From the IMG/VR virus record IMGVR_UViG_3300012953_000037, positions 1 to 57,774 of that record: 57,774 nucleotides of DNA; one strand, given 5' to 3'. Position numbers and translations under genes: made by a program. The notes beneath the pieces are model-generated. The model did no database searches. It saw only the letters and a list, made by a program, of their open reading frames with translations, and was not told the DNA's origin. Numbering within the stretch: the first letter of the stretch is position 1; each line of letters begins with the position of its first letter. Shown here piece after piece: positions 1 to 57,774 of the stretch. The DNA comes from a virus (Duplodnaviria > Caudoviricetes).

Positions 1-2
1 CA

Positions 3-533
3 TCTTATTTCATGAAGATCGATCCAATACGTGGTGCACGGTATGGCCTTACGAATGCTAATATAGTCAAAAGATCAGCAGTATTTTCTAGAACAGCTTA
101 TGGGCAATTCCGAGATGGTTTGGAGCAATCGTTAGACTTTGCAAGAGAACCGGTTGACTCGAAAACAAAGGGAGCTCCTGTAGTATATCGCTCTAAATCG
201 CCGAATGATCCAAACTTAGTCGAAGAACAAGTACAGAATTCTAGAAGAAACAAAGATGAGTATCAAAGGGTCAGGTATCCATTTTTCGACCCTGAAGGAA
301 TGACAAGCGAATCAGATGGTACACCTAATGGGCCATCGTTGATGATACCATTGCCTGATGGTGGAAACCAAAATCCCGAAACTCTCGGAGAGACTGACGA
401 AGATGGAAACACAAGAGAAGTAGGTACACCAAACAGAAACCTCACTGTCAACGTCACAGGTACAATAGCAAGAAGAGCGCAAGTTGTTCCGGGCAACGTA
501 AGAGCGAACATAAGAAGAAGATCAGATGATTAG
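3..533 (+). CDS. C-terminal part of a probable large virion structural protein (5'-truncated by the window)
   Basis: The frame is open from the window edge (tct tat ttc atg...), so the true start is probably upstream. TAG stop at 531-533 overlaps the GGAG RBS of the next gene. Confidence 0.6.
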   Translation, partial: SYFMKIDPIRGARYGLTNANIVKRSAVFSRTAYGQFRDGLEQSLDFAREPVDSKTKGAPVVYRSKSPNDPNLVEEQVQNSRRNKDEYQRVRYPFFDPEGMTSESDGTPNGPSLMIPLPDGGNQNPETLGETDEDGNTREVGTPNRNLTVNVTGTIARRAQVVPGNVRANIRRRSDD

Positions 534-543
534 GAGATTCTAG

Positions 544-3500
544 ATGCCAACATTTGACACTATAGAAGACATGGGAACTGGCTTAGCAGCCCCCGGGAAC
601 GAAATAAGCTCTTGGACAATCGATGATATACGTAAAAGTGACATCTTAGTTTTCAGAGAAAGCCATACCCAGCATGTTGATTCTGTTATCGCACCCAATG
701 GCCTGCAAGTAGGCTTGCTAGATGAAGCATTCTTAACAGATCTATTAGTCACGGGCCATATAACAGGGTCAGGTATTATATATTCAGAATTAGGTTTTTC
801 TGGATCTCTGCAGACTTTGTGCGATGGGGCAAATTACCTCCAAGGCGCAGGCGGAATTGTTATCACCAATAACGATGATGGATCGATTACAATCGATGGA
901 GGATCTGCAGGGGGTGACCAAGGAAGGAATAAGTCGGTTTGGAATTTAGCTGTTTTAGCCTCTAGTCCATACGAAGTACCCGGACTGTATTTTTCGGGTT
1001 ATGGATATAGCCCTCACTCAATTGATGTGTTTCACAATGGGGAATTATTAACGTCAGGTGCGATAGGAAATCAAACAGAAGACTTTTATTTAGGAGAAGA
1101 TACAGAAACAGGTGGTATCATATATTTCAACTTCGATACAACTGCATCTGATGACATCACTGTCATTGTAGGCTCCGGTGGAGGGGCTGGTGGAGGATCT
1201 GGAGCTGTGGCCGGCACGGGATTGACAGCCGATGGTTCACTATTCAATGTAAATACTGACGATAGCACGATTACCGTCGATGGAAACGATGATCTTACAG
1301 TTTTGAAAGTGCCCAACAATATATCACCCGGGCTTGGATTACAGGGCACGTCATTCGATGGTAGTACGAACTCATCGTTCTCTCTAAAAACTGTTGCTGG
1401 ATCTCCAGTTGTAGTATCAGGTGCAGGCGTTGATTTTTCTATGACTTCCGTTGCAGCTGTTTCTTTAGATGTCACAGACGAGGTTTTAGTACAGCAAGGA
1501 AATTCCCTAGGGAAAGTCACTGTATCAGATATAATAACAGCTGCTGGTGGAAATCCGGGTATCCCTGATGCGGCATATTTGGTTGCACAAAATTCGAATG
1601 CATTGACAAATGAGCGTGTCCTACAAGGTGGCGCAGGTATTCAAGTTTCAGACAACGCACAAGCTTCTTCATTTTCTGTATCTGTGTTGCTGGAAAATAA
1701 TGGTGGATTGGAAATTGTTAATGGGTCGATAGCTGTCAAAGTCGGAGACTTTGCTGGCTTTGGCCTGCAAGACATCAATGGCGTATTAAGCGTAAACCCT
1801 GCTGATTTTGCTGGAACAGGATTGACAACAGATGGCAATCAATTAGCTGTTAATTTTGGTTCTGGCCCTAATCAAGTAGTTGCGGGTGATAATACGTTAG
1901 AGATCGTACCGGGCGATGGTTTGAATTTGGGAGGTACAGTTCAGCTTGGAGAAGAAGATTCAGTTATCAACCTTGCTGTACAATCTACAGACATCAAAGG
2001 AAGAGGTTTGTCAGTTTCAAACAACAACTTAGATGTATACCTAGCGGGTGCGAATGGTATCGATATTTTGTCTGGCTCTTCTGGTGAATTAATTATCGAT
2101 GCATCAACCGCTATTAGTGAAGCTAGCCTGAACAACATCATCGGTGGCGCTGGCATTACGAGTACTTTTGACGCACAAAATAATGAGTACACAATTAGCC
2201 TTGATTATTTAGATCAAAATAACGTCTTTGAGAACGCTCCAGACGGAACTTTAGTCACATTAGATGAAGAAAATGATAGAATACTCGTGTATGATTCTGA
2301 CACCCAAGAAGTAGTTCAAATTAAGCCTAGTCAAATAGCAGGTTCCGGTGGTGGTCAGCCAGTTGTTGCAACACAGGGCATTATATCGACAGATACGGGT
2401 TCTCAATTTGATCTCGAGATCGACTATGACGATACAGATAATGTAGTCACATCAGCTCATGACCCAATACAAGATTGGGAAATAGACGAAGAAAACGATA
2501 AGATCTTAGTTTACGACAATGACGAAGAACAAGTAATTAAAATTAGCCCTTCTCAATTCTCAGGAGGAGCAGGCAAAATAGGTGATGCAGAAGACGGCAC
2601 ATACGATGATGGATTATTCACAGATTTTGATGCAGATACTCCGACAGGAACTGCTATTGATCGATTTAATGAGATTCTGAAAGCTTTGGCACCAGCTCCG
2701 GCACCCGATTTATTCGAAATAGACGAGAATGTCCAAAATGGGATAACCGCACTATTGAGTTTTGGATCGTCTAATGCGACAGCATACGAAAATGTAGCAG
2801 CACTTGATGGTACGCCATCTAAAGATGTAAATGATTCATACAACGTGACTACTGATAATTCGAACTTAATCAGAGGAATATATTCAACAGCAGCTGTCAT
2901 CGGCGGCGATTTGAACGAATCAATACCTGAAAACCTCACCCAACCAACTGGTCTTACTAATTATTCTGCCAATGCATTTAGCGGTGGGGATACTGGCACA
3001 CTAGTTTTAGAGATCAATGGGATAGACGTTCATACATTAGATTTAACTGACGTCACGGTGGGTACAGGTGAACCGGGAAATGGATCAGCACAATACCTTA
3101 CAGATGGCTCCGGATTTACAAATGTGTCTGAAGCCGGTTCTGGCCAATTCGACAGTGGTGCTGCTTTTGATACTTTCAAACACAGGACAGGAAAATATCG
3201 GGTTGATCCTTTTCATCAGCAGGATGGATGGAATTACGTGAAAGTGAAACATGTGAAAACACCATCTGATATAAAAGTGACAAATCATGTACAGTGGGTC
3301 GTAGATTCAAATGCAGAAGATGTTGTAGTGAACAATGAAGCTTGCAGTTTTTCTGGAGCCGGCTCATTTTTCCTGTCTGGTGTAGAATACTTCACGGGCG
3401 GTCAAGTAAATTACCAAGCAGAAATTGAAAATTATTACAAATTCGTTTACTCCTTAAATAATATAACGTTCAATACGTCAGGAAATGGCATATTGTCCAA

Positions 3501-6057
3501 TCTTTCTTATGCTCATCCTCTAGAGCCAGTGACTCAAATCAACATTGGAAACGCTGAAACCCACGAGAAGGTGATAGTAATAGACTCAACGGAACCCGTA
3601 TCTGCCAATTACATCCTCGGAGGATCGCTTTCCACGTCAATCAACTTGTCACACCCAACAAAAAACAACTTATCTTCAGACGGTTCAGTCGTAGTTTCTG
3701 AAATTTTGGTATATTCAGAAACACCTAACTCGAGTGAAACATTAGAAAACTTCGTAGATGAAGATTATCGTATGCAAACAAGCGCATACGATGGTCAAGG
3801 GGACATTGTGGGTGGTGCGTGGGATCCTCAAGAACACATGCTTGCAGGATCTTACAATAATAGCCTTCAACTATTTCAAAATAGGCTTCAATCACCCTTG
3901 AATACGTACAACAGCGGGGACTTTAGCAGCCTTCTCAATGGCCCTGTTGGAAACCCCGATTATTCAGCTGTCTCTGGTGAGCTCACATATTATCGAAAAT
4001 TTCAAAACCTCGGTGCACCTGTTTACGATTTCTCTTGGACAGCTTCTGGAAACACCGATCTAGACGACGAAAATGAAACCTTAGATAATGGAACTGCTCA
4101 TATTAGCTTTAAGCTTCCAGATAATGGGACAGATAACTCTGGATGGATGGATGCTGCTAGCCCATTTTTGTATAACTCTACTTCTGACGGTGATGGAGGA
4201 TCCATTGGTGTATACCAGTCATCAACGGGAAATGAAAATCATTTCTCTTTCGGTACAGGATCCATCGGGACAGATGATTATATTATCATGAAGATCACAG
4301 CTGATGAAAGTTGGACAGGCTATATCGATCAGTTCGAACTTGATTTTGGAGCGACTTCTGCAGTTAATCCTTCTGCAGATCTCGAGACTTTGAACATTAA
4401 TGAATCAGCTGATTCGACAGATGCGAAGCTCTCTTTTGGGGATACTTTAGTCTTAAATACGTATTCAACGGTCGAAAATACCGGTGGAAATGCTGCACTT
4501 AACGCGAATGATGAGTGTGTTAATACGTCGAACAGGCTCGGAACGATTGGGCCCGTGTTGTCGTCGATTACCGGTACTTTGAACATAGGGAAAGCTGCAA
4601 ACGGGAATAATTTTCCAAATAACTCGTTTGGAGGCACTAGTGGCAACTTAGGGCTACTTAAGTTGTATGTAAATGACGAAATCACACCTGTTCACTCTGA
4701 AGATCTTTCATCTTTCGGTTCTGGAAATAGCCTTTCAAATGGTTCAGGGTTTAATCTCAGTGATGCGACTGTTGGTCGGGATTCAAACAATCTTCCTAAT
4801 TACAACTTCTTTTGGAGAACAGGTACATATACAATCGCTGAAGGACATCAAAGAAACGGGTGGAACTGGGCTCGAGTAGACCATGAAATTGATGGCGCTA
4901 CGCATGATACGAATTATGTCGAATGGATCAATGATCCAGAGAACCCGACACTAATTCCGTCTAATGAGTCGATCACAGACGTTCAAGACACAGATATATC
5001 TGTGCTATCGGGAGTTCAGTATTTTGAATCTCCTTCTGGTAAATTTAGATTTACGATGGACAACGCATATAAATACGTATACTCTTCTTCCGCAAGTGCT
5101 GTTAGGATAAATACAGCGACGGGAGTCTCGATAACTAGTATTGAAGTTGACAATTCTTTTAATGTAGAAAACGGCATCTCGACATCAAGATTGCCTTCAT
5201 TGGATATAAACACCCCCAATGCATACGATGCATCCATTGATGTAGTTGCTGATTGGAATTATTCTGCAGGAACGTCAATTCCAGGGAATTCGATAACTAC
5301 AATCACCATTGGTGGTTTCGTAGACCACCCTTTAGTGGGTTCACAGAATACAGCATCCATATCAAAAACAAATTGGTTAGTCAAAACGGTGAATGATTCG
5401 TCTACACTCGTTAATGAAAATTTCTCTGGGGAACAGTATAGGTTGATTGATACAGTAATAAATGCACAAGGAGACATAGCTGCGGCATCGTGGGATTCAA
5501 ATATTTCATTGGCAGGTGCAGATGCAGGTCATAATACAGGATTAATCGTGTATAACGATAGGCTGATGTATCCAGCTATTGCTGGGTTGCCTGCTGACCC
5601 GGGAGATTTCAGAGATGCATCTGAGAATGGATCTTTAAGTGCGCCTTTGGGAAATCCAGATTATAGTGCGATAGCTAACGAAAGAATCTATTACAGAAAG
5701 TTTCAAAACAACACGGGATCCTCACACTCTAACATGACCATTAACATACAGGGCAGTGGAACAATAGGCACTGGTAATTCCCCCTCTGGAAATGAAATTA
5801 AAGTTTACGTAAAATTACCGATAACAAATGTAAATTATGAAACCGGTTTTCTAGATATATCAAAAGCTTTTGCAACTAATCAATATAGTGATGGTGACGG
5901 GGCTTTGCTTGGTACTTTAGATGCAACACTTCCCTCAGATGTAAAGACAACTCTTGGAGTCAATTCTGTTCAAGATACTGAATGGATCATAATTAAGATA
6001 GTGGCTGCATCAACGTGGTCAGGTTATGTTTCTAACGTTTCAGTTTCTTGGGGATAA
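544..6057 (+). CDS. Giant (1837 aa) modular virion appendage / fibre-like structural protein
   Basis: AGGAG RBS. D/G/S/T/N-rich. N-terminal half has fibre-shaft-like GxGL repeats (AGTGLT, AGFGLQ, PGDGLN, KGRGLS). C-terminal half has two ~550-aa copies of a domain shared with the next two genes. Confidence 0.7.
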   Translation: MPTFDTIEDMGTGLAAPGNEISSWTIDDIRKSDILVFRESHTQHVDSVIAPNGLQVGLLDEAFLTDLLVTGHITGSGIIYSELGFSGSLQTLCDGANYLQGAGGIVITNNDDGSITIDGGSAGGDQGRNKSVWNLAVLASSPYEVPGLYFSGYGYSPHSIDVFHNGELLTSGAIGNQTEDFYLGEDTETGGIIYFNFDTTASDDITVIVGSGGGAGGGSGAVAGTGLTADGSLFNVNTDDSTITVDGNDDLTVLKVPNNISPGLGLQGTSFDGSTNSSFSLKTVAGSPVVVSGAGVDFSMTSVAAVSLDVTDEVLVQQGNSLGKVTVSDIITAAGGNPGIPDAAYLVAQNSNALTNERVLQGGAGIQVSDNAQASSFSVSVLLENNGGLEIVNGSIAVKVGDFAGFGLQDINGVLSVNPADFAGTGLTTDGNQLAVNFGSGPNQVVAGDNTLEIVPGDGLNLGGTVQLGEEDSVINLAVQSTDIKGRGLSVSNNNLDVYLAGANGIDILSGSSGELIIDASTAISEASLNNIIGGAGITSTFDAQNNEYTISLDYLDQNNVFENAPDGTLVTLDEENDRILVYDSDTQEVVQIKPSQIAGSGGGQPVVATQGIISTDTGSQFDLEIDYDDTDNVVTSAHDPIQDWEIDEENDKILVYDNDEEQVIKISPSQFSGGAGKIGDAEDGTYDDGLFTDFDADTPTGTAIDRFNEILKALAPAPAPDLFEIDENVQNGITALLSFGSSNATAYENVAALDGTPSKDVNDSYNVTTDNSNLIRGIYSTAAVIGGDLNESIPENLTQPTGLTNYSANAFSGGDTGTLVLEINGIDVHTLDLTDVTVGTGEPGNGSAQYLTDGSGFTNVSEAGSGQFDSGAAFDTFKHRTGKYRVDPFHQQDGWNYVKVKHVKTPSDIKVTNHVQWVVDSNAEDVVVNNEACSFSGAGSFFLSGVEYFTGGQVNYQAEIENYYKFVYSLNNITFNTSGNGILSNLSYAHPLEPVTQINIGNAETHEKVIVIDSTEPVSANYILGGSLSTSINLSHPTKNNLSSDGSVVVSEILVYSETPNSSETLENFVDEDYRMQTSAYDGQGDIVGGAWDPQEHMLAGSYNNSLQLFQNRLQSPLNTYNSGDFSSLLNGPVGNPDYSAVSGELTYYRKFQNLGAPVYDFSWTASGNTDLDDENETLDNGTAHISFKLPDNGTDNSGWMDAASPFLYNSTSDGDGGSIGVYQSSTGNENHFSFGTGSIGTDDYIIMKITADESWTGYIDQFELDFGATSAVNPSADLETLNINESADSTDAKLSFGDTLVLNTYSTVENTGGNAALNANDECVNTSNRLGTIGPVLSSITGTLNIGKAANGNNFPNNSFGGTSGNLGLLKLYVNDEITPVHSEDLSSFGSGNSLSNGSGFNLSDATVGRDSNNLPNYNFFWRTGTYTIAEGHQRNGWNWARVDHEIDGATHDTNYVEWINDPENPTLIPSNESITDVQDTDISVLSGVQYFESPSGKFRFTMDNAYKYVYSSSASAVRINTATGVSITSIEVDNSFNVENGISTSRLPSLDINTPNAYDASIDVVADWNYSAGTSIPGNSITTITIGGFVDHPLVGSQNTASISKTNWLVKTVNDSSTLVNENFSGEQYRLIDTVINAQGDIAAASWDSNISLAGADAGHNTGLIVYNDRLMYPAIAGLPADPGDFRDASENGSLSAPLGNPDYSAIANERIYYRKFQNNTGSSHSNMTINIQGSGTIGTGNSPSGNEIKVYVKLPITNVNYETGFLDISKAFATNQYSDGDGALLGTLDATLPSDVKTTLGVNSVQDTEWIIIKIVAASTWSGYVSNVSVSWG
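2200..2565 (+). repeat. Internal tandem duplication (~45 aa x2) in the 1837-aa protein
   Basis: LDYLDQNNV...LDEENDRILVYDSDTQEVVQIKPSQIAG versus IDYDDTDNV...IDEENDKILVYDNDEEQVIKISPSQFSG. Boundaries are approximate. Confidence 0.8.
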
Positions 6058-6060
6058 TGA

Positions 6061-9000
6061 ATGGCAGATACAATCGCTCAATTGAGCTCTGATTCTAAAA
6101 TTGCGATGTCTTTGAAAAAGCTTCAAGGAAAAGCACATACTAAGAATGCAAACGAGCTTTACAATGAAGGATTACCATCGGGTATCACGATGGACTCTAG
6201 TACAGTATTTGGCCAAAGACCTCCCACAAGCCCTAATACGAACCTTAATGACCTAACTGAAACTATCGTAGAAAAAGTGAGGCTGCAATGTACGTTCATT
6301 CCGGGATCAGATTCAACTAGTGGTCGACACGGGTTCAAACTAGCCTTGATGGATGACTATGAGACTGTTTCTTCTAATCCAAGAAAAGGAGTTGCTCCAT
6401 TTACGAACGGTGCTGTGTTAGTCGAATCAAATGCAGAGCTTCAACTAGTGCCACCGCAGTACGATTATAGATACGAAGCAACGCCCTATTTTGGTGACAT
6501 TTCAGATTTATCTACGATCCCTTTAGCAGATCCAAGAGATTGGAACCTAGATTATTTCAATGGAGTATTTTTCCAACAAGATCCTCCCGGGACTGACGAT
6601 GATCCAGCAAATCCAACGTATGTAGATGCTTTTTTGTATATCGGAAACTACTTGCAAGACGTTGTAGATGCTGCTGGACAAACAGGTGGAACTTCCGATG
6701 GAGCTCCCAAGACTGCGACTTTCATAACTCTGTCGTCAGATGGCGATTTAGACAACGAAAGGGTGCTATCTAGTGATCCAGCCATTACTATATCAGACCA
6801 AGGTAGTGGAAATAACGTAGTGCTAGGAATAGATGACTCGATTGTGGCAACTATATCTGGGAGTGAATTTGCAGGAGATATAAGTGCTCCAAATATTACA
6901 GCTCAAACCATGATAACAGCCCCAAGATTCGATGGAAATAACCTGTTTCTCGACGACGGAAACACACCCACATTGATAGGTGGCAACAATATTAATATAA
7001 CCATCGACCAGAATTCAGGGCAACGCACAATTTCAACATTGGGCGGCGATTCACAGTTTACTTTGACCAGCGAAGGGAATATAAACACCACGAATAACGT
7101 AGCTTTTCTCGGTGATCTTCCGAACACAACAGAGACTAGTGACATCGGAACAGACGTATTCTTCTTTGTGTCAGGCAGTACTGATCCTAATGGGGGAAAT
7201 GCTGTCTTCGGGGGTGACCTGATTGTTTCTGGAGGTATATCAACTGACACAGGCATAAACGTCGGCCCTATCGATAATACGAATGGGATCATAGATACTA
7301 TATCTCCATCCACGAAAGTAGGAGATGCACTTTCTCAGATCAACGAAATGTTGAAAAACCTCGCTCCAGCCGCGGCCCCGTCACTAAGCAAGATTTCAGA
7401 GGAAGGCACCGATGGGGTATCAGCTAGGCTTTCCTTCGGAACAGATCTTGCTGCAGCTGATTACGAAAATCATACGAGCGCAGCGGGGTTCACCGGCGTA
7501 CTTTTAGCTAATTCATTATTCGAAAATGACTATGAAGAAAGTGGAAATAAAAGGATAGGAGTATATACGTCTTCTACGTCAATGGTAAGCGGTATCATAG
7601 GCTCGGATATAGCGGAGTTTTCGTACGACAATGGGATAATCAATTATCCTGCTTTCGCATTTGATAAAGGTGATCAAGGGTTCTTAAGAGTCGAACTGAA
7701 TGGAAATAATCTGTTTTCGATAGATCTAACAGATACTGCTATTGGGACGGGCATGCCCGGTTCTGGAACTGGTATCCATACAAATCCGAACGGTTCTGGA
7801 TTTGTTTCAGTCAGCGCTCCCGGATTTGGAAAATTTCAAACTGGCATGTCTTTAGAGCTAAATGTCCATAGAACGGCTATTTGGAGAATTTCCAATTCTG
7901 ATTGGCGTGAGGGCCATAACTACGTTAGAGTCGTACATGAAATAGGTGTTGATTCGTACCAATCAAATTATGTAGAGTGGATTTATGATGCTGAAACATC
8001 TGGTATCATAGTTTCTTCTCAAGTGATCGAATCTCAAACGTTTTCTGACGAAATACAGGTCAGTGGGGTGAAATATTATTCGACTGGTTCGGTCGTTTAT
8101 GCATGCGACATCGATAACATGTACCAGAATACATTCCCTGCAGAATCAAATGCCATTTCTTTTGATGTAAACGAATCTTCAGTGCAATCAATCGAAATCA
8201 ATGGCCAAAGTACCACTGCAGTATCAACGGGTGTACCTTTCATCGATATAGCAAGTGAAACTCAAACTAAGTCTTTGGCAGTAAAAGCAACAGTTTCCCT
8301 AGAGCCTATAGATTGGCTGTTGAATGAATCACAAAGTGTTGCAATAAACGTTTCACACCCAACAAAAGTAGATTTACTCAACACTGCATCAGTATCAACA
8401 AGTGGCATATTAATGTTTCAAGATATATCTGCAGCTACTCCCGTTGTTGAAGACTTTTACGGTGAAGAATTTAGAATATACCCTAACAATTACGACGCTC
8501 AAAGCGACATAGTGGGCGAAGACTGGGATTCAACGATGGATCTATCTGGAGGAAGTCACCTTATAGTACAAGGCGGAAAACTTCTATCTCCTCTAACATC
8601 TGTCAACGGTGGAAATTTCCAAAATCAAGACGATGGAGGGATAATTTTGCATGGACCAGACTCGAATGTAGATTATTCTGCAGTCGCAGGAGAGTTATCT
8701 TATTATAGAAAAATTCAAAACAATACAGGAAGTACAATGTTTAATTTTGAACTGGAAATAGGGGGCTCAGGAGAATTAATTTCAGAAGATAGACCGCTTT
8801 CTGGCGATAGGTTCCGGATGTATATGAAATTGCCGTCTGGAACGACAACAAGCGGAACTACTGGGTGGTGTGACCTTACAAAAGACTTCTTTACGGGACA
8901 ATATGATGATGGGGATGGTCTATTAAAGCTAAAACTTCAACCAATTTTGCCATCAGAAAACAAATATACCTTTGGTGTGAATGGTGTCGGAATTGATGAA

Positions 9001-9099
9001 TTCGTTATAATTAAGATCATTACTGATTCGTCTTGGACGGGTCATATAAGTTTAATTAATGTCAAGTGGAATACGGTGAGATATGTCTTTAACTACTGA
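6061..9099 (+). CDS. Modular virion structural protein (1012 aa), paralog of the flanking genes
   Basis: N-terminal KKLQGKAHT...DPRDWNLDYFNGVFFQQDPP module, an NERVL module, an INEMLKNLAPAAAP linker and one ~550-aa C-terminal domain. Confidence 0.7.
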   Translation: MADTIAQLSSDSKIAMSLKKLQGKAHTKNANELYNEGLPSGITMDSSTVFGQRPPTSPNTNLNDLTETIVEKVRLQCTFIPGSDSTSGRHGFKLALMDDYETVSSNPRKGVAPFTNGAVLVESNAELQLVPPQYDYRYEATPYFGDISDLSTIPLADPRDWNLDYFNGVFFQQDPPGTDDDPANPTYVDAFLYIGNYLQDVVDAAGQTGGTSDGAPKTATFITLSSDGDLDNERVLSSDPAITISDQGSGNNVVLGIDDSIVATISGSEFAGDISAPNITAQTMITAPRFDGNNLFLDDGNTPTLIGGNNINITIDQNSGQRTISTLGGDSQFTLTSEGNINTTNNVAFLGDLPNTTETSDIGTDVFFFVSGSTDPNGGNAVFGGDLIVSGGISTDTGINVGPIDNTNGIIDTISPSTKVGDALSQINEMLKNLAPAAAPSLSKISEEGTDGVSARLSFGTDLAAADYENHTSAAGFTGVLLANSLFENDYEESGNKRIGVYTSSTSMVSGIIGSDIAEFSYDNGIINYPAFAFDKGDQGFLRVELNGNNLFSIDLTDTAIGTGMPGSGTGIHTNPNGSGFVSVSAPGFGKFQTGMSLELNVHRTAIWRISNSDWREGHNYVRVVHEIGVDSYQSNYVEWIYDAETSGIIVSSQVIESQTFSDEIQVSGVKYYSTGSVVYACDIDNMYQNTFPAESNAISFDVNESSVQSIEINGQSTTAVSTGVPFIDIASETQTKSLAVKATVSLEPIDWLLNESQSVAINVSHPTKVDLLNTASVSTSGILMFQDISAATPVVEDFYGEEFRIYPNNYDAQSDIVGEDWDSTMDLSGGSHLIVQGGKLLSPLTSVNGGNFQNQDDGGIILHGPDSNVDYSAVAGELSYYRKIQNNTGSTMFNFELEIGGSGELISEDRPLSGDRFRMYMKLPSGTTTSGTTGWCDLTKDFFTGQYDDGDGLLKLKLQPILPSENKYTFGVNGVGIDEFVIIKIITDSSWTGHISLINVKWNTVRYVFNY

Positions 9100-12000
9100 T
9101 ACGCAGAGAAAACGAGCACTCAAAACAGTATCTGGAAAAACAAATACGCTCAATACGAAATCGATCTTTGAGGAATCTATATCTAGTATCGTTCCTTCGC
9201 ATAGAGACCATGTTTTCTCTGAGACTATCCCTACAGCAGCGACAAATCCTACATTATATCAAGTCAATGGCCCTTGTGAGTACGTAAGATTCGAACTAGA
9301 GTACATCTCGAATAGTGGATCTTCTTCATTTTGGACAGTAGATCCAGAAAGCAAATCTGGAAGCTCACAAGTTGTTCTAAATGAAGATATAAACAACGAT
9401 AATGATACAGGCGTCGAATATGTAGAGCTACCTAGCTCGTATGATGGAAGGCATGCGTACGCAGTAAAATTACCTGCAGACTATCTAGATAATTCTTCAA
9501 ATCCGAAGAAAGACCGTGTCAAGTATCAAAACAGCGCTTTACTTCACGAATCGAATTTCAAGCTACAAATAGTAGGCTTACAGCATGGCCAAGGGTATTT
9601 TCCAAAGCTATTTTCAGGCGTCGGTGTCGGTGCTGTTGAAATCCCTCAAGACGATCGAAGGGATTGGATCTATGATAGTGCTGCAGGTGTAGTTTTTCAA
9701 CAGAATCCCCCAGGGCCCGGTGATTTCCCAACGAATCCAACGTATATAGAAGGCTGGCTTTACATCGGAGATTATTTAGACGAATCAATTAACAGTATAT
9801 CCGGATCGATTGCGGTCGATATAGATACATTGCAAGATGACATAGTCGATTTACAGAATGGTGGCTCTAGTGCGACAACAGCAATTGAAAATGATTTAGT
9901 TGTCAAGAAACTGCTAGGAAAAGGCCACACATCTCCACATAAAAGGCACTATAATGAATCGATAGCATCGTACATATACTCGAATGCTTCACATATTCCT
10001 GCATCTGCACCACCTGTTGTAGGCGCAACTTCTTATCCTTTCTTCCATATCGAATCAGATAAGGTGGAATTTTTAAGACTTAGTGGTTCTTACGTAGATT
10101 CTGGGCAATCAGTCGATGGAAGGCATGGGATAAAATTGCATCTTCCAAATGATTATGTCGCTCAATCATCCAATTCTAAGAAAGGTTCTGGTCATTGGTT
10201 CAATGGTCAAGCTATACATGGAACGTCTGGGTCGATCCAACTAGTTCCACCATTTTTCAACGACAATGATTCAAATTATGAGGCGACTGCATATTATTTT
10301 GATGATACTACAAATGCACTAGCTGTAATTCCTCCAGAAGACGAGAGAAATTGGCACATAGATTATCAAGCTGGTATACTTTTTCAAGACGCTCCTGAAG
10401 ATACTGCTGATCTAGACCCTGTTTACGTAGATGCATGGGTTTGGGTAGGCGGTATGGTATCAGAAGGTGTCGGCTCTGGTGGCGGTGGTGGCGGCCCCGT
10501 GGGTCAACCCGGTGGTGGTGGAAACGGTACAATCGGTGCTGCAGAAGACGGACAATATACAGATGGTTTATTCAGTGATTTCACAGAAACAACTGCAATC
10601 GGAACTGCAGTCGACAGGTTCAATGAAGTCCTCAAAGCGTTAGCACCGAACCCTGCTCCAGCAATGAAAGAAATAAATTATAATGTCGTCGGAGGTACCA
10701 CTTTTTCCGGAAAGCTAGCTTTTGATGGTACTCATCAATCGGCTAATTTTCCTTTTGCTTCTGTAGAGACTTACACACAGCAAGGGTACGCTGGTTTCGG
10801 AGCTCTGACTGTTAATGACGTGTACCAATCTGATGGTAAAATCGAGGCTGACGGGAATATAGACGGTACGGACTTGTATTTTTACAAAGTGGGTGTCATT
10901 TCAGGCAACACCGTTCGTATCGAAGGGATTATCAATTTTTCAGTGCAAGCAAGAGTGACAGCCAATGGGGTTGTACAGCACGAAGCTGACGTCTTTGGTG
11001 ATGCTGATACTGGAAATCTTTATCTAGAATTGAATGGAGAAAACATTCATAACATTAATTTAGCTTCTGTGATTGGAGCTGGTGATCCTCCAAACGGGAC
11101 AGACGATTCATTTGAGCTCAATGGCTCCGGATTTATTGAAATCTCTGAACCAGAACCTGCTGTGACTGAAGGTGGCGTGATTTTTCCGATTTTTAAGTCA
11201 AGAAGTGCATCTTTTGTGATACAAGCAGAAAGCATGAGGTCTGGCCATAATAAGGTCAGAGTCAAGCACAACAAAGGGTCAGTAGAAACCGTCTCTAATT
11301 ACGTAGAGTGGGTTTGGGATGATACAACTGACCAGATTACTTTTGCTAATAGTACAGTATCGGTGATCGATCAACAGGGATCGACTTACATTTCAGGCGT
11401 TAGATACCATAGCGACATAGAGTTAAGATACACCACCGACATTCTGAACGTGTATAAACCTATATATTCTACAAATTCCATCATAACTAATTCTTCTGTT
11501 GGTACTTCAAGTGCGATGCCAATCCCATTGGTCGCAAACGGTGAAGATATGGAGAAGACAATTGCGTTTCAGAATGACATTGAGGTTGAAGGAGCTTCAG
11601 AGCCCTTGATTAATGAAGTAGTAGATATAAGTGCTACTGTGCCACACCCAATACGAGGTGAATCCACAGGCGGGAACATCCAATCACAGCCAATTTTGAT
11701 ATATAATCCAACTTCGACGGCAGCACCGACTTCTGAAGATTTTGTTTTAGAGGATTTCAGACTTCGTAGTGACGTCTTTACGAGTCAACCTGCAGGGCTC
11801 GGTTCTGGATTTTACGATGGCAGCGTTCTTTGGGATTCAGAATTGCACATGTCAGGTTCAAACACAGACCATTCTGACGGTCTACAAGTATGGAATGGAA
11901 AACTAGTGTCTCCCATAAATTCTATCGACACAACGAGAGTAGGAGATTTTAGAAATATAAGTGATGGCGGAGTGCTTGTCACCTACGATGATAACCCAGA

Positions 12001-14230
12001 TTATTCAGTGGAAGCTGGTAATATTACCGGTACCCGAACATATTATCGATGGTTCAAGAATACGACAAACTCAGTACAAAGAGATTTTAGAATTATATAC
12101 AGAGGCTCGACAGAGCTCATTCCATACGGGAATGCCTTCGGCACAAACTCCATCAAAGTTTCAGTAAAATTACCCAATACCGTAAGTGGGCAATCAACCG
12201 GTTGGATGGATGCGAATTCTCCATTTTCTATGTTCCAATATGGTGACAACGATGGTGGATACATTCTCCCCTCAGGAACAGGATTTGATTCTACGATTGG
12301 GGGAACTAATTCTACGAACTACTTCACAGTTGGCCAGAAAACGATCCAACCAGATGAATGTGTTATCGTCAGAGTCGAAGCTGACACTAGCTGGACAGGC
12401 AACTTATCTTCATTAGTTGTAAATTGGGGAGCAAGCAGTGCTGGTAATACGGCGCCAGGTGCGATCCCTGCAGTAGAATACTTAGAGACTTTGAACGGAG
12501 CCCAAGGAGGCGTATCTGCCAAATTAAGCTTTGGTGCAACTCATACTGTTGCAAATTATACACCGGTAGTAAATGTGCATACGGGTGTTGGTGGAACAGA
12601 CGTTAATGAACAATTTGCAACTAGCTCTCCTTCGAGAGGCACTCATACAACTGTATCTGTTTCTGGAGACACAAATCATTCTCACTCATTTCAATTTTTA
12701 GACGGCCATCTCGGGGAATTAATCCTAGAAATCAATGGAGCCGAAGAAAGTGACTACACTATAGATTTAGAAGACTATACATTGTCGGGGGATCATAGAG
12801 TGGCCAACACTGGCTTCTACAGCGTTTCCCAAGCCTTACCGGTGACTTATTCAAATGGTCTTCCAAATTACTCTAGAATATATCGAACTGCAGCATTTAG
12901 GGTAGATACATCGTTGATGCGACAAGGTCACAATTATGTAAGGGCTATCCATCGGATTGGAGCTACCGACTATAGTACGAATTATATCGATTGGGTCGTT
13001 GATTCTAATACCGAAACATTGCAGATTACAACTGCAGTCATGGATAACTGGTCTGATCTTAATATTATTTCAATGTCTGGTATTAAATATTTTAGTTCTC
13101 CAGAGTCGCTCATGAGATACACTGTCGAAAAACTATATGCAAACGTTTACAGCGATAGAAATGATGCTGCAGGATGGTCATCTATAAATACATTAGACAT
13201 AACAGAAACTCGAATAACAGGGTCAGGGATCGATGGAAAAACAGTGACCACGAATCAGACTTCATTGCCGAACTTGAATAAACAGCCGAATTGTCAGCTC
13301 GAAGATGTGATGGTTGAGTCTACCATCATTTGGAACGGGCCTAATAAAGTCTTACCCGGCAGTTTCGGAGTAAATTCGAACAGATCTGTAAGCTCTACTG
13401 GGACTGTGTATCACCCGTTGAAAGCGCCATTCGGCAATGGGAAACACACTGGTGCACTCAGCAAAACAAACTTTTTGATAAACACTATTTCTAATTCCTC
13501 GACAGAAGCGACAAATGAGAATTTCTCTTCGGAAGATTATCGTCTCCCTGACACAAGTTATGTGATTGCTAGCGATATTACAGCTGCGGATTGGGATGAA
13601 ACTCAATCTGTTATCATCGCACCTTACGAAAATGGCATGGTTCAATACAATGGTTATTTAATTGCTCCATCCAAAGCAGGGGCGAATGGTGATTTCACTT
13701 CTGTGAATGACGGCGGCATATATCAAGGCCCAGATGGTAATGTAGATTATTCAGATATGAATTCTCAAGTTTCTGAAAGAGTATACTTGAGGCCTTTCTA
13801 TAATAACACTACACAGGACAGAAGTACTATAACAATTAACATTGAAGGCTCCGGCGTTCTGACATCGAATAAAAGTGGTTCAGGCGGTGATAATAATGCA
13901 GGGCCTATTGAAGACTCAAACCGGTTCAAGCTATATGTCAAGCTTGTGGAAGATTCGGCAGCTACGCATGCATTTTCGACAACTGGTTGGTTAGATGCTG
14001 GAGAGCCAGCCAATTATGGAAATCAAGATGGTGATGGTGTATCGTTGTTGCCAGTTTCGAATGATGGTTTGTCGCTATCATTGACGAATAACTCGTCATT
14101 TAATATAGAGCTTCCTACTGGGAGAAATCTTTTCTCAACTGGATCGCAGCAACCTCGGAATTACCTCATAATTAAAATCATAGCTCATAAAAATTGGAGT
14201 GGGCACATCACTCGTTTGGGATGGGAGTAG
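9083..14230 (+). CDS. Giant (1715 aa) modular virion structural protein
   Basis: Two GK(T/G)(N/H)T...RxW.xD..xG..FQ modules, a Gly hinge, the AEDGQYTDGLF...DRFNEVLKALAP linker and two ~550-aa domains. Overlaps the upstream gene by 17 nt. Confidence 0.7.
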   Translation: MSLTTDTQRKRALKTVSGKTNTLNTKSIFEESISSIVPSHRDHVFSETIPTAATNPTLYQVNGPCEYVRFELEYISNSGSSSFWTVDPESKSGSSQVVLNEDINNDNDTGVEYVELPSSYDGRHAYAVKLPADYLDNSSNPKKDRVKYQNSALLHESNFKLQIVGLQHGQGYFPKLFSGVGVGAVEIPQDDRRDWIYDSAAGVVFQQNPPGPGDFPTNPTYIEGWLYIGDYLDESINSISGSIAVDIDTLQDDIVDLQNGGSSATTAIENDLVVKKLLGKGHTSPHKRHYNESIASYIYSNASHIPASAPPVVGATSYPFFHIESDKVEFLRLSGSYVDSGQSVDGRHGIKLHLPNDYVAQSSNSKKGSGHWFNGQAIHGTSGSIQLVPPFFNDNDSNYEATAYYFDDTTNALAVIPPEDERNWHIDYQAGILFQDAPEDTADLDPVYVDAWVWVGGMVSEGVGSGGGGGGPVGQPGGGGNGTIGAAEDGQYTDGLFSDFTETTAIGTAVDRFNEVLKALAPNPAPAMKEINYNVVGGTTFSGKLAFDGTHQSANFPFASVETYTQQGYAGFGALTVNDVYQSDGKIEADGNIDGTDLYFYKVGVISGNTVRIEGIINFSVQARVTANGVVQHEADVFGDADTGNLYLELNGENIHNINLASVIGAGDPPNGTDDSFELNGSGFIEISEPEPAVTEGGVIFPIFKSRSASFVIQAESMRSGHNKVRVKHNKGSVETVSNYVEWVWDDTTDQITFANSTVSVIDQQGSTYISGVRYHSDIELRYTTDILNVYKPIYSTNSIITNSSVGTSSAMPIPLVANGEDMEKTIAFQNDIEVEGASEPLINEVVDISATVPHPIRGESTGGNIQSQPILIYNPTSTAAPTSEDFVLEDFRLRSDVFTSQPAGLGSGFYDGSVLWDSELHMSGSNTDHSDGLQVWNGKLVSPINSIDTTRVGDFRNISDGGVLVTYDDNPDYSVEAGNITGTRTYYRWFKNTTNSVQRDFRIIYRGSTELIPYGNAFGTNSIKVSVKLPNTVSGQSTGWMDANSPFSMFQYGDNDGGYILPSGTGFDSTIGGTNSTNYFTVGQKTIQPDECVIVRVEADTSWTGNLSSLVVNWGASSAGNTAPGAIPAVEYLETLNGAQGGVSAKLSFGATHTVANYTPVVNVHTGVGGTDVNEQFATSSPSRGTHTTVSVSGDTNHSHSFQFLDGHLGELILEINGAEESDYTIDLEDYTLSGDHRVANTGFYSVSQALPVTYSNGLPNYSRIYRTAAFRVDTSLMRQGHNYVRAIHRIGATDYSTNYIDWVVDSNTETLQITTAVMDNWSDLNIISMSGIKYFSSPESLMRYTVEKLYANVYSDRNDAAGWSSINTLDITETRITGSGIDGKTVTTNQTSLPNLNKQPNCQLEDVMVESTIIWNGPNKVLPGSFGVNSNRSVSSTGTVYHPLKAPFGNGKHTGALSKTNFLINTISNSSTEATNENFSSEDYRLPDTSYVIASDITAADWDETQSVIIAPYENGMVQYNGYLIAPSKAGANGDFTSVNDGGIYQGPDGNVDYSDMNSQVSERVYLRPFYNNTTQDRSTITINIEGSGVLTSNKSGSGGDNNAGPIEDSNRFKLYVKLVEDSAATHAFSTTGWLDAGEPANYGNQDGDGVSLLPVSNDGLSLSLTNNSSFNIELPTGRNLFSTGSQQPRNYLIIKIIAHKNWSGHITRLGWE

Positions 14231-14234
14231 CTGA

Positions 14235-15647
14235 ATGGCACAAAGACCGTTTAAGACCGAAAGAAACTTAGCGCAATATGCGGCTAAGAAAGTTGTTGGA
14301 AAGGCTCATACCCATGCGTTTAAGTCTGACTTAGCAGAATTGTATCCTTCCGGAATTCAATTGAGTTCATTTACTATCTTTGGTGAAGAGGTTCCATCCT
14401 CACCGATAGAAGAGCCCACAGACTCGATGTTTGGGAATGCGAACAATGTACAGTTAGTGACCCTATGGCCAGTAGAAATCGATGGGACAATTTATGATGC
14501 AGATCAGAGCTCTGAATACGGTGGTGACGACAGCCCTCAACAGGAAGGCCCTCATGCTTGGTATCTTAAGTTGCCTGACGATTATGAGGCTCAGTCAGCT
14601 GGACAATTTCCAGAAGTAGGTTCTGGTGTTTTCGTGAATGACCAAGCTGTGTATTCAACTTTGGGAAAACTCCAAATTGTACCAGCGTCTATGTATCTTA
14701 ATTCATCGAACCCAGGATCAAATCCATACGCACCGAAAATATACACGTGGAATGGAACTAGCGAAGCAACAGTATCCAACAACCCTCTTTTCCCATCTGA
14801 CGCACTTGACTGGTTTTTCGACTCTTACAATGGGATCATCTTCTTTCAGGAATATGAAAACAATCCAAAGAGAGTACCATATAAAGTGGAATGCTACATT
14901 TACACTGGAAAATTTTCTAATGACACCGGCGGCGGTGGCGGTGGAGGAGGTGGCGGAGAAGCAATCTCCGGAGTGCAAAACTATTCGAATGTATTTACCG
15001 AGACTTTGGATGCCGAAGTACCTCATGTTATCGATGGATTCGATTTTGAATTTACTCCTTTCTCGTATGAATCCCTAAACGTGTATCTCAATGGCCAGTA
15101 TCTTCTGTACGGTGAGATCGCCGCTTTTGACGCAGGAGAATGTGATTATACCATAGTGTTCAATGCCAATATTACAGAGATAAAATTTAAGATGGATTTG
15201 AATGCTGCAGACGTTCTTTCGATCAGTTATCTTGGTGGCGTAAATTTAGCAACCAAATCAGTTGTATTATGGGAAGCAGATGCATCTATGGATTCAGCTA
15301 GGGTAATCACAGCAGGTGACGGAATTACGATAACCACGCCAAATCCAACAACATTATTAGTTTCGAATACGGGTCTACTCCAAAGGACAAAAATTCACCA
15401 AGAAGCTCTACAAGGATACTTGGCAGATTCTGCTAGTGACATATTTACAGTGACAGGAACTGACATTTTCTCTTCGGTGAATTATGAAGATGCAAGAATA
15501 GATATATTCTTAGATGGAGTTATGCTTCTCAAGGGGATTCACTATGAGTTGGAAGACTCAGATAATTCGTTAAGTACGTCGCAATTTAGACTCAAAGGGT
15601 CTACTGTGATCCAAAGTGGCGACATAGTCACTATAGTTTTGTTCTAA
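14235..15647 (+). CDS. Modular virion structural protein (470 aa)
   Basis: KKVVGKAHT...DWFFDSYNGIIFFQ module, a poly-Gly hinge and two (V/I)(Y/F)L(N/D)G...D.(V/L) beta modules. Confidence 0.7.
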   Translation: MAQRPFKTERNLAQYAAKKVVGKAHTHAFKSDLAELYPSGIQLSSFTIFGEEVPSSPIEEPTDSMFGNANNVQLVTLWPVEIDGTIYDADQSSEYGGDDSPQQEGPHAWYLKLPDDYEAQSAGQFPEVGSGVFVNDQAVYSTLGKLQIVPASMYLNSSNPGSNPYAPKIYTWNGTSEATVSNNPLFPSDALDWFFDSYNGIIFFQEYENNPKRVPYKVECYIYTGKFSNDTGGGGGGGGGGEAISGVQNYSNVFTETLDAEVPHVIDGFDFEFTPFSYESLNVYLNGQYLLYGEIAAFDAGECDYTIVFNANITEIKFKMDLNAADVLSISYLGGVNLATKSVVLWEADASMDSARVITAGDGITITTPNPTTLLVSNTGLLQRTKIHQEALQGYLADSASDIFTVTGTDIFSSVNYEDARIDIFLDGVMLLKGIHYELEDSDNSLSTSQFRLKGSTVIQSGDIVTIVLF

Positions 15648-15685
15648 ACAGTTAGGCAAATGAAAGGTAGGAAGAGTTCGAGCAG

Positions 15686-15693
15686 TATAATTA
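15686..15693 (+). promoter_or_regulatory. Putative late promoter TATAATTA
   Basis: Recurrent intergenic octamer, starting 38 nt before the ATG at 15724. Resembles the T4 late promoter TATAAATA. Confidence 0.65.
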
Positions 15694-15723
15694 GACATAA
15701 GAAAAATTAAGGAAACAAATATT

Positions 15724-15942
15724 ATGACATACAAGACATCCGATTTATCTATCGCCGCTTACCTCATGATGAAAGGTATGAAATTGCTAGACGCTAAACG
15801 CGCGCAATCCGGCCAGTTTATGTTTGAGTTTGACGATCCTAATGGGAAAGGTGTTCAGTTAGCAATCGAATTCACTGGGTCCGAGTGCGCAGTGTACGAT
15901 AACCACGTAAGAAACTTGAAAAAAATATTATATCGAAATTAA
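15724..15942 (+). CDS. Small DUF5659-like protein (72 aa)
   Basis: The pattern YKTSDLSIAAYL..KG..L......G...FEF matches my recollection of DUF5659. AAGGA RBS and own promoter motif. Confidence 0.65.
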   Translation: MTYKTSDLSIAAYLMMKGMKLLDAKRAQSGQFMFEFDDPNGKGVQLAIEFTGSECAVYDNHVRNLKKILYRN

Positions 15943-15976
15943 TTTGAATTAATTTTGTCAAGTTTATTGTCCAGTG

Positions 15977-15984
15977 TATACTTA
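15977..15984 (+). promoter_or_regulatory. Putative late promoter variant TATACTTA
   Basis: One mismatch to the octamer. Intergenic, 117 nt before the ATG at 16094. Confidence 0.45.
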
Positions 15985-16093
15985 GAATTCGAAAGCGGAT
16001 TTTAGTTTGAGTTTCTTGTTAGAGAAATTTTCATGAAAATACGATCAATATATGGTCGAACAAAAAACAACTAATTTCTAATGGAGAAATACT

Positions 16094-17875
16094 ATGGCTA
16101 TTAAGTCTAGAATTCGTCTCAACCAGATCCAAGACGAGGTCGGTGACCTTGCTGTTGGACAAGGTGGTGCTCATGCATCTGAGGCAAACTTACAAGATGT
16201 TCTTTTGAACCTCTCTGACATGCTCGAAAGACGTTTCGGTATCGATAAACTTACGGGTACTTCTGCAGCTGCAGATTCTTACGGCTCTCTTTTTGCTGAA
16301 AGAGCTGAAGAAGGTGCTGCTATCATTTACGCATTCGGTCGTTCCGATGACATGGTTATCAGAAACAACGGTTCCGGTGCAGTCGATATCGATTCTGCTG
16401 CTGGCATTGATATAGACGCTGCTGGCGCTCTTTCTCTGGCGGGTGCTGCAGCTTCTGATCTTAGCATTTCTGACGGTGGATTGACTATCACTTCAGCTGC
16501 TACTGCAGACGATATGGATACTGTTGTATCTCATACCGGTGCTTTTGATGCTTCTTTACTTGTTTCTTCAACAGGTACTGGCTCTGACGCATTGAGCTTG
16601 TCTACTTCAGTTGGTGGAATGGTTATCAATTCTGCTGATGTACTTGACATCGATGCAGCTGCTAATGCTACATTCAATTCAGCTGCAGCTGTTGAGATCA
16701 CTGGTGGAACAGCTTCTTTCTTGAAAGCTACTACAGAAGATCTTACCGTTGAAGCTGTTGCTGCTAGCTTGAATCTTTTAGCTGCTGAAGCTGATTCTGC
16801 TGCGATTAGCATCCAAGCATCTGCTGGTGGTATTGATATGGACGCTGCTACTATCATTAATATTGATTCTGCACATGACTCTTCTACAGGCGATGCTGCT
16901 ATCGAAATCATTGCTTCTGGTACTGAAGGTATGATCAGCTCTACCGCTACTGATTATTATATCACAGCTTCTAGAGAGCTTATGTATGCTGATTCTGTTG
17001 ATGCCCTTGGCAATGCACAAAATCTTGAAGCATCGTTCCAATACGACAGTGTTGATAACTCTCAAACTAAAATATCATTAACTAACAAGACTGGTTCTGG
17101 CGGAAGCGCTGTAAAGCTGGAAGCTGCTGCTGGTGGTGTTGCTGTTAGTGCTGTTAAGAAATTCAGAACTTCTTCTGAAAGAGCTCATGAATTTACGGCT
17201 GGTTTAGCTGAAACAGTTCCGGGTACATTTGACTATGCACTCTCAATCGCTGGTGCTTCTACTGCTAATTCATTGGCTTATGGTGCAGACGGTTTCCAAG
17301 CTGATTTGGATGACGCTGACGCAGATGACCAAAAGTATCTTCGTGGTACTATGTGGTTTGAAGATGTACACGCAGCTGGCGGTGACGCATGGGCTGTAGG
17401 TCAAGGTCTTGCTCTTTCTGCTGGTTCAGACGAATGGGATCAATACAGATCTGCTTTCGGTGAAGTTTCCCTTTTGGGTGCTTTGGCACAAGCTGCTGTA
17501 GGTTCTGCTGACGCTTTCCACATGGAATTTGAAGTCGTAAATGCAGCTGGGATTCCAGCGGACTCTGATCTTTTCCAAATGACATACTCTGATCAAGCTG
17601 TTCTTGCTAACGCTACTAACAGTCCAGACGTTATCGTTTTGGACGAAGAAGGTACTCTTGTCACTGCAAACGCCGAAGGTGCTTCTTTGATGGGTGCTGG
17701 TACTTCTTTAGCTGAGCTTAAAGAAAGAATTGAAGTCTATGTTAATGGTCAAAGAATGTCTGGTGCATTCGCTGATTACGACATCGCTTCACTTCACAAC
17801 GGTAATGCAGAGCAATTGAACCTTGATTTCAACTTCGATTTGGAAGAAGGTGACATTGTTATCATCAAAGCATAA
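16094..17875 (+). CDS. Ala/Asp/Ser-rich virion fibre-like protein (593 aa), probably highly expressed
   Basis: GGAG RBS. Beta-repeat pattern (IDIDAA, GGIDMDAA, GGMVINSA). C-terminal EVYVNGQ...DY...FNFDLEEGDIVII module. Strong GCT/GGT/TCT/ACT codon bias like the MCP. Followed by a terminator. Confidence 0.7.
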   Translation: MAIKSRIRLNQIQDEVGDLAVGQGGAHASEANLQDVLLNLSDMLERRFGIDKLTGTSAAADSYGSLFAERAEEGAAIIYAFGRSDDMVIRNNGSGAVDIDSAAGIDIDAAGALSLAGAAASDLSISDGGLTITSAATADDMDTVVSHTGAFDASLLVSSTGTGSDALSLSTSVGGMVINSADVLDIDAAANATFNSAAAVEITGGTASFLKATTEDLTVEAVAASLNLLAAEADSAAISIQASAGGIDMDAATIINIDSAHDSSTGDAAIEIIASGTEGMISSTATDYYITASRELMYADSVDALGNAQNLEASFQYDSVDNSQTKISLTNKTGSGGSAVKLEAAAGGVAVSAVKKFRTSSERAHEFTAGLAETVPGTFDYALSIAGASTANSLAYGADGFQADLDDADADDQKYLRGTMWFEDVHAAGGDAWAVGQGLALSAGSDEWDQYRSAFGEVSLLGALAQAAVGSADAFHMEFEVVNAAGIPADSDLFQMTYSDQAVLANATNSPDVIVLDEEGTLVTANAEGASLMGAGTSLAELKERIEVYVNGQRMSGAFADYDIASLHNGNAEQLNLDFNFDLEEGDIVIIKA

Positions 17876-17906
17876 TTTTTGCTGATTGAAATACTTGTTA
17901 TTTCGG

Positions 17907-17935
17907 GGGCCTGTGTATACACAGGCCCTTTCTTT
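17907..17935 (+). terminator. Rho-independent terminator
   Basis: Perfect 22-bp palindrome GGGCCTGTGTATACACAGGCCC followed by TTTCTTT, just after the 16094-17875 gene. Confidence 0.75.
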
Positions 17936-17937
17936 AT

Positions 17938-17945
17938 TATAATTA
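17938..17945 (+). promoter_or_regulatory. Putative late promoter TATAATTA
   Basis: Exact octamer, 37 nt before the ATG at 17975. Confidence 0.65.
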
Positions 17946-17974
17946 ATTTGAAAATAAACACTCCGGAGAAGATG

Positions 17975-18352
17975 ATGCTGACCAAAGAAATAATTGAAAA
18001 CATCGAAGAAATCAAAAGTGAACTTGAAAAAGTGAATGATGGTGTTGCTGCAACAAAGAAAGTTGCAGAAGCCGTGATTGCGCAAGTACAAGGAAAATTT
18101 CAAGAATACAGTGGTACCCAGTCTGTTGATGAAAGAATAAAAATTCTAGTCGATAGTTCACAGGGTTGCGTGAAAATCGTAGAAGATTTTCATAATGACT
18201 TAGAAAAACAAGTGGGCGACTTGAAATTACAAATCTCTACGTTGGAGACATTATTAGATCGGGTTTCTAAATTCGAAGACGATGCTGGCCAACAAACCAT
18301 CTCAATCGAAGATGAAGGGGAAAAAAAATCGGAAGGAGAAGAAGTCAAGTGA
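17975..18352 (+). CDS. Hypothetical coiled-coil protein (~125 aa)
   Basis: GGAG at 17965-17968 favours ATG 17975 (or 17972) over the track start at 17879, which would span a terminator. Heptad-like E/K-rich sequence. Confidence 0.65.
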   Translation: MLTKEIIENIEEIKSELEKVNDGVAATKKVAEAVIAQVQGKFQEYSGTQSVDERIKILVDSSQGCVKIVEDFHNDLEKQVGDLKLQISTLETLLDRVSKFEDDAGQQTISIEDEGEKKSEGEEVK

Positions 18353-18482
18353 TCCTCAGGCCTTGAAGTTATACGAAGAAAACAAGAATAGAGGCAAGCG
18401 ACCTTTCAAGACAAGGTCTGGCCCTAGAGAAAGGCCTGTTGGTATTAGACAGCAACGCAATGCAAAGCGAGCTAGCGAATAG
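18312..18482 (+). CDS. Basic ORF in the +1 frame overlapping the previous gene; possible frameshift extension
   Basis: Fills the otherwise empty 18353-18482 gap. No clear RBS. The overlap contains GGGGAAAAAAAA. Confidence 0.35.
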   Translation: MKGKKNRKEKKSSDPQALKLYEENKNRGKRPFKTRSGPRERPVGIRQQRNAKRASE

Positions 18483-18516
18483 CTGTCTGTTTCGTATACG
18501 AAATTCTCCAATTGTG

Positions 18517-18524
18517 TATAATTA
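18517..18524 (+). promoter_or_regulatory. Putative late promoter TATAATTA
   Basis: Exact octamer, 31 nt before the ATG at 18548. Confidence 0.65.
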
Positions 18525-18547
18525 ACAATAGTTCGGGAGAGTTATCG

Positions 18548-19543
18548 ATGGCAGGGTTTTTAGATCCAAAGCAACGAGTGATGGATGTCATATTAACAGA
18601 GATCGGTCGTGCACAAATGACAAAAGGCGATTTTGACGTAAAATTTGTCTCTTTTAGTGATGACGGTGTAGAATACGTAGATGGCGGTGGTGGCGTACTT
18701 GAACCAATAACAGAGCGCCTCTTTTTCGAAGCTTTTAGCAAGCCATCGGATGAAATCATTCCGGAAGTAGATTCTCTTGGAAAATTTATCATAGATCAAT
18801 CAATGCCCGGGAATCTCGAAGTCAAGAATGGCGTTCTCTTCGAAACATCCAATCCGAATGGGTATAAAGAAGTAGATGGCTATAGTCGTATATCTAGCTT
18901 CTGTGAGAATACTACTAGCCGCTTCAATGCATTGGGCATTCTCAATACAATCACAGGTACAGAAGATTTTTCATTAGACAAATATAGTTTTGATACTTTG
19001 GGCGTTCCAGACGGAGTTGTTTCTGAGGACATTCCCCCTCTAGATAGTGTCTTACCTCTTTCGATCGACCCTAGATTCGAAAACCAATTGAACATGAGGT
19101 ATCTTCCTCCTGTGGTATCAACTGCGGCAGGTGACGTAAATCTTCGAAGTTTCAACAAGTGGACAGATTCAGAAGGTACTTCTGAGTTCTACCCAACTTT
19201 GACAAACTTGCAAGTGAAATTGGAAGAAATAAAAAATTCTGCTGTTGGTGAAGCTACGATAGATGATGAATTACCTCTACCAACAAGAATAACAATCGGG
19301 TCATTAGATTCTAAAGACTTCGAGAGATACGACATACTAGGCCAAGTATTTGTAAAAAAGAAACAAACATTGAAAAAATACGTGATAATCGATGCTGGTG
19401 AGTTTTTCAATGTAGAAAACGAGCCTGTATGTCGTATATATTTTCTAGGTTTCGTATATAAGGATCAGTTTGGTACAACAAAATTTGCAAGAGAGTTTTC
19501 AATGATATTTCATAACGGAGAAATCGATGAGGTCGGAACATGA
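18548..19543 (+). CDS. Putative baseplate/collar structural protein; N-terminus paralogous to 29012-29623
   Basis: GGGAG RBS supports ATG 18548. MAGFLD...DVILTEIGRAQM...FSDDGVEY resembles MGFLD...DAVLTDKGRKKLA...FADPEVDY. Confidence 0.55.
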   Translation: MAGFLDPKQRVMDVILTEIGRAQMTKGDFDVKFVSFSDDGVEYVDGGGGVLEPITERLFFEAFSKPSDEIIPEVDSLGKFIIDQSMPGNLEVKNGVLFETSNPNGYKEVDGYSRISSFCENTTSRFNALGILNTITGTEDFSLDKYSFDTLGVPDGVVSEDIPPLDSVLPLSIDPRFENQLNMRYLPPVVSTAAGDVNLRSFNKWTDSEGTSEFYPTLTNLQVKLEEIKNSAVGEATIDDELPLPTRITIGSLDSKDFERYDILGQVFVKKKQTLKKYVIIDAGEFFNVENEPVCRIYFLGFVYKDQFGTTKFAREFSMIFHNGEIDEVGT

Positions 19544-22371
19544 GTCAAAGAGTATATGTTAGTTCTAGAACGAACAAAGCGATAATTGCATTAGATACAG
19601 GTACCGTTTCAAGTGATTCAGAAAGTGCTCAGGTGTTAATTCAACAAAATGCTGCAGAGGTTGCTTCCGAACTTGATCTCTTGCAACAAACGCACGTTGG
19701 TGGGGAAACTGTTGAGGTAGACGCAAACAGATCCAATCAGGCTATACCCTTAGATTTGACAGCTGTCAACATTGCAATTGGTGAGATCAACGGGGTCGAC
19801 AGATTTTCTTCTAGTTCTGAAGAAGCTGAGATAATCACCATTCCAAATTCTTATTTCGAACCGGCCGAGCTGCCGAAGTGGTCTAGACTTTGTTGGGAAC
19901 AGCAAAAAGCATCTTATGGTGCAGCTCCTTTCTGGACAGATATGTTTGGTTTTTCATCGACCAATGAAACACCCGGGTGGCACGATGGTTATTTTGATTT
20001 TCCTATTAGACATGAAACACTCGCTGAAAGCCTTACAGCTACGTCTGTGTATGTAAACAATTACAAAGCACATGCAAAGATCAATACATTTCAAGCAAAC
20101 AAGTCGATTGATCATATTCAAACGTTGTGGAAACCGACAGGGAACCCGAATTGGAAATGGGAACACCTACAAAGAACAGAACAAGAGGATGATCCTGAAG
20201 ATTGGTATCAACCTGGGCCTTTCTCGATAAGCTCTTACGCAATGATCGATGACAAACAAGTACCTCACATGCCGTTGCTTCCGTACGGAATGATGCCGAA
20301 ACAGTACAAATCAGAATTTTTCTTATCTCCTATTAATAATTCTATGCCTAAATTTATTCCGTATTGGACGATCAATGATCAAGGAGAGAATGAACTTTAT
20401 CTTTATTACTACAAAACTATGAATGAAGTGTGTGATAAAGTTAGAATTACAAAACCAGATGGAACATTCGTAGCTACCAAGACATTCGTATCCACAGAAA
20501 ATAATGAGGGTACGTTTTCCTTGGGTGTTTTTCCAAATAGCTATAAGCCGTACAAATTCCATATACAGTTGCTTCATACCGATCGAAACGGAGCCAAATC
20601 GTGGATCCAAGGGTACGATATAAAAACAGCCATGCCTATAGTGCAAGATACCCAGATCAAAATAGCAAGTGTAGAAAAAGCGAATATAAACCACTTTGTA
20701 AATCAAAACTTGGGTGACTTCTTCATTATCAACATATCCAAAGAAAATTTCAGCAAACTATACATTCCAGAGTCTACAGAGACTGGTTGGGACGTAAAGA
20801 TAGAAGATGGGAAATACCGAGAAGGGATTCTGAATGAAAAGCTAGTGGTTAGGCTTCATGTGACAAAGAGATTCAGAGGTCAGGAAAGGTTCTTAGGATC
20901 TTTCATATTTAATCCAACTGGAGCTGGCTACGGCGATTACTCCGGCATCACCAATCTAGACAGTGTCTTCCAATGGGATGAGTACACCGATGGACAAGAT
21001 CCAAATACGCTCTCTTTTGGATTCTTTCCGAAGACTGGTGCAATGCAGTTTAATTCAGACGAAGACGGCGAAGAAACTTATGAATTCAGAATTTCAGAAT
21101 GGTCCTTGGGCGTTGAGTATGGATTACAAACAGGAGAAAACTTTGCATGGATGGTTGGATCTCCTCCCAATCGCTATCGATATGATACGTGGGACGAACA
21201 ACACCCAACAAGAAAATGGAAGAGAATGAATCCGGTCGATCCCCAATATGACTCACCAAACAGGCTATCTGAAATAGCAAAATCTAGGCAATGTGTTCTC
21301 TATAAGAGTGAGATGTCGCTTGGGGCGGTTTTGCCTGAGGAACCTGTGCACGGTGCTATTTTATCTTCGAACGGCTGGAATGTAGTATACACTGAAGATA
21401 AACACCGTGATTACTTCGGCAAGTGGCCTCACTTTGATTTTTCTTTCCAACTTAGTGATAAATATAAGAATGCATATAATATTAAGCTGGTAGCTGAATA
21501 TACGTATTATGTTCAAAAAGAAGTGCCTTACACTAGCACTGGTTCTGGTGGAGGTGGCGGTGGACACAGCCTTTCCCAACAGTATACTCAGTACACTTGG
21601 GAACTTGCTCAAATAAGTTCATTAGAATCTCGAAATCTTTCTGATCCACCACAGAGTTTCCCAATACTGCAATGGGAACATTGGTCACCTGAATTTCACG
21701 TAGTAGATTTTGTTTCATATCAACAAGTTTTCTTTATTATCTGGAATTACATGATGAGCACCGGGAAACTTCAGCCACCACCAGAAGAAGTTGAATCTAG
21801 CGGTGGTAGTACCGGTGGTGGTGCTGTAGGGATGCTGCCATCATATAGTGCACCTTCTACAGAGTGGCTATTGTCAAAAGAGAATTTCCATCAATTCGAA
21901 CAAGATTGTCTACTGCTTTCTATGAAAGTTGATGATTTCATCACTGGTGTATCGAACATATACCTTCGAGATGATCATCCTCTCCCGGGAGTAAAAATTC
22001 AATACTGGGCTGAAATCACTATGCCGGATGGCAATGCACCAAATGGTGTTTCAGTAGAAAGAATTTTAGTCAACAATTTATCTGAAGACTTTTGGGAAAA
22101 TCCACACTATCGAATAGGTATCGATTTTGATTTTGATAAAATCGAACAACCTGCTGATAATCTCACGTGGATACCTTCTGGAACCGCGATAGTGACAGGA
22201 CACTTAGACACTTTTCACCATACAGCTGCACCAGACGATGGAACAAGCACTACGAGCCCTCCGGGCTTGAAACCAGCTACAGGATATATACCAACTGATT
22301 TGAATTTCAACATAGAAGAAATAGACATGAGTGGGTATCCACCGCCGGTTTTGAAACCCGTGGTAATTTAA
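19540..22371 (+). CDS. Hypothetical virion protein (943 aa)
   Basis: Long ORF with ATGA overlap to the previous gene, in a late operon. No recognised motif. Confidence 0.6.
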   Translation: MSQRVYVSSRTNKAIIALDTGTVSSDSESAQVLIQQNAAEVASELDLLQQTHVGGETVEVDANRSNQAIPLDLTAVNIAIGEINGVDRFSSSSEEAEIITIPNSYFEPAELPKWSRLCWEQQKASYGAAPFWTDMFGFSSTNETPGWHDGYFDFPIRHETLAESLTATSVYVNNYKAHAKINTFQANKSIDHIQTLWKPTGNPNWKWEHLQRTEQEDDPEDWYQPGPFSISSYAMIDDKQVPHMPLLPYGMMPKQYKSEFFLSPINNSMPKFIPYWTINDQGENELYLYYYKTMNEVCDKVRITKPDGTFVATKTFVSTENNEGTFSLGVFPNSYKPYKFHIQLLHTDRNGAKSWIQGYDIKTAMPIVQDTQIKIASVEKANINHFVNQNLGDFFIINISKENFSKLYIPESTETGWDVKIEDGKYREGILNEKLVVRLHVTKRFRGQERFLGSFIFNPTGAGYGDYSGITNLDSVFQWDEYTDGQDPNTLSFGFFPKTGAMQFNSDEDGEETYEFRISEWSLGVEYGLQTGENFAWMVGSPPNRYRYDTWDEQHPTRKWKRMNPVDPQYDSPNRLSEIAKSRQCVLYKSEMSLGAVLPEEPVHGAILSSNGWNVVYTEDKHRDYFGKWPHFDFSFQLSDKYKNAYNIKLVAEYTYYVQKEVPYTSTGSGGGGGGHSLSQQYTQYTWELAQISSLESRNLSDPPQSFPILQWEHWSPEFHVVDFVSYQQVFFIIWNYMMSTGKLQPPPEEVESSGGSTGGGAVGMLPSYSAPSTEWLLSKENFHQFEQDCLLLSMKVDDFITGVSNIYLRDDHPLPGVKIQYWAEITMPDGNAPNGVSVERILVNNLSEDFWENPHYRIGIDFDFDKIEQPADNLTWIPSGTAIVTGHLDTFHHTAAPDDGTSTTSPPGLKPATGYIPTDLNFNIEEIDMSGYPPPVLKPVVI

Positions 22372-22383
22372 GAGGAAAATTAA

Positions 22384-25300
22384 ATGAGTATATACACCGA
22401 CTTTGATGCGCAGGCTAATGCAGATAATTCTTATTTTAGCGTCTCTAGCGTCGTTGCAAGAGTGTCAGAATTTATTTCTGATGAATCGAGTTTGATTGCA
22501 TTAGAAGAAGAATTAAAAGCTTTCTATATTCCAGCATTCACTGTTGATGTCACGGCGAATTTCGTGACAATTGGTGTGTATCCGCTTTATGGGGAAAGCT
22601 CTACAATACAGCTTAGCAAAACAGAAGGTGCGACACCTGTAGTGACTTCTGGCATCCCAGAAGATAGTCCTGCAACAACGATTGGTAATTTCGAAAAGAT
22701 CTCGCCAATAGATGGGGTATTTGGAGTTGAAGTTGATCCACTGACACATACTGACAGTGTTATCAAACGGCCTGTTGGGTTGGAAAGCCTTCCTATTGAA
22801 CCTACTACTGGCCTATTTTCTGAAGATGTTGGATTCGAAGTAATTGAAAATTTATTTTTAAGTAAATTTCCACAAAGTGTAAACCCACAAAACGATCTAG
22901 ATAAATTACTCCTTATGAAATCTAAATTGTCGATTGTAGTTGACATTGTAGCTAGCCAATCAGCAGCCTTTGATCCAGAAGTAAAAGATCAGTTAGTGAC
23001 CGAATATAATTCTTGGGTGAACAAGGTTGAAAAATTACAAGAATTTCTACTTCTAGTAAAAGAACAACAGGAAGAAATCATCGATCTACTCGATGAGTCT
23101 AAAATCAAAACAAAATTATTGAACAAAGGGGATGGTTTGTATTTGGGCCAAAAATCGGTGTGGTCATCTGTTGTAGATGACTTTGGAGATACTCTGAACC
23201 AAATAAGAAACAGAACTGGTATGTATTGTTTGTCTGACGAAACCTTCAAGCACACAGATCTATCTGAGACCCCTCCATCAATACCGTTCTGGTCTAACAC
23301 CACCAACAAATCTGTTAATAGCGGTGATTCAATTTCAAAAAGGGTCACGGACGCTACGTTTACTGTCGACGGTATGAAAGCAATGGGATTACTACTCCAA
23401 TATGGGGACGACGGCGGAAGCAACACTGGTGCACCAAATTACACTGAAGACTTATTCTACAGAAAAGTTGTGCAAGTATATCTGAATATGCACCCTAATC
23501 TCCTAGTGGAAAATTCAACGTTAGTGAATGACTCCATCGGAGATATAGAAAACGAAACAATGATGAATTGGTATGCCGAAGAAATCGACAGTCTGATGTT
23601 AGGAAAGAAATCACCGCAAAGTGCAAAACTATGGGCGTTGAGTTTTGATGAGATTTCCCAAAAAATAGTAAAAAGCTTGAAGCTGGAAAACGCGGGTGGA
23701 GGACCTCTCTTAGTATTTCAAAGTCTATTAAAAGCAATTGACGCTCTTGTGGATAGTGATCTAGATATAACGCCGTATCTTGGAACGAACAGTATCGGAG
23801 AAACATGGCTGTCAGAGATTTCATCATCTAGTATTTTGGGACATGGAAACGTTGGAATTGGGCCCAATTTATCTTTCGATGAGGAATACGATAATGAACA
23901 GACGCCAGGGACGAATTTTGAGTCGACTCCGATGAGTGATACCAAATATTTGAATTATGCAACTTTAATACGCTTCTTGCAAGTTTTCAATAGAGATATT
24001 TTCCCCAATGGGCCCGATAAATCGGGATGGGCCGCATATAAAAGACAGCTTCTTAACAGTGATCTATCCTCTAGGCCGAATACTAGCATATTCAATGTTG
24101 GAGATTTCATCAGAGGAATAGGTGGTCATCTTACGAGTTTCTTAGTAAGTCCCAAAGACTTTGATGAAAGATTATGGACACCAAAAGATACATCTGAGCA
24201 GAGAAGCAACGACAAAGCATCTAGTCCTTATGTAGGTGGTGTTGAATTCTGGCCAACAGCGAGGACGAGCTCTTATCCAAATCAATATGCGAGGTATACG
24301 CAACTTTCTGGGGTATGCAATTCTGAACAAATTTTGGGAGTTAATTGGCAAACGATAAAACCCAATAACACCATCAGGAAAACAAGTGCTGTTGGCCAAA
24401 TGAACGCCATATATGGCAGAGTCCCCGGACGTGGGCCCGTTAATTTCCATGCATGCACATTTCGATCACCAGAGGATGCTGAATTCAGAACTGCAAACCA
24501 GAGTGTGCACAATTCTAAAGTTGCACTAAAAAGTTTTTATGACGATAGGAAATTTTGCCAGATTGGAACGTACAGAGCATCCCAAATTGAAACAGTGATG
24601 GATATATCTAGTTATCGTGAATCTTTCTTGAGTTTTCTCGAAGATAAACTCTTGGAAAATTCGGCTGGCGGATTATCAACAGGGTCAGCTCGCTTGCAAG
24701 CACTGGAAGTGGCAAGAAATAAAGGTTGTTCTGTCATTCCCACTGGTACTTTCTTTGGGCACCTTCATTTTCCTTCGTATGATAACGACGGGACACGGTA
24801 CAACATGCCCGGGCTCTTCAGTTCTACCGCTCTTGGCGCAATCCCAGGAGATGTCCTTCACACCGGGAACAGAGTGTCGCAAAAGAGCGTGAAAAACAAG
24901 GCAATGGTCATGGGCTGGGGCTCTGCTGCAGACACTTCCTATGGGCCTTTGTCATGGGATTCTCAAAGTACCTATCAACTCAATTTTGCCAACAATAGAC
25001 CATATTGGACCACGATGCATAACGATTATTTCCGTAGTAGTGAGCTCAATGGGAACCAAGCTTCGCTGTATGGCGGTTTTCGGGTATCTAATCAGTTTAC
25101 AAATTTCGGTCCATCGATGGATTATGGCCATTGGTGGGCGAATGAGACATCGTCGTTTGGTGCGGTTCTCCCGCTTCAGTGGAAACCAATATGCAATAAA
25201 AGGTCTCACCCACATGCTTCGTCTGTACCATCATGGGCATACAGAATAGATAGAGAGAACCCAACTACAGACGATATGGATTTGGAAAGCTGGAAAGATT

Positions 25301-26988
25301 ATTTCAAGATGAAAGGAGGAGGAGTAATTCGTTTCTTCGGAGCTTCAGAGGGTATCATAAAAGGGCTGTTTATTAAAATGCACGAAATTTTGCTCGAGTC
25401 TTTAGATGAATTAACTGGAGAAAAAACAGATTGGGATGAATTCTATGAATTACTGTCGACAGACACGGATGAATTAGAAAGACATGGAGATATGTTTTTC
25501 AAGATGATTGAACATGTTGTTGACTCTTTAGAAAGCCAATCTAGTCATACTTGGGACGACCATTATATCAGAGTCAATCCTGCAGGAGGGCTTACTCTCT
25601 TTGATGAATCGTATCTGGTATCGATAACAACACCTGACAAGTCACACACTAGAAGATTGAATGAAAATTGTACAACTGAAAACAATTCTAAGTTGGCCAA
25701 AGAGTATATGGCCTTCAAAGCTAGGATTTCTTCTAAATCAGTCTTGACTGTTGGAAACAACGTAAAAGAAGAACGAGATTGGATGACTTATTTCCCTCCG
25801 GAGATTATGCGTAAGGATTCGAACCCAAACTGGGCCCAAAATTATGGACCTTCTGGTCAATATATAGATGTATATCCGAAAGCAGATTACCCTGACCCTC
25901 TTAAGATTAAAAGAAGCTACATATCTCTTGATGTAGACTCAGACGAGTTTGAATTCAATATACCCGGTACAAACATCGAGCAGAACGAAAAATGGAGATT
26001 CTGTATACAGCATGGAGCATTTACGCAATTAACCACATTGTTAGAAGGTATCAAAGATCCAATAGTGAATTTCTCAGAGTACATGGAAAGCCTTCAGATA
26101 GATGAAGACGTCAAAGGACCGTATGAAGAAGGCCTTATTACTGCCGAAGATATATCAAAAGCGGGAAAGATTTTGCCTCTAATTACTACGAATTTAGAGT
26201 ATTACAGAGCTGACTCAAAAGGAATTAGTGGCTTATGGAATGACTTGATTAAAGAAAATGGTGCAATAGACACGTTCCATCAACGATTGTCGAAGTGCGC
26301 ACAATTGGGACAATTGGATAGCGGTGGTATTTTCCTATCGTGTATTGGAATTTCTGAGGATTTTGTACAATGGGATTTATCTCAACCGGAGGATAAAAAG
26401 TATTATATAGATGTCGACAGAAATACAACTGGATGGAAGAATTCAAACGATAAAACCACCGGTATTTTCATACCAACTGCTACAGGTCTGCAGCGAGCTG
26501 CTATTGGATACAATGGTGGCCAGATCGGATTTTACGGACCGGGCACCGGTGATGAAATTTTAGATCCAAATCAATCTCAACGATTAGGAAAAGCAATGCA
26601 TTCATGGATTCATCTCTGTAAAGGTTTTCGGGTTGATGAGACTGTCTTCATCGATAATTACGAGCAATTGTATTCAGAGTTTCTTGTAGAAAACGAGGCT
26701 GGTAAATTTCCTTGGTCATCTTCTGATTTCGAAGACGGAAAACCAATCGTCGATGTCGAATCAATCTACAATGTTTCGTCGTGGTTATTCCCAAAGAATT
26801 TCTTTATGCAAGTCGTAAAACCACGAGAATTCCGATATGTGATACCAGTATTAGTAAAAGTACCCACGACACTAATGTCGACATCTGAACTTAATAGCAG
26901 TGAAGAAAATTTAGAAAAGAATTTTTTCCAAGGAAACATAAAATTCAATTTCTTTGAACCTTACAACTCAAACCTGTGGACACCATGA
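22384..26988 (+). CDS. Large hypothetical virion protein (1534 aa)
   Basis: Long ORF with GAGG RBS and a short coiled coil near aa 200-240. No recognised catalytic motif. Confidence 0.6.
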   Translation: MSIYTDFDAQANADNSYFSVSSVVARVSEFISDESSLIALEEELKAFYIPAFTVDVTANFVTIGVYPLYGESSTIQLSKTEGATPVVTSGIPEDSPATTIGNFEKISPIDGVFGVEVDPLTHTDSVIKRPVGLESLPIEPTTGLFSEDVGFEVIENLFLSKFPQSVNPQNDLDKLLLMKSKLSIVVDIVASQSAAFDPEVKDQLVTEYNSWVNKVEKLQEFLLLVKEQQEEIIDLLDESKIKTKLLNKGDGLYLGQKSVWSSVVDDFGDTLNQIRNRTGMYCLSDETFKHTDLSETPPSIPFWSNTTNKSVNSGDSISKRVTDATFTVDGMKAMGLLLQYGDDGGSNTGAPNYTEDLFYRKVVQVYLNMHPNLLVENSTLVNDSIGDIENETMMNWYAEEIDSLMLGKKSPQSAKLWALSFDEISQKIVKSLKLENAGGGPLLVFQSLLKAIDALVDSDLDITPYLGTNSIGETWLSEISSSSILGHGNVGIGPNLSFDEEYDNEQTPGTNFESTPMSDTKYLNYATLIRFLQVFNRDIFPNGPDKSGWAAYKRQLLNSDLSSRPNTSIFNVGDFIRGIGGHLTSFLVSPKDFDERLWTPKDTSEQRSNDKASSPYVGGVEFWPTARTSSYPNQYARYTQLSGVCNSEQILGVNWQTIKPNNTIRKTSAVGQMNAIYGRVPGRGPVNFHACTFRSPEDAEFRTANQSVHNSKVALKSFYDDRKFCQIGTYRASQIETVMDISSYRESFLSFLEDKLLENSAGGLSTGSARLQALEVARNKGCSVIPTGTFFGHLHFPSYDNDGTRYNMPGLFSSTALGAIPGDVLHTGNRVSQKSVKNKAMVMGWGSAADTSYGPLSWDSQSTYQLNFANNRPYWTTMHNDYFRSSELNGNQASLYGGFRVSNQFTNFGPSMDYGHWWANETSSFGAVLPLQWKPICNKRSHPHASSVPSWAYRIDRENPTTDDMDLESWKDYFKMKGGGVIRFFGASEGIIKGLFIKMHEILLESLDELTGEKTDWDEFYELLSTDTDELERHGDMFFKMIEHVVDSLESQSSHTWDDHYIRVNPAGGLTLFDESYLVSITTPDKSHTRRLNENCTTENNSKLAKEYMAFKARISSKSVLTVGNNVKEERDWMTYFPPEIMRKDSNPNWAQNYGPSGQYIDVYPKADYPDPLKIKRSYISLDVDSDEFEFNIPGTNIEQNEKWRFCIQHGAFTQLTTLLEGIKDPIVNFSEYMESLQIDEDVKGPYEEGLITAEDISKAGKILPLITTNLEYYRADSKGISGLWNDLIKENGAIDTFHQRLSKCAQLGQLDSGGIFLSCIGISEDFVQWDLSQPEDKKYYIDVDRNTTGWKNSNDKTTGIFIPTATGLQRAAIGYNGGQIGFYGPGTGDEILDPNQSQRLGKAMHSWIHLCKGFRVDETVFIDNYEQLYSEFLVENEAGKFPWSSSDFEDGKPIVDVESIYNVSSWLFPKNFFMQVVKPREFRYVIPVLVKVPTTLMSTSELNSSEENLEKNFFQGNIKFNFFEPYNSNLWTP

Positions 26989-26989
26989 T

Positions 26990-28939
26990 ATGACAACCAA
27001 AGGAATAACGAAATCAATCAATGTTATAGAGCTTCCGACTCAGTTAATTCGAGTTGTTGGAAACTTTGTATATTTGAATTATGACGTAAAAGAACGAGAA
27101 GAAATTAGGCTACCTCCGGAGCTCTCTCCTGATGATCCTCAAGATGACCCAAGACTTGATTTACCCCTCAGAATGAACGAGAATGGCGCTAAAATACCAG
27201 ACAGGTATAATATAATTAAATTGGAAAAAGGCACAGCTAGCGTCGTATCACATGAGATTCTGAACGCGGTGCTAGCTGCAGATGACCATGATTGGGTCCA
27301 AGGGCCGAATGTTTTCTTTACCCAAGATTTCATCGAAGGATACGTAAGAGTTTCTCCTGATAGTGTTATTTCTACTCAAACTTTCACTAAAAAAGTTATC
27401 GATACTACCACCACCTCAGAGAAATCTTTCAAACAGAAAACCTTGCTTGATTATTTGAAAAGTGAAGCATCAGGAAGTGAGTACATCCACGTAAATCTAG
27501 ATGAGTTCGAACAAGCCTTGAAGGGAAGTGCAGAAGAAGAAGCACAAGCTTTGTTCATGATCGACCCAAATACTAACTTGCCCATATCTGATACTGACGT
27601 AAGCCCTAGCAGCTCTAATGCGGATTCATACATCAACAGCATGTACGTGGAAAAGATTTTCAAAAGATCAAAGAATTCACCAGCGATTTGGGGGATTACA
27701 GATCGACAAATTGAGCTAGCTGAATTGATTTCTAATCAAGCACAGGAAGCAGGAAGAACTAGATACCTTTCTAGTATGTTCAAAACGCTAGAAGTATTCG
27801 GAGACAACCAAATCGAATATACGCCTGACGTAATCAATAATGCAGGTGAGCTTTCCTATTCCCATATTGGTTGGCATATATTAAAGTATATGCGGGTTGG
27901 TAATGACTGGAACTACGTAGCTTCTTTTGTAGTGCCTACTTTTCCCGATAATTTAGAAGTACACGAATCATATCCCGGGTCCGGCGATATGGAAGGAGAT
28001 CAAGGATCGAATTTCTATACTTTCAAGGACCCTTACGTGTTATACGGGAAATCTTATAGATACGAAATAAGAGATGCATGGGTAGTAGAAACTCCATCAA
28101 ACCCTGTTCATAAACTGAGTCTTCTACTGGGTAGTGAGACAGTTAATTTAGAAATAGACTGTACAGAAAAACTTCCACCTATGACTCCAGGGAATTTCTC
28201 ATTCGAATATGTTGGGGATAAGAACATACGAATCTCTTGGCTAAAAGAGAAAAAATTAACAGTCCCAACACATGATTTTTCATCTGGCCTTAATCTAGAA
28301 GAGTACTGGAAGAAAGAGTTCGAATGCAACGACACTGGAGGTTATCTGCTGTTCATAAGGAATTCTCTCGAACAAGGCTACAGGCTTGAAAAACAATTCC
28401 ATATCACGAAGAAAACAAGAAAATATTATGAAGAAGTCAACTCCGATGGGAGTACGACCAAAGTGTTAGAAAAAGAAGAGTATCGAGAAACGATGGATCT
28501 GACAAACAAAGTGTTATCTTCGATCATAGGGATTTCAGTACCGAATGATAAGATCTTACACATTGTCGACAAGAATTTGCTTGACTATGACCTTGAAATC
28601 AGATCAAATCTAGATTATTATATCACTCTCTGCACGTATGATGTACATGGTAATATAAGCAATTATTCTGAGCAGTTTTATGTTCGAAGGAATAATGTCA
28701 CTGGGGAAGTGGCTACGTCACTCATTTCTTCAAGGGGTGCCTCCCTAGCTTACCCAAATGCATTAATACCGACCAAGTTCGTGCTCAGTTCGTTCAAAAC
28801 TAGTGGATACAGATATTTAGATATATATCAAACACCAGATACTGAGCAGTCATACCCGACTGAAGGGGAGATCACTATACAGATGATTGATTTGGATACA
28901 GAAGAATCTGTTGTAATTGCAGGATCGTCTTCTCAGTGA
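26990..28939 (+). CDS. Virion protein with FN3/Ig-like C-terminal region (~649 aa)
   Basis: ATG 26990 follows the upstream stop. YGKSYRYEIR...PPMTPGNFSF...IRISW...GYLLF...YYITLCTYDVHGNISNYS is an FN3-like pattern. Confidence 0.55.
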   Translation: MTTKGITKSINVIELPTQLIRVVGNFVYLNYDVKEREEIRLPPELSPDDPQDDPRLDLPLRMNENGAKIPDRYNIIKLEKGTASVVSHEILNAVLAADDHDWVQGPNVFFTQDFIEGYVRVSPDSVISTQTFTKKVIDTTTTSEKSFKQKTLLDYLKSEASGSEYIHVNLDEFEQALKGSAEEEAQALFMIDPNTNLPISDTDVSPSSSNADSYINSMYVEKIFKRSKNSPAIWGITDRQIELAELISNQAQEAGRTRYLSSMFKTLEVFGDNQIEYTPDVINNAGELSYSHIGWHILKYMRVGNDWNYVASFVVPTFPDNLEVHESYPGSGDMEGDQGSNFYTFKDPYVLYGKSYRYEIRDAWVVETPSNPVHKLSLLLGSETVNLEIDCTEKLPPMTPGNFSFEYVGDKNIRISWLKEKKLTVPTHDFSSGLNLEEYWKKEFECNDTGGYLLFIRNSLEQGYRLEKQFHITKKTRKYYEEVNSDGSTTKVLEKEEYRETMDLTNKVLSSIIGISVPNDKILHIVDKNLLDYDLEIRSNLDYYITLCTYDVHGNISNYSEQFYVRRNNVTGEVATSLISSRGASLAYPNALIPTKFVLSSFKTSGYRYLDIYQTPDTEQSYPTEGEITIQMIDLDTEESVVIAGSSSQ

Positions 28940-28977
28940 TAATAGCAAACAAAATTATCTAAAATCGTATAGTGCGT

Positions 28978-28985
28978 TATAATTA
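28978..28985 (+). promoter_or_regulatory. Putative late promoter TATAATTA
   Basis: Exact octamer, 34 nt before the ATG at 29012. Confidence 0.65.
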
Positions 28986-29011
28986 ACACCAACAGACAAG
29001 GAGAATCAATT

Positions 29012-29623
29012 ATGGGATTTTTAGATCATACTACGAACAACATTATTGTTGACGCTGTATTGACAGACAAAGGCCGAAAGAAATTAGCGAGTGCTACGGG
29101 TCTTACGATAATTCAATATGCATTTGCAGATCCAGAAGTTGACTACACTCTTCTCAAAAAGTATGGAGAGATCGTAGGAAAAGAAAAGATTGAAAAGAAC
29201 ACGCCAATATATGAAGCAAGTACTAGCAACGAAATGGTCGCTGAATACGAACAGAATTTATTGCAAGATTCGACTGGTAATTCAGTTGAGTCTATCACAT
29301 CGACAGCACAAAGTCCTTCCCCTCCACTCTATAATTATGAACTTGAATTTAATGGGTTTGATGGTGGAACAAACATTACGTTAGAAGTTGTGTACTCTAG
29401 TACTGTGTGGGAGCTTACTACAAGTGTTGCTTCTTCTGCACCTGTTGGAGACCCGGGGAATTTCCTTACTAGGGCGATTATTTCGCATACACCAAGTGCT
29501 CCATTGACCTTACAGTTTTCAACAAGCAATATGTCATGGACTGGAACAAAAACTGCTTCGTTTTCAGTAGTAGAACAAGGTGGTGCTTCTACTAGCGTAC
29601 AAAACGTCGACATTACATTGTAA
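29012..29623 (+). CDS. Putative baseplate/tail-collar structural protein (203 aa)
   Basis: AAGGAG RBS. N-terminal VLTDKGRKKLA...IIQYAFAD resembles the start of tail-collar/fibre attachment domains. Confidence 0.55.
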   Translation: MGFLDHTTNNIIVDAVLTDKGRKKLASATGLTIIQYAFADPEVDYTLLKKYGEIVGKEKIEKNTPIYEASTSNEMVAEYEQNLLQDSTGNSVESITSTAQSPSPPLYNYELEFNGFDGGTNITLEVVYSSTVWELTTSVASSAPVGDPGNFLTRAIISHTPSAPLTLQFSTSNMSWTGTKTASFSVVEQGGASTSVQNVDITL

Positions 29624-29638
29624 TCTTAGGAGTAATCA

Positions 29639-31312
29639 ATGCCTTCAAAAAAATATTTCACTTCCGATAAAAGACAAGATGGAATTGAATCTAATCTAAA
29701 TCAAGTTATTGATGTGATCCAAGAAGATATATCTGGTTCTGCCACAAGAAGAAAGTACCAGACTTTCGTCACTGGAGGCATCGGGCCCGGTGTCACATCT
29801 TCACTGTATCAAACTATATACGATCAAGATTTTACGTTGCAGACTGCTAATGCAGTTATGGATATGACTGTTGGGTTATTCCACGACAATGCGAACAATG
29901 GTGGAGATGTACGATCTAATCTTGTCACAACAGGTACAGGATATAATAAGTCAGGGAATGACCAATTGCTATTTGATACGTCACATACGATGATGATGAG
30001 AGAAAAAGTAAATATTTACCGTCAATATGCTAAGCTTCTTTTGGGAGATGCAAACGCACCGTTTGCAATTAATACAAACCAGAACTCGAACACAGTTGAC
30101 AATGGCGCAACTAGCGTATGGAAGACAGACACAACAATTATGGATGCATGTCTTTTCATTAACGTAAAGAGATTATTTGCTAGAGATAGAATTAGGCCAG
30201 AAACTTTCGCAATGAGATTATATGAAAAAGCACCCGATTGGTACGATCCCACTAGTGTGAATTTAGCATTACAAGATCTTGATGGTGATGGTGTTGCTGA
30301 GTGGGTATGGGACTATAACCCAGCAGATGGGTCCGATGAGATCGACCCGAATACAAATGTTCAGTTTGTCCCTAGTGATTGGGATGCTAATAACACTGCG
30401 ACTGATGCGACAACCAATTTGTTTGGTACGGATATAGACTCATCTGAAAAGGGAGTAAAAATAATTGCCGACATCGGTGCGTTGCAGGGGATGCAATCCG
30501 GAACTGTATCGGGTGCTTGGGCTTACTTGAAACATGCAGCTAACGCTAATGAACATGTAGGTATTATTTTCTATGATGCGGGTATTGTCGTATTGAACCT
30601 TGGAGGTTCTTCTGCAGCAAACAGTCAATGGTCTGCTGGTAATTCACCAGAGGCTGCAAAATACGAAACAAACGCTGATGGTGGTGAAGGGCAAGCTACA
30701 GGGATCAAACCAGTATTTGATCCAAGAGACCGTGTGACCGGCGTAATTAGTGGCATGCTTTCAGCACACGGCGGTTCAGTCGCGACAGCTCAAAGTGATC
30801 TTGGAATTACAGATGCTCTAACAGCAGGTCAAATTTACATGGGTCATGCTTACAACTATGCACTAGCTGGTGGAGCGAACGCTGCTGACTCTCAAAGTGG
30901 GTCTGGCGGCGGAGACGGTCCTGCAATCAACTTGAGTGCTAGATTCTATCCGGATTTATTAGTCAGTGCTTCTATAGACGACATTGTCGATCACATTGGA
31001 TACACAAGATTTTCCTCTGGGTCATTAACTGCAGCTGCTTTTCAAAATGTGACGAAGATCAATTCATCGATTTTCTTCTGTAGAGCTACGGCTTCACAAT
31101 TCAATGGAAGCTCGAATGAAACATGGCAGGATCCAGACAATGCAGGGAGTTGGGTACTAGCTAATTCCTCGAATGATGCACCATACGCATATATTACCAC
31201 AGTGTTATTATACGATGATGAAAATGAAGTTGTTGCAGTTGCAAAACTTAATAGACCCATCGAGAAAAATAATCAGTCTGAGCTGACCATACGAGTACGC
31301 CTAGACTTCTAG
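29639..31312 (+). CDS. Putative baseplate wedge/collar protein (557 aa)
   Basis: AGGAG RBS. C-terminal YITTVLLYDDENEVVAVAKLNRPIEK...IRVRLDF is shared with the next gene. Contains a DLDGDG Ca-binding-like loop. Confidence 0.55.
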   Translation: MPSKKYFTSDKRQDGIESNLNQVIDVIQEDISGSATRRKYQTFVTGGIGPGVTSSLYQTIYDQDFTLQTANAVMDMTVGLFHDNANNGGDVRSNLVTTGTGYNKSGNDQLLFDTSHTMMMREKVNIYRQYAKLLLGDANAPFAINTNQNSNTVDNGATSVWKTDTTIMDACLFINVKRLFARDRIRPETFAMRLYEKAPDWYDPTSVNLALQDLDGDGVAEWVWDYNPADGSDEIDPNTNVQFVPSDWDANNTATDATTNLFGTDIDSSEKGVKIIADIGALQGMQSGTVSGAWAYLKHAANANEHVGIIFYDAGIVVLNLGGSSAANSQWSAGNSPEAAKYETNADGGEGQATGIKPVFDPRDRVTGVISGMLSAHGGSVATAQSDLGITDALTAGQIYMGHAYNYALAGGANAADSQSGSGGGDGPAINLSARFYPDLLVSASIDDIVDHIGYTRFSSGSLTAAAFQNVTKINSSIFFCRATASQFNGSSNETWQDPDNAGSWVLANSSNDAPYAYITTVLLYDDENEVVAVAKLNRPIEKNNQSELTIRVRLDF

Positions 31313-31321
31313 GAGGAAACT

Positions 31322-34300
31322 ATGGCCATACAGAAGGTCAATGACAGTAATAAACTTCTTTCACGTGTAGAATTACGACCTAAGAGATTGTATACATCAG
31401 GCTCTTGGGGAGTTTCTGGTTCTATATACGTGTTCCCGAACAGATCTGAAACACAGAAAGATAACATCGATGAGAGATTGAATCTTTTCCCGCTAGAAGA
31501 TGGCACAGACCCGAATTGGGATGGCTCTAACCCACCAGAAAGTGCAATCATACGACCATTTTCTGGGAACTCTCTAGAGGCACGAAGAATCGATATATAC
31601 GGCGGTGATTTTAATCTATTCGATCAAACACTTACCGATGCATTAGCTTGGGAATATACTTTTGAAGATAATACGGGCACTGTTCCAGCTTGGGCACTTG
31701 CCAACCCAAATGAAGTTGTCCCTTTTGATGAGACAGGTACGGATGTGTTCCTTGGTGATGACCTCAACGATTGGCTAGAGGAAGATTACAGTAGGATCGG
31801 AGTGGGCGACAAAGCAATCCAGTCTTTGGGTGACCCCTCTGTGACAACAACTTTTGTGTGGACATCTAACAACAATTGGGTGATCGAGGATAACAACAAC
31901 GATAACTCGATCTATAATAAGTTGCCTGAAACTGATAGGGACAAGAATGCACTCAACTATGAGGTGCCACTCTCACTATTGTTAGATGGTGCTGATCCAG
32001 AGACCCAAGACCACGCGTGGAGAAAAAGTGCAGTATACCAAGTAGAACAAAATAACCCGTTGTACTCGTTGGGAAATTCTAGTCTCACAGCTGGTAATCC
32101 AGAATTATTTCAATTCACTGGATGGAATTACCAGATGGAGAATGGTTTTCCGATTGAAACCACGACAATTACGTCAAAAGATGAAGTAAATGCATGGCCA
32201 CCAGAAATTGAAAAGTGGGGATCAAATATTATCACTAACTTTACAGTTCAAGGGTATTCAGATCTGTCGATGCATCCTAGAAACAAGACTCAAAAATTCA
32301 TAGAATTTGATCGAGCTGATTATGACTACTTCTCTCAATCGAGCTCGAAACAGAGAATGTTGTTTCGAAAATACAAAAACAAAGGATTGCTAGAAGAAGG
32401 TTGGTGGGTGAAAAATTCCCAAAGCTTGTCACTTCAGTCTTATTTGGATTTCCAGAGTGTCGAAAGAGTTCCAGCATTAGCGTATCCGGACGAAAATGCA
32501 CAATATGTTATTGATTTTTCTTCTTCTGAAATTTCTTTCAATATAGAATTTTGGATCAAGCCAGCAGAGGAACAAACAGAAATTGGAACAGTCGTACAGC
32601 TCGATGAGAATTATGCGATTGTAATTATTCCAGACCCTGACTATATCGTAAATAGTATCCCTCAAAGGTTTAGAGTCTCGATGAGAGTCGGTTCTGCTGC
32701 AGCTGATGGCGAAGCTATACTTGGAGATCTAGACCATCGAGAGAATGGTGGGACTGCTGGGGTTTTCATATCCAGACCCTTACTGACTGTTAATGAATGG
32801 CATCACGTATCTTTACGATGGGGTAGGAATTTTAACAATGGCCTATTTACAATGTACCTAAATAACGTACCAGTCGAGGAATTTGATGGTATTAATGACG
32901 GTGCTAGAACTGGCTTGATTCAGACTAATGTTGCGATTACAACGACCAATAAAGCTTTGTTTGTTGGAGGATACCCAAGTGATACAAACTCGTATCAAAA
33001 CGAAATATGGGACGAATATAGCCTGAACCAAAGAGGATTGGGTTGGGCGAATGCAGAATCCCAATCGGGTGGTACGATCACTGGAGGTGGTTATCTCACA
33101 AACTTTTCATGTCGATTTCAACTGAAGTCAGAATTAACTGAGCTTCGATGTTGGGATTATCCTAGAACTGAAGAGATAATAGACCGAGAATGGACATCTA
33201 GAGCGAATACAGCAGGATCTTTATTGTATTACATCCCATTTTGGTTTGATGCAAACCATGAATTTTTCGAAAGGAAACCTGAGCTCATTCCGGGAGTTGC
33301 AACTGAGAACCAAAGCTACGACCCGGGCGTAGATTTAGAAGAAATATTTTATGATCATGCAGCTGACATTTCAAACACTATGGAATATTACCATCAAAAG
33401 ACACCGTTCTGTGAAAATTGGGGACATATTGCTGGAGTTCCTTTTGTGAACGTAGGATCCCACTTGAAAGAGTATATAGGTTCGTCAATACCCGTTGTCG
33501 TAGGCATGCCTGATATAAGTGATAAAGACATCAGGGTGTATCCAAATTTTGATGGGTCTTCAAACACAGTTAATAATCAGTTCCAAAAGGAAAAGATAAG
33601 CTATCTACAAAGAAACTGGTCGAGGATAAACTGGCTTCGTTGTTGGAACTCAATTATGGTGCCTTGCACCATTCAATTAGATACCCATATCACAAAATTT
33701 ATTGATGCGGATTCTGCAACCTCTAGCGTATACGAAAATGGGACACCAATAAAGATCAGTTATCATAAGCCAGAAAATCTTAGCTTTTATGAGTCCAATG
33801 CAGTTGGGAATACACTCAGTGGAAAGATGTTCGAAGATGAACAATGGAGGCAAGGCACTAGGACAGAAGTAAAAGACCAGAACACCGAGGAATTATTATC
33901 TTGGTCTCAAGAACCAAAATTAACTGTGGATGGTATGACTAATGACATCGATAATTTGGCTGAGGTGATCGTGGAGGAGGATATATTACCCCCTTACTCA
34001 TTAGTAATTTCTATTCCAGTCATCTATTATGGCAATAGAATCGAGCCTGAGTCTTTTTGTCTTTCTACAAAAACAGAAAGCGGAAAAGATATAAAGATCG
34101 TCGATAGAAATGGAGTACTCTACGTCGCAGATTATCTACAGAGACCAACATGTGCTAAGGTCGGCCATATCGATTATGAATTCGGGTACTTGTGTATTTT
34201 TTCACATCTCCTTTGCAACGTTTCACTAAATGAAACTAGCTTAGAATTTAGAGGAAGTAAAAACCTCCATGTGCTCCAATTTGACGTCAGGTGCCCTGTT

Positions 34301-34507
34301 GGTTTTGCTAATGAATCTAAGAACAACAATTATCAATCTTTACGTGCTACTGCTAACTCTAACGAATCTGAATCTCTAACTACTTACATTTCTACAGTTT
34401 ACTTACATGATGAGAACCTTAATATTATTGGGAAGGTCAAATTGGCTCAACCTATACAGAAACGAGAAGAAGACTCTTTCTTGTTCAGAATTAAAATGGA
34501 TTTTTGA
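31322..34507 (+). CDS. LamG/ConA-like domain baseplate protein (1061 aa)
   Basis: AGGAGG RBS. LamG pattern FNIEFWIKP...NEWHHVSLRW...MYLNN...LFVGG...ELRCWDYPRT. C-terminal YISTVYLHDENLNIIGKVKLAQPIQK...FRIKMDF. Confidence 0.65.
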   Translation: MAIQKVNDSNKLLSRVELRPKRLYTSGSWGVSGSIYVFPNRSETQKDNIDERLNLFPLEDGTDPNWDGSNPPESAIIRPFSGNSLEARRIDIYGGDFNLFDQTLTDALAWEYTFEDNTGTVPAWALANPNEVVPFDETGTDVFLGDDLNDWLEEDYSRIGVGDKAIQSLGDPSVTTTFVWTSNNNWVIEDNNNDNSIYNKLPETDRDKNALNYEVPLSLLLDGADPETQDHAWRKSAVYQVEQNNPLYSLGNSSLTAGNPELFQFTGWNYQMENGFPIETTTITSKDEVNAWPPEIEKWGSNIITNFTVQGYSDLSMHPRNKTQKFIEFDRADYDYFSQSSSKQRMLFRKYKNKGLLEEGWWVKNSQSLSLQSYLDFQSVERVPALAYPDENAQYVIDFSSSEISFNIEFWIKPAEEQTEIGTVVQLDENYAIVIIPDPDYIVNSIPQRFRVSMRVGSAAADGEAILGDLDHRENGGTAGVFISRPLLTVNEWHHVSLRWGRNFNNGLFTMYLNNVPVEEFDGINDGARTGLIQTNVAITTTNKALFVGGYPSDTNSYQNEIWDEYSLNQRGLGWANAESQSGGTITGGGYLTNFSCRFQLKSELTELRCWDYPRTEEIIDREWTSRANTAGSLLYYIPFWFDANHEFFERKPELIPGVATENQSYDPGVDLEEIFYDHAADISNTMEYYHQKTPFCENWGHIAGVPFVNVGSHLKEYIGSSIPVVVGMPDISDKDIRVYPNFDGSSNTVNNQFQKEKISYLQRNWSRINWLRCWNSIMVPCTIQLDTHITKFIDADSATSSVYENGTPIKISYHKPENLSFYESNAVGNTLSGKMFEDEQWRQGTRTEVKDQNTEELLSWSQEPKLTVDGMTNDIDNLAEVIVEEDILPPYSLVISIPVIYYGNRIEPESFCLSTKTESGKDIKIVDRNGVLYVADYLQRPTCAKVGHIDYEFGYLCIFSHLLCNVSLNETSLEFRGSKNLHVLQFDVRCPVGFANESKNNNYQSLRATANSNESESLTTYISTVYLHDENLNIIGKVKLAQPIQKREEDSFLFRIKMDF

Positions 34508-35052
34508 TGATTGTTGGATTAGATGCAAGTACAAGTACAGTGGGTATTTGTATATTAGATAAAAAAGGGGAGATTGTACAAAATTATTTTCTGAAATTAA
34601 AGAAACAGAAGGAATTATGTACGAAAGGAGACGTGCTTAAAGACGAATTAGAAAAGATTCAGTCTAAGTACGATATAACACAGGTATTTATAGAGGACTA
34701 TGCTCAGAGGATGGCTAGAGGAACTTCTAGTGCACAGACTATTACGAGACTAGCGGCTTGGAATGGCATCTGTCAGTACTTGTCCTATCAAATCTTTCAC
34801 GTTCAGCCCGAAGTTTTGAATGTTGCAAGAGCTAGAAAGCTACTACAGATCAAGACACAGTCCAAGAAGAAAACAGGTATACCCGTCAAGGACCAAGTCT
34901 TTGCATGGGTCACAAGACACCTCAATGCTGAATGGCCTACAAAAGTCCTACAGTCTGGCCCCCGTAAAGGTCAAGAAGTTGTCCTAGACGAAGCAAAGGA
35001 TATGGCGGATGCTTGGGTTGTTGCCAAAGCAGGGTACGTTTCTAATTTGTAA
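34507..35052 (+). CDS. RuvC-like Holliday junction resolvase
   Basis: RNase H-fold acidic motifs IVGLDAST, VFIED and DMADAW. TGATG overlap with the upstream gene. Confidence 0.8.
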   Translation: MIVGLDASTSTVGICILDKKGEIVQNYFLKLKKQKELCTKGDVLKDELEKIQSKYDITQVFIEDYAQRMARGTSSAQTITRLAAWNGICQYLSYQIFHVQPEVLNVARARKLLQIKTQSKKKTGIPVKDQVFAWVTRHLNAEWPTKVLQSGPRKGQEVVLDEAKDMADAWVVAKAGYVSNL

Positions 35053-35075
35053 AATAGAAAATAGTATATTACTAT
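35047..35075 (+). promoter_or_regulatory. Sigma70-like promoter TTGTAA-N17-TACTAT (primase)
   Basis: -35 at 35047-35052 and -10 at 35070-35075 with a 17-nt spacer. Same -35 hexamer and spacing as the promoter at 36899. Confidence 0.55.
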
Positions 35076-35081
35076 TACTTT

Positions 35082-36011
35082 ATGTACGAATCTAAAATCA
35101 AATTTTTAAGTCGGGTCTGGCCCAATCACCGTATCACTTCTGGTGGACGAGAGTTCAAAGTTGTGTGTCCAAAATGCGGAGATAAGTCCAGACCCGACAA
35201 GCGTAAACTGTGTATACGTCTAGATAACGATTTGTACCACTGTTGGGTGTGTGATCTCAAAGGCCGATCTGTCTCACGTCTTATTCGTAAAGTGAAACCA
35301 ACACTTGCGGCTTCGTACCAATCACAATTTGGTCAAGTCAAGTTTCAGGAACACCAAGAGGATTTTGTCAAGTGTGAACTTCCGGATGGTTTTCGTTTGG
35401 TTATGAATAATCTTTACGATCCTGATGCGAAAAGAGTGCGACGATACGCACACACCCGTGGTATCACCGATAGTGAACTGTGGCGGTTCCGTGTGGGTTA
35501 TTCTCCCCAAATGAGAAGGCGTATGATACTACCTTCTTTCGATGAGAATGGCACACTAAACTATTGGACAGCGAGAAGATGCGATTCAAATCCTGACTGG
35601 CGATACCTCAACGCAAAAGTACCGAAGACACAATTCGTAGTGGGTGAATTGGATCTAGACTGGAGTGCTGAGGAAATCGTCCTTGTAGAAGGGCCAACAG
35701 ATCTTATCAAGTGTTCGTTGCTCAACGCCACATGTTTACTTGGTAGTACACTTTCAGAAAATAGTGAGTTATTTAGAAAATTAATCACATACCCTGAAAG
35801 GATCGTTTTAGCAATGGATGCAGATGCTAGAAAGAAACAAGATAAAATCGCATCACTTCTAATGTCTTACGATAAAGACGTCTATTGGGTCACTGCACCC
35901 AAAGATTCAGATTGGGGTGACTTAGATCCACGGGATGTGTACAATAAGATGCAAATACAGTATCAATATACCCCTGATACGAAATTAATGAATATGATTC
36001 AAGATCTTTAG
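35082..36011 (+). CDS. DNA primase (Zn-binding + TOPRIM; DnaG/T4 gp61-like)
   Basis: CPKC...YHCWVC zinc-binding domain, RGI and R.ILPSFD..G.LNYW.AR motifs, and TOPRIM motifs LVEGPTD and MDADA. Confidence 0.85.
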   Translation: MYESKIKFLSRVWPNHRITSGGREFKVVCPKCGDKSRPDKRKLCIRLDNDLYHCWVCDLKGRSVSRLIRKVKPTLAASYQSQFGQVKFQEHQEDFVKCELPDGFRLVMNNLYDPDAKRVRRYAHTRGITDSELWRFRVGYSPQMRRRMILPSFDENGTLNYWTARRCDSNPDWRYLNAKVPKTQFVVGELDLDWSAEEIVLVEGPTDLIKCSLLNATCLLGSTLSENSELFRKLITYPERIVLAMDADARKKQDKIASLLMSYDKDVYWVTAPKDSDWGDLDPRDVYNKMQIQYQYTPDTKLMNMIQDL

Positions 36012-36019
36012 TATAATTA
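36012..36019 (+). promoter_or_regulatory. Putative late promoter TATAATTA
   Basis: Exact octamer, 31 nt before the ATG at 36043. Confidence 0.65.
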
Positions 36020-36042
36020 GCTCTTGTTAGCAGAGGTAAGAT

Positions 36043-36891
36043 ATGAAGACAATTGAACAAGCTATTTTAGATGAATTTCATCTAGGGCAAGGAACAGTCC
36101 ACATCGATGATCTTTTAGACATGTTTCGAGAAGAATTCCCGGGAGAACCTTTTGAGAATTTGCATGCTGCGATGGAAATACTAGAAGCTGAAGGAGTGAT
36201 CAAACTCGAAGGCTCTTCTGGTTATTACCATCATCTCGCAGAAGTACGATATACAATACGAAACATTCTTAGTGAAGCTAGATACAAAAAGAATAGAAAA
36301 CAACGAAGATATGTAGCAAACACAATTCAGACGAATCAAGGAAAGTATGATCCCCGAAATGACCGACATCGTCAGATGCTAGCTCAAGATCTCTATAAGA
36401 ACATGACTAAAGCCCAACAAGGTTTCTCGACAAAAGGGATTAGGTATCTTAAAGAAGGCGAAGAAATTGTCTGGAAAAAAACATTCCCGAATGGAATGAA
36501 ACTGAACGTGTATACTTCCGTGAAAACAGAAGTAGATCCCACACAGAAATCTGGCAAAACGTTTAGATTTGCACCTAGAGCAAAAGGAAGAGTATATTTC
36601 CAGATCGAATATACTATTCCAGCTGCATACGCTAGAGTTGCAGGAGTACCTCAAGGTTCACAGATGTATTATTCTTTTTCATCAACACCTGTCAATCGTG
36701 TAGGAACATTCGCACAGATCATTGCAAGAATTAATGCAGGCATTGAAGGCCTCGAGGATTTCGGAGATAGAATCAAAAAAGCTGCAGCTTACTTTTCAAA
36801 GGTTGCTAAAGGTGACGAATCCATCGAAGATGTAGAAGCAGCATTGACAGATGCACTCCCAGGCCGTCAAACTATGACACAGGATATATAA
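36043..36891 (+). CDS. Hypothetical protein (282 aa), candidate internal head protein
   Basis: GAGGT RBS and late motif. N-terminus MKTIEQAILDE and internal LAEVRYTIRNILSE, followed by a basic region. Confidence 0.55.
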   Translation: MKTIEQAILDEFHLGQGTVHIDDLLDMFREEFPGEPFENLHAAMEILEAEGVIKLEGSSGYYHHLAEVRYTIRNILSEARYKKNRKQRRYVANTIQTNQGKYDPRNDRHRQMLAQDLYKNMTKAQQGFSTKGIRYLKEGEEIVWKKTFPNGMKLNVYTSVKTEVDPTQKSGKTFRFAPRAKGRVYFQIEYTIPAAYARVAGVPQGSQMYYSFSSTPVNRVGTFAQIIARINAGIEGLEDFGDRIKKAAAYFSKVAKGDESIEDVEAALTDALPGRQTMTQDI

Positions 36892-36898
36892 ATCGATT

Positions 36899-36927
36899 TT
36901 GTAAAGTACGACAGAGGTGAGTATAAT
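36899..36927 (+). promoter_or_regulatory. Sigma70-like promoter TTGTAA-N17-TATAAT (SbcCD fusion)
   Basis: -35 at 36899-36904, consensus -10 at 36922-36927, 17-nt spacer. Confidence 0.65.
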
Positions 36928-36949
36928 GTATCTATCTAGGAGAGGATCT

Positions 36950-39900
36950 ATGAAGATAGTACATATTGCTGACGTTCATTGGCGTGGTTTACAACGCCAT
37001 GAGGAATACCGACGCTCATTCGAAGACATGTTCACACAGTGCAGGGAAATTAATCCTGATGCAATCGTTATTGCAGGTGACATTGTTCATTCGAAAACCC
37101 AAGGCATCTCACCCGAGTTAATCGACTCACTTGCGTGGTGGTTTACGGAGATGCATAAGATTTGTCCTGTGCACTTGATGTTAGGAAACCACGATGGTCT
37201 CGTACTCAATGCCGACAGGCAAGATGCAATTTCACCCATTGTGAACATGCTTAATCTACCACGTTTGTACCTATACAAAGGTACTGGTGTTTATCCCGAT
37301 CCTCATCTTGATGATGTCGAATGGTGTGTCTACTGTCCTTTCGATACGAAAGGATACGACTCTCTAAGGCCTTCAGGTAAGAGACCTATCTCCATCGCAC
37401 TATATCATGGATCAGTTTGGGGTTCTCATACTGATGGTGACTTTATGCTCGAAGGAGAGACGAAGATGTCGAGGTTTCGTGAGTTTACATTTACGATGTT
37501 AGGTGACATTCACAAAAGGCAACAGATGGATGCAGAAGGTCGTATACATTATCCGGGATCGACGATACAGCAGAACTACGGTGAAACACCCGGTAAAGGT
37601 TTTCTATGTTGGCACATCAACGGCCCTGACGACTGGAAAGTCGAGTTCCATCCAGTTGCGCATGCAAACCCATTCGTGACAGCCGATTGGAAAGGAAACA
37701 TCGTAGCCACAATCAATGAATGTGTAAAAACTTGGCCTCGTGGTGCTCGCTATAGAATCCGAGCAAATGAACAACTCGATCCAAAAACACAAAGAAAAGT
37801 ATCTACTGTTCTTCGTAGAGAATACGACGCACACGAAGTAGTATTCAAGTTAGTTCCAAAATATCAAGATCAATCACAAGAAGAGATTATCGAGAAACTC
37901 GAGGTACTGGATCTTAGTGATCTTCAAACCCACAAGGACCTCCTTGCAGAATATGGTTCTGACGAAGGTTTCACCGACGAGTTTTGGGATGAATGTTTCG
38001 AAATTATGGAAAAGACCATCACAAACCTCGATTATTCGATACCTCTTGGCAAGAAATGGTCGCTTAAGAAGATGAACTTCGACAATACGTTTGGGTATGG
38101 ATCACATAACACGATTGATTTCGGTAAACTCTCAGGTGTCGTAGGTCTATTCGGACAAAATCGATGTGGTAAGTCGTCTATCCCGGGCACAATCATGTAC
38201 TCGCTGTATAATTCGAATGACCGCGGCCTTACATCCAACGCACATGTCGTCAATTATCGCAAGAAAGAGGCAAATTCAGATCTTACATTCTCTGTAAACT
38301 CAAAGCTTTATCGTATTGAACGACAATCTGTGCGGTATACATCTAGAAGAAAAGGAACTGATGGTGCGCAGACTTATCTAAACTTGTTTGAAGTAGACGA
38401 AGAAGGATGCATCCTACGGGATCTCAGTGGAGAACAACGGAGAGATACGGAAAAAGAGTTGCGAGATCTTATCGGGTCACCCGACGAGTTTATGATGACA
38501 TCGTTTGCCGCACAAGGAAACATGAATGCATTCATTAACAAAGGAAGCACTGACAGGAAAAAGCTCTTGTCGACATTTATGGGCTTGGACGTATTTGACG
38601 AGATCCACAAGAAAATCAAATCAGAAAGCGAAGGCATTAAGGGTATGCTTAAGCGTATGGATGAAAAAGATTGGGTGGCTGAAATACGCAAGAAACGACA
38701 CCGCATTGGTCAGCTAACTGAGGAAAATGTTGATCTCAAGATGGAGATAGATGATTTATCTGAAAGACTATCAGGTTTGCGAAACAAAGCCAACGAAGAT
38801 CACGATGACTTCGTAGATCCATCCGTCTTACAGCGTGCAGAATCGAATCTTGAGACAAAGAAGAATCAATTGCGTAAGTTATCACGTACCATCGAAACAA
38901 CACAAGAGGAAATCGAATCTCTTCGCATCAAGTTCGGTAAGTACGATAACATCAAGGCAACATTTCCTATCGAAGGCTTTCGCAGAAGACTCGAGAACCT
39001 CGAGGATTTGAATAGATCATTAATGAAACAGAAAAACTTGCTCGATAAAGAAAATCGTATCTTGAAAGGACAAAAACACTCTGTGTCACTTCTAAAAGAA
39101 GTGCCTTGTGGTGATTCGTTTCCAACGTGTAAGTTTATTGCTGAATCGCACAGAAACAAAACTCTAATGAAAGAACAAAAAGAACTAGTTTCAGAATTAC
39201 GTACAGAAGTCGCTAAGATGAAAGAATCAATCGATGACCTACAAGGTGAAGGCCTTCGCAATCGTATCGCCAAGTACGAAGGTATGCTAAGGCAAGAAGC
39301 TGAAGATAAGATTTCTCATACTCGTTTGGAATCATCGATAGAAACGAGTCAAATGAAGATCTCTAGACTAGAGAGAGAAATCGACCAATTAAATGAACAA
39401 ATCGTAGGTTTGAAACTCAAGCTGAATGCTGATAAATCAGACGAATTAAAACGTCTTCAACGAATGATTCAGGATGTTGCAAGCCAAGTTTCTACGAAAG
39501 AGTCGACATATATAGGAAACGTTGGAAAGATTGGTAAGTTTACGAGTGATATAGAACAACTGAAAAAAGACCAAATCGAATATGATCGCCTGCAAATGGA
39601 ATACAAAGCTTATGATTTTCTTCTAAAAGCTACGTCTTGGCGTGGTATCCCAACACATGTTATGTCAAAACAGCTACCAGCTATTAACGCAGAGCTCGCA
39701 AAGATTTTATCGGATGTGACCGGTTTCACGATAGAGCTAGAAGTAGACGAAAGAAATACGAACATTTTCATCAATTACGGTGATACACGACGCCCTGTTG
39801 AGTGTGCCTCGGGTATGGAAAAGATGGTATCGTCTATGGCGTTAAGAGTAGCAATGTCGAATGTATCGTCTTTATCTAAATCTGATATGTTTATCGTGGA

Positions 39901-40081
39901 TGAAGGTTTCGGTGCACTGGATCCTCACAACATCGAATCTGTCGTAGGATTACTTCATCGTCTAAAACGGTACTATAGACTTATTCTAGTCATCTCCCAT
40001 GTAGAATTTATCAAAGATTCTGTAGACGAAGTGATTGAAATTACAAGGAATGGCGTAGACTCAAAGGTGGTATATGAATAA
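36950..40081 (+). CDS. Fused SbcD-SbcC (Mre11-Rad50; T4 gp47-gp46-like) recombination nuclease/ATPase
   Basis: Phosphoesterase motifs HIADVH, GDIVH, GNHD and GDIH. Walker A GQNRCGKSS, Q-loop AAQG, long coiled coil, signature-like ASGMEK, Walker B/D-loop FIVDEGFGALD, H-loop ISH. AGGAGAGGA RBS supports ATG 36950. Confidence 0.9.
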   Translation: MKIVHIADVHWRGLQRHEEYRRSFEDMFTQCREINPDAIVIAGDIVHSKTQGISPELIDSLAWWFTEMHKICPVHLMLGNHDGLVLNADRQDAISPIVNMLNLPRLYLYKGTGVYPDPHLDDVEWCVYCPFDTKGYDSLRPSGKRPISIALYHGSVWGSHTDGDFMLEGETKMSRFREFTFTMLGDIHKRQQMDAEGRIHYPGSTIQQNYGETPGKGFLCWHINGPDDWKVEFHPVAHANPFVTADWKGNIVATINECVKTWPRGARYRIRANEQLDPKTQRKVSTVLRREYDAHEVVFKLVPKYQDQSQEEIIEKLEVLDLSDLQTHKDLLAEYGSDEGFTDEFWDECFEIMEKTITNLDYSIPLGKKWSLKKMNFDNTFGYGSHNTIDFGKLSGVVGLFGQNRCGKSSIPGTIMYSLYNSNDRGLTSNAHVVNYRKKEANSDLTFSVNSKLYRIERQSVRYTSRRKGTDGAQTYLNLFEVDEEGCILRDLSGEQRRDTEKELRDLIGSPDEFMMTSFAAQGNMNAFINKGSTDRKKLLSTFMGLDVFDEIHKKIKSESEGIKGMLKRMDEKDWVAEIRKKRHRIGQLTEENVDLKMEIDDLSERLSGLRNKANEDHDDFVDPSVLQRAESNLETKKNQLRKLSRTIETTQEEIESLRIKFGKYDNIKATFPIEGFRRRLENLEDLNRSLMKQKNLLDKENRILKGQKHSVSLLKEVPCGDSFPTCKFIAESHRNKTLMKEQKELVSELRTEVAKMKESIDDLQGEGLRNRIAKYEGMLRQEAEDKISHTRLESSIETSQMKISRLEREIDQLNEQIVGLKLKLNADKSDELKRLQRMIQDVASQVSTKESTYIGNVGKIGKFTSDIEQLKKDQIEYDRLQMEYKAYDFLLKATSWRGIPTHVMSKQLPAINAELAKILSDVTGFTIELEVDERNTNIFINYGDTRRPVECASGMEKMVSSMALRVAMSNVSSLSKSDMFIVDEGFGALDPHNIESVVGLLHRLKRYYRLILVISHVEFIKDSVDEVIEITRNGVDSKVVYE

Positions 40082-40268
40082 CATAAAGATTGTCATACCA
40101 GAAAATTACAAACCTGACCCTAAAGATTGTCCAATTTGCAAATTGGCTTTTTCATCGGTAGGTGACGTAATTAATTTTAGAAAACACGAGTGTTGTCTTG
40201 CATGCGACACAAAGTATCGATACCCTAACAGAGAAAAGTGGGAAAAAGGGTGGAGACCAGATAATTAA
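40074..40268 (+). CDS. Small Cys-rich putative zinc-binding protein (64 aa)
   Basis: CPIC...CCLAC. Overlaps the SbcCD stop by 8 nt. AAGGTGG RBS-like sequence. Confidence 0.6.
   Translation: MNNIKIVIPENYKPDPKDCPICKLAFSSVGDVINFRKHECCLACDTKYRYPNREKWEKGWRPDN
40260..40267 (+). promoter_or_regulatory. Putative late promoter variant GATAATTA
   Basis: 28 nt before the ATG at 40288, at the start of the head/packaging operon. Confidence 0.5.
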
Positions 40269-40287
40269 ATAGAAACAGGAGAACCCT

Positions 40288-40701
40288 ATGTTAGATTTAC
40301 AAGAACTAAGAATTTTAGAAAGCTTGGTCAATACGACCTTTGGCAGGACTTCAATGCGAGAAGCAGGCCATGCGATCGCACACAAAGTCATGAACCATTG
40401 TGACGATGGTTGTACATTAGAGATCAGGTTTGAAACAATTGTCAATGTCAATTCACGTGATGGGATTATGACAGCACAAAAAGAATTTGATGATATATCT
40501 AGAAAAGCGATAGATGAACAAATCAAACAGATTAAACAAGACTTCAAAGTCGAATCTGGCAGAGCTCTGAAAGTAAAAGAATTCAAATCAGACAGAAAAG
40601 GCCAACAACCTTTGAGAGAATCGTTTCTCGAGATTATTTCTTTCAATCCATCACTCCTTCGTGGAAAATATTATAGAACTTTGCAATACCACATCGCATA
40701 A
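40288..40701 (+). CDS. Hypothetical protein (137 aa) translationally coupled to TerL
   Basis: AGGAG RBS. TAATG overlap with terL. Confidence 0.65.
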   Translation: MLDLQELRILESLVNTTFGRTSMREAGHAIAHKVMNHCDDGCTLEIRFETIVNVNSRDGIMTAQKEFDDISRKAIDEQIKQIKQDFKVESGRALKVKEFKSDRKGQQPLRESFLEIISFNPSLLRGKYYRTLQYHIA

Positions 40702-42281
40702 TGGCTTCAATACGAAACAATAAACAGGCGCAGATCAAAGAGATCATCAAGTGTGGAAAGAACCCTACGTATTTCTTTAATAAGTACGTAAAGATTCAAC
40801 ATCCACAGAAAGGTACTATTCCTTTCAAAACTTACCCATTTCAAGATACATGCGTACAAGATTTCAGAGATCATCGATTTAATATAGTGCTCAAATCACG
40901 CCAGTTAGGTCTGTCAACGATTACTGCAGCTTATGCTATGTGGATGGTATTGTTTCATAAAGATAAAAATGTTCTGATTATCGCTACGAAATTAGCAGTG
41001 GCACAAAACTTTATCAAAAAGTGCAAGTTTCTTCTAGCGTCATGTCCGAAGTGGTTGATACTTCCTCAAATTATAAAGAATAATTCACAAGCAATCGAGT
41101 TCAACAACGGTTCACAAATCAAAGCTATCCCTACGTCAGAGGATGCAGGTCGTTCAGAAGCATTGTCTCTCCTAATCGTGGATGAGGCTGCCTTCGTGAG
41201 AAATTTTGATACTCTATGGACCGGTCTGTACCCAACGTTGTCAACGGGGGGTGAGGCAATTGTTTTGTCAACTCCAAATGGTGTCGGAGGACAGTATTAT
41301 GATTTGTGGGTATATGCTGAAAAAGGAGAAAATGTTTTCAATCCGATTAAGCTTCCTTGGGATGTCCACCCTGATAGAGATGATACGTGGTTCGAAGAAG
41401 AAACCAAGAACATGTCTCAAAAACAAATCGCACAAGAATTGTTATGTGACTTTGCAGCTTCCGGAGAAACATTTTTAAGAGTCGAAGATATAGAGTACAT
41501 TCGAGAATGGATCCGAACACCTATCGACCGTTGGGGACCCGATATGGGAGTTTGGGTTTGGGATTATCCTTTAAGTGAAAAGAAATATGTGATCTCTGCA
41601 GATGTTTCCAGAGGGGATGCGAACGATTATTCGACTTTCCACGTAATAGATACCGAAGCTTCTCATATCGTTGCAGAATACCAAGGCAAATTACCGCCAG
41701 ATAGATTTGCGCAATTATTAGCAGAAGCCGGAAAAAGATATAACGATGCATTGTTGTGTCCTGAGAATAATTCGTATGGATACGCAGTCATCATGAAATT
41801 AAACGAGTTAGATTATCGAAACTTGTATTTCCAAAATGATAAAGATCGATATAATTATATGTACGGCAACAAAGACATTGCCAAAATTGGGTTTCAGACT
41901 AATTCTAAAACCCGAGCACAAATACTGACGAAATTGGAAGAAGTGTTGAGAACTAAACAAGTGAAAATTCGTTCCAGTCGGTTATATGAAGAACTAAAAA
42001 CCTTCGTATGGAAGAATGGAAAAGCACAGGCTATGCGTGGTCAAAACGATGATTTGATCATAGCATTAGCTATTGGCGTTTGGCTTTATGATACCTCTCC
42101 ACAATTGTCAAAACACGGAACAGATATAAACAAAGCAATGTTGGCAGCTTTTGCAGTAAATTCAACGCAAGTTGAAGATACAGTTTTAGATCAGGACAGT
42201 GCAAAAATACAACACAGACGAAAGAGCGTCACATTTCCCGGGTCAAAACACCCTTATGGTAATTATGATTGGCTAAAATAG
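40701..42281 (+). CDS. terL: Terminase large subunit (T4 gp17-like)
   Basis: YPFQ adenine-binding motif, Walker A KSRQLGLST, Walker B LLIVDEAAF, coupling motif STPNG, nuclease motifs ISADVSRG..DYS and NDDLIIA. Confidence 0.95.
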   Translation: MASIRNNKQAQIKEIIKCGKNPTYFFNKYVKIQHPQKGTIPFKTYPFQDTCVQDFRDHRFNIVLKSRQLGLSTITAAYAMWMVLFHKDKNVLIIATKLAVAQNFIKKCKFLLASCPKWLILPQIIKNNSQAIEFNNGSQIKAIPTSEDAGRSEALSLLIVDEAAFVRNFDTLWTGLYPTLSTGGEAIVLSTPNGVGGQYYDLWVYAEKGENVFNPIKLPWDVHPDRDDTWFEEETKNMSQKQIAQELLCDFAASGETFLRVEDIEYIREWIRTPIDRWGPDMGVWVWDYPLSEKKYVISADVSRGDANDYSTFHVIDTEASHIVAEYQGKLPPDRFAQLLAEAGKRYNDALLCPENNSYGYAVIMKLNELDYRNLYFQNDKDRYNYMYGNKDIAKIGFQTNSKTRAQILTKLEEVLRTKQVKIRSSRLYEELKTFVWKNGKAQAMRGQNDDLIIALAIGVWLYDTSPQLSKHGTDINKAMLAAFAVNSTQVEDTVLDQDSAKIQHRRKSVTFPGSKHPYGNYDWLK

Positions 42282-42290
42282 AAACTAACG

Positions 42291-42298
42291 TATAATTA
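42291..42298 (+). promoter_or_regulatory. Putative late promoter TATAATTA
   Basis: Exact octamer, 35 nt before the portal ATG. Confidence 0.65.
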
Positions 42299-42325
42299 TT
42301 GGTTAGTTAAGGATGGTATGAAAAA

Positions 42326-44377
42326 ATGGCAGACAGAAAAACCCCAGACAACTTGTTTCAGCGACTTACGAAGCTGTTTCGATCCGGACCAAGCGTCAAA
42401 CGCAAGGTCAAGAATTACACAAAGGCTGATAAAAATGCTTCTAGTGCCGTGGAGCTTTTCAAAAAAGCTCATTCAGACGTGTACAATAGCACTCTTTCTG
42501 CTTATGGGACTTTTGACCGCATGGCTCGCTATAGTGATTTTTCTGAGATGGAATCTACCCCCGAAATTGCTAGCGCCTTGGACATCTACGCAGAAGAAAG
42601 TTGTTCCCAAGACTCCGAAGGGCGAGTCCTCCACATTCACTCCGACAATCGAAAAGTAAAAGAGCTTCTAGAAACATTGTTTTACGATACCCTTAATATT
42701 AATTTTAATATGGTGATGTGGACTCGAAATCTTTGTAAATACGGAGATTTTTTCTTGTTCAACGATGTATCTCCTGAATATGGTGTTATCAATGCCTATC
42801 CCATCCCAATTACGGAAATAGAAAGAGAAGAAGGGTATGATGCGAATGATCCTTCGGCCGTAAGATTTCGTTGGATTGCCCAAGGAAACGCAATTCTAGA
42901 AAATTGGCAAATAAGTCATTTTAGATTGCTCGGCAATGATGCGTTCCTCCCGTATGGATCCTCGGTTCTCGAGGCCGCACGTAGGATATGGCGTCAGCTT
43001 ATTCTTATCGAAGATGCAATGATGGTTTATCGTGTCATTCGATCTCCGGAAAGGAGGGTATTCTATATCGATGTTGGTAATGTGCCTCCAGAAGATGTTG
43101 CAAACTATGTCGAACAAGCAAAGAACTCTTTGAAAGTAAATAAGGTTGTAGGGGGATCCCAAGGCAACGTAGATTTACGATACAACCCAATGGCTGTTGA
43201 TGAAGATTACTTCATTCCTGTAAGAGGTGGAGATACCGGTACTAGAATTGATTCACTTTCAGGTGGCCAAAATACGTCTGCAATCGAGGATGTTGAATAC
43301 ATACAAAAGAAACTCTTTGCAGCTTTGAAGATCCCTAAGGCTTATCTAGGATACGACGAAGAAGTAGGTTCGAAAGCAACACTAGCTCAAGAGGATATAC
43401 GATTCAGTCGATCAATTGCGAGGATCCAGAAAACAATCATAGCTGAGTTGAATAAGCTGGCCATGATCCATCTTTATGCACACGGTTTCGAAGGAGAGGA
43501 TTTACTTGATTTTTCCCTATCCTTATCGAATCCATCGTCTTTAGCACAGCAACAGAAACTTTCATTGATTGAACAAAAGTTTAGCATAGCAGGATCTGCT
43601 CCCGAGGGAATGGTATCTAAAACGTGGATATATCAAAATATATTTGGCTTCAACAAAGACACGATAGAGCAAATCCATCGAGATCTCATCAGAGAAAAAT
43701 TGGAAGGAATGGAAGTTGAAAATGCAGGCTCAGATGAAGAGGGCGGTGATGACGGAGGTGGCGACGATGGAGGTGGCCTGTTTGCAGGAGATGCAATTCA
43801 AGGGCAAATTCTAGACGGTGACACAGATACTAAAATCATTCCTCAGCTTGGAGAAACAGATGAATTTTCAGAGGATGAAAACGAGGATGACGAATATATA
43901 GATCTCGAAAGAATTTCACAGCATATAGGAGATGGCGAAATAAAGCCTAGCTCCACGTCTAAGGGTGCATTCGGAAATGAAATAACCAATCCTCGAGATC
44001 GATCTGTCAAATTTGGTGCTGCAGACCTTCACATGCCAGATTTTAAGAAAATGGTTGCTGGCTCAAGACCTCAGGATACAATGAATGATCCTTACGACAG
44101 CTCTTGGATCAGGAACTGGGGAAGAAGAGATCAGATGGAATCAAAAAGTCAACGTTTGGCAGACATAATTGCAGGAATGGATTCTCCTATTAAAGATCTA
44201 GTCCCTGAAACAATCAAACCATCGATGTCTTTTGACACCCAAAGAATGTTAGAGAAAATGAACTCAAAGTTAGGCATACGCAAGTTGATGACAGAATCAA
44301 AAAATTATGAAACACTTGTCGAAGGTTCTTTCGACGAAGAATTCGAAATAGATATGGAGAATACAGATGACAATTAA
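42326..44377 (+). CDS. Portal protein (T4 gp20-like) with long acidic C-terminal extension
   Basis: gp20 signatures QLILIEDAMMVYRVIRSPERRVFYIDVGNVP, EDYFIPVRGG...IDSLSGG and IEDVEYIQKKLFAALKIP. Confidence 0.95.
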   Translation: MADRKTPDNLFQRLTKLFRSGPSVKRKVKNYTKADKNASSAVELFKKAHSDVYNSTLSAYGTFDRMARYSDFSEMESTPEIASALDIYAEESCSQDSEGRVLHIHSDNRKVKELLETLFYDTLNINFNMVMWTRNLCKYGDFFLFNDVSPEYGVINAYPIPITEIEREEGYDANDPSAVRFRWIAQGNAILENWQISHFRLLGNDAFLPYGSSVLEAARRIWRQLILIEDAMMVYRVIRSPERRVFYIDVGNVPPEDVANYVEQAKNSLKVNKVVGGSQGNVDLRYNPMAVDEDYFIPVRGGDTGTRIDSLSGGQNTSAIEDVEYIQKKLFAALKIPKAYLGYDEEVGSKATLAQEDIRFSRSIARIQKTIIAELNKLAMIHLYAHGFEGEDLLDFSLSLSNPSSLAQQQKLSLIEQKFSIAGSAPEGMVSKTWIYQNIFGFNKDTIEQIHRDLIREKLEGMEVENAGSDEEGGDDGGGDDGGGLFAGDAIQGQILDGDTDTKIIPQLGETDEFSEDENEDDEYIDLERISQHIGDGEIKPSSTSKGAFGNEITNPRDRSVKFGAADLHMPDFKKMVAGSRPQDTMNDPYDSSWIRNWGRRDQMESKSQRLADIIAGMDSPIKDLVPETIKPSMSFDTQRMLEKMNSKLGIRKLMTESKNYETLVEGSFDEEFEIDMENTDDN

Positions 44378-45209
44378 ATCCCACAACAAAAAACGAAATG
44401 TCGGGATTATTTACGAACAGCTCCTAGCAGTCGCTGCAAGAGGCATAGTAGAAAATAACGAAAACCTAACCAATAAAGCTAGAAAAATTATCAGAAGATT
44501 TTTCAAAGAAGGAACTGAAATATATCGTGAACATCGTCTTTTCAAGGCATTAGTTGAGCCTGAAATTTCTGAGGGATCCCTTGCCACTAAGATTTTAGAT
44601 GAAGCGAAAAAAGCAGCAAGAACACACGACACCCAACGCCTAGAACGAGAAAAATCAAGGCTGATCAAAGAGATCAATTACTCTTTCGGAAAGAATTTCT
44701 ATTCTCATAAAGTCAAAAATTATACGACATTTGCGACAGTTCAAACTCTTTTGAACGACTGGAGACTTTGGAATAAAGCAGACTTCAATCGGGTGACTTT
44801 GTTTGAAACAAAGGTACACACTTTGCTATTAAGCCCAAAACAACCGGAGTCTCTTTCTGGCCATGCAGATCAACAAGTTGATAATTTAGTTGTCAAAGTC
44901 ATGACAGAAAAATATAATGAAAAATATGGAAAACAACTGACAGAAGTTCAACAAATGCTTGTGAAACAATACATTTTCGCAGAGAATGGCGATACAACTG
45001 GCTTCAAGTCGATGTTGACTAGAATTAAAGAAACAGTAGTAAGGGATCTAGTCGACTATGAATCTGAATGTGATAATGACCACGTTGCAAGTAAAATTAA
45101 CGAAGTCAAGGAAGATATACGCTCCTTAGACATAAATACTCTAGACGACCAAACAATGACTCGTTTCTTGACATTGTGTGACCTGTCTGAAGAGCTGCGG
45201 AGAAAATAA
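44367..45209 (+). CDS. Hypothetical head-module protein (280 aa)
   Basis: Helical ORF between portal and protease with GGAG RBS. It overlaps the portal stop and abuts the protease ATG. Confidence 0.65.
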   Translation: MTIKSHNKKRNVGIIYEQLLAVAARGIVENNENLTNKARKIIRRFFKEGTEIYREHRLFKALVEPEISEGSLATKILDEAKKAARTHDTQRLEREKSRLIKEINYSFGKNFYSHKVKNYTTFATVQTLLNDWRLWNKADFNRVTLFETKVHTLLLSPKQPESLSGHADQQVDNLVVKVMTEKYNEKYGKQLTEVQQMLVKQYIFAENGDTTGFKSMLTRIKETVVRDLVDYESECDNDHVASKINEVKEDIRSLDINTLDDQTMTRFLTLCDLSEELRRK

Positions 45210-45821
45210 ATGAGCGCACTTAAATTAATTACCGAATGGTCCGCGTGGGAATACGACAAAGAGAAGACTCTTAATGAAGCTGCTTCGAATGGTGGTCGAT
45301 ATATCATGCGAGGGATTTTGCAAAAAGCGAATACCTTGAATCAAAACGGCAGGGTTTATCCTTTAGATATACTCGAACGAGAAGTACGAAACTATCAGAA
45401 GTTTATTGCAGAAAATAGAGCTCTTGGTGAGCTCGATCATCCCGACTCTTCAGTTGTGGAATTAAAGAATGCTTCGCACATTGTAAGAGAAGCATACATG
45501 CAAGGCGATATCTGCTACGGGTCAGTCGAAATTCTAGATACTCCATCAGGTAAGATCCTAAAATCCCTCGTAGATTCTGGTGTCACGCTAGGTATTTCGT
45601 CTAGAGGCGTAGGAAGTACCCGAAAAGAAAGTGATTATCAAGTCGTACAAGACGATTTTCAACTCATCTGTTGGGATTTTGTGACAGAACCCAGTACGCC
45701 GGGAGCCTTTATGATGAAAGAGGGCAAAGAGATAAATGAATCTGATCTCAAACGACACTTTACTAAGAGCGACAGGATCGATAGAATATTTAATGACGTT
45801 ATGTCATGGAGGAAAGAATAA
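45210..45821 (+). CDS. Prohead core protease (T4 gp21-like)
   Basis: Motifs NQNGRVYP, ALGELDHP, ILDTPSGKIL, LGISSRGVGS and WDFVTEPSTPGA. Confidence 0.95.
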   Translation: MSALKLITEWSAWEYDKEKTLNEAASNGGRYIMRGILQKANTLNQNGRVYPLDILEREVRNYQKFIAENRALGELDHPDSSVVELKNASHIVREAYMQGDICYGSVEILDTPSGKILKSLVDSGVTLGISSRGVGSTRKESDYQVVQDDFQLICWDFVTEPSTPGAFMMKEGKEINESDLKRHFTKSDRIDRIFNDVMSWRKE

Positions 45822-46279
45822 TGGCTGGTTATTACGATAGAGATAGAAATCCCCGAAATGAAGTGACTGGGATTTCTGGTACAAGAACAATGGCTGGGAC
45901 TATGAACCATCCCACAACACATTATGGGAATACCGCAGAGTTTATGGTTTCTGGTTGGCCTTATCTGGGTCAAAAGACAAATGCTGATTTGAATGGAGAT
46001 CTTTCTGATTATGATTGTGAGATAACGTTCACTCACGTGACACAACATATCACGATCTCAGCGATTGACGGAAATATAACAGTGACTCTTGGTGGCGGTG
46101 CCGCATCTTTCATAGTTCCAGCGGGAACTATATCTCCAAGATTCGACGTAAAAGTGGGTCAGATGACATTGACCATCCCGGATGGTGCCACAGCTAGCTA
46201 CATCGCCGGGCTTACGAATGTTCCAGTATCAGAATTACCAGACATGAGTGCTTGGACTGGTATCGCAGCGAATCCATAA
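45821..46279 (+). CDS. Hypothetical beta-rich virion protein (152 aa)
   Basis: GGAGG RBS and TAATG coupling support ATG 45821. Confidence 0.6.
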   Translation: MAGYYDRDRNPRNEVTGISGTRTMAGTMNHPTTHYGNTAEFMVSGWPYLGQKTNADLNGDLSDYDCEITFTHVTQHITISAIDGNITVTLGGGAASFIVPAGTISPRFDVKVGQMTLTIPDGATASYIAGLTNVPVSELPDMSAWTGIAANP

Positions 46280-46297
46280 AAATACAGAGGTTAGGTT

Positions 46298-46741
46298 ATG
46301 GCAAAAGTTAAACGTTCAGTTTTGAAAGAGATAGTTAAGGAATGCTTGTTAGAGATACTGTTTGAAGGTATCGATTCTGAGTCAGGATATGAAGAAGAAG
46401 AGCCGATAAGGGAAGCTCGTCAATCTAGACGAGCTTCTCGTCCTTCTAAGTCTACATTAGAAGAAGCAGTGCAAAAGCACCAGCGACCAAGGAAGACTAG
46501 CAAGCCCGCACAAGCCGAAGATCTAGCAGCTGTTGCTGCATCAGAGCTTACTAATGATCCTGTGATGGCTTCGATTTTTGCAGACACTGCACAAACGACA
46601 TTACAAGAACAGCGAAGGGGAGAAGGACGAAGAGCCCCAGCTGATAATGCAGCTGCAGTTGTTGAAAACACAGAAGATATGAGTTCTATTTTCGAAGGTG
46701 CCGACAATTGGGCAGCAATTGCATTCGGAGAATCAGAATAA
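46298..46741 (+). CDS. Hypothetical prohead-core-like protein (147 aa)
   Basis: N-terminal KVKRSVLKEIVKECLLEILFE helix and several (L/I)xE sites. Confidence 0.6.
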   Translation: MAKVKRSVLKEIVKECLLEILFEGIDSESGYEEEEPIREARQSRRASRPSKSTLEEAVQKHQRPRKTSKPAQAEDLAAVAASELTNDPVMASIFADTAQTTLQEQRRGEGRRAPADNAAAVVENTEDMSSIFEGADNWAAIAFGESE

Positions 46742-46763
46742 TAGAATTTATTTCTTCGTAGAC

Positions 46764-46771
46764 TATAATTA
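46764..46771 (+). promoter_or_regulatory. Putative late promoter TATAATTA
   Basis: Exact octamer, 38 nt before the ATG at 46802. Confidence 0.65.
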
Positions 46772-46801
46772 GAATTGTTCAATTATTTAGAGGAGATTTC
46801 C

Positions 46802-47119
46802 ATGAGAAAAAACAAACGTACAACTCGTAGACGTGCTGCTAGACCGACAAAGATGACAGCTTCAGCGCTTAGAGCCCTTGTGCTCAAAGAAGCAGCCAAA
46901 CTATCTGGTGAACTTGAAGACGTTTCCAACGTGGAAGCTGAAGAAGTGGAAGCTAGTGATTTTGCAGATACATTAGAGCAAGACCTTGACATGTATAAAG
47001 CAATGAAGATCAAAGAAGCACGCATGCGAAAGCAGTACAACAAATTAGTTAGAGAAGCACGAAAAGTTCGTAGAAACAAAAACCTTGCGAAGAAAAAAAT
47101 ACTTCGTAAATTAAAATAG
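46802..47119 (+). CDS. Small basic-acidic-basic head protein (105 aa)
   Basis: GAGGAG RBS. R/K-rich ends, a KMTASALRALVLKE motif and an acidic middle. Confidence 0.65.
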   Translation: MRKNKRTTRRRAARPTKMTASALRALVLKEAAKLSGELEDVSNVEAEEVEASDFADTLEQDLDMYKAMKIKEARMRKQYNKLVREARKVRRNKNLAKKKILRKLK

Positions 47120-47130
47120 GAGAACATTAA

Positions 47131-47601
47131 ATGCCAACTCATTCACAAATTACTGTAGAGCCCGATGAAAACCAAACAGCAAGTGGTTCTAAAGCTAACA
47201 GAGCAGCTTTGAAATCTATGTTCCAAAGCGCTCCATATTTCAACGATTATGACAAAGACGCTGTCAAAGCCTTAGCACAAGATTTATTGCTTGATGGTGA
47301 AGTAAATGACATGGGTCACACTTTCGGATCTGTATCTCGAGATTATACTGATGCTCCAGATTATGGCGATGTAGAAACCGGTGGAGCTGGTCTTCCTGCT
47401 TCAGCTTGGGTACCTAATCCTGCATCACCTGTCGATGGTGTTAATAACCCAGGATCGATCCCTGAAGCTCCAGAAGGATACGGTTCTACACCGGCCGATA
47501 ACTGGGGAACAGGTGTTGGTTCACAATTATCACCAAAGAATTCTTCTGCAGCTATATCTAGTCAAAAGATTGGTGACTTACCATCGAATAGATCGAGCTA
47601 A
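47131..47601 (+). CDS. Hypothetical virion protein (156 aa), Pro/Gly-rich C-terminus
   Basis: AGGAG RBS, in the head operon. Confidence 0.65.
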   Translation: MPTHSQITVEPDENQTASGSKANRAALKSMFQSAPYFNDYDKDAVKALAQDLLLDGEVNDMGHTFGSVSRDYTDAPDYGDVETGGAGLPASAWVPNPASPVDGVNNPGSIPEAPEGYGSTPADNWGTGVGSQLSPKNSSAAISSQKIGDLPSNRSS

Positions 47602-47604
47602 TAA

Positions 47605-48207
47605 ATGACGCCATCAAAGGTTTCGATAGGTGGTGCTAATTTACCTGCATCGCACGGAGACGGTAGGGACGACCTGGGATATGGTCGTCTCAATCCGAAG
47701 TACCACGTACAAAAGATGCTTGGGAACGATTCATACCCTTATCGAGACCAAGATGAAGATCTGGATGATGTCGAAACATTTGTTGACGAAGAAGAAGAGG
47801 AAGAAATATGGGATCGAATGTCAGCCCCTCAGGACTATGACCCGGGTGGCGGACATTACGATCCATTTTCTTTTACGGGATCTAATACAACTTTAAGTGG
47901 GCCATCACATATCGGTGAGACTTTTGCAAATGCGTCAAGAGGCATGACACCAATCAGTAGAAAAGAATTATATCCACGTTTGAATGTGACACCTGTTGGT
48001 GGTACTGGGCAAGGTGTCGATGCGACTGGTGGGCTCGGTATTTCAACTAATGATACTGGTGATCGATGGGGATGGAGTAATCCTCTCTATAAAGAAATAG
48101 ATACAGATTCTGAAAACGAGTATAATTACACACTAGAAGACATTGCATCAGAAGATGAAGAAGATCTTCGAGAATGCATACGATTAATATTATTGAGGAA
48201 ACTATGA
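47605..48207 (+). CDS. Hypothetical acidic, likely disordered head protein (200 aa)
   Basis: ORF tightly packed in the head operon, ending in the helix EDLRECIRLILLRKL. Confidence 0.6.
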   Translation: MTPSKVSIGGANLPASHGDGRDDLGYGRLNPKYHVQKMLGNDSYPYRDQDEDLDDVETFVDEEEEEEIWDRMSAPQDYDPGGGHYDPFSFTGSNTTLSGPSHIGETFANASRGMTPISRKELYPRLNVTPVGGTGQGVDATGGLGISTNDTGDRWGWSNPLYKEIDTDSENEYNYTLEDIASEDEEDLRECIRLILLRKL

Positions 48208-48431
48208 GCAAAGCTTGCAATTTTTCTGTTAAGAGGAACCCTCGCCTAGCAGGCAAGAAATCTGAAGAAGAACAGAACATGATTTTGATAAAAAAATTCA
48301 TGAAGAAATGGAAACTTTCTGGAATTTTGAGAGAAATCAAAGAAAAATCTTACCCACAAACAAGGGGTATGAAAGCACGAAAAAAGCGATACCTCGGAAA
48401 AAGAAGGAATAATCGTAAGCCAAACCGATAA
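48204..48431 (+). CDS. rpsU: Phage-encoded ribosomal protein bS21 homolog (divergent, 75 aa)
   Basis: LIKKFMKKWKLSGILREIKEKSY...KARKKR aligns by eye with the bS21 core [23 protein letters not shown]...RKRAK. Size and basicity fit. GAGGA RBS and ATGA overlap. Position among head genes matches described bS21 phages. Confidence 0.7.
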   Translation: MSKACNFSVKRNPRLAGKKSEEEQNMILIKKFMKKWKLSGILREIKEKSYPQTRGMKARKKRYLGKRRNNRKPNR

Positions 48432-48463
48432 TTAACAAGTGAAGTTGAAATTTAATTTAATTA
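48427..48463 (+). promoter_or_regulatory. Putative late promoter(s) for scaffold-MCP: GATAATTA (48427) and TTTAATTA (48456)
   Basis: Two one-mismatch octamers, 57 and 28 nt before the ATG at 48484. Confidence 0.45.
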
Positions 48464-48483
48464 ACGACAGGGGAGTACCGTAA

Positions 48484-50211
48484 ATGAGTAATTTGTACAA
48501 AGACGCCATTGCCGATGCCCGAAAATTGAGAGAGACTGCGGAACAGAACGCCAAAAATCGAATTATCGAGGCGGTGACTCCAAAGCTCAGAAGATTAATC
48601 GAGCGACAAATAGCAGAAGGCGATGATGAAATTATCACTGACGATGAACTAGAAACTGGCCTTTTAGACGGCCCGGACGCTATGGACATGTTAGATGATA
48701 CAGATTCAGAAGAAGAATGGGAAGTGCCAGAAGCAGAACCAATGGATCTGGGACCGGATCCTGTCGACATTGAGTCTGATGGATTAGCTTCTTTGGAAGT
48801 CATTCCAGATGAAGAAGAAGAGGATGAAGAACCACAAGAGTTCGAAGATGAGTCACAGAACAAATCTGTTCACGTGAACATCACGGTGGAAGGGAAGAGA
48901 AATTATCTTCTCAGACATCGGGCCATTCGTTTGGTTAAAGCTTTGAGTGAAGCAAAAACACGAGCTCAGCGAAATAAAATTCGCAAAGAGTTGAAAGTTT
49001 TACGCTCTGCTCTTATAATTACAGAAAACAGCCAGAACAAACGACTGGCAAACAACTTATCAGTTATCTTAAAGGAGAGTAATACTATGAGACGACGTAA
49101 AAACAGCTGGTTGTTCGAAGGAAAGGACGGAGAAGCTGGCGAAGAGATGGAATTCGATGACATGGATTTCGAAGACGAAGAAGGCGAAGAAATCGAAGAA
49201 GAAGAAGGAAGCGACACCATCGAAGTAGATGCTGCTGCTCTTGAAGATGCTCTCGGTTTGGACCCTGGTACATTATCTGATGCTGGATCGGAAGATTTGG
49301 ATATGGAAGATGATGAAGACGAAGACATTGACTTTGAAGAAGAAGATGAAGAAGGCGAAGATGAAGATCTTGACCTTGAAGAATCTTACTCATCAATGAA
49401 AGAGTCTGATGACAAAGCTGCAGACGAAGACGAATGTTCTGAAGATGAAGTAGTTGAAGTGAACGAGGCTATGTTGCGTCGTGCTCTTGGTGCTTCTCGA
49501 AGACGTAGAACTCCAAGTCGTAGATCTTCACGATTATCTGAAACAAGACGAAGAAGAGTCGCTAGAGCACGACGTCGTAGACGATTGGCTGAAGGCGAAG
49601 CTAAAGCAATGGCATCATCTTTTGGTGGTGGAAAAGCTGGTAAGGACATGTTCGTTGAAGTCGACGAAAACACTCTTCTCAATGCTCTTGCTGAAGAATT
49701 AGGATCATACGGAAATTCAACCGCTAATCAAGGACAAGCTTCCAAGATGGCTGGTCACTTCGGTGGTGGTTCAATCAAAAAAGGCGCTGTTATGGAGTCA
49801 CGTCGTGCACGTAGAGCTCAAAGACAATTAGCCGAAACAAAGAAAATTGCAAGAAAGAATGCTCGAGTAGCTAAAGCTGCAAAAGCAGAACTTAAAGAAT
49901 CAAATTTATTCAATGCGAAATTACTGTTTGTCACTAAATTACTACAGTCGCATTCCCTAAACAACAAGCAACAGCGTGCTATTATCGAGGCGATGGACAA
50001 TGCCAAGACTCAACGCGAAGCCAAGTTGCTTTTCACCTCATTGAACGAATCTTTGAACAAAAAGAGTCTTAACGAATCTAAAAAGTCAAAGAAAACCCTC
50101 AATGAATCAAGAACTTCTTATTCTAACAGATCATTGCAGTCGGGACAGGCTCCTCGCAATAATGCAGTTGAGTTGGATCGTTGGGCTGTTCTTGCTGGTC
50201 TTAAAAAATAA
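48484..50211 (+). CDS. Prohead scaffolding/core protein (T4 gp22-like position, 575 aa)
   Basis: Immediately upstream of the MCP. Helical termini, long acidic and Arg-rich blocks, many LxE sites, C-terminal RWAVLAGL. Confidence 0.75.
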   Translation: MSNLYKDAIADARKLRETAEQNAKNRIIEAVTPKLRRLIERQIAEGDDEIITDDELETGLLDGPDAMDMLDDTDSEEEWEVPEAEPMDLGPDPVDIESDGLASLEVIPDEEEEDEEPQEFEDESQNKSVHVNITVEGKRNYLLRHRAIRLVKALSEAKTRAQRNKIRKELKVLRSALIITENSQNKRLANNLSVILKESNTMRRRKNSWLFEGKDGEAGEEMEFDDMDFEDEEGEEIEEEEGSDTIEVDAAALEDALGLDPGTLSDAGSEDLDMEDDEDEDIDFEEEDEEGEDEDLDLEESYSSMKESDDKAADEDECSEDEVVEVNEAMLRRALGASRRRRTPSRRSSRLSETRRRRVARARRRRRLAEGEAKAMASSFGGGKAGKDMFVEVDENTLLNALAEELGSYGNSTANQGQASKMAGHFGGGSIKKGAVMESRRARRAQRQLAETKKIARKNARVAKAAKAELKESNLFNAKLLFVTKLLQSHSLNNKQQRAIIEAMDNAKTQREAKLLFTSLNESLNKKSLNESKKSKKTLNESRTSYSNRSLQSGQAPRNNAVELDRWAVLAGLKK

Positions 50212-50242
50212 ACCTAATTTCAAAATTTAAAGGAGAACGATT

Positions 50243-52198
50243 ATGTCGTTTACAATGAAAACTTTGACCGAAGGTATCCGCCAGCGTCACATGGGTGCAC
50301 AACACCAACGATTGACTGAAAAGTGGAACCGAACTGGTCTACTTCGTGGCCTTAATGGTTATAGCCGCGAAAACATGGCAGTTATGCTTGAAAACCAAGC
50401 TGCTCAACTGCTTCGTGAAACAAATACTCTTGGAACTCCAAGCTCATCTGGTGACATTCGTGGTTTCCAAAACGTTGCATTCCCAATCGTACGTCGTGTA
50501 TTCGGTGGATTGGTTGCTAACGAATTGGTTTCTATTCAACCAATGTCTCTACCATCTGGTCTTTTGTTCTACTTAGATTACACCTACGGTACTGACCAAG
50601 GTGGCGCTGACAACGGTACTAACGGTACTACTGCTGCTACTTACGATGCAGGTACTTCTATCTATAACAACCCAACAGGTAAGGGAATTCAATCTGGTTC
50701 TTTGGCAACTGGTGGACAGTATGACCTTCTTGGTTCTGGTTATTCTCGTCGTCATGACGAAATGGCTCATGCTTTCATCGCTACTATGCCAGATGATGAA
50801 ACTGCTGACGGTGACATTGCGATCGCTGCTGTGAACGCATCTACTGCAGCACTTAATCTTGTTGGTCTAGACGGTCTAACTGCTCTTGGTGGTGCTACTT
50901 CTTTGACTGGCGCTGTTGGTCGATTGGTTGACTTTGACTCTGCGATTGCTCAGTATCTTGCTGACAACTCAGGTTCTAGTTTGCTTTTCTGTATTGTTGC
51001 TGTAGCTAACCTTGATGGTGATAATTACACTGCTAAGTTTGACTTGACAATGTTGCAAGACTTTGCTCTTTACGAAGTCAACTCAACTGTTGACATTGGC
51101 TGTGTTGATGCATCAGCTGCTGGTTTCCAAGGTGGAGACGCTATCCAAGGCCTTAGACGTCATGTGAAAAGAGTTGACGTTGCTGGTGATGCAGACGGTG
51201 GTAAGATCACTGTTAATCCTCTCGGTGGAAAATACATCTTGATCCCTGTACTTGTCGATGACTCTACAGCAACTCCTGCTGTTGGTGGTGTGTGTAATAT
51301 CAGTGCTCCTGTATCTTCTACTTTGGACATCGACGACAATGACGGTTCAGCTTTGACTATTCCTTCATTCGAATCTACTTTGACAGATAGTTCATCTCCA
51401 ACTCAAACACCTGTTATTCCTGAAATCGACATCAAAATCGAATCTCTTGCTGTGACAGCTGTTTCTCGTAAGTTGAAAGCTAAGTGGTCTCCAGAGCTTG
51501 CTCAAGATCTTAACGCTTACCACTCACTTGATGCGGAAGTTGAATTGACTCAAATCCTTTCTGAGCAAATTGCGCTTGAATTGGATCGTGAAGTACTCAA
51601 CGACCTTCTTACACAAGCTAACGGTGCTAACCTTTTCTGGTCACGTGCTCCTGGTAAGTTTGTTAATAAGTTGACTGGTGTTGAAGTTCCACGTAATACT
51701 TCTCTTCGCCCTGGACCTCAGTTCACTGGTACTGTAAGAGATTGGTACGAGACTCTTTGTGAGACTATCATCGACGCTGCTAACATTATTCACAGAAAAA
51801 CCCTTCGTGGTTCTGCGAACTTCATCGTTATCGGTCCTGATGTTGCTACAATCTTCGAATCAAGTGTTATGTACAAGCCTTCTTACTCTATCGACGGACA
51901 AGGTCAAGCTGGTGCATTGAGCATCGGTGCTGAGAAGATCGGTAATCTTTCTAACAGATTCACTGTTTACAAAGATCCTTACTTCCCACGCAACAAGGTT
52001 CTAATCGGATACAAAGGTGGCTCATACCTCGAAACAGGTTATGTGTATGCTCCATACGTACCTCTTATTGTCACTCCTACAATCTTCGCTCCTGAGGACT
52101 TCACCCCAAGAAAAGGTGTTATGACTCGCTACGGTAAGAAGATGGTTCGATCTGACTTCTACGGTACTGTCACTTGTTTGGATATGAACATCATCTAA
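50243..52198 (+). CDS. Major capsid protein (T4 gp23-like, 651 aa)
   Basis: gp23 motifs MAVMLENQ, FPIVRRVFGGLVANELVSIQPMSLPSGLLFYL, RKLKAKWSPELAQDLNAYHSLDAEVEL and GYVYAPYVPL...FTPRKGVMTRYG. AAGGAG RBS and strong codon bias. Confidence 0.97.
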   Translation: MSFTMKTLTEGIRQRHMGAQHQRLTEKWNRTGLLRGLNGYSRENMAVMLENQAAQLLRETNTLGTPSSSGDIRGFQNVAFPIVRRVFGGLVANELVSIQPMSLPSGLLFYLDYTYGTDQGGADNGTNGTTAATYDAGTSIYNNPTGKGIQSGSLATGGQYDLLGSGYSRRHDEMAHAFIATMPDDETADGDIAIAAVNASTAALNLVGLDGLTALGGATSLTGAVGRLVDFDSAIAQYLADNSGSSLLFCIVAVANLDGDNYTAKFDLTMLQDFALYEVNSTVDIGCVDASAAGFQGGDAIQGLRRHVKRVDVAGDADGGKITVNPLGGKYILIPVLVDDSTATPAVGGVCNISAPVSSTLDIDDNDGSALTIPSFESTLTDSSSPTQTPVIPEIDIKIESLAVTAVSRKLKAKWSPELAQDLNAYHSLDAEVELTQILSEQIALELDREVLNDLLTQANGANLFWSRAPGKFVNKLTGVEVPRNTSLRPGPQFTGTVRDWYETLCETIIDAANIIHRKTLRGSANFIVIGPDVATIFESSVMYKPSYSIDGQGQAGALSIGAEKIGNLSNRFTVYKDPYFPRNKVLIGYKGGSYLETGYVYAPYVPLIVTPTIFAPEDFTPRKGVMTRYGKKMVRSDFYGTVTCLDMNII

Positions 52199-52230
52199 TA
52201 TAGATGAGTTCGTCCAACAACGAATACATT

Positions 52231-52262
52231 GGGCGGCGTGTCTTAGACCGCCGCCCTTTTTT
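52231..52262 (+). terminator. Rho-independent terminator after the MCP
   Basis: GGGCGGCG / CGCCGCCC stem followed by TTTTTT. Confidence 0.85.
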
Positions 52263-52276
52263 CTTAGGAGAACACA

Positions 52277-52513
52277 ATGAAGATTACAAGAAAAGAATTG
52301 AAAAGAATTATTGCTGAAGAATACGCTGTTGTTTACGGCAAAGGCAAGAAAAGAACATCCTCAAAGAGAAAAACTTCTAGAAGAGTGAAGGCTCTGAATG
52401 AATGGACCAAGCGTGCATACAAGATCCTTCGTGAAGCTGGATACTCTAAGAAGGCTGCAAAGAAGAATGCGATAATCCTTCGAGAAAATCGTAAGAGACA
52501 ACTACTCAAATAA
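52277..52513 (+). CDS. Small highly basic protein (78 aa), candidate DNA-binding internal head protein
   Basis: AGGAG RBS. MKITRKELKRIIAEE followed by a K/R-rich body. Confidence 0.7.
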   Translation: MKITRKELKRIIAEEYAVVYGKGKKRTSSKRKTSRRVKALNEWTKRAYKILREAGYSKKAAKKNAIILRENRKRQLLK

Positions 52514-52536
52514 TTTCGAGAAAGTTTTCTTAATTC

Positions 52537-52578
52537 GGGTATTCCCTCGGTTTCGATCGGGAGAATACCCTTTTTTTT
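52537..52578 (+). terminator. Rho-independent terminator
   Basis: GGGTATTC / GAATACCC outer stem with a TTCG loop, followed by T8. Confidence 0.85.
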
Positions 52579-52623
52579 GTTTGAACAAACACGAGTTCCC
52601 GAGTATAGTATCCAATGTTCCGA

Positions 52624-52631
52624 TATAGTTA
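52624..52631 (+). promoter_or_regulatory. Putative late promoter variant TATAGTTA
   Basis: One mismatch to the octamer, just after a terminator, 99 nt before the ATG at 52723. Confidence 0.5.
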
Positions 52632-52722
52632 GTGTTAGGCCCGCTGCATAGCATATAGGTGACCTCGCCACCGCATCGGAATCTTGCGAACAAGTAATCT
52701 CAAACAATAATGGAGAAAAATT

Positions 52723-53082
52723 ATGCCAAAATTTACTTATAGTGCCTCAAAGGGCATTGAACAATCAAGCGGACAAGGCTTCTTCGTCCAAGACGTGCCC
52801 GTATCACCCTCTTCTGAAGAAATCGCTGATGCAAATTCAGCTTCAGACAATGAAGGTCTTGGTGTTGCAACTTTCGATACAAACGGAACTGCAATCACTC
52901 TAGAAGATGGCGTTGCTGTTGGCCAACAAAAAGTGATCGTCATTACAGGCGTTGGTGGAACTGGAAATGTTTATGAATCTGATGGCGCCACCCCAATCAC
53001 CGGATTGGACAACACAAACCTTGCAACTGGCAATGTGTATATCGTAGTTTGGACTGGCTCTGCTTGGAAGCTTCTTAGCTAA
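52723..53082 (+). CDS. Putative capsid decoration/virion protein (119 aa)
   Basis: GGAG RBS. Paralog of the next gene (MPK..Y...KG start, LxDGxxVG, WxGxAW end). Located downstream of the MCP. Confidence 0.55.
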   Translation: MPKFTYSASKGIEQSSGQGFFVQDVPVSPSSEEIADANSASDNEGLGVATFDTNGTAITLEDGVAVGQQKVIVITGVGGTGNVYESDGATPITGLDNTNLATGNVYIVVWTGSAWKLLS

Positions 53083-53101
53083 TTAACAATTAACAATTAA
53101 C
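53081..53101 (+). repeat. 7-bp tandem repeat (AATTAAC)x3
   Basis: Exact triple repeat in the gap between the two paralogs. Confidence 0.8.
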
Positions 53102-53116
53102 TTAAGGAGCATTCTT

Positions 53117-53935
53117 ATGCCAAAAGCAATATATACTATAGCGAAAGGATTATACCAATCAAGCGATACAAGTTCTGGTTTTGAAATCGATGCAGGAGTT
53201 TCTCATGAATGTTCTGCCGTTCCAAAAGCAGCTGTAAAACGAGTACGTATAATGCAGCAAAACGACGACAATGGCGGTGATTCTTTCGCTGACCTTGATG
53301 AGAAATTGATCACCCTTGGAAACATAGCATTCGAACTGGATGTCGATGGTGATGATGACCAAGCAGGTGGCGGCCAAGTGTCTATCCTATTAAATGGTTT
53401 GACCCTAGCTACTGACGACCCACACGACATTGCAGCTTTGATTGCAACAGCGATCAATAATAATGCCGACTCTTCGGCTTATTTTGCAATTGCTGATGCA
53501 GCAACGACTGATGCATCTGGTACGGGTGCTGAATCTACTGATGACTACGCAGATGTGACAATCTATGCCCACAACACAGGTATGACCTTCGATTTGAGTA
53601 CAACGATGGAAAGTACTCACGGTGCTGTCGCAAAAATCGATGGCCCGACATCTTCGACTAGAACTTTTGCTGGTTCTTTCTATCTTCCGGCAAGTCGAGA
53701 AGAAGATGAGTCAGATGTGAACGATGATGCACAACTAAACGTTGGAACCTTGCAAGATGGTGAGAATGTTGGAGAAACTGTTCTTTTGTTGAACAACTCG
53801 ACCAACAGACAAATGTACGTGGAATCAACTTTTTCTGGTGGGGCTTCTGCTGTACTAGATCAAGCAAGTGGCGTACTTCTCGCTTGGAATGGCGCAGCTT
53901 GGGCTGAAGTCAAATCCTACGGAACATGGTCTTAA
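53117..53935 (+). CDS. Putative capsid decoration/virion protein (272 aa)
   Basis: AAGGAG RBS. MPKAIYTIAKGL...LQDGENVGE...LAWNGAAW, with a central insertion relative to the 119-aa paralog. Confidence 0.55.
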   Translation: MPKAIYTIAKGLYQSSDTSSGFEIDAGVSHECSAVPKAAVKRVRIMQQNDDNGGDSFADLDEKLITLGNIAFELDVDGDDDQAGGGQVSILLNGLTLATDDPHDIAALIATAINNNADSSAYFAIADAATTDASGTGAESTDDYADVTIYAHNTGMTFDLSTTMESTHGAVAKIDGPTSSTRTFAGSFYLPASREEDESDVNDDAQLNVGTLQDGENVGETVLLLNNSTNRQMYVESTFSGGASAVLDQASGVLLAWNGAAWAEVKSYGTWS

Positions 53936-53964
53936 TTTAGTCATTGTCATTAATGATGACATAT

Positions 53965-54000
53965 ACCGCCTCTCTCTACGTGGGATTGGCGGTTTTCTTT
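53965..54000 (+). terminator. Rho-independent terminator
   Basis: ACCGCC / GGCGGT stem followed by TTTCTTT. Confidence 0.65.
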
Positions 54001-54019
54001 ACAAATTCACGTGTAAGTC

Positions 54020-54027
54020 TATAATTA
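54020..54027 (+). promoter_or_regulatory. Putative late promoter TATAATTA
   Basis: Exact octamer, 42 nt before the ATG at 54062. Confidence 0.65.
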
Positions 54028-54061
54028 GATACGAACACTAATTGTATTCAAGGAGAAAACA

Positions 54062-54466
54062 ATGGCCTATCAAAAGAAATCTACGTCCAAAGCGAAGTCA
54101 ACGAAACCAGCAAAAGCTAGCGAAGAAAAAGTTGAAACTTCTGCAGCGCCTGTTTCAGAAGAATGGTGCAAATCTTGTGACGCTAAAATCGAAGCATTAC
54201 AGAGCTCTGTATCTGCTTTGGAATCTAAATTAAAAGGTATCCTCGAGGGTATCGAAGCTGCATCTAAATTAAAAGCAGAACTCGACGAAGCAAAGTTGAA
54301 AATTTCTGCGGAAGTAAACGAACTTAAAGAAAAAGCTAAGTCTTGGAAAGAGAAAGCAGACTCAAATCAAGATGGATCTTTAGATTGGGAAGAGTTGTTC
54401 CAATACGTAATGCACAGAAAATCAGGAAGATCTGCTGCTCGAGCAAAACGGGACATCAAAAAATAA
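54062..54466 (+). CDS. Coiled-coil protein with a single EF-hand-like loop (134 aa)
   Basis: AAGGAG RBS, CKSC, heptad coiled coil. DSNQDGSLDWEE fits the 12-residue EF-hand loop consensus. Confidence 0.7.
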   Translation: MAYQKKSTSKAKSTKPAKASEEKVETSAAPVSEEWCKSCDAKIEALQSSVSALESKLKGILEGIEAASKLKAELDEAKLKISAEVNELKEKAKSWKEKADSNQDGSLDWEELFQYVMHRKSGRSAARAKRDIKK

Positions 54467-54633
54467 CTTATTTGAGTTTGCCACGTAAACGACAGCGTAG
54501 ACTGCGTAAAAATCGATAAGTAAAATAAATGAAAAATAACTCTTTTCGTATCAATGCGGGAGATTGCGTCTGCGACAGCTACCAATCTCCCGTGTCACTT
54601 TTGATGACCGAGGGAATGACGAGGGTGCTAGAC

Positions 54634-54641
54634 AATAGTTA
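54634..54641 (+). promoter_or_regulatory. Putative late promoter variant AATAGTTA
   Basis: 39 nt before the ATG at 54673, two mismatches to the octamer. Confidence 0.4.
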
Positions 54642-54672
54642 TACAGTGAACCCTTATTAGGAGAAACAAACA

Positions 54673-55887
54673 ATGGCTACTTTCACAAGTACGATCACAG
54701 CAGGTGGTAGTCCAACACCGTTTGGAATCTTCGATGGAGAAAAAGATTTCCAAATCGATGCAGATTCTATGGTCACGTTTGTTAAGAGAAAGTTAGGTGA
54801 TGATATACTCAGTGTCGAATTGACTAATAAGCAAATCTGGATGTCTTTTGAAGAAGGTGCATTAGAATATAGCAGAATCGTCAATGAGTATCAAACCAAG
54901 TCACAATTGGCCAATCTTCTTGGGAATGATTTGAATAAACAAGATGAGGGTGAAGGAAATCTAGATGGCGGACCTCAAGGAGCTGAAAGCAAATTTCCTA
55001 GAGAAACTTTAGAATTTCTCATGAGAAAAGCAGAGCCTTATGCTTCACACGCAGCCACAGGTGGGTCATTCAACATTTACTCTGGGTCAATTTCTTTAGT
55101 TGATGGCCAGCAAGACTATAATGTATACACAGACCTCATGATGGATGTAAATGGAGTAGAAACCCTAGCAGCCACGCAATTCTCCGGAAAGAAATTGAGA
55201 ATTTATGAGATCCTTCATTATTCTCCACAAGCTGCATACCGTTTCTTTGATACGACATCAGCGATCAACTACTTGAATAACGAGTTTGCCTTCGAATCAT
55301 TCACTCCGGAAACCGTATTTTACGTTCTGCCCGTATTTGAAGACCTTCTACGTGCACAGCAGATGGATATATCGAACCGTGTGAGAAGATCTAACTATTC
55401 ATACGAGTTGATCGGATCTAATATAAGGATTTTTCCTCGTCCAACAGTGTCGACAGAGAAGAAACTGTATATCAGATTTGCACCGCCTACCGATGGTTTG
55501 AATCCAGATCTTACAGACAATAGCATCGATGGTGTCTCCGGTATGCATAATGTTCCATTTGACAATATATTATATGCAAATATTAATTCAATGGGAAGAC
55601 AATGGATCCGACAATACACTTTCGCATTAAGCAAGGAAGTGCTCGGTCTAGTGCGTTCGAAATTTGGGTCGATTCCTATCCCGAATGGAGATCTATCGTT
55701 GAATGGGAGCGATCTCTTGTCGCAGGCACAGGGCGAAAAAGAAAAACTGATAACTAATCTTAAAGAGATGCTCGATTCATTAACATACGACAAGCTGCTA
55801 GAAACAAACGCAGCTGAGGCAGGCAACTTGCAAACAATCTTGAAAACAGTTCCAATTCCGTTAGGCAAAGTCATCACAATCGGATAG
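54673..55887 (+). CDS. Neck / head-tail adaptor protein (T4 gp13-like)
   Basis: KRKLG..ILSVELT..QI at the N-terminus and WIRQYTFALSKEVLG.VRSKF..IPIP.G...LNG..L at the C-terminus are gp13-like. Confidence 0.8.
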   Translation: MATFTSTITAGGSPTPFGIFDGEKDFQIDADSMVTFVKRKLGDDILSVELTNKQIWMSFEEGALEYSRIVNEYQTKSQLANLLGNDLNKQDEGEGNLDGGPQGAESKFPRETLEFLMRKAEPYASHAATGGSFNIYSGSISLVDGQQDYNVYTDLMMDVNGVETLAATQFSGKKLRIYEILHYSPQAAYRFFDTTSAINYLNNEFAFESFTPETVFYVLPVFEDLLRAQQMDISNRVRRSNYSYELIGSNIRIFPRPTVSTEKKLYIRFAPPTDGLNPDLTDNSIDGVSGMHNVPFDNILYANINSMGRQWIRQYTFALSKEVLGLVRSKFGSIPIPNGDLSLNGSDLLSQAQGEKEKLITNLKEMLDSLTYDKLLETNAAEAGNLQTILKTVPIPLGKVITIG

Positions 55888-55896
55888 GAGGCTGAC

Positions 55897-56538
55897 ATGT
55901 CACGATTATTCATAACCCCTAGAGAAATAGACTTTATCTCTGACATCGCTAAAGAAATAACGAAAGATGTCATTGGTGACGTGATCTATTATTACAAGGT
56001 TAGAGAAGATGTTTCGAAAGTTCACGATGTTTACGAAGAAGCCCAAGAAAAAGTGTTTGATCCACCTGTTGAAATAGATGCAAGAGTACAATGGAACCCA
56101 AAAGAAGTTCGAACTGATCGATTTGGTCACGAAGGAATATATACTACAGAAGTTTATATCCACTATCGAGACATGATCGACAGAGGAATAAAATTAGAAG
56201 AAGGAGATTACTTCTCGTATGGAGATAACTTCTTCGAGATAACTTCAATCGTGTATGACAAGGTTATCTTTGGGCAAGTCGAGCACATCAGCGGATACAC
56301 TCTCAAAGGCAAGCAAGCACGTAAAGGACAAATTAATGTTAAACCACTTGGTCCCACAGAAGAGATATACTCAGATACGGATGCAATCAAAGAAGAGTTT
56401 GTACAACAACGTGGTGATGCCACAAAAGGTGACAAGCGAGCTTTGGTCGACCAAGAAAAGGTTGATAATTCTACGCAAGTAGCACAAGAAATTAAGAAAG
56501 ATTCTGTATCTTCTTCGTTTTATGGAGATGATACATGA
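55897..56538 (+). CDS. Head closure / neck protein (T4 gp14-like)
   Basis: Position after the gp13-like gene. IG..IYYY...DVYEE...FG...EGDY.....NFFEI pattern. GGAGG RBS. Confidence 0.65.
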   Translation: MSRLFITPREIDFISDIAKEITKDVIGDVIYYYKVREDVSKVHDVYEEAQEKVFDPPVEIDARVQWNPKEVRTDRFGHEGIYTTEVYIHYRDMIDRGIKLEEGDYFSYGDNFFEITSIVYDKVIFGQVEHISGYTLKGKQARKGQINVKPLGPTEEIYSDTDAIKEEFVQQRGDATKGDKRALVDQEKVDNSTQVAQEIKKDSVSSSFYGDDT

Positions 56539-57728
56539 GCACTAGATGGAAAGTAAATCCGTATCTTACGACAGGAGGGGTACAGACTGGATTGGAAGGA
56601 ATAGACATTCCCGACGATTTCGAAATGCCTTCTTGTGGGATAGAGGATGTCGATCGTGCTCTTTTCAAGCTTTTCAATGAAGACCTACCGTTGTATTACG
56701 AATTAGACGGAGACATGAAAAGAATTCCTTGTATATTTGCAGGCGGAGAAAGAGCTGTCATTCTTCGTAGAAAAGAACCTCTTAGAGATAGGCAAGGAGC
56801 GATTATTCTTCCTTTGGTATCTATCTTGCGAAACGGTATCGATCAAAGCACTGAAAATAAAGCGATAGGTACGGGATCAGGGTCGCTTACACTAAGAAAG
56901 AAAATAGCTGTAGAAGACAGGGCTTTCAAACGACTGTACAATATAAATGGTGTCAAAAACCAAGATAACACACATGGAGAGCCTAGAGATACGAATACAG
57001 ATTTAGCATTGTCTAATTTGAATGTGTACGAAATCATCACGATGCCCAATCCGAAATTCTTCAAAGCTACTTATGAAGTGACATTCTGGGCCCAATACTT
57101 GCAACAAATGAACGACATCATCGAAGCTTTGATTACTTCGTATAATAGTCAAGTTGCAAGAAGTTTCAAAATAGAAACAGAGAAAGGGTATTGGTTCGTT
57201 GCAACAGTCGAGTCTGGCTTGAGCGATGGGAATAATTTTGACAGTTATCTAGATGATGAAAGATTGATTAAGACGTCTATTACGGTAGAAGTCACAGGCT
57301 ACATCATCAATCCCAAGTACCCGGGAGCACCGAAACCTTTTCGAAGGTACATAAGTGCACCCAAAGTTGAGTTTGAAACTATAGTAGAAGAGCCCGCTTT
57401 TGTTTCTAGCTCTAAAATCCCATCGGGAAATCCTGAAGATTACGTCTTTGACGATTTCCTTACAGAGAAACAGCCTCTTCCCGGGAAAGCGATTGGATTC
57501 GTTGACCCTCAAGGCGATGAGTTCTCTGTCAACATCGGTGGAGAAATCAAAGATGGAACAGAAGAAAATCTAAAAACAATCAACGCAAACCCTAAGAATG
57601 TGAAAAAGACTACGCAAGAAATTGAGCTAGTTGATCCTTTCACGGGTGAGCCAACAAGAGCGACAGTAAAATCGAAAAACCTTTCGAAGGGCGAAACTGT
57701 CTACATATTAATTAAAACTTTGAACTAA
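56535..57728 (+). CDS. Tail terminator / sheath stabilizer (T4 gp15-like)
   Basis: Position. IPCIF...LPLVSILR...P......YEVTFWAQY.QQMN.IIE pattern. ATGA overlap. Confidence 0.6.
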   Translation: MSTRWKVNPYLTTGGVQTGLEGIDIPDDFEMPSCGIEDVDRALFKLFNEDLPLYYELDGDMKRIPCIFAGGERAVILRRKEPLRDRQGAIILPLVSILRNGIDQSTENKAIGTGSGSLTLRKKIAVEDRAFKRLYNINGVKNQDNTHGEPRDTNTDLALSNLNVYEIITMPNPKFFKATYEVTFWAQYLQQMNDIIEALITSYNSQVARSFKIETEKGYWFVATVESGLSDGNNFDSYLDDERLIKTSITVEVTGYIINPKYPGAPKPFRRYISAPKVEFETIVEEPAFVSSSKIPSGNPEDYVFDDFLTEKQPLPGKAIGFVDPQGDEFSVNIGGEIKDGTEENLKTINANPKNVKKTTQEIELVDPFTGEPTRATVKSKNLSKGETVYILIKTLN

Positions 57729-57734
57729 CAATCA

Positions 57735-57742
57735 CATAATTA
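57735..57742 (+). promoter_or_regulatory. Putative late promoter variant CATAATTA
   Basis: 37 nt before the ATG at 57772, which has an AAGGAG RBS. That gene is truncated by the window edge; by T4-like gene order it may be the tail sheath. Confidence 0.5.
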
Positions 57743-57774
57743 TCACCAGAATTATAACAAGGAGACCTATAATG

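Follow-up and report, generated by a model that had tools for sequence, protein, structure and literature searches.

Introduction

Of the ribosomal proteins in viral metagenomes, the bS21 that phages encode is the commonest. Mizuno et al. (2019, PMC6375957) reported that the bS21 of the pelagiphage HTVC008M enters E. coli ribosomes. For published bS21 phages, Chen et al. (2022, PMC9723584) described prohead protease and capsid genes lying generally 2-4 genes from bS21, and a core structural gene within ten genes of bS21 in 388 of 900 of these phages. In Flavobacterium johnsoniae, bS21 has been described as adjoining the 3' tail of 16S rRNA and controlling the availability of the anti-Shine-Dalgarno sequence (ASD) (PMC7797042; PMC9976891), and the Bacteroidota protein as having a less basic C-terminus and a signature ASD-stacking Tyr54 (Jha et al. 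2021, PMC7797042).

We analysed a stretch of 57,774 nucleotides (hereafter the window) from an uncultured T4-like ocean phage, the record of which is ~24% complete. The window contains almost only late-type genes, and among its head genes is a small bS21-like gene. Phage bS21 as a gene type is already known from many phages, and the gene in the window is a strongly diverged sequence form of it. It resembles the phage bS21 described for aquatic myoviruses (PMC6375957, PMC9723584): both are small basic homologues carried by large T4-like phages of lytic type, both lie a few genes away from prohead protease and major capsid protein, and both are presumably expressed late. It differs from them in falling under the Pfam and TIGR cut-offs and in its altered loop motif, its insertion and its new invariant tail. 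In addition, bS21 is on the reverse strand in the five freshwater clades described by Chen et al. (PMC9723584), whereas the gene in the window shares the strand of the head genes. The protein is like cellular bS21 (rpsU) in its length, its charge, its predicted N-terminal extended segment followed by helices and its helix-1 pattern, whereas its loop motif and C-terminal half were not alignable to the cellular protein by hhalign. Compared with the ASD-sequestering bS21 of Bacteroidota (PMC7797042), it belongs to a homologous family and its C-terminal region is expected near the 16S 3' tail, but it has Arg67 at the place of Tyr54 and a very basic tail. Likewise, it differs from the Bacteroidetes-type phage bS21 of Chen et al. 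(PMC9723584) in that the genes of the window are led by Shine-Dalgarno (SD) sequences and the protein has no equivalent of Tyr54.

Gene neighbourhood of the bS21-like gene

The first-pass annotation of this DNA had placed the bS21-like ORF directly ahead of the scaffold and major capsid protein genes, which was confirmed by the order of the ORFs and the capsid match. Its coordinates for the feature, 48121..48431, begin at an upstream motif, whereas the gene itself begins at 48204. The features of the locus are as follows.

40701..42281, + strand: terminase large subunit (phrog_2, E 2.5e-49)
42326..44377, + strand: portal protein (phrog_213, E 4.8e-72)
45210..45821, + strand: prohead core serine protease, T4 gp21 type (PF03420, E 1.6e-27; phrog_207, E 1.5e-50)
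47605..48207, + strand: upstream acidic protein of 200 aa with no assigned family (ORF call; its stop overlaps the bS21-like start)
48121..48128, + strand: TATAATTA, inside the upstream gene (47605-48207) and 75 nt ahead of the ATG of the bS21-like gene, a candidate late promoter of T4 type
48195..48199, + strand: Shine-Dalgarno GAGGA, 5 nt ahead of ATG 48204
48204..48431, + strand: bS21-like gene, 75 aa plus stop (ORF call, 93 homologues, profile matches, synteny)
48484..50211, + strand: putative scaffold protein of 575 aa, acidic/basic charged and of low complexity (position, composition, conservation in relatives)
50243..52198, + strand: major capsid protein, T4 Gp23 type (PF07068, E 1e-73; phrog_138, E 2.1e-71)

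The conserved start of the bS21-like gene is the ATG at 48204, which gives 75 aa and overlaps the stop of the upstream gene in the tetranucleotide ATGA (48204-48207). A longer form of the ORF spans 48174-48431 on the + strand (85 aa), and the most distant of the close relatives (L008) carries the ORF without this extension. An SD-type core (GAGG, GGGG or GGAG) was kept ahead of the ATG in 8/8 aligned sequences. We found 93 metagenomic homologues of the 75-aa protein (E≤0.01), 3 of which carry the JGI name ribosomal protein S21, and the median dN/dS was 0.067 (15 of 21 pairs with usable dS). The bS21-like ORF is a genuine gene under strong purifying selection. Its product is strongly basic, with 16 K and 10 R against 5 E and a net charge of about +21.

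Counted from the bS21-like gene, the protease is the sixth gene upstream and the capsid gene the second downstream. The 200-aa protein had no Pfam match at E≤1 and one weak PHROG row (phrog_33433, E 0.023), while the 575-aa protein had no Pfam or PHROG match, its scaffold role being suggested by position and composition. The full synteny around the bS21-like gene was observed in 7/7 close loci, and the acidic 200-aa gene was directly upstream of it in all of these as well as in 3/3 intermediate loci. In more distant T4-like relatives, a canonical bS21 fills the same slot between protease and scaffold. Among 74 viral loci with canonical bS21, 39 carried a homologue of the protease of the window upstream of bS21 and on its strand; of the 49 loci with more than 3.5 kb upstream, 35 did so. 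At 21 loci the scaffold or capsid gene was downstream, in 18 of these with the protease upstream as well; no head-gene match on the opposite strand was found at any of the 74. In Flavobacterium phage immuto, we inspected a 75-aa ORF directly after the protease and the next ORF of 30 aa, both ahead of scaffold and capsid, and neither resembled the bS21-like protein by eye.

Homology to bS21

Curated family models were not satisfied by the protein. The search with PF01165, which the first-pass annotation had proposed as a check, found neither the 75-aa nor the 85-aa form at E≤1 when each was searched alone, and the 75-aa protein scored 12 bits (E 0.14) against TIGR00030, for which the cut-off is 28.95. 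The TIGR00030 scores formed a graded series, from canonical relatives (41.3 and 39) through intermediates (26.7 and 23.3) to the clade of the window (12 and 10.9), and 21 of 32 family members gave PF01165 rows at E≤10 (best E 0.0015). An exhaustive profile search of 1.84 billion representatives returned only 18 clusters at E≤1e-3, two of which (P0108 and P0109) exceed the PF01165 cut-off of 27 bits with 44.2 and 37.4 bits, and intermediates (P0097, P0099, P0102 and P0107) matched PF01165 at 2.7e-5 to 2.5e-6. Profile-profile comparison by hhalign aligned the family to 13 PF01165-annotated viral bS21 proteins at 97.8% (E 7e-13, columns 1-67) and to 6 cellular bS21 proteins from MAGs at 93.4% (E 2.5e-7, columns 20-52), the latter alignment being limited to the 33 columns of the first helix. 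Searched against PDB sequences, the profile built from the family plus the intermediates had bS21 chains as 14 of its 15 matches at E≤1 (best E 0.0041). Furthermore, an N-terminal CNF-V motif is common to the 75-aa protein and the canonical phage bS21 of two relatives (L019 and L020). The earlier claim of a bS21 homologue is thus borne out by evidence of three kinds, namely profile-profile, transitive and syntenic. The homology is well supported and, judged from these sequence comparisons, the 75-aa protein is a real, heavily remodelled bS21.

A likeness to phycobilisome linkers was also considered. PBS_linker_poly rows were as frequent as those of PF01165, each coming from 21 of the 32 family members (best E 6.4e-4 vs 1.5e-3), and the family-only profile ranked ApcE (E 0.016) above bS21 (E 0.55) among PDB sequences; the match to the linker model PF00427 reached 12.9 bits against a cut-off of 28.7 and covered 60 of 126 profile positions. 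This reading was dropped after the hhalign results with viral and cellular bS21, and ApcE disappeared from the matches once the intermediates had been added to the profile.

The AlphaFold2 model of the 75-aa protein (pLDDT 75.7) has helices at residues 21-39, 41-49, 56-63 and 66-70. Foldseek found nothing in the PDB at E≤0.001 with this model, which is uninformative because a protein that lies extended on rRNA is poorly represented by a model of the chain alone; with the same caveat, the best hits of VIA-align wide (Z 3.6) were to generic long helices and coiled coils, and no bS21 chain was among the matches listed. A PF01165 search of the phage's own record (57.8 kb) gave nothing at E≤10, which fits the divergence of the gene and shows that no further canonical bS21 is encoded in this stretch. 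Against 50,697 phage records, tblastn of the 75-aa protein gave one chance-level row only (E 0.6, an Enterococcus phage). The canonical relative P0110 had no tblastn match at E≤1e-3 among cultured phages, and thus no cultured phage in that collection is tied to this bS21 lineage.

Remodelling of the protein

Two sequence changes proposed earlier were recovered in the alignments. The insertion after the first strand comprises 7-8 residues relative to both canonical phage and cellular bS21. The loop motif (R)[YF]YEKPS, which we defined from the canonical rows of the present alignments and which follows the first helix, contains the best conserved motif of bS21, YYEKPS, and is absent: SYPQTRG stands in the clade of the window where canonical bS21 has (R)YYEKPS, and the intermediates have YPITKG. 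The clade also possesses a new invariant basic tail, RKKRYLGKRRNN, and the C-terminal tail of the window protein, MKARKKRYLGKRRNNRK, is strongly basic. Expected near the ASD, the tail exceeds the remainder of the protein both in remodelling and in invariance. Arg67 occupies the alignment column of Tyr54 in a bS21 from Flavobacteriaceae (L015). An invariant Tyr63 is found four residues ahead of Arg67. In the phylogenetic tree, the clade of the window and the intermediates grouped together (100/100), and the stem of this group measured 1.42 changes per column.

A candidate late promoter

An exact TATAATTA at 48121 inside the upstream gene had been noticed earlier as a possible dedicated promoter, and both its presence and its promoter-like behaviour held up, the motif being non-random, strand-specific and positionally conserved. 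The window contains 15 copies against 2.94 +/- 1.91 expected, a number reached in 0/100 shuffles, and 14 of the 15 copies are on the + (coding) strand. Six of these 14 fall in the 2.6% of the DNA that is intergenic: five precede called gene starts by 23-34 nt, and for the sixth the distance is 3 nt to a called TTG, or 30 nt to the in-frame ATG that follows. At the bS21-like gene, the motif at -83 of the start was kept in 6/7 close loci and was absent at this site in the intermediates (L016-L018). The codons AAT and TAC within it are invariant, compared with only 10/77 comparable codons.

The first-pass annotation had called the promoters of this phage sigma70-like. The 23 sites that a sigma-70 scan found in 44-53 kb did not significantly exceed the 16.0 +/- 3.8 of shuffled sequence, and a sigma-70 reading of TATAATTA was rejected since the consensus scan was no higher than the shuffles. 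The closest described element is the T4 late promoter TATAAATA, which is located at -13 to -6 and is recognised by gp55 (PMC1524935). Like it, TATAATTA is a single 8-bp A/T-rich element with no -35 box that is strand-specific and lies shortly before late genes, but it differs in sequence from the T4 element, which is read by gp55/gp33/gp45 (PMC1524935). No enrichment of TATAAATA was found in the window (3 copies vs 2.74 expected), and none of the papers in the library searched connects TATAATTA with a late promoter. TATAATTA probably behaves like a single-element late promoter of the T4 type.

Shine-Dalgarno use and host

The SD richness reported for this phage was reproduced. When SD cores were counted as GGAG, GAGG or AGGA at -17..-4, they preceded 25 of 38 automatically called starts (66%) and 26 of 39 hand-listed ones, while of the window's ATGs as a whole only 8.9% had such a core. 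Flavobacterium phage immuto, by comparison, showed SD cores at 0/17 starts of its head region. The Bacteroidota promoter motif TAnnTTTG was neither enriched (57 copies vs 47.5 +/- 7.8) nor biased in strand, in agreement with the earlier statement that promoters of this type are lacking.

The earlier proposal of a different, SD-using host is compatible with these data: SD use, the basic tail and the arginine at the place of Tyr54 all fit an SD-using, non-Bacteroidia host. From these features of the sequence, we infer that the host would be an ordinary Shine-Dalgarno-using bacterium and not one of the Bacteroidia. Judged by capsid and portal, Flavobacterium phage immuto (37-47% identity) and Rhodothermus phage RM378 (35-38%) are among the closest cultured phages, so phylogeny alone would also allow a Bacteroidota-related host lineage. 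There are no tRNA genes in the window, so tRNAs give no hint of the host. The accompanying claim that described bS21 phages have mostly Bacteroidota-predicted hosts does not agree with the account of Chen et al. (PMC9723584).

Discussion

The reading that we favour, and consider reasonably probable as a whole, is that the 75-aa protein is a fast-evolved descendant of a phage bS21 that is expressed late and would enter the 30S subunit of an SD-using, non-Bacteroidia host. A phage bS21 gene would have had its place after the prohead protease gene and ahead of those for scaffold and capsid since before this clade of uncultured aquatic T4-like myoviruses diversified. The branch leading to the window would then have undergone a burst of change, comprising the insertion after the first strand, the replacement of YYEKPS by SYPQTRG and the new invariant basic tail, followed by strong purifying selection. 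Expression with the late head genes may proceed by two routes, the first being read-through and translational coupling to the upstream gene through the ATGA overlap and the gene's own SD, and the second, in this sub-clade, probably the additional T4-type late promoter TATAATTA 75 nt upstream. By analogy with described bS21 proteins, the product would enter the host 30S late in infection at the bS21 site beside the 3' end of 16S rRNA, where it may replace or supplement the host bS21, either maintaining initiation on the late mRNAs of the phage or biasing it.

The protein may instead be a former ribosomal protein that is no longer in the ribosome and has acquired a nucleic-acid-binding role in head assembly, for example by neutralising DNA as a packaged internal or core protein, or by partnering the upstream acidic protein. 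We regard this as unlikely. The gene does have neighbours of the prohead-core type, with the protease on one side and the scaffold on the other, and it is coupled through ATGA to a very acidic 200-aa protein that adjoins it in 10/10 close and intermediate loci; the long stem (1.42 changes per column), after which a new set of motifs came under strong constraint, the loss of YYEKPS with the gain of the insertion, the net charge of about +21, and the late promoter site that the sub-clade gained and L016-L018 lack all point in the same direction. However, the first helix is a recognisable bS21 core that is still conserved, and a head-module location is typical for phage bS21 as described by Chen et al. 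(2022, PMC9723584). Because the canonical bS21 of the relatives is in the same head-module slot, location says nothing about a change of role. We are similarly doubtful that the burst of remodelling and the acquired late promoter together mark a change of job, be it a new docking on the 30S that specialises ribosomes for late messages or recruitment to head assembly.

A mechanism put forward in the first-pass annotation was that the altered bS21 changes the presentation of the ASD, so that ribosomes favour strongly SD-led late phage mRNAs. The late genes are indeed SD-rich, bS21 is described as lying beside the 16S 3' tail and governing ASD availability in Flavobacterium johnsoniae (PMC7797042; PMC9976891), and the tail expected near the ASD is where remodelling and invariance are greatest. 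However, SD frequency was the same in relatives with canonical bS21 (209/335, 62%), in the intermediates (21/35), in the window (25/38) and in its clade (43/75). SD use therefore does not track the altered protein, and we give this retuning of initiation a low probability. That the protein has no kinship with bS21 at all, being a small basic helical protein whose likeness to bS21 and to phycobilisome linkers is compositional chance, is highly improbable: no curated bS21 model was satisfied and the PBS_linker_poly and ApcE matches were similarly weak in strength, but the intermediates chain to proteins above the PF01165 cut-off, the hhalign results hold for viral (97.8%) and cellular (93.4%) bS21, 14 of 15 PDB matches were bS21 and ApcE was lost once the intermediates had been added, the CNF-V motif is common to the canonical proteins of L019 and L020, and the syntenic slot is identical, so that this explanation was already disfavoured.

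None of these results overturns current views. With the descent from a phage bS21 as the preferred reading, the clade shows that screens with Pfam and TIGR family models miss strongly diverged bS21 descendants, and counts of bS21-carrying phages are therefore underestimates. TATAATTA is a convenient starting point for studying how a T4-like lineage that is uncultured transcribes its late genes. In addition, the clade and its relatives provide a natural series from canonical through intermediate to remodelled bS21 in one syntenic slot and in one kind of SD-using phage, and this series could show which parts of bS21 matter for entry into the ribosome and for mRNA selection.

Genomic context of the bS21-like gene

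The window, a 57,774-base virus record from IMG/VR with an estimated completeness of about 24% and a GC content of 41%, is a fragment of a T4-like myovirus, and its plus strand carries nearly all of the genes. Its content is almost only late-type genes together with three DNA-metabolism genes, and no tRNA genes were found in it.

Head genes in the window
40701-42281, terminase large subunit
42326-44377, portal
45210-45821, prohead protease, gp21-type
48484-50211, putative scaffold, 575 aa, charged (role from position only)
50243-52198, major capsid protein, Gp23-type

The interval between the protease and capsid genes consists of six small genes and the putative scaffold gene, whose product has no family match. 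The bS21-like ORF is the last small gene ahead of the scaffold, confirming the position noted in the first-pass annotation, and the entire portal-to-capsid order was retained on a single strand in seven IMG/VR loci. The very basic bS21-like gene is always immediately preceded by the gene at 47605-48207, whose very acidic product of 200 aa belongs to no known family; all 10 close and intermediate loci retain this acidic/basic pair.

Several other features of the window were observed. The Gp23 profile matched the 651-aa major capsid protein in two stretches (the best-scoring at residues 387-641), and tblastn alignments to cultured phages, each split into two pieces, covered just 53-59% of its length; this partial coverage suggests a large insertion in its first half. 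Six giant ORFs of 943-1837 aa (544-6057, 6061-9099, 9083-14230, 19540-22371, 22384-26988 and 31322-34507) had no PHROG match at E<=1e-5 and presumably encode tail, baseplate or fibre proteins of unstudied type. Between these and the terminase gene, at 34504-40081, lie a RuvC-like resolvase, a primase (start 35082, without a Shine-Dalgarno (SD) core) and an SbcC/gp46-like nuclease.

The bS21-like frame is open from 48174, and its conserved start is the ATG at 48204, which overlaps the stop of the preceding acidic gene (ATGA) and has GAGGA (48195-48199) 5 nt upstream. The SD-type core was kept in 8 of 8 aligned relatives, and in L008, the most distant close relative, the ORF has no upstream extension. 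The 75-aa product contains 26 Lys+Arg and 5 Glu. A word-indexed search (E<=0.01) revealed 93 homologues, every one of them metagenomic, whose best local alignments were 69-100% identical, and the median pairwise dN/dS was 0.067 in the 15 of 21 pairs with finite dS below 3, the remaining six being saturated. These homologues, the gene order conserved at seven loci and the low dN/dS value demonstrate that the ORF is a real gene.

Identification of the protein as a bS21 homologue

Judged by profile searches, the protein alone does not qualify as bS21. The PF01165 search proposed in the first-pass annotation gave no row at E<=1 for the 75-aa protein, the only hmmscan row being PBS_linker_poly (E 0.11), and its TIGR00030 score of 12 bits was below the cut-off of 28.95. 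When 32 aligned family members were scanned singly, PF01165 appeared at E<=10 in 21 (best 0.0015) and PBS_linker_poly likewise in 21 (best 6.4e-4), and among PDB sequences the family-only profile matched ApcE (E 0.016) better than a bS21 chain (E 0.55). Thus, a simple profile match is an insufficient basis for the identification.

Intermediate sequences provided another route. When 1.84 billion cluster representatives were searched exhaustively with the profile, just 18 clusters reached E<=1e-3. Two of these, P0108 and P0109, scored 44.2 and 37.4 bits, above the PF01165 cut-off of 27; the representatives P0097, P0099, P0102 and P0107 matched PF01165 at 2.7e-5 to 2.5e-6. P0109 possesses the canonical YYEKPS together with the N-terminal NF-V and LIKKF pattern of the bS21-like family. 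In hhalign, the family matched 13 PF01165-annotated proteins found through P0109 (97.8%, E 7e-13, columns 1-67) and an independent alignment of six cellular bS21 sequences from MAGs (93.4%, E 2.5e-7, only columns 20-52, the first helix). With the sub-threshold intermediates added to the family profile, 14 of the 15 PDB sequences at E<=1 were bS21 chains, the best match being chloroplast S21 (E 0.0041). The reading of the protein as a phycobilisome linker was rejected, ApcE being absent from the PDB matches once the intermediates had joined the profile. Two further representatives, P0096 (123 aa) and P0106 (137 aa), have a bS21-like N-terminus fused to unrelated C-terminal sequence, and their clusters are probably frameshifted or chimeric gene calls.

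Scanning with the canonical protein P0110 recovered 74 viral loci. A homologue of the window's protease lay upstream on the same strand in 39 of them (35 of the 49 with >3.5 kb of upstream DNA), a scaffold or capsid homologue lay downstream in 21, and both sides were matched in 18; no head-gene match was found on the other strand in any of the 74. In sequence comparisons, the series from close through intermediate to canonical loci is graded consistently throughout.

Identity to the window, and TIGR00030 scores of the bS21 proteins
Close loci L002-L007: protease 94-97%; bS21 80-88% (85-aa ORF form)
L008: protease 85%; bS21 65%; 10.9 bits (window 12)
Intermediate loci L016-L018: protease 77-78%; bS21 53-57%; 26.7 and 23.3 bits
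Canonical loci: protease 44-59%; bS21 25-34%; 39 and 41.3 bits

The maximum-likelihood tree covered 55 distinct rows, namely the window, 10 loci classed as close or intermediate, 38 viral rows of canonical type and 6 cellular ones; rows <64 aa and identical duplicates were left out. The window clade and the intermediates formed one group with support of 100/100, whose stem measured 1.42 changes per column (median end branch 0.13). Their nearest neighbours, with weak support (76/84), were a canonical viral group also starting CNF-V (L019, L020, L022, L032, L069, L077 and L092). The nearest named neighbours in a language-model atlas were viral PF01165 clusters (0.88 and 0.87), taken as a lead only. 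On the strength of the intermediates, the profile-profile comparisons and the synteny, the first-pass identification is supported, and the protein is very probably a bS21 homologue. A ribosomal role for it is somewhat favoured.

Remodelling of the protein

In an alignment with canonical rows (alignment A6), the protein has 7-8 additional residues after the first strand, ahead of helix 1, and SYPQTRG stands opposite YYEKPS, which bears out both the insertion and the loss of the YEKP motif described at first pass. The intermediates have YPITKG or YPITRG at this position. The basic C-terminal tail MKARKKRYLGKRRNN varies little or not at all among the 32 aligned members. In Bacteroidota bS21, the tail is described as weakly basic and a signature residue, Tyr54, as stacking on A1534 and so turning the anti-SD into its pocket (PMC7797042), whereas Arg67 of the window protein aligns with this Tyr in a Flavobacteriaceae bS21 (L015). 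Because Arg67 stands where Bacteroidota bS21 has Tyr54, the protein is, judging from the alignment, not of the ASD-sequestering type. An AlphaFold2 model (pLDDT 75.7), with an extended N-terminus and predicted helices at 21-39, 41-49, 56-63 and 66-70, is compatible with bS21. Neither Foldseek nor VIA-align (48,161 chains; best Z 3.6, generic helices) singled out bS21 with this model, and both were treated as uninformative.

Shine-Dalgarno use and host

In the window, 26 of 39 hand-listed and 25 of 38 automatically called starts have an SD core before them, versus only 8.9% of all ATGs, and the Bacteroidota promoter TAnnTTTG was not enriched, in agreement with the first-pass description on both counts.

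SD cores at called starts (same automatic start-calling method for all sets, window included)
Close loci: 43/75
Intermediate loci: 21/35
Canonical-bS21 loci (39, T4-like head context): 209/335
Flavobacterium phage immuto, head region: 0/17

The frequency of SD cores, set against that in immuto, and the lack of TAnnTTTG enrichment make an SD-using host likely, despite the fact that the nearest cultured capsid and portal relatives (35-47% identity) include a Flavobacterium phage, as well as a Microcystis and a Rhodothermus phage. The further proposal, that the altered bS21 retunes ribosomes toward SD-led late messages, is not supported, since SD cores are as common in relatives with unaltered bS21 as in the window.

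A candidate late promoter

The octamer TATAATTA occurs 15 times in the window (expected 2.94 +/- 1.91; none of 100 shuffles reached 15), with 14 copies on the plus strand, 6 of which fall inside the non-coding 2.6%. Five of these lie 23-34 nt before the called starts 15724, 29012, 36043, 42326 and 54062, and the sixth lies 3 nt before a called TTG (46775) and 30 nt before the next in-frame ATG (46802). Copies shortly before gene starts on the plus strand were noted at 9006, 15686, 18517, 28978, 36012, 42291, 46764 and 54020; they constitute a candidate late-promoter set of an uncultured T4-like lineage. The close relatives carry 26 copies on the plus and 4 on the minus strand (66 kb), while the canonical-bS21 relatives show no coding-strand enrichment (3 plus, 34 minus; 378 kb). 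The T4 late promoter TATAAATA was not enriched in the window (3 vs 2.74).

Of the 7 close loci, 6 retain the copy at 48121 in exactly the same position (-83) and L008 has GATAATTA; the copy was absent upstream of the gene in all three intermediates. The upstream gene has 77 columns in which a degenerate amino acid is invariant, and at just 10 of them do all 8 sequences also share the codon; AAT and TAC, adjacent codons within TATAATTA, are both among these. The dedicated promoter suggested at 48121 thus gains real support from enrichment, strand bias and conservation, but not as the sigma-70 kind proposed, for which a consensus scan around the gene (23 vs 16.0 +/- 3.8) was not above shuffles. 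T4 late promoters are read by gp55 (PMC1524935). Like them, TATAATTA consists of one A/T-rich octamer, lacks a -35 element and is located shortly before late genes, and by this analogy its pattern matches theirs, as a candidate promoter; in the literature searched, it was not paired with 'late promoter'. Another copy, at 49014-49021 inside the putative scaffold gene, has a counterpart at an equivalent position, +772 to +826 relative to the start of the bS21-like gene, in all 7 close loci as well as in the intermediates L017 and L018. This copy may act as a late promoter within the gene, from which either a truncated, C-terminal scaffold product or an additional transcript running toward the capsid gene would arise.

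Relation to known phage bS21

Mizuno et al. (2019) reported bS21 in 1310 viral genomes and contigs, most of them aquatic and lytic, and found that HTVC008M bS21 enters E. coli ribosomes (PMC6375957). Chen et al. (2022) described the bS21 gene beside head genes, with core structural genes within ten genes in 388 of 900 published bS21 phages and diverse hosts for these phages; in their five freshwater clades, the reverse strand encoded bS21 and Bacteroidetes were the predicted hosts (PMC9723584). Given these two descriptions, a phage bS21 beside head genes is of a known kind; the new element is a remodelled bS21 sub-family that scores below threshold and has its own candidate late-promoter site.
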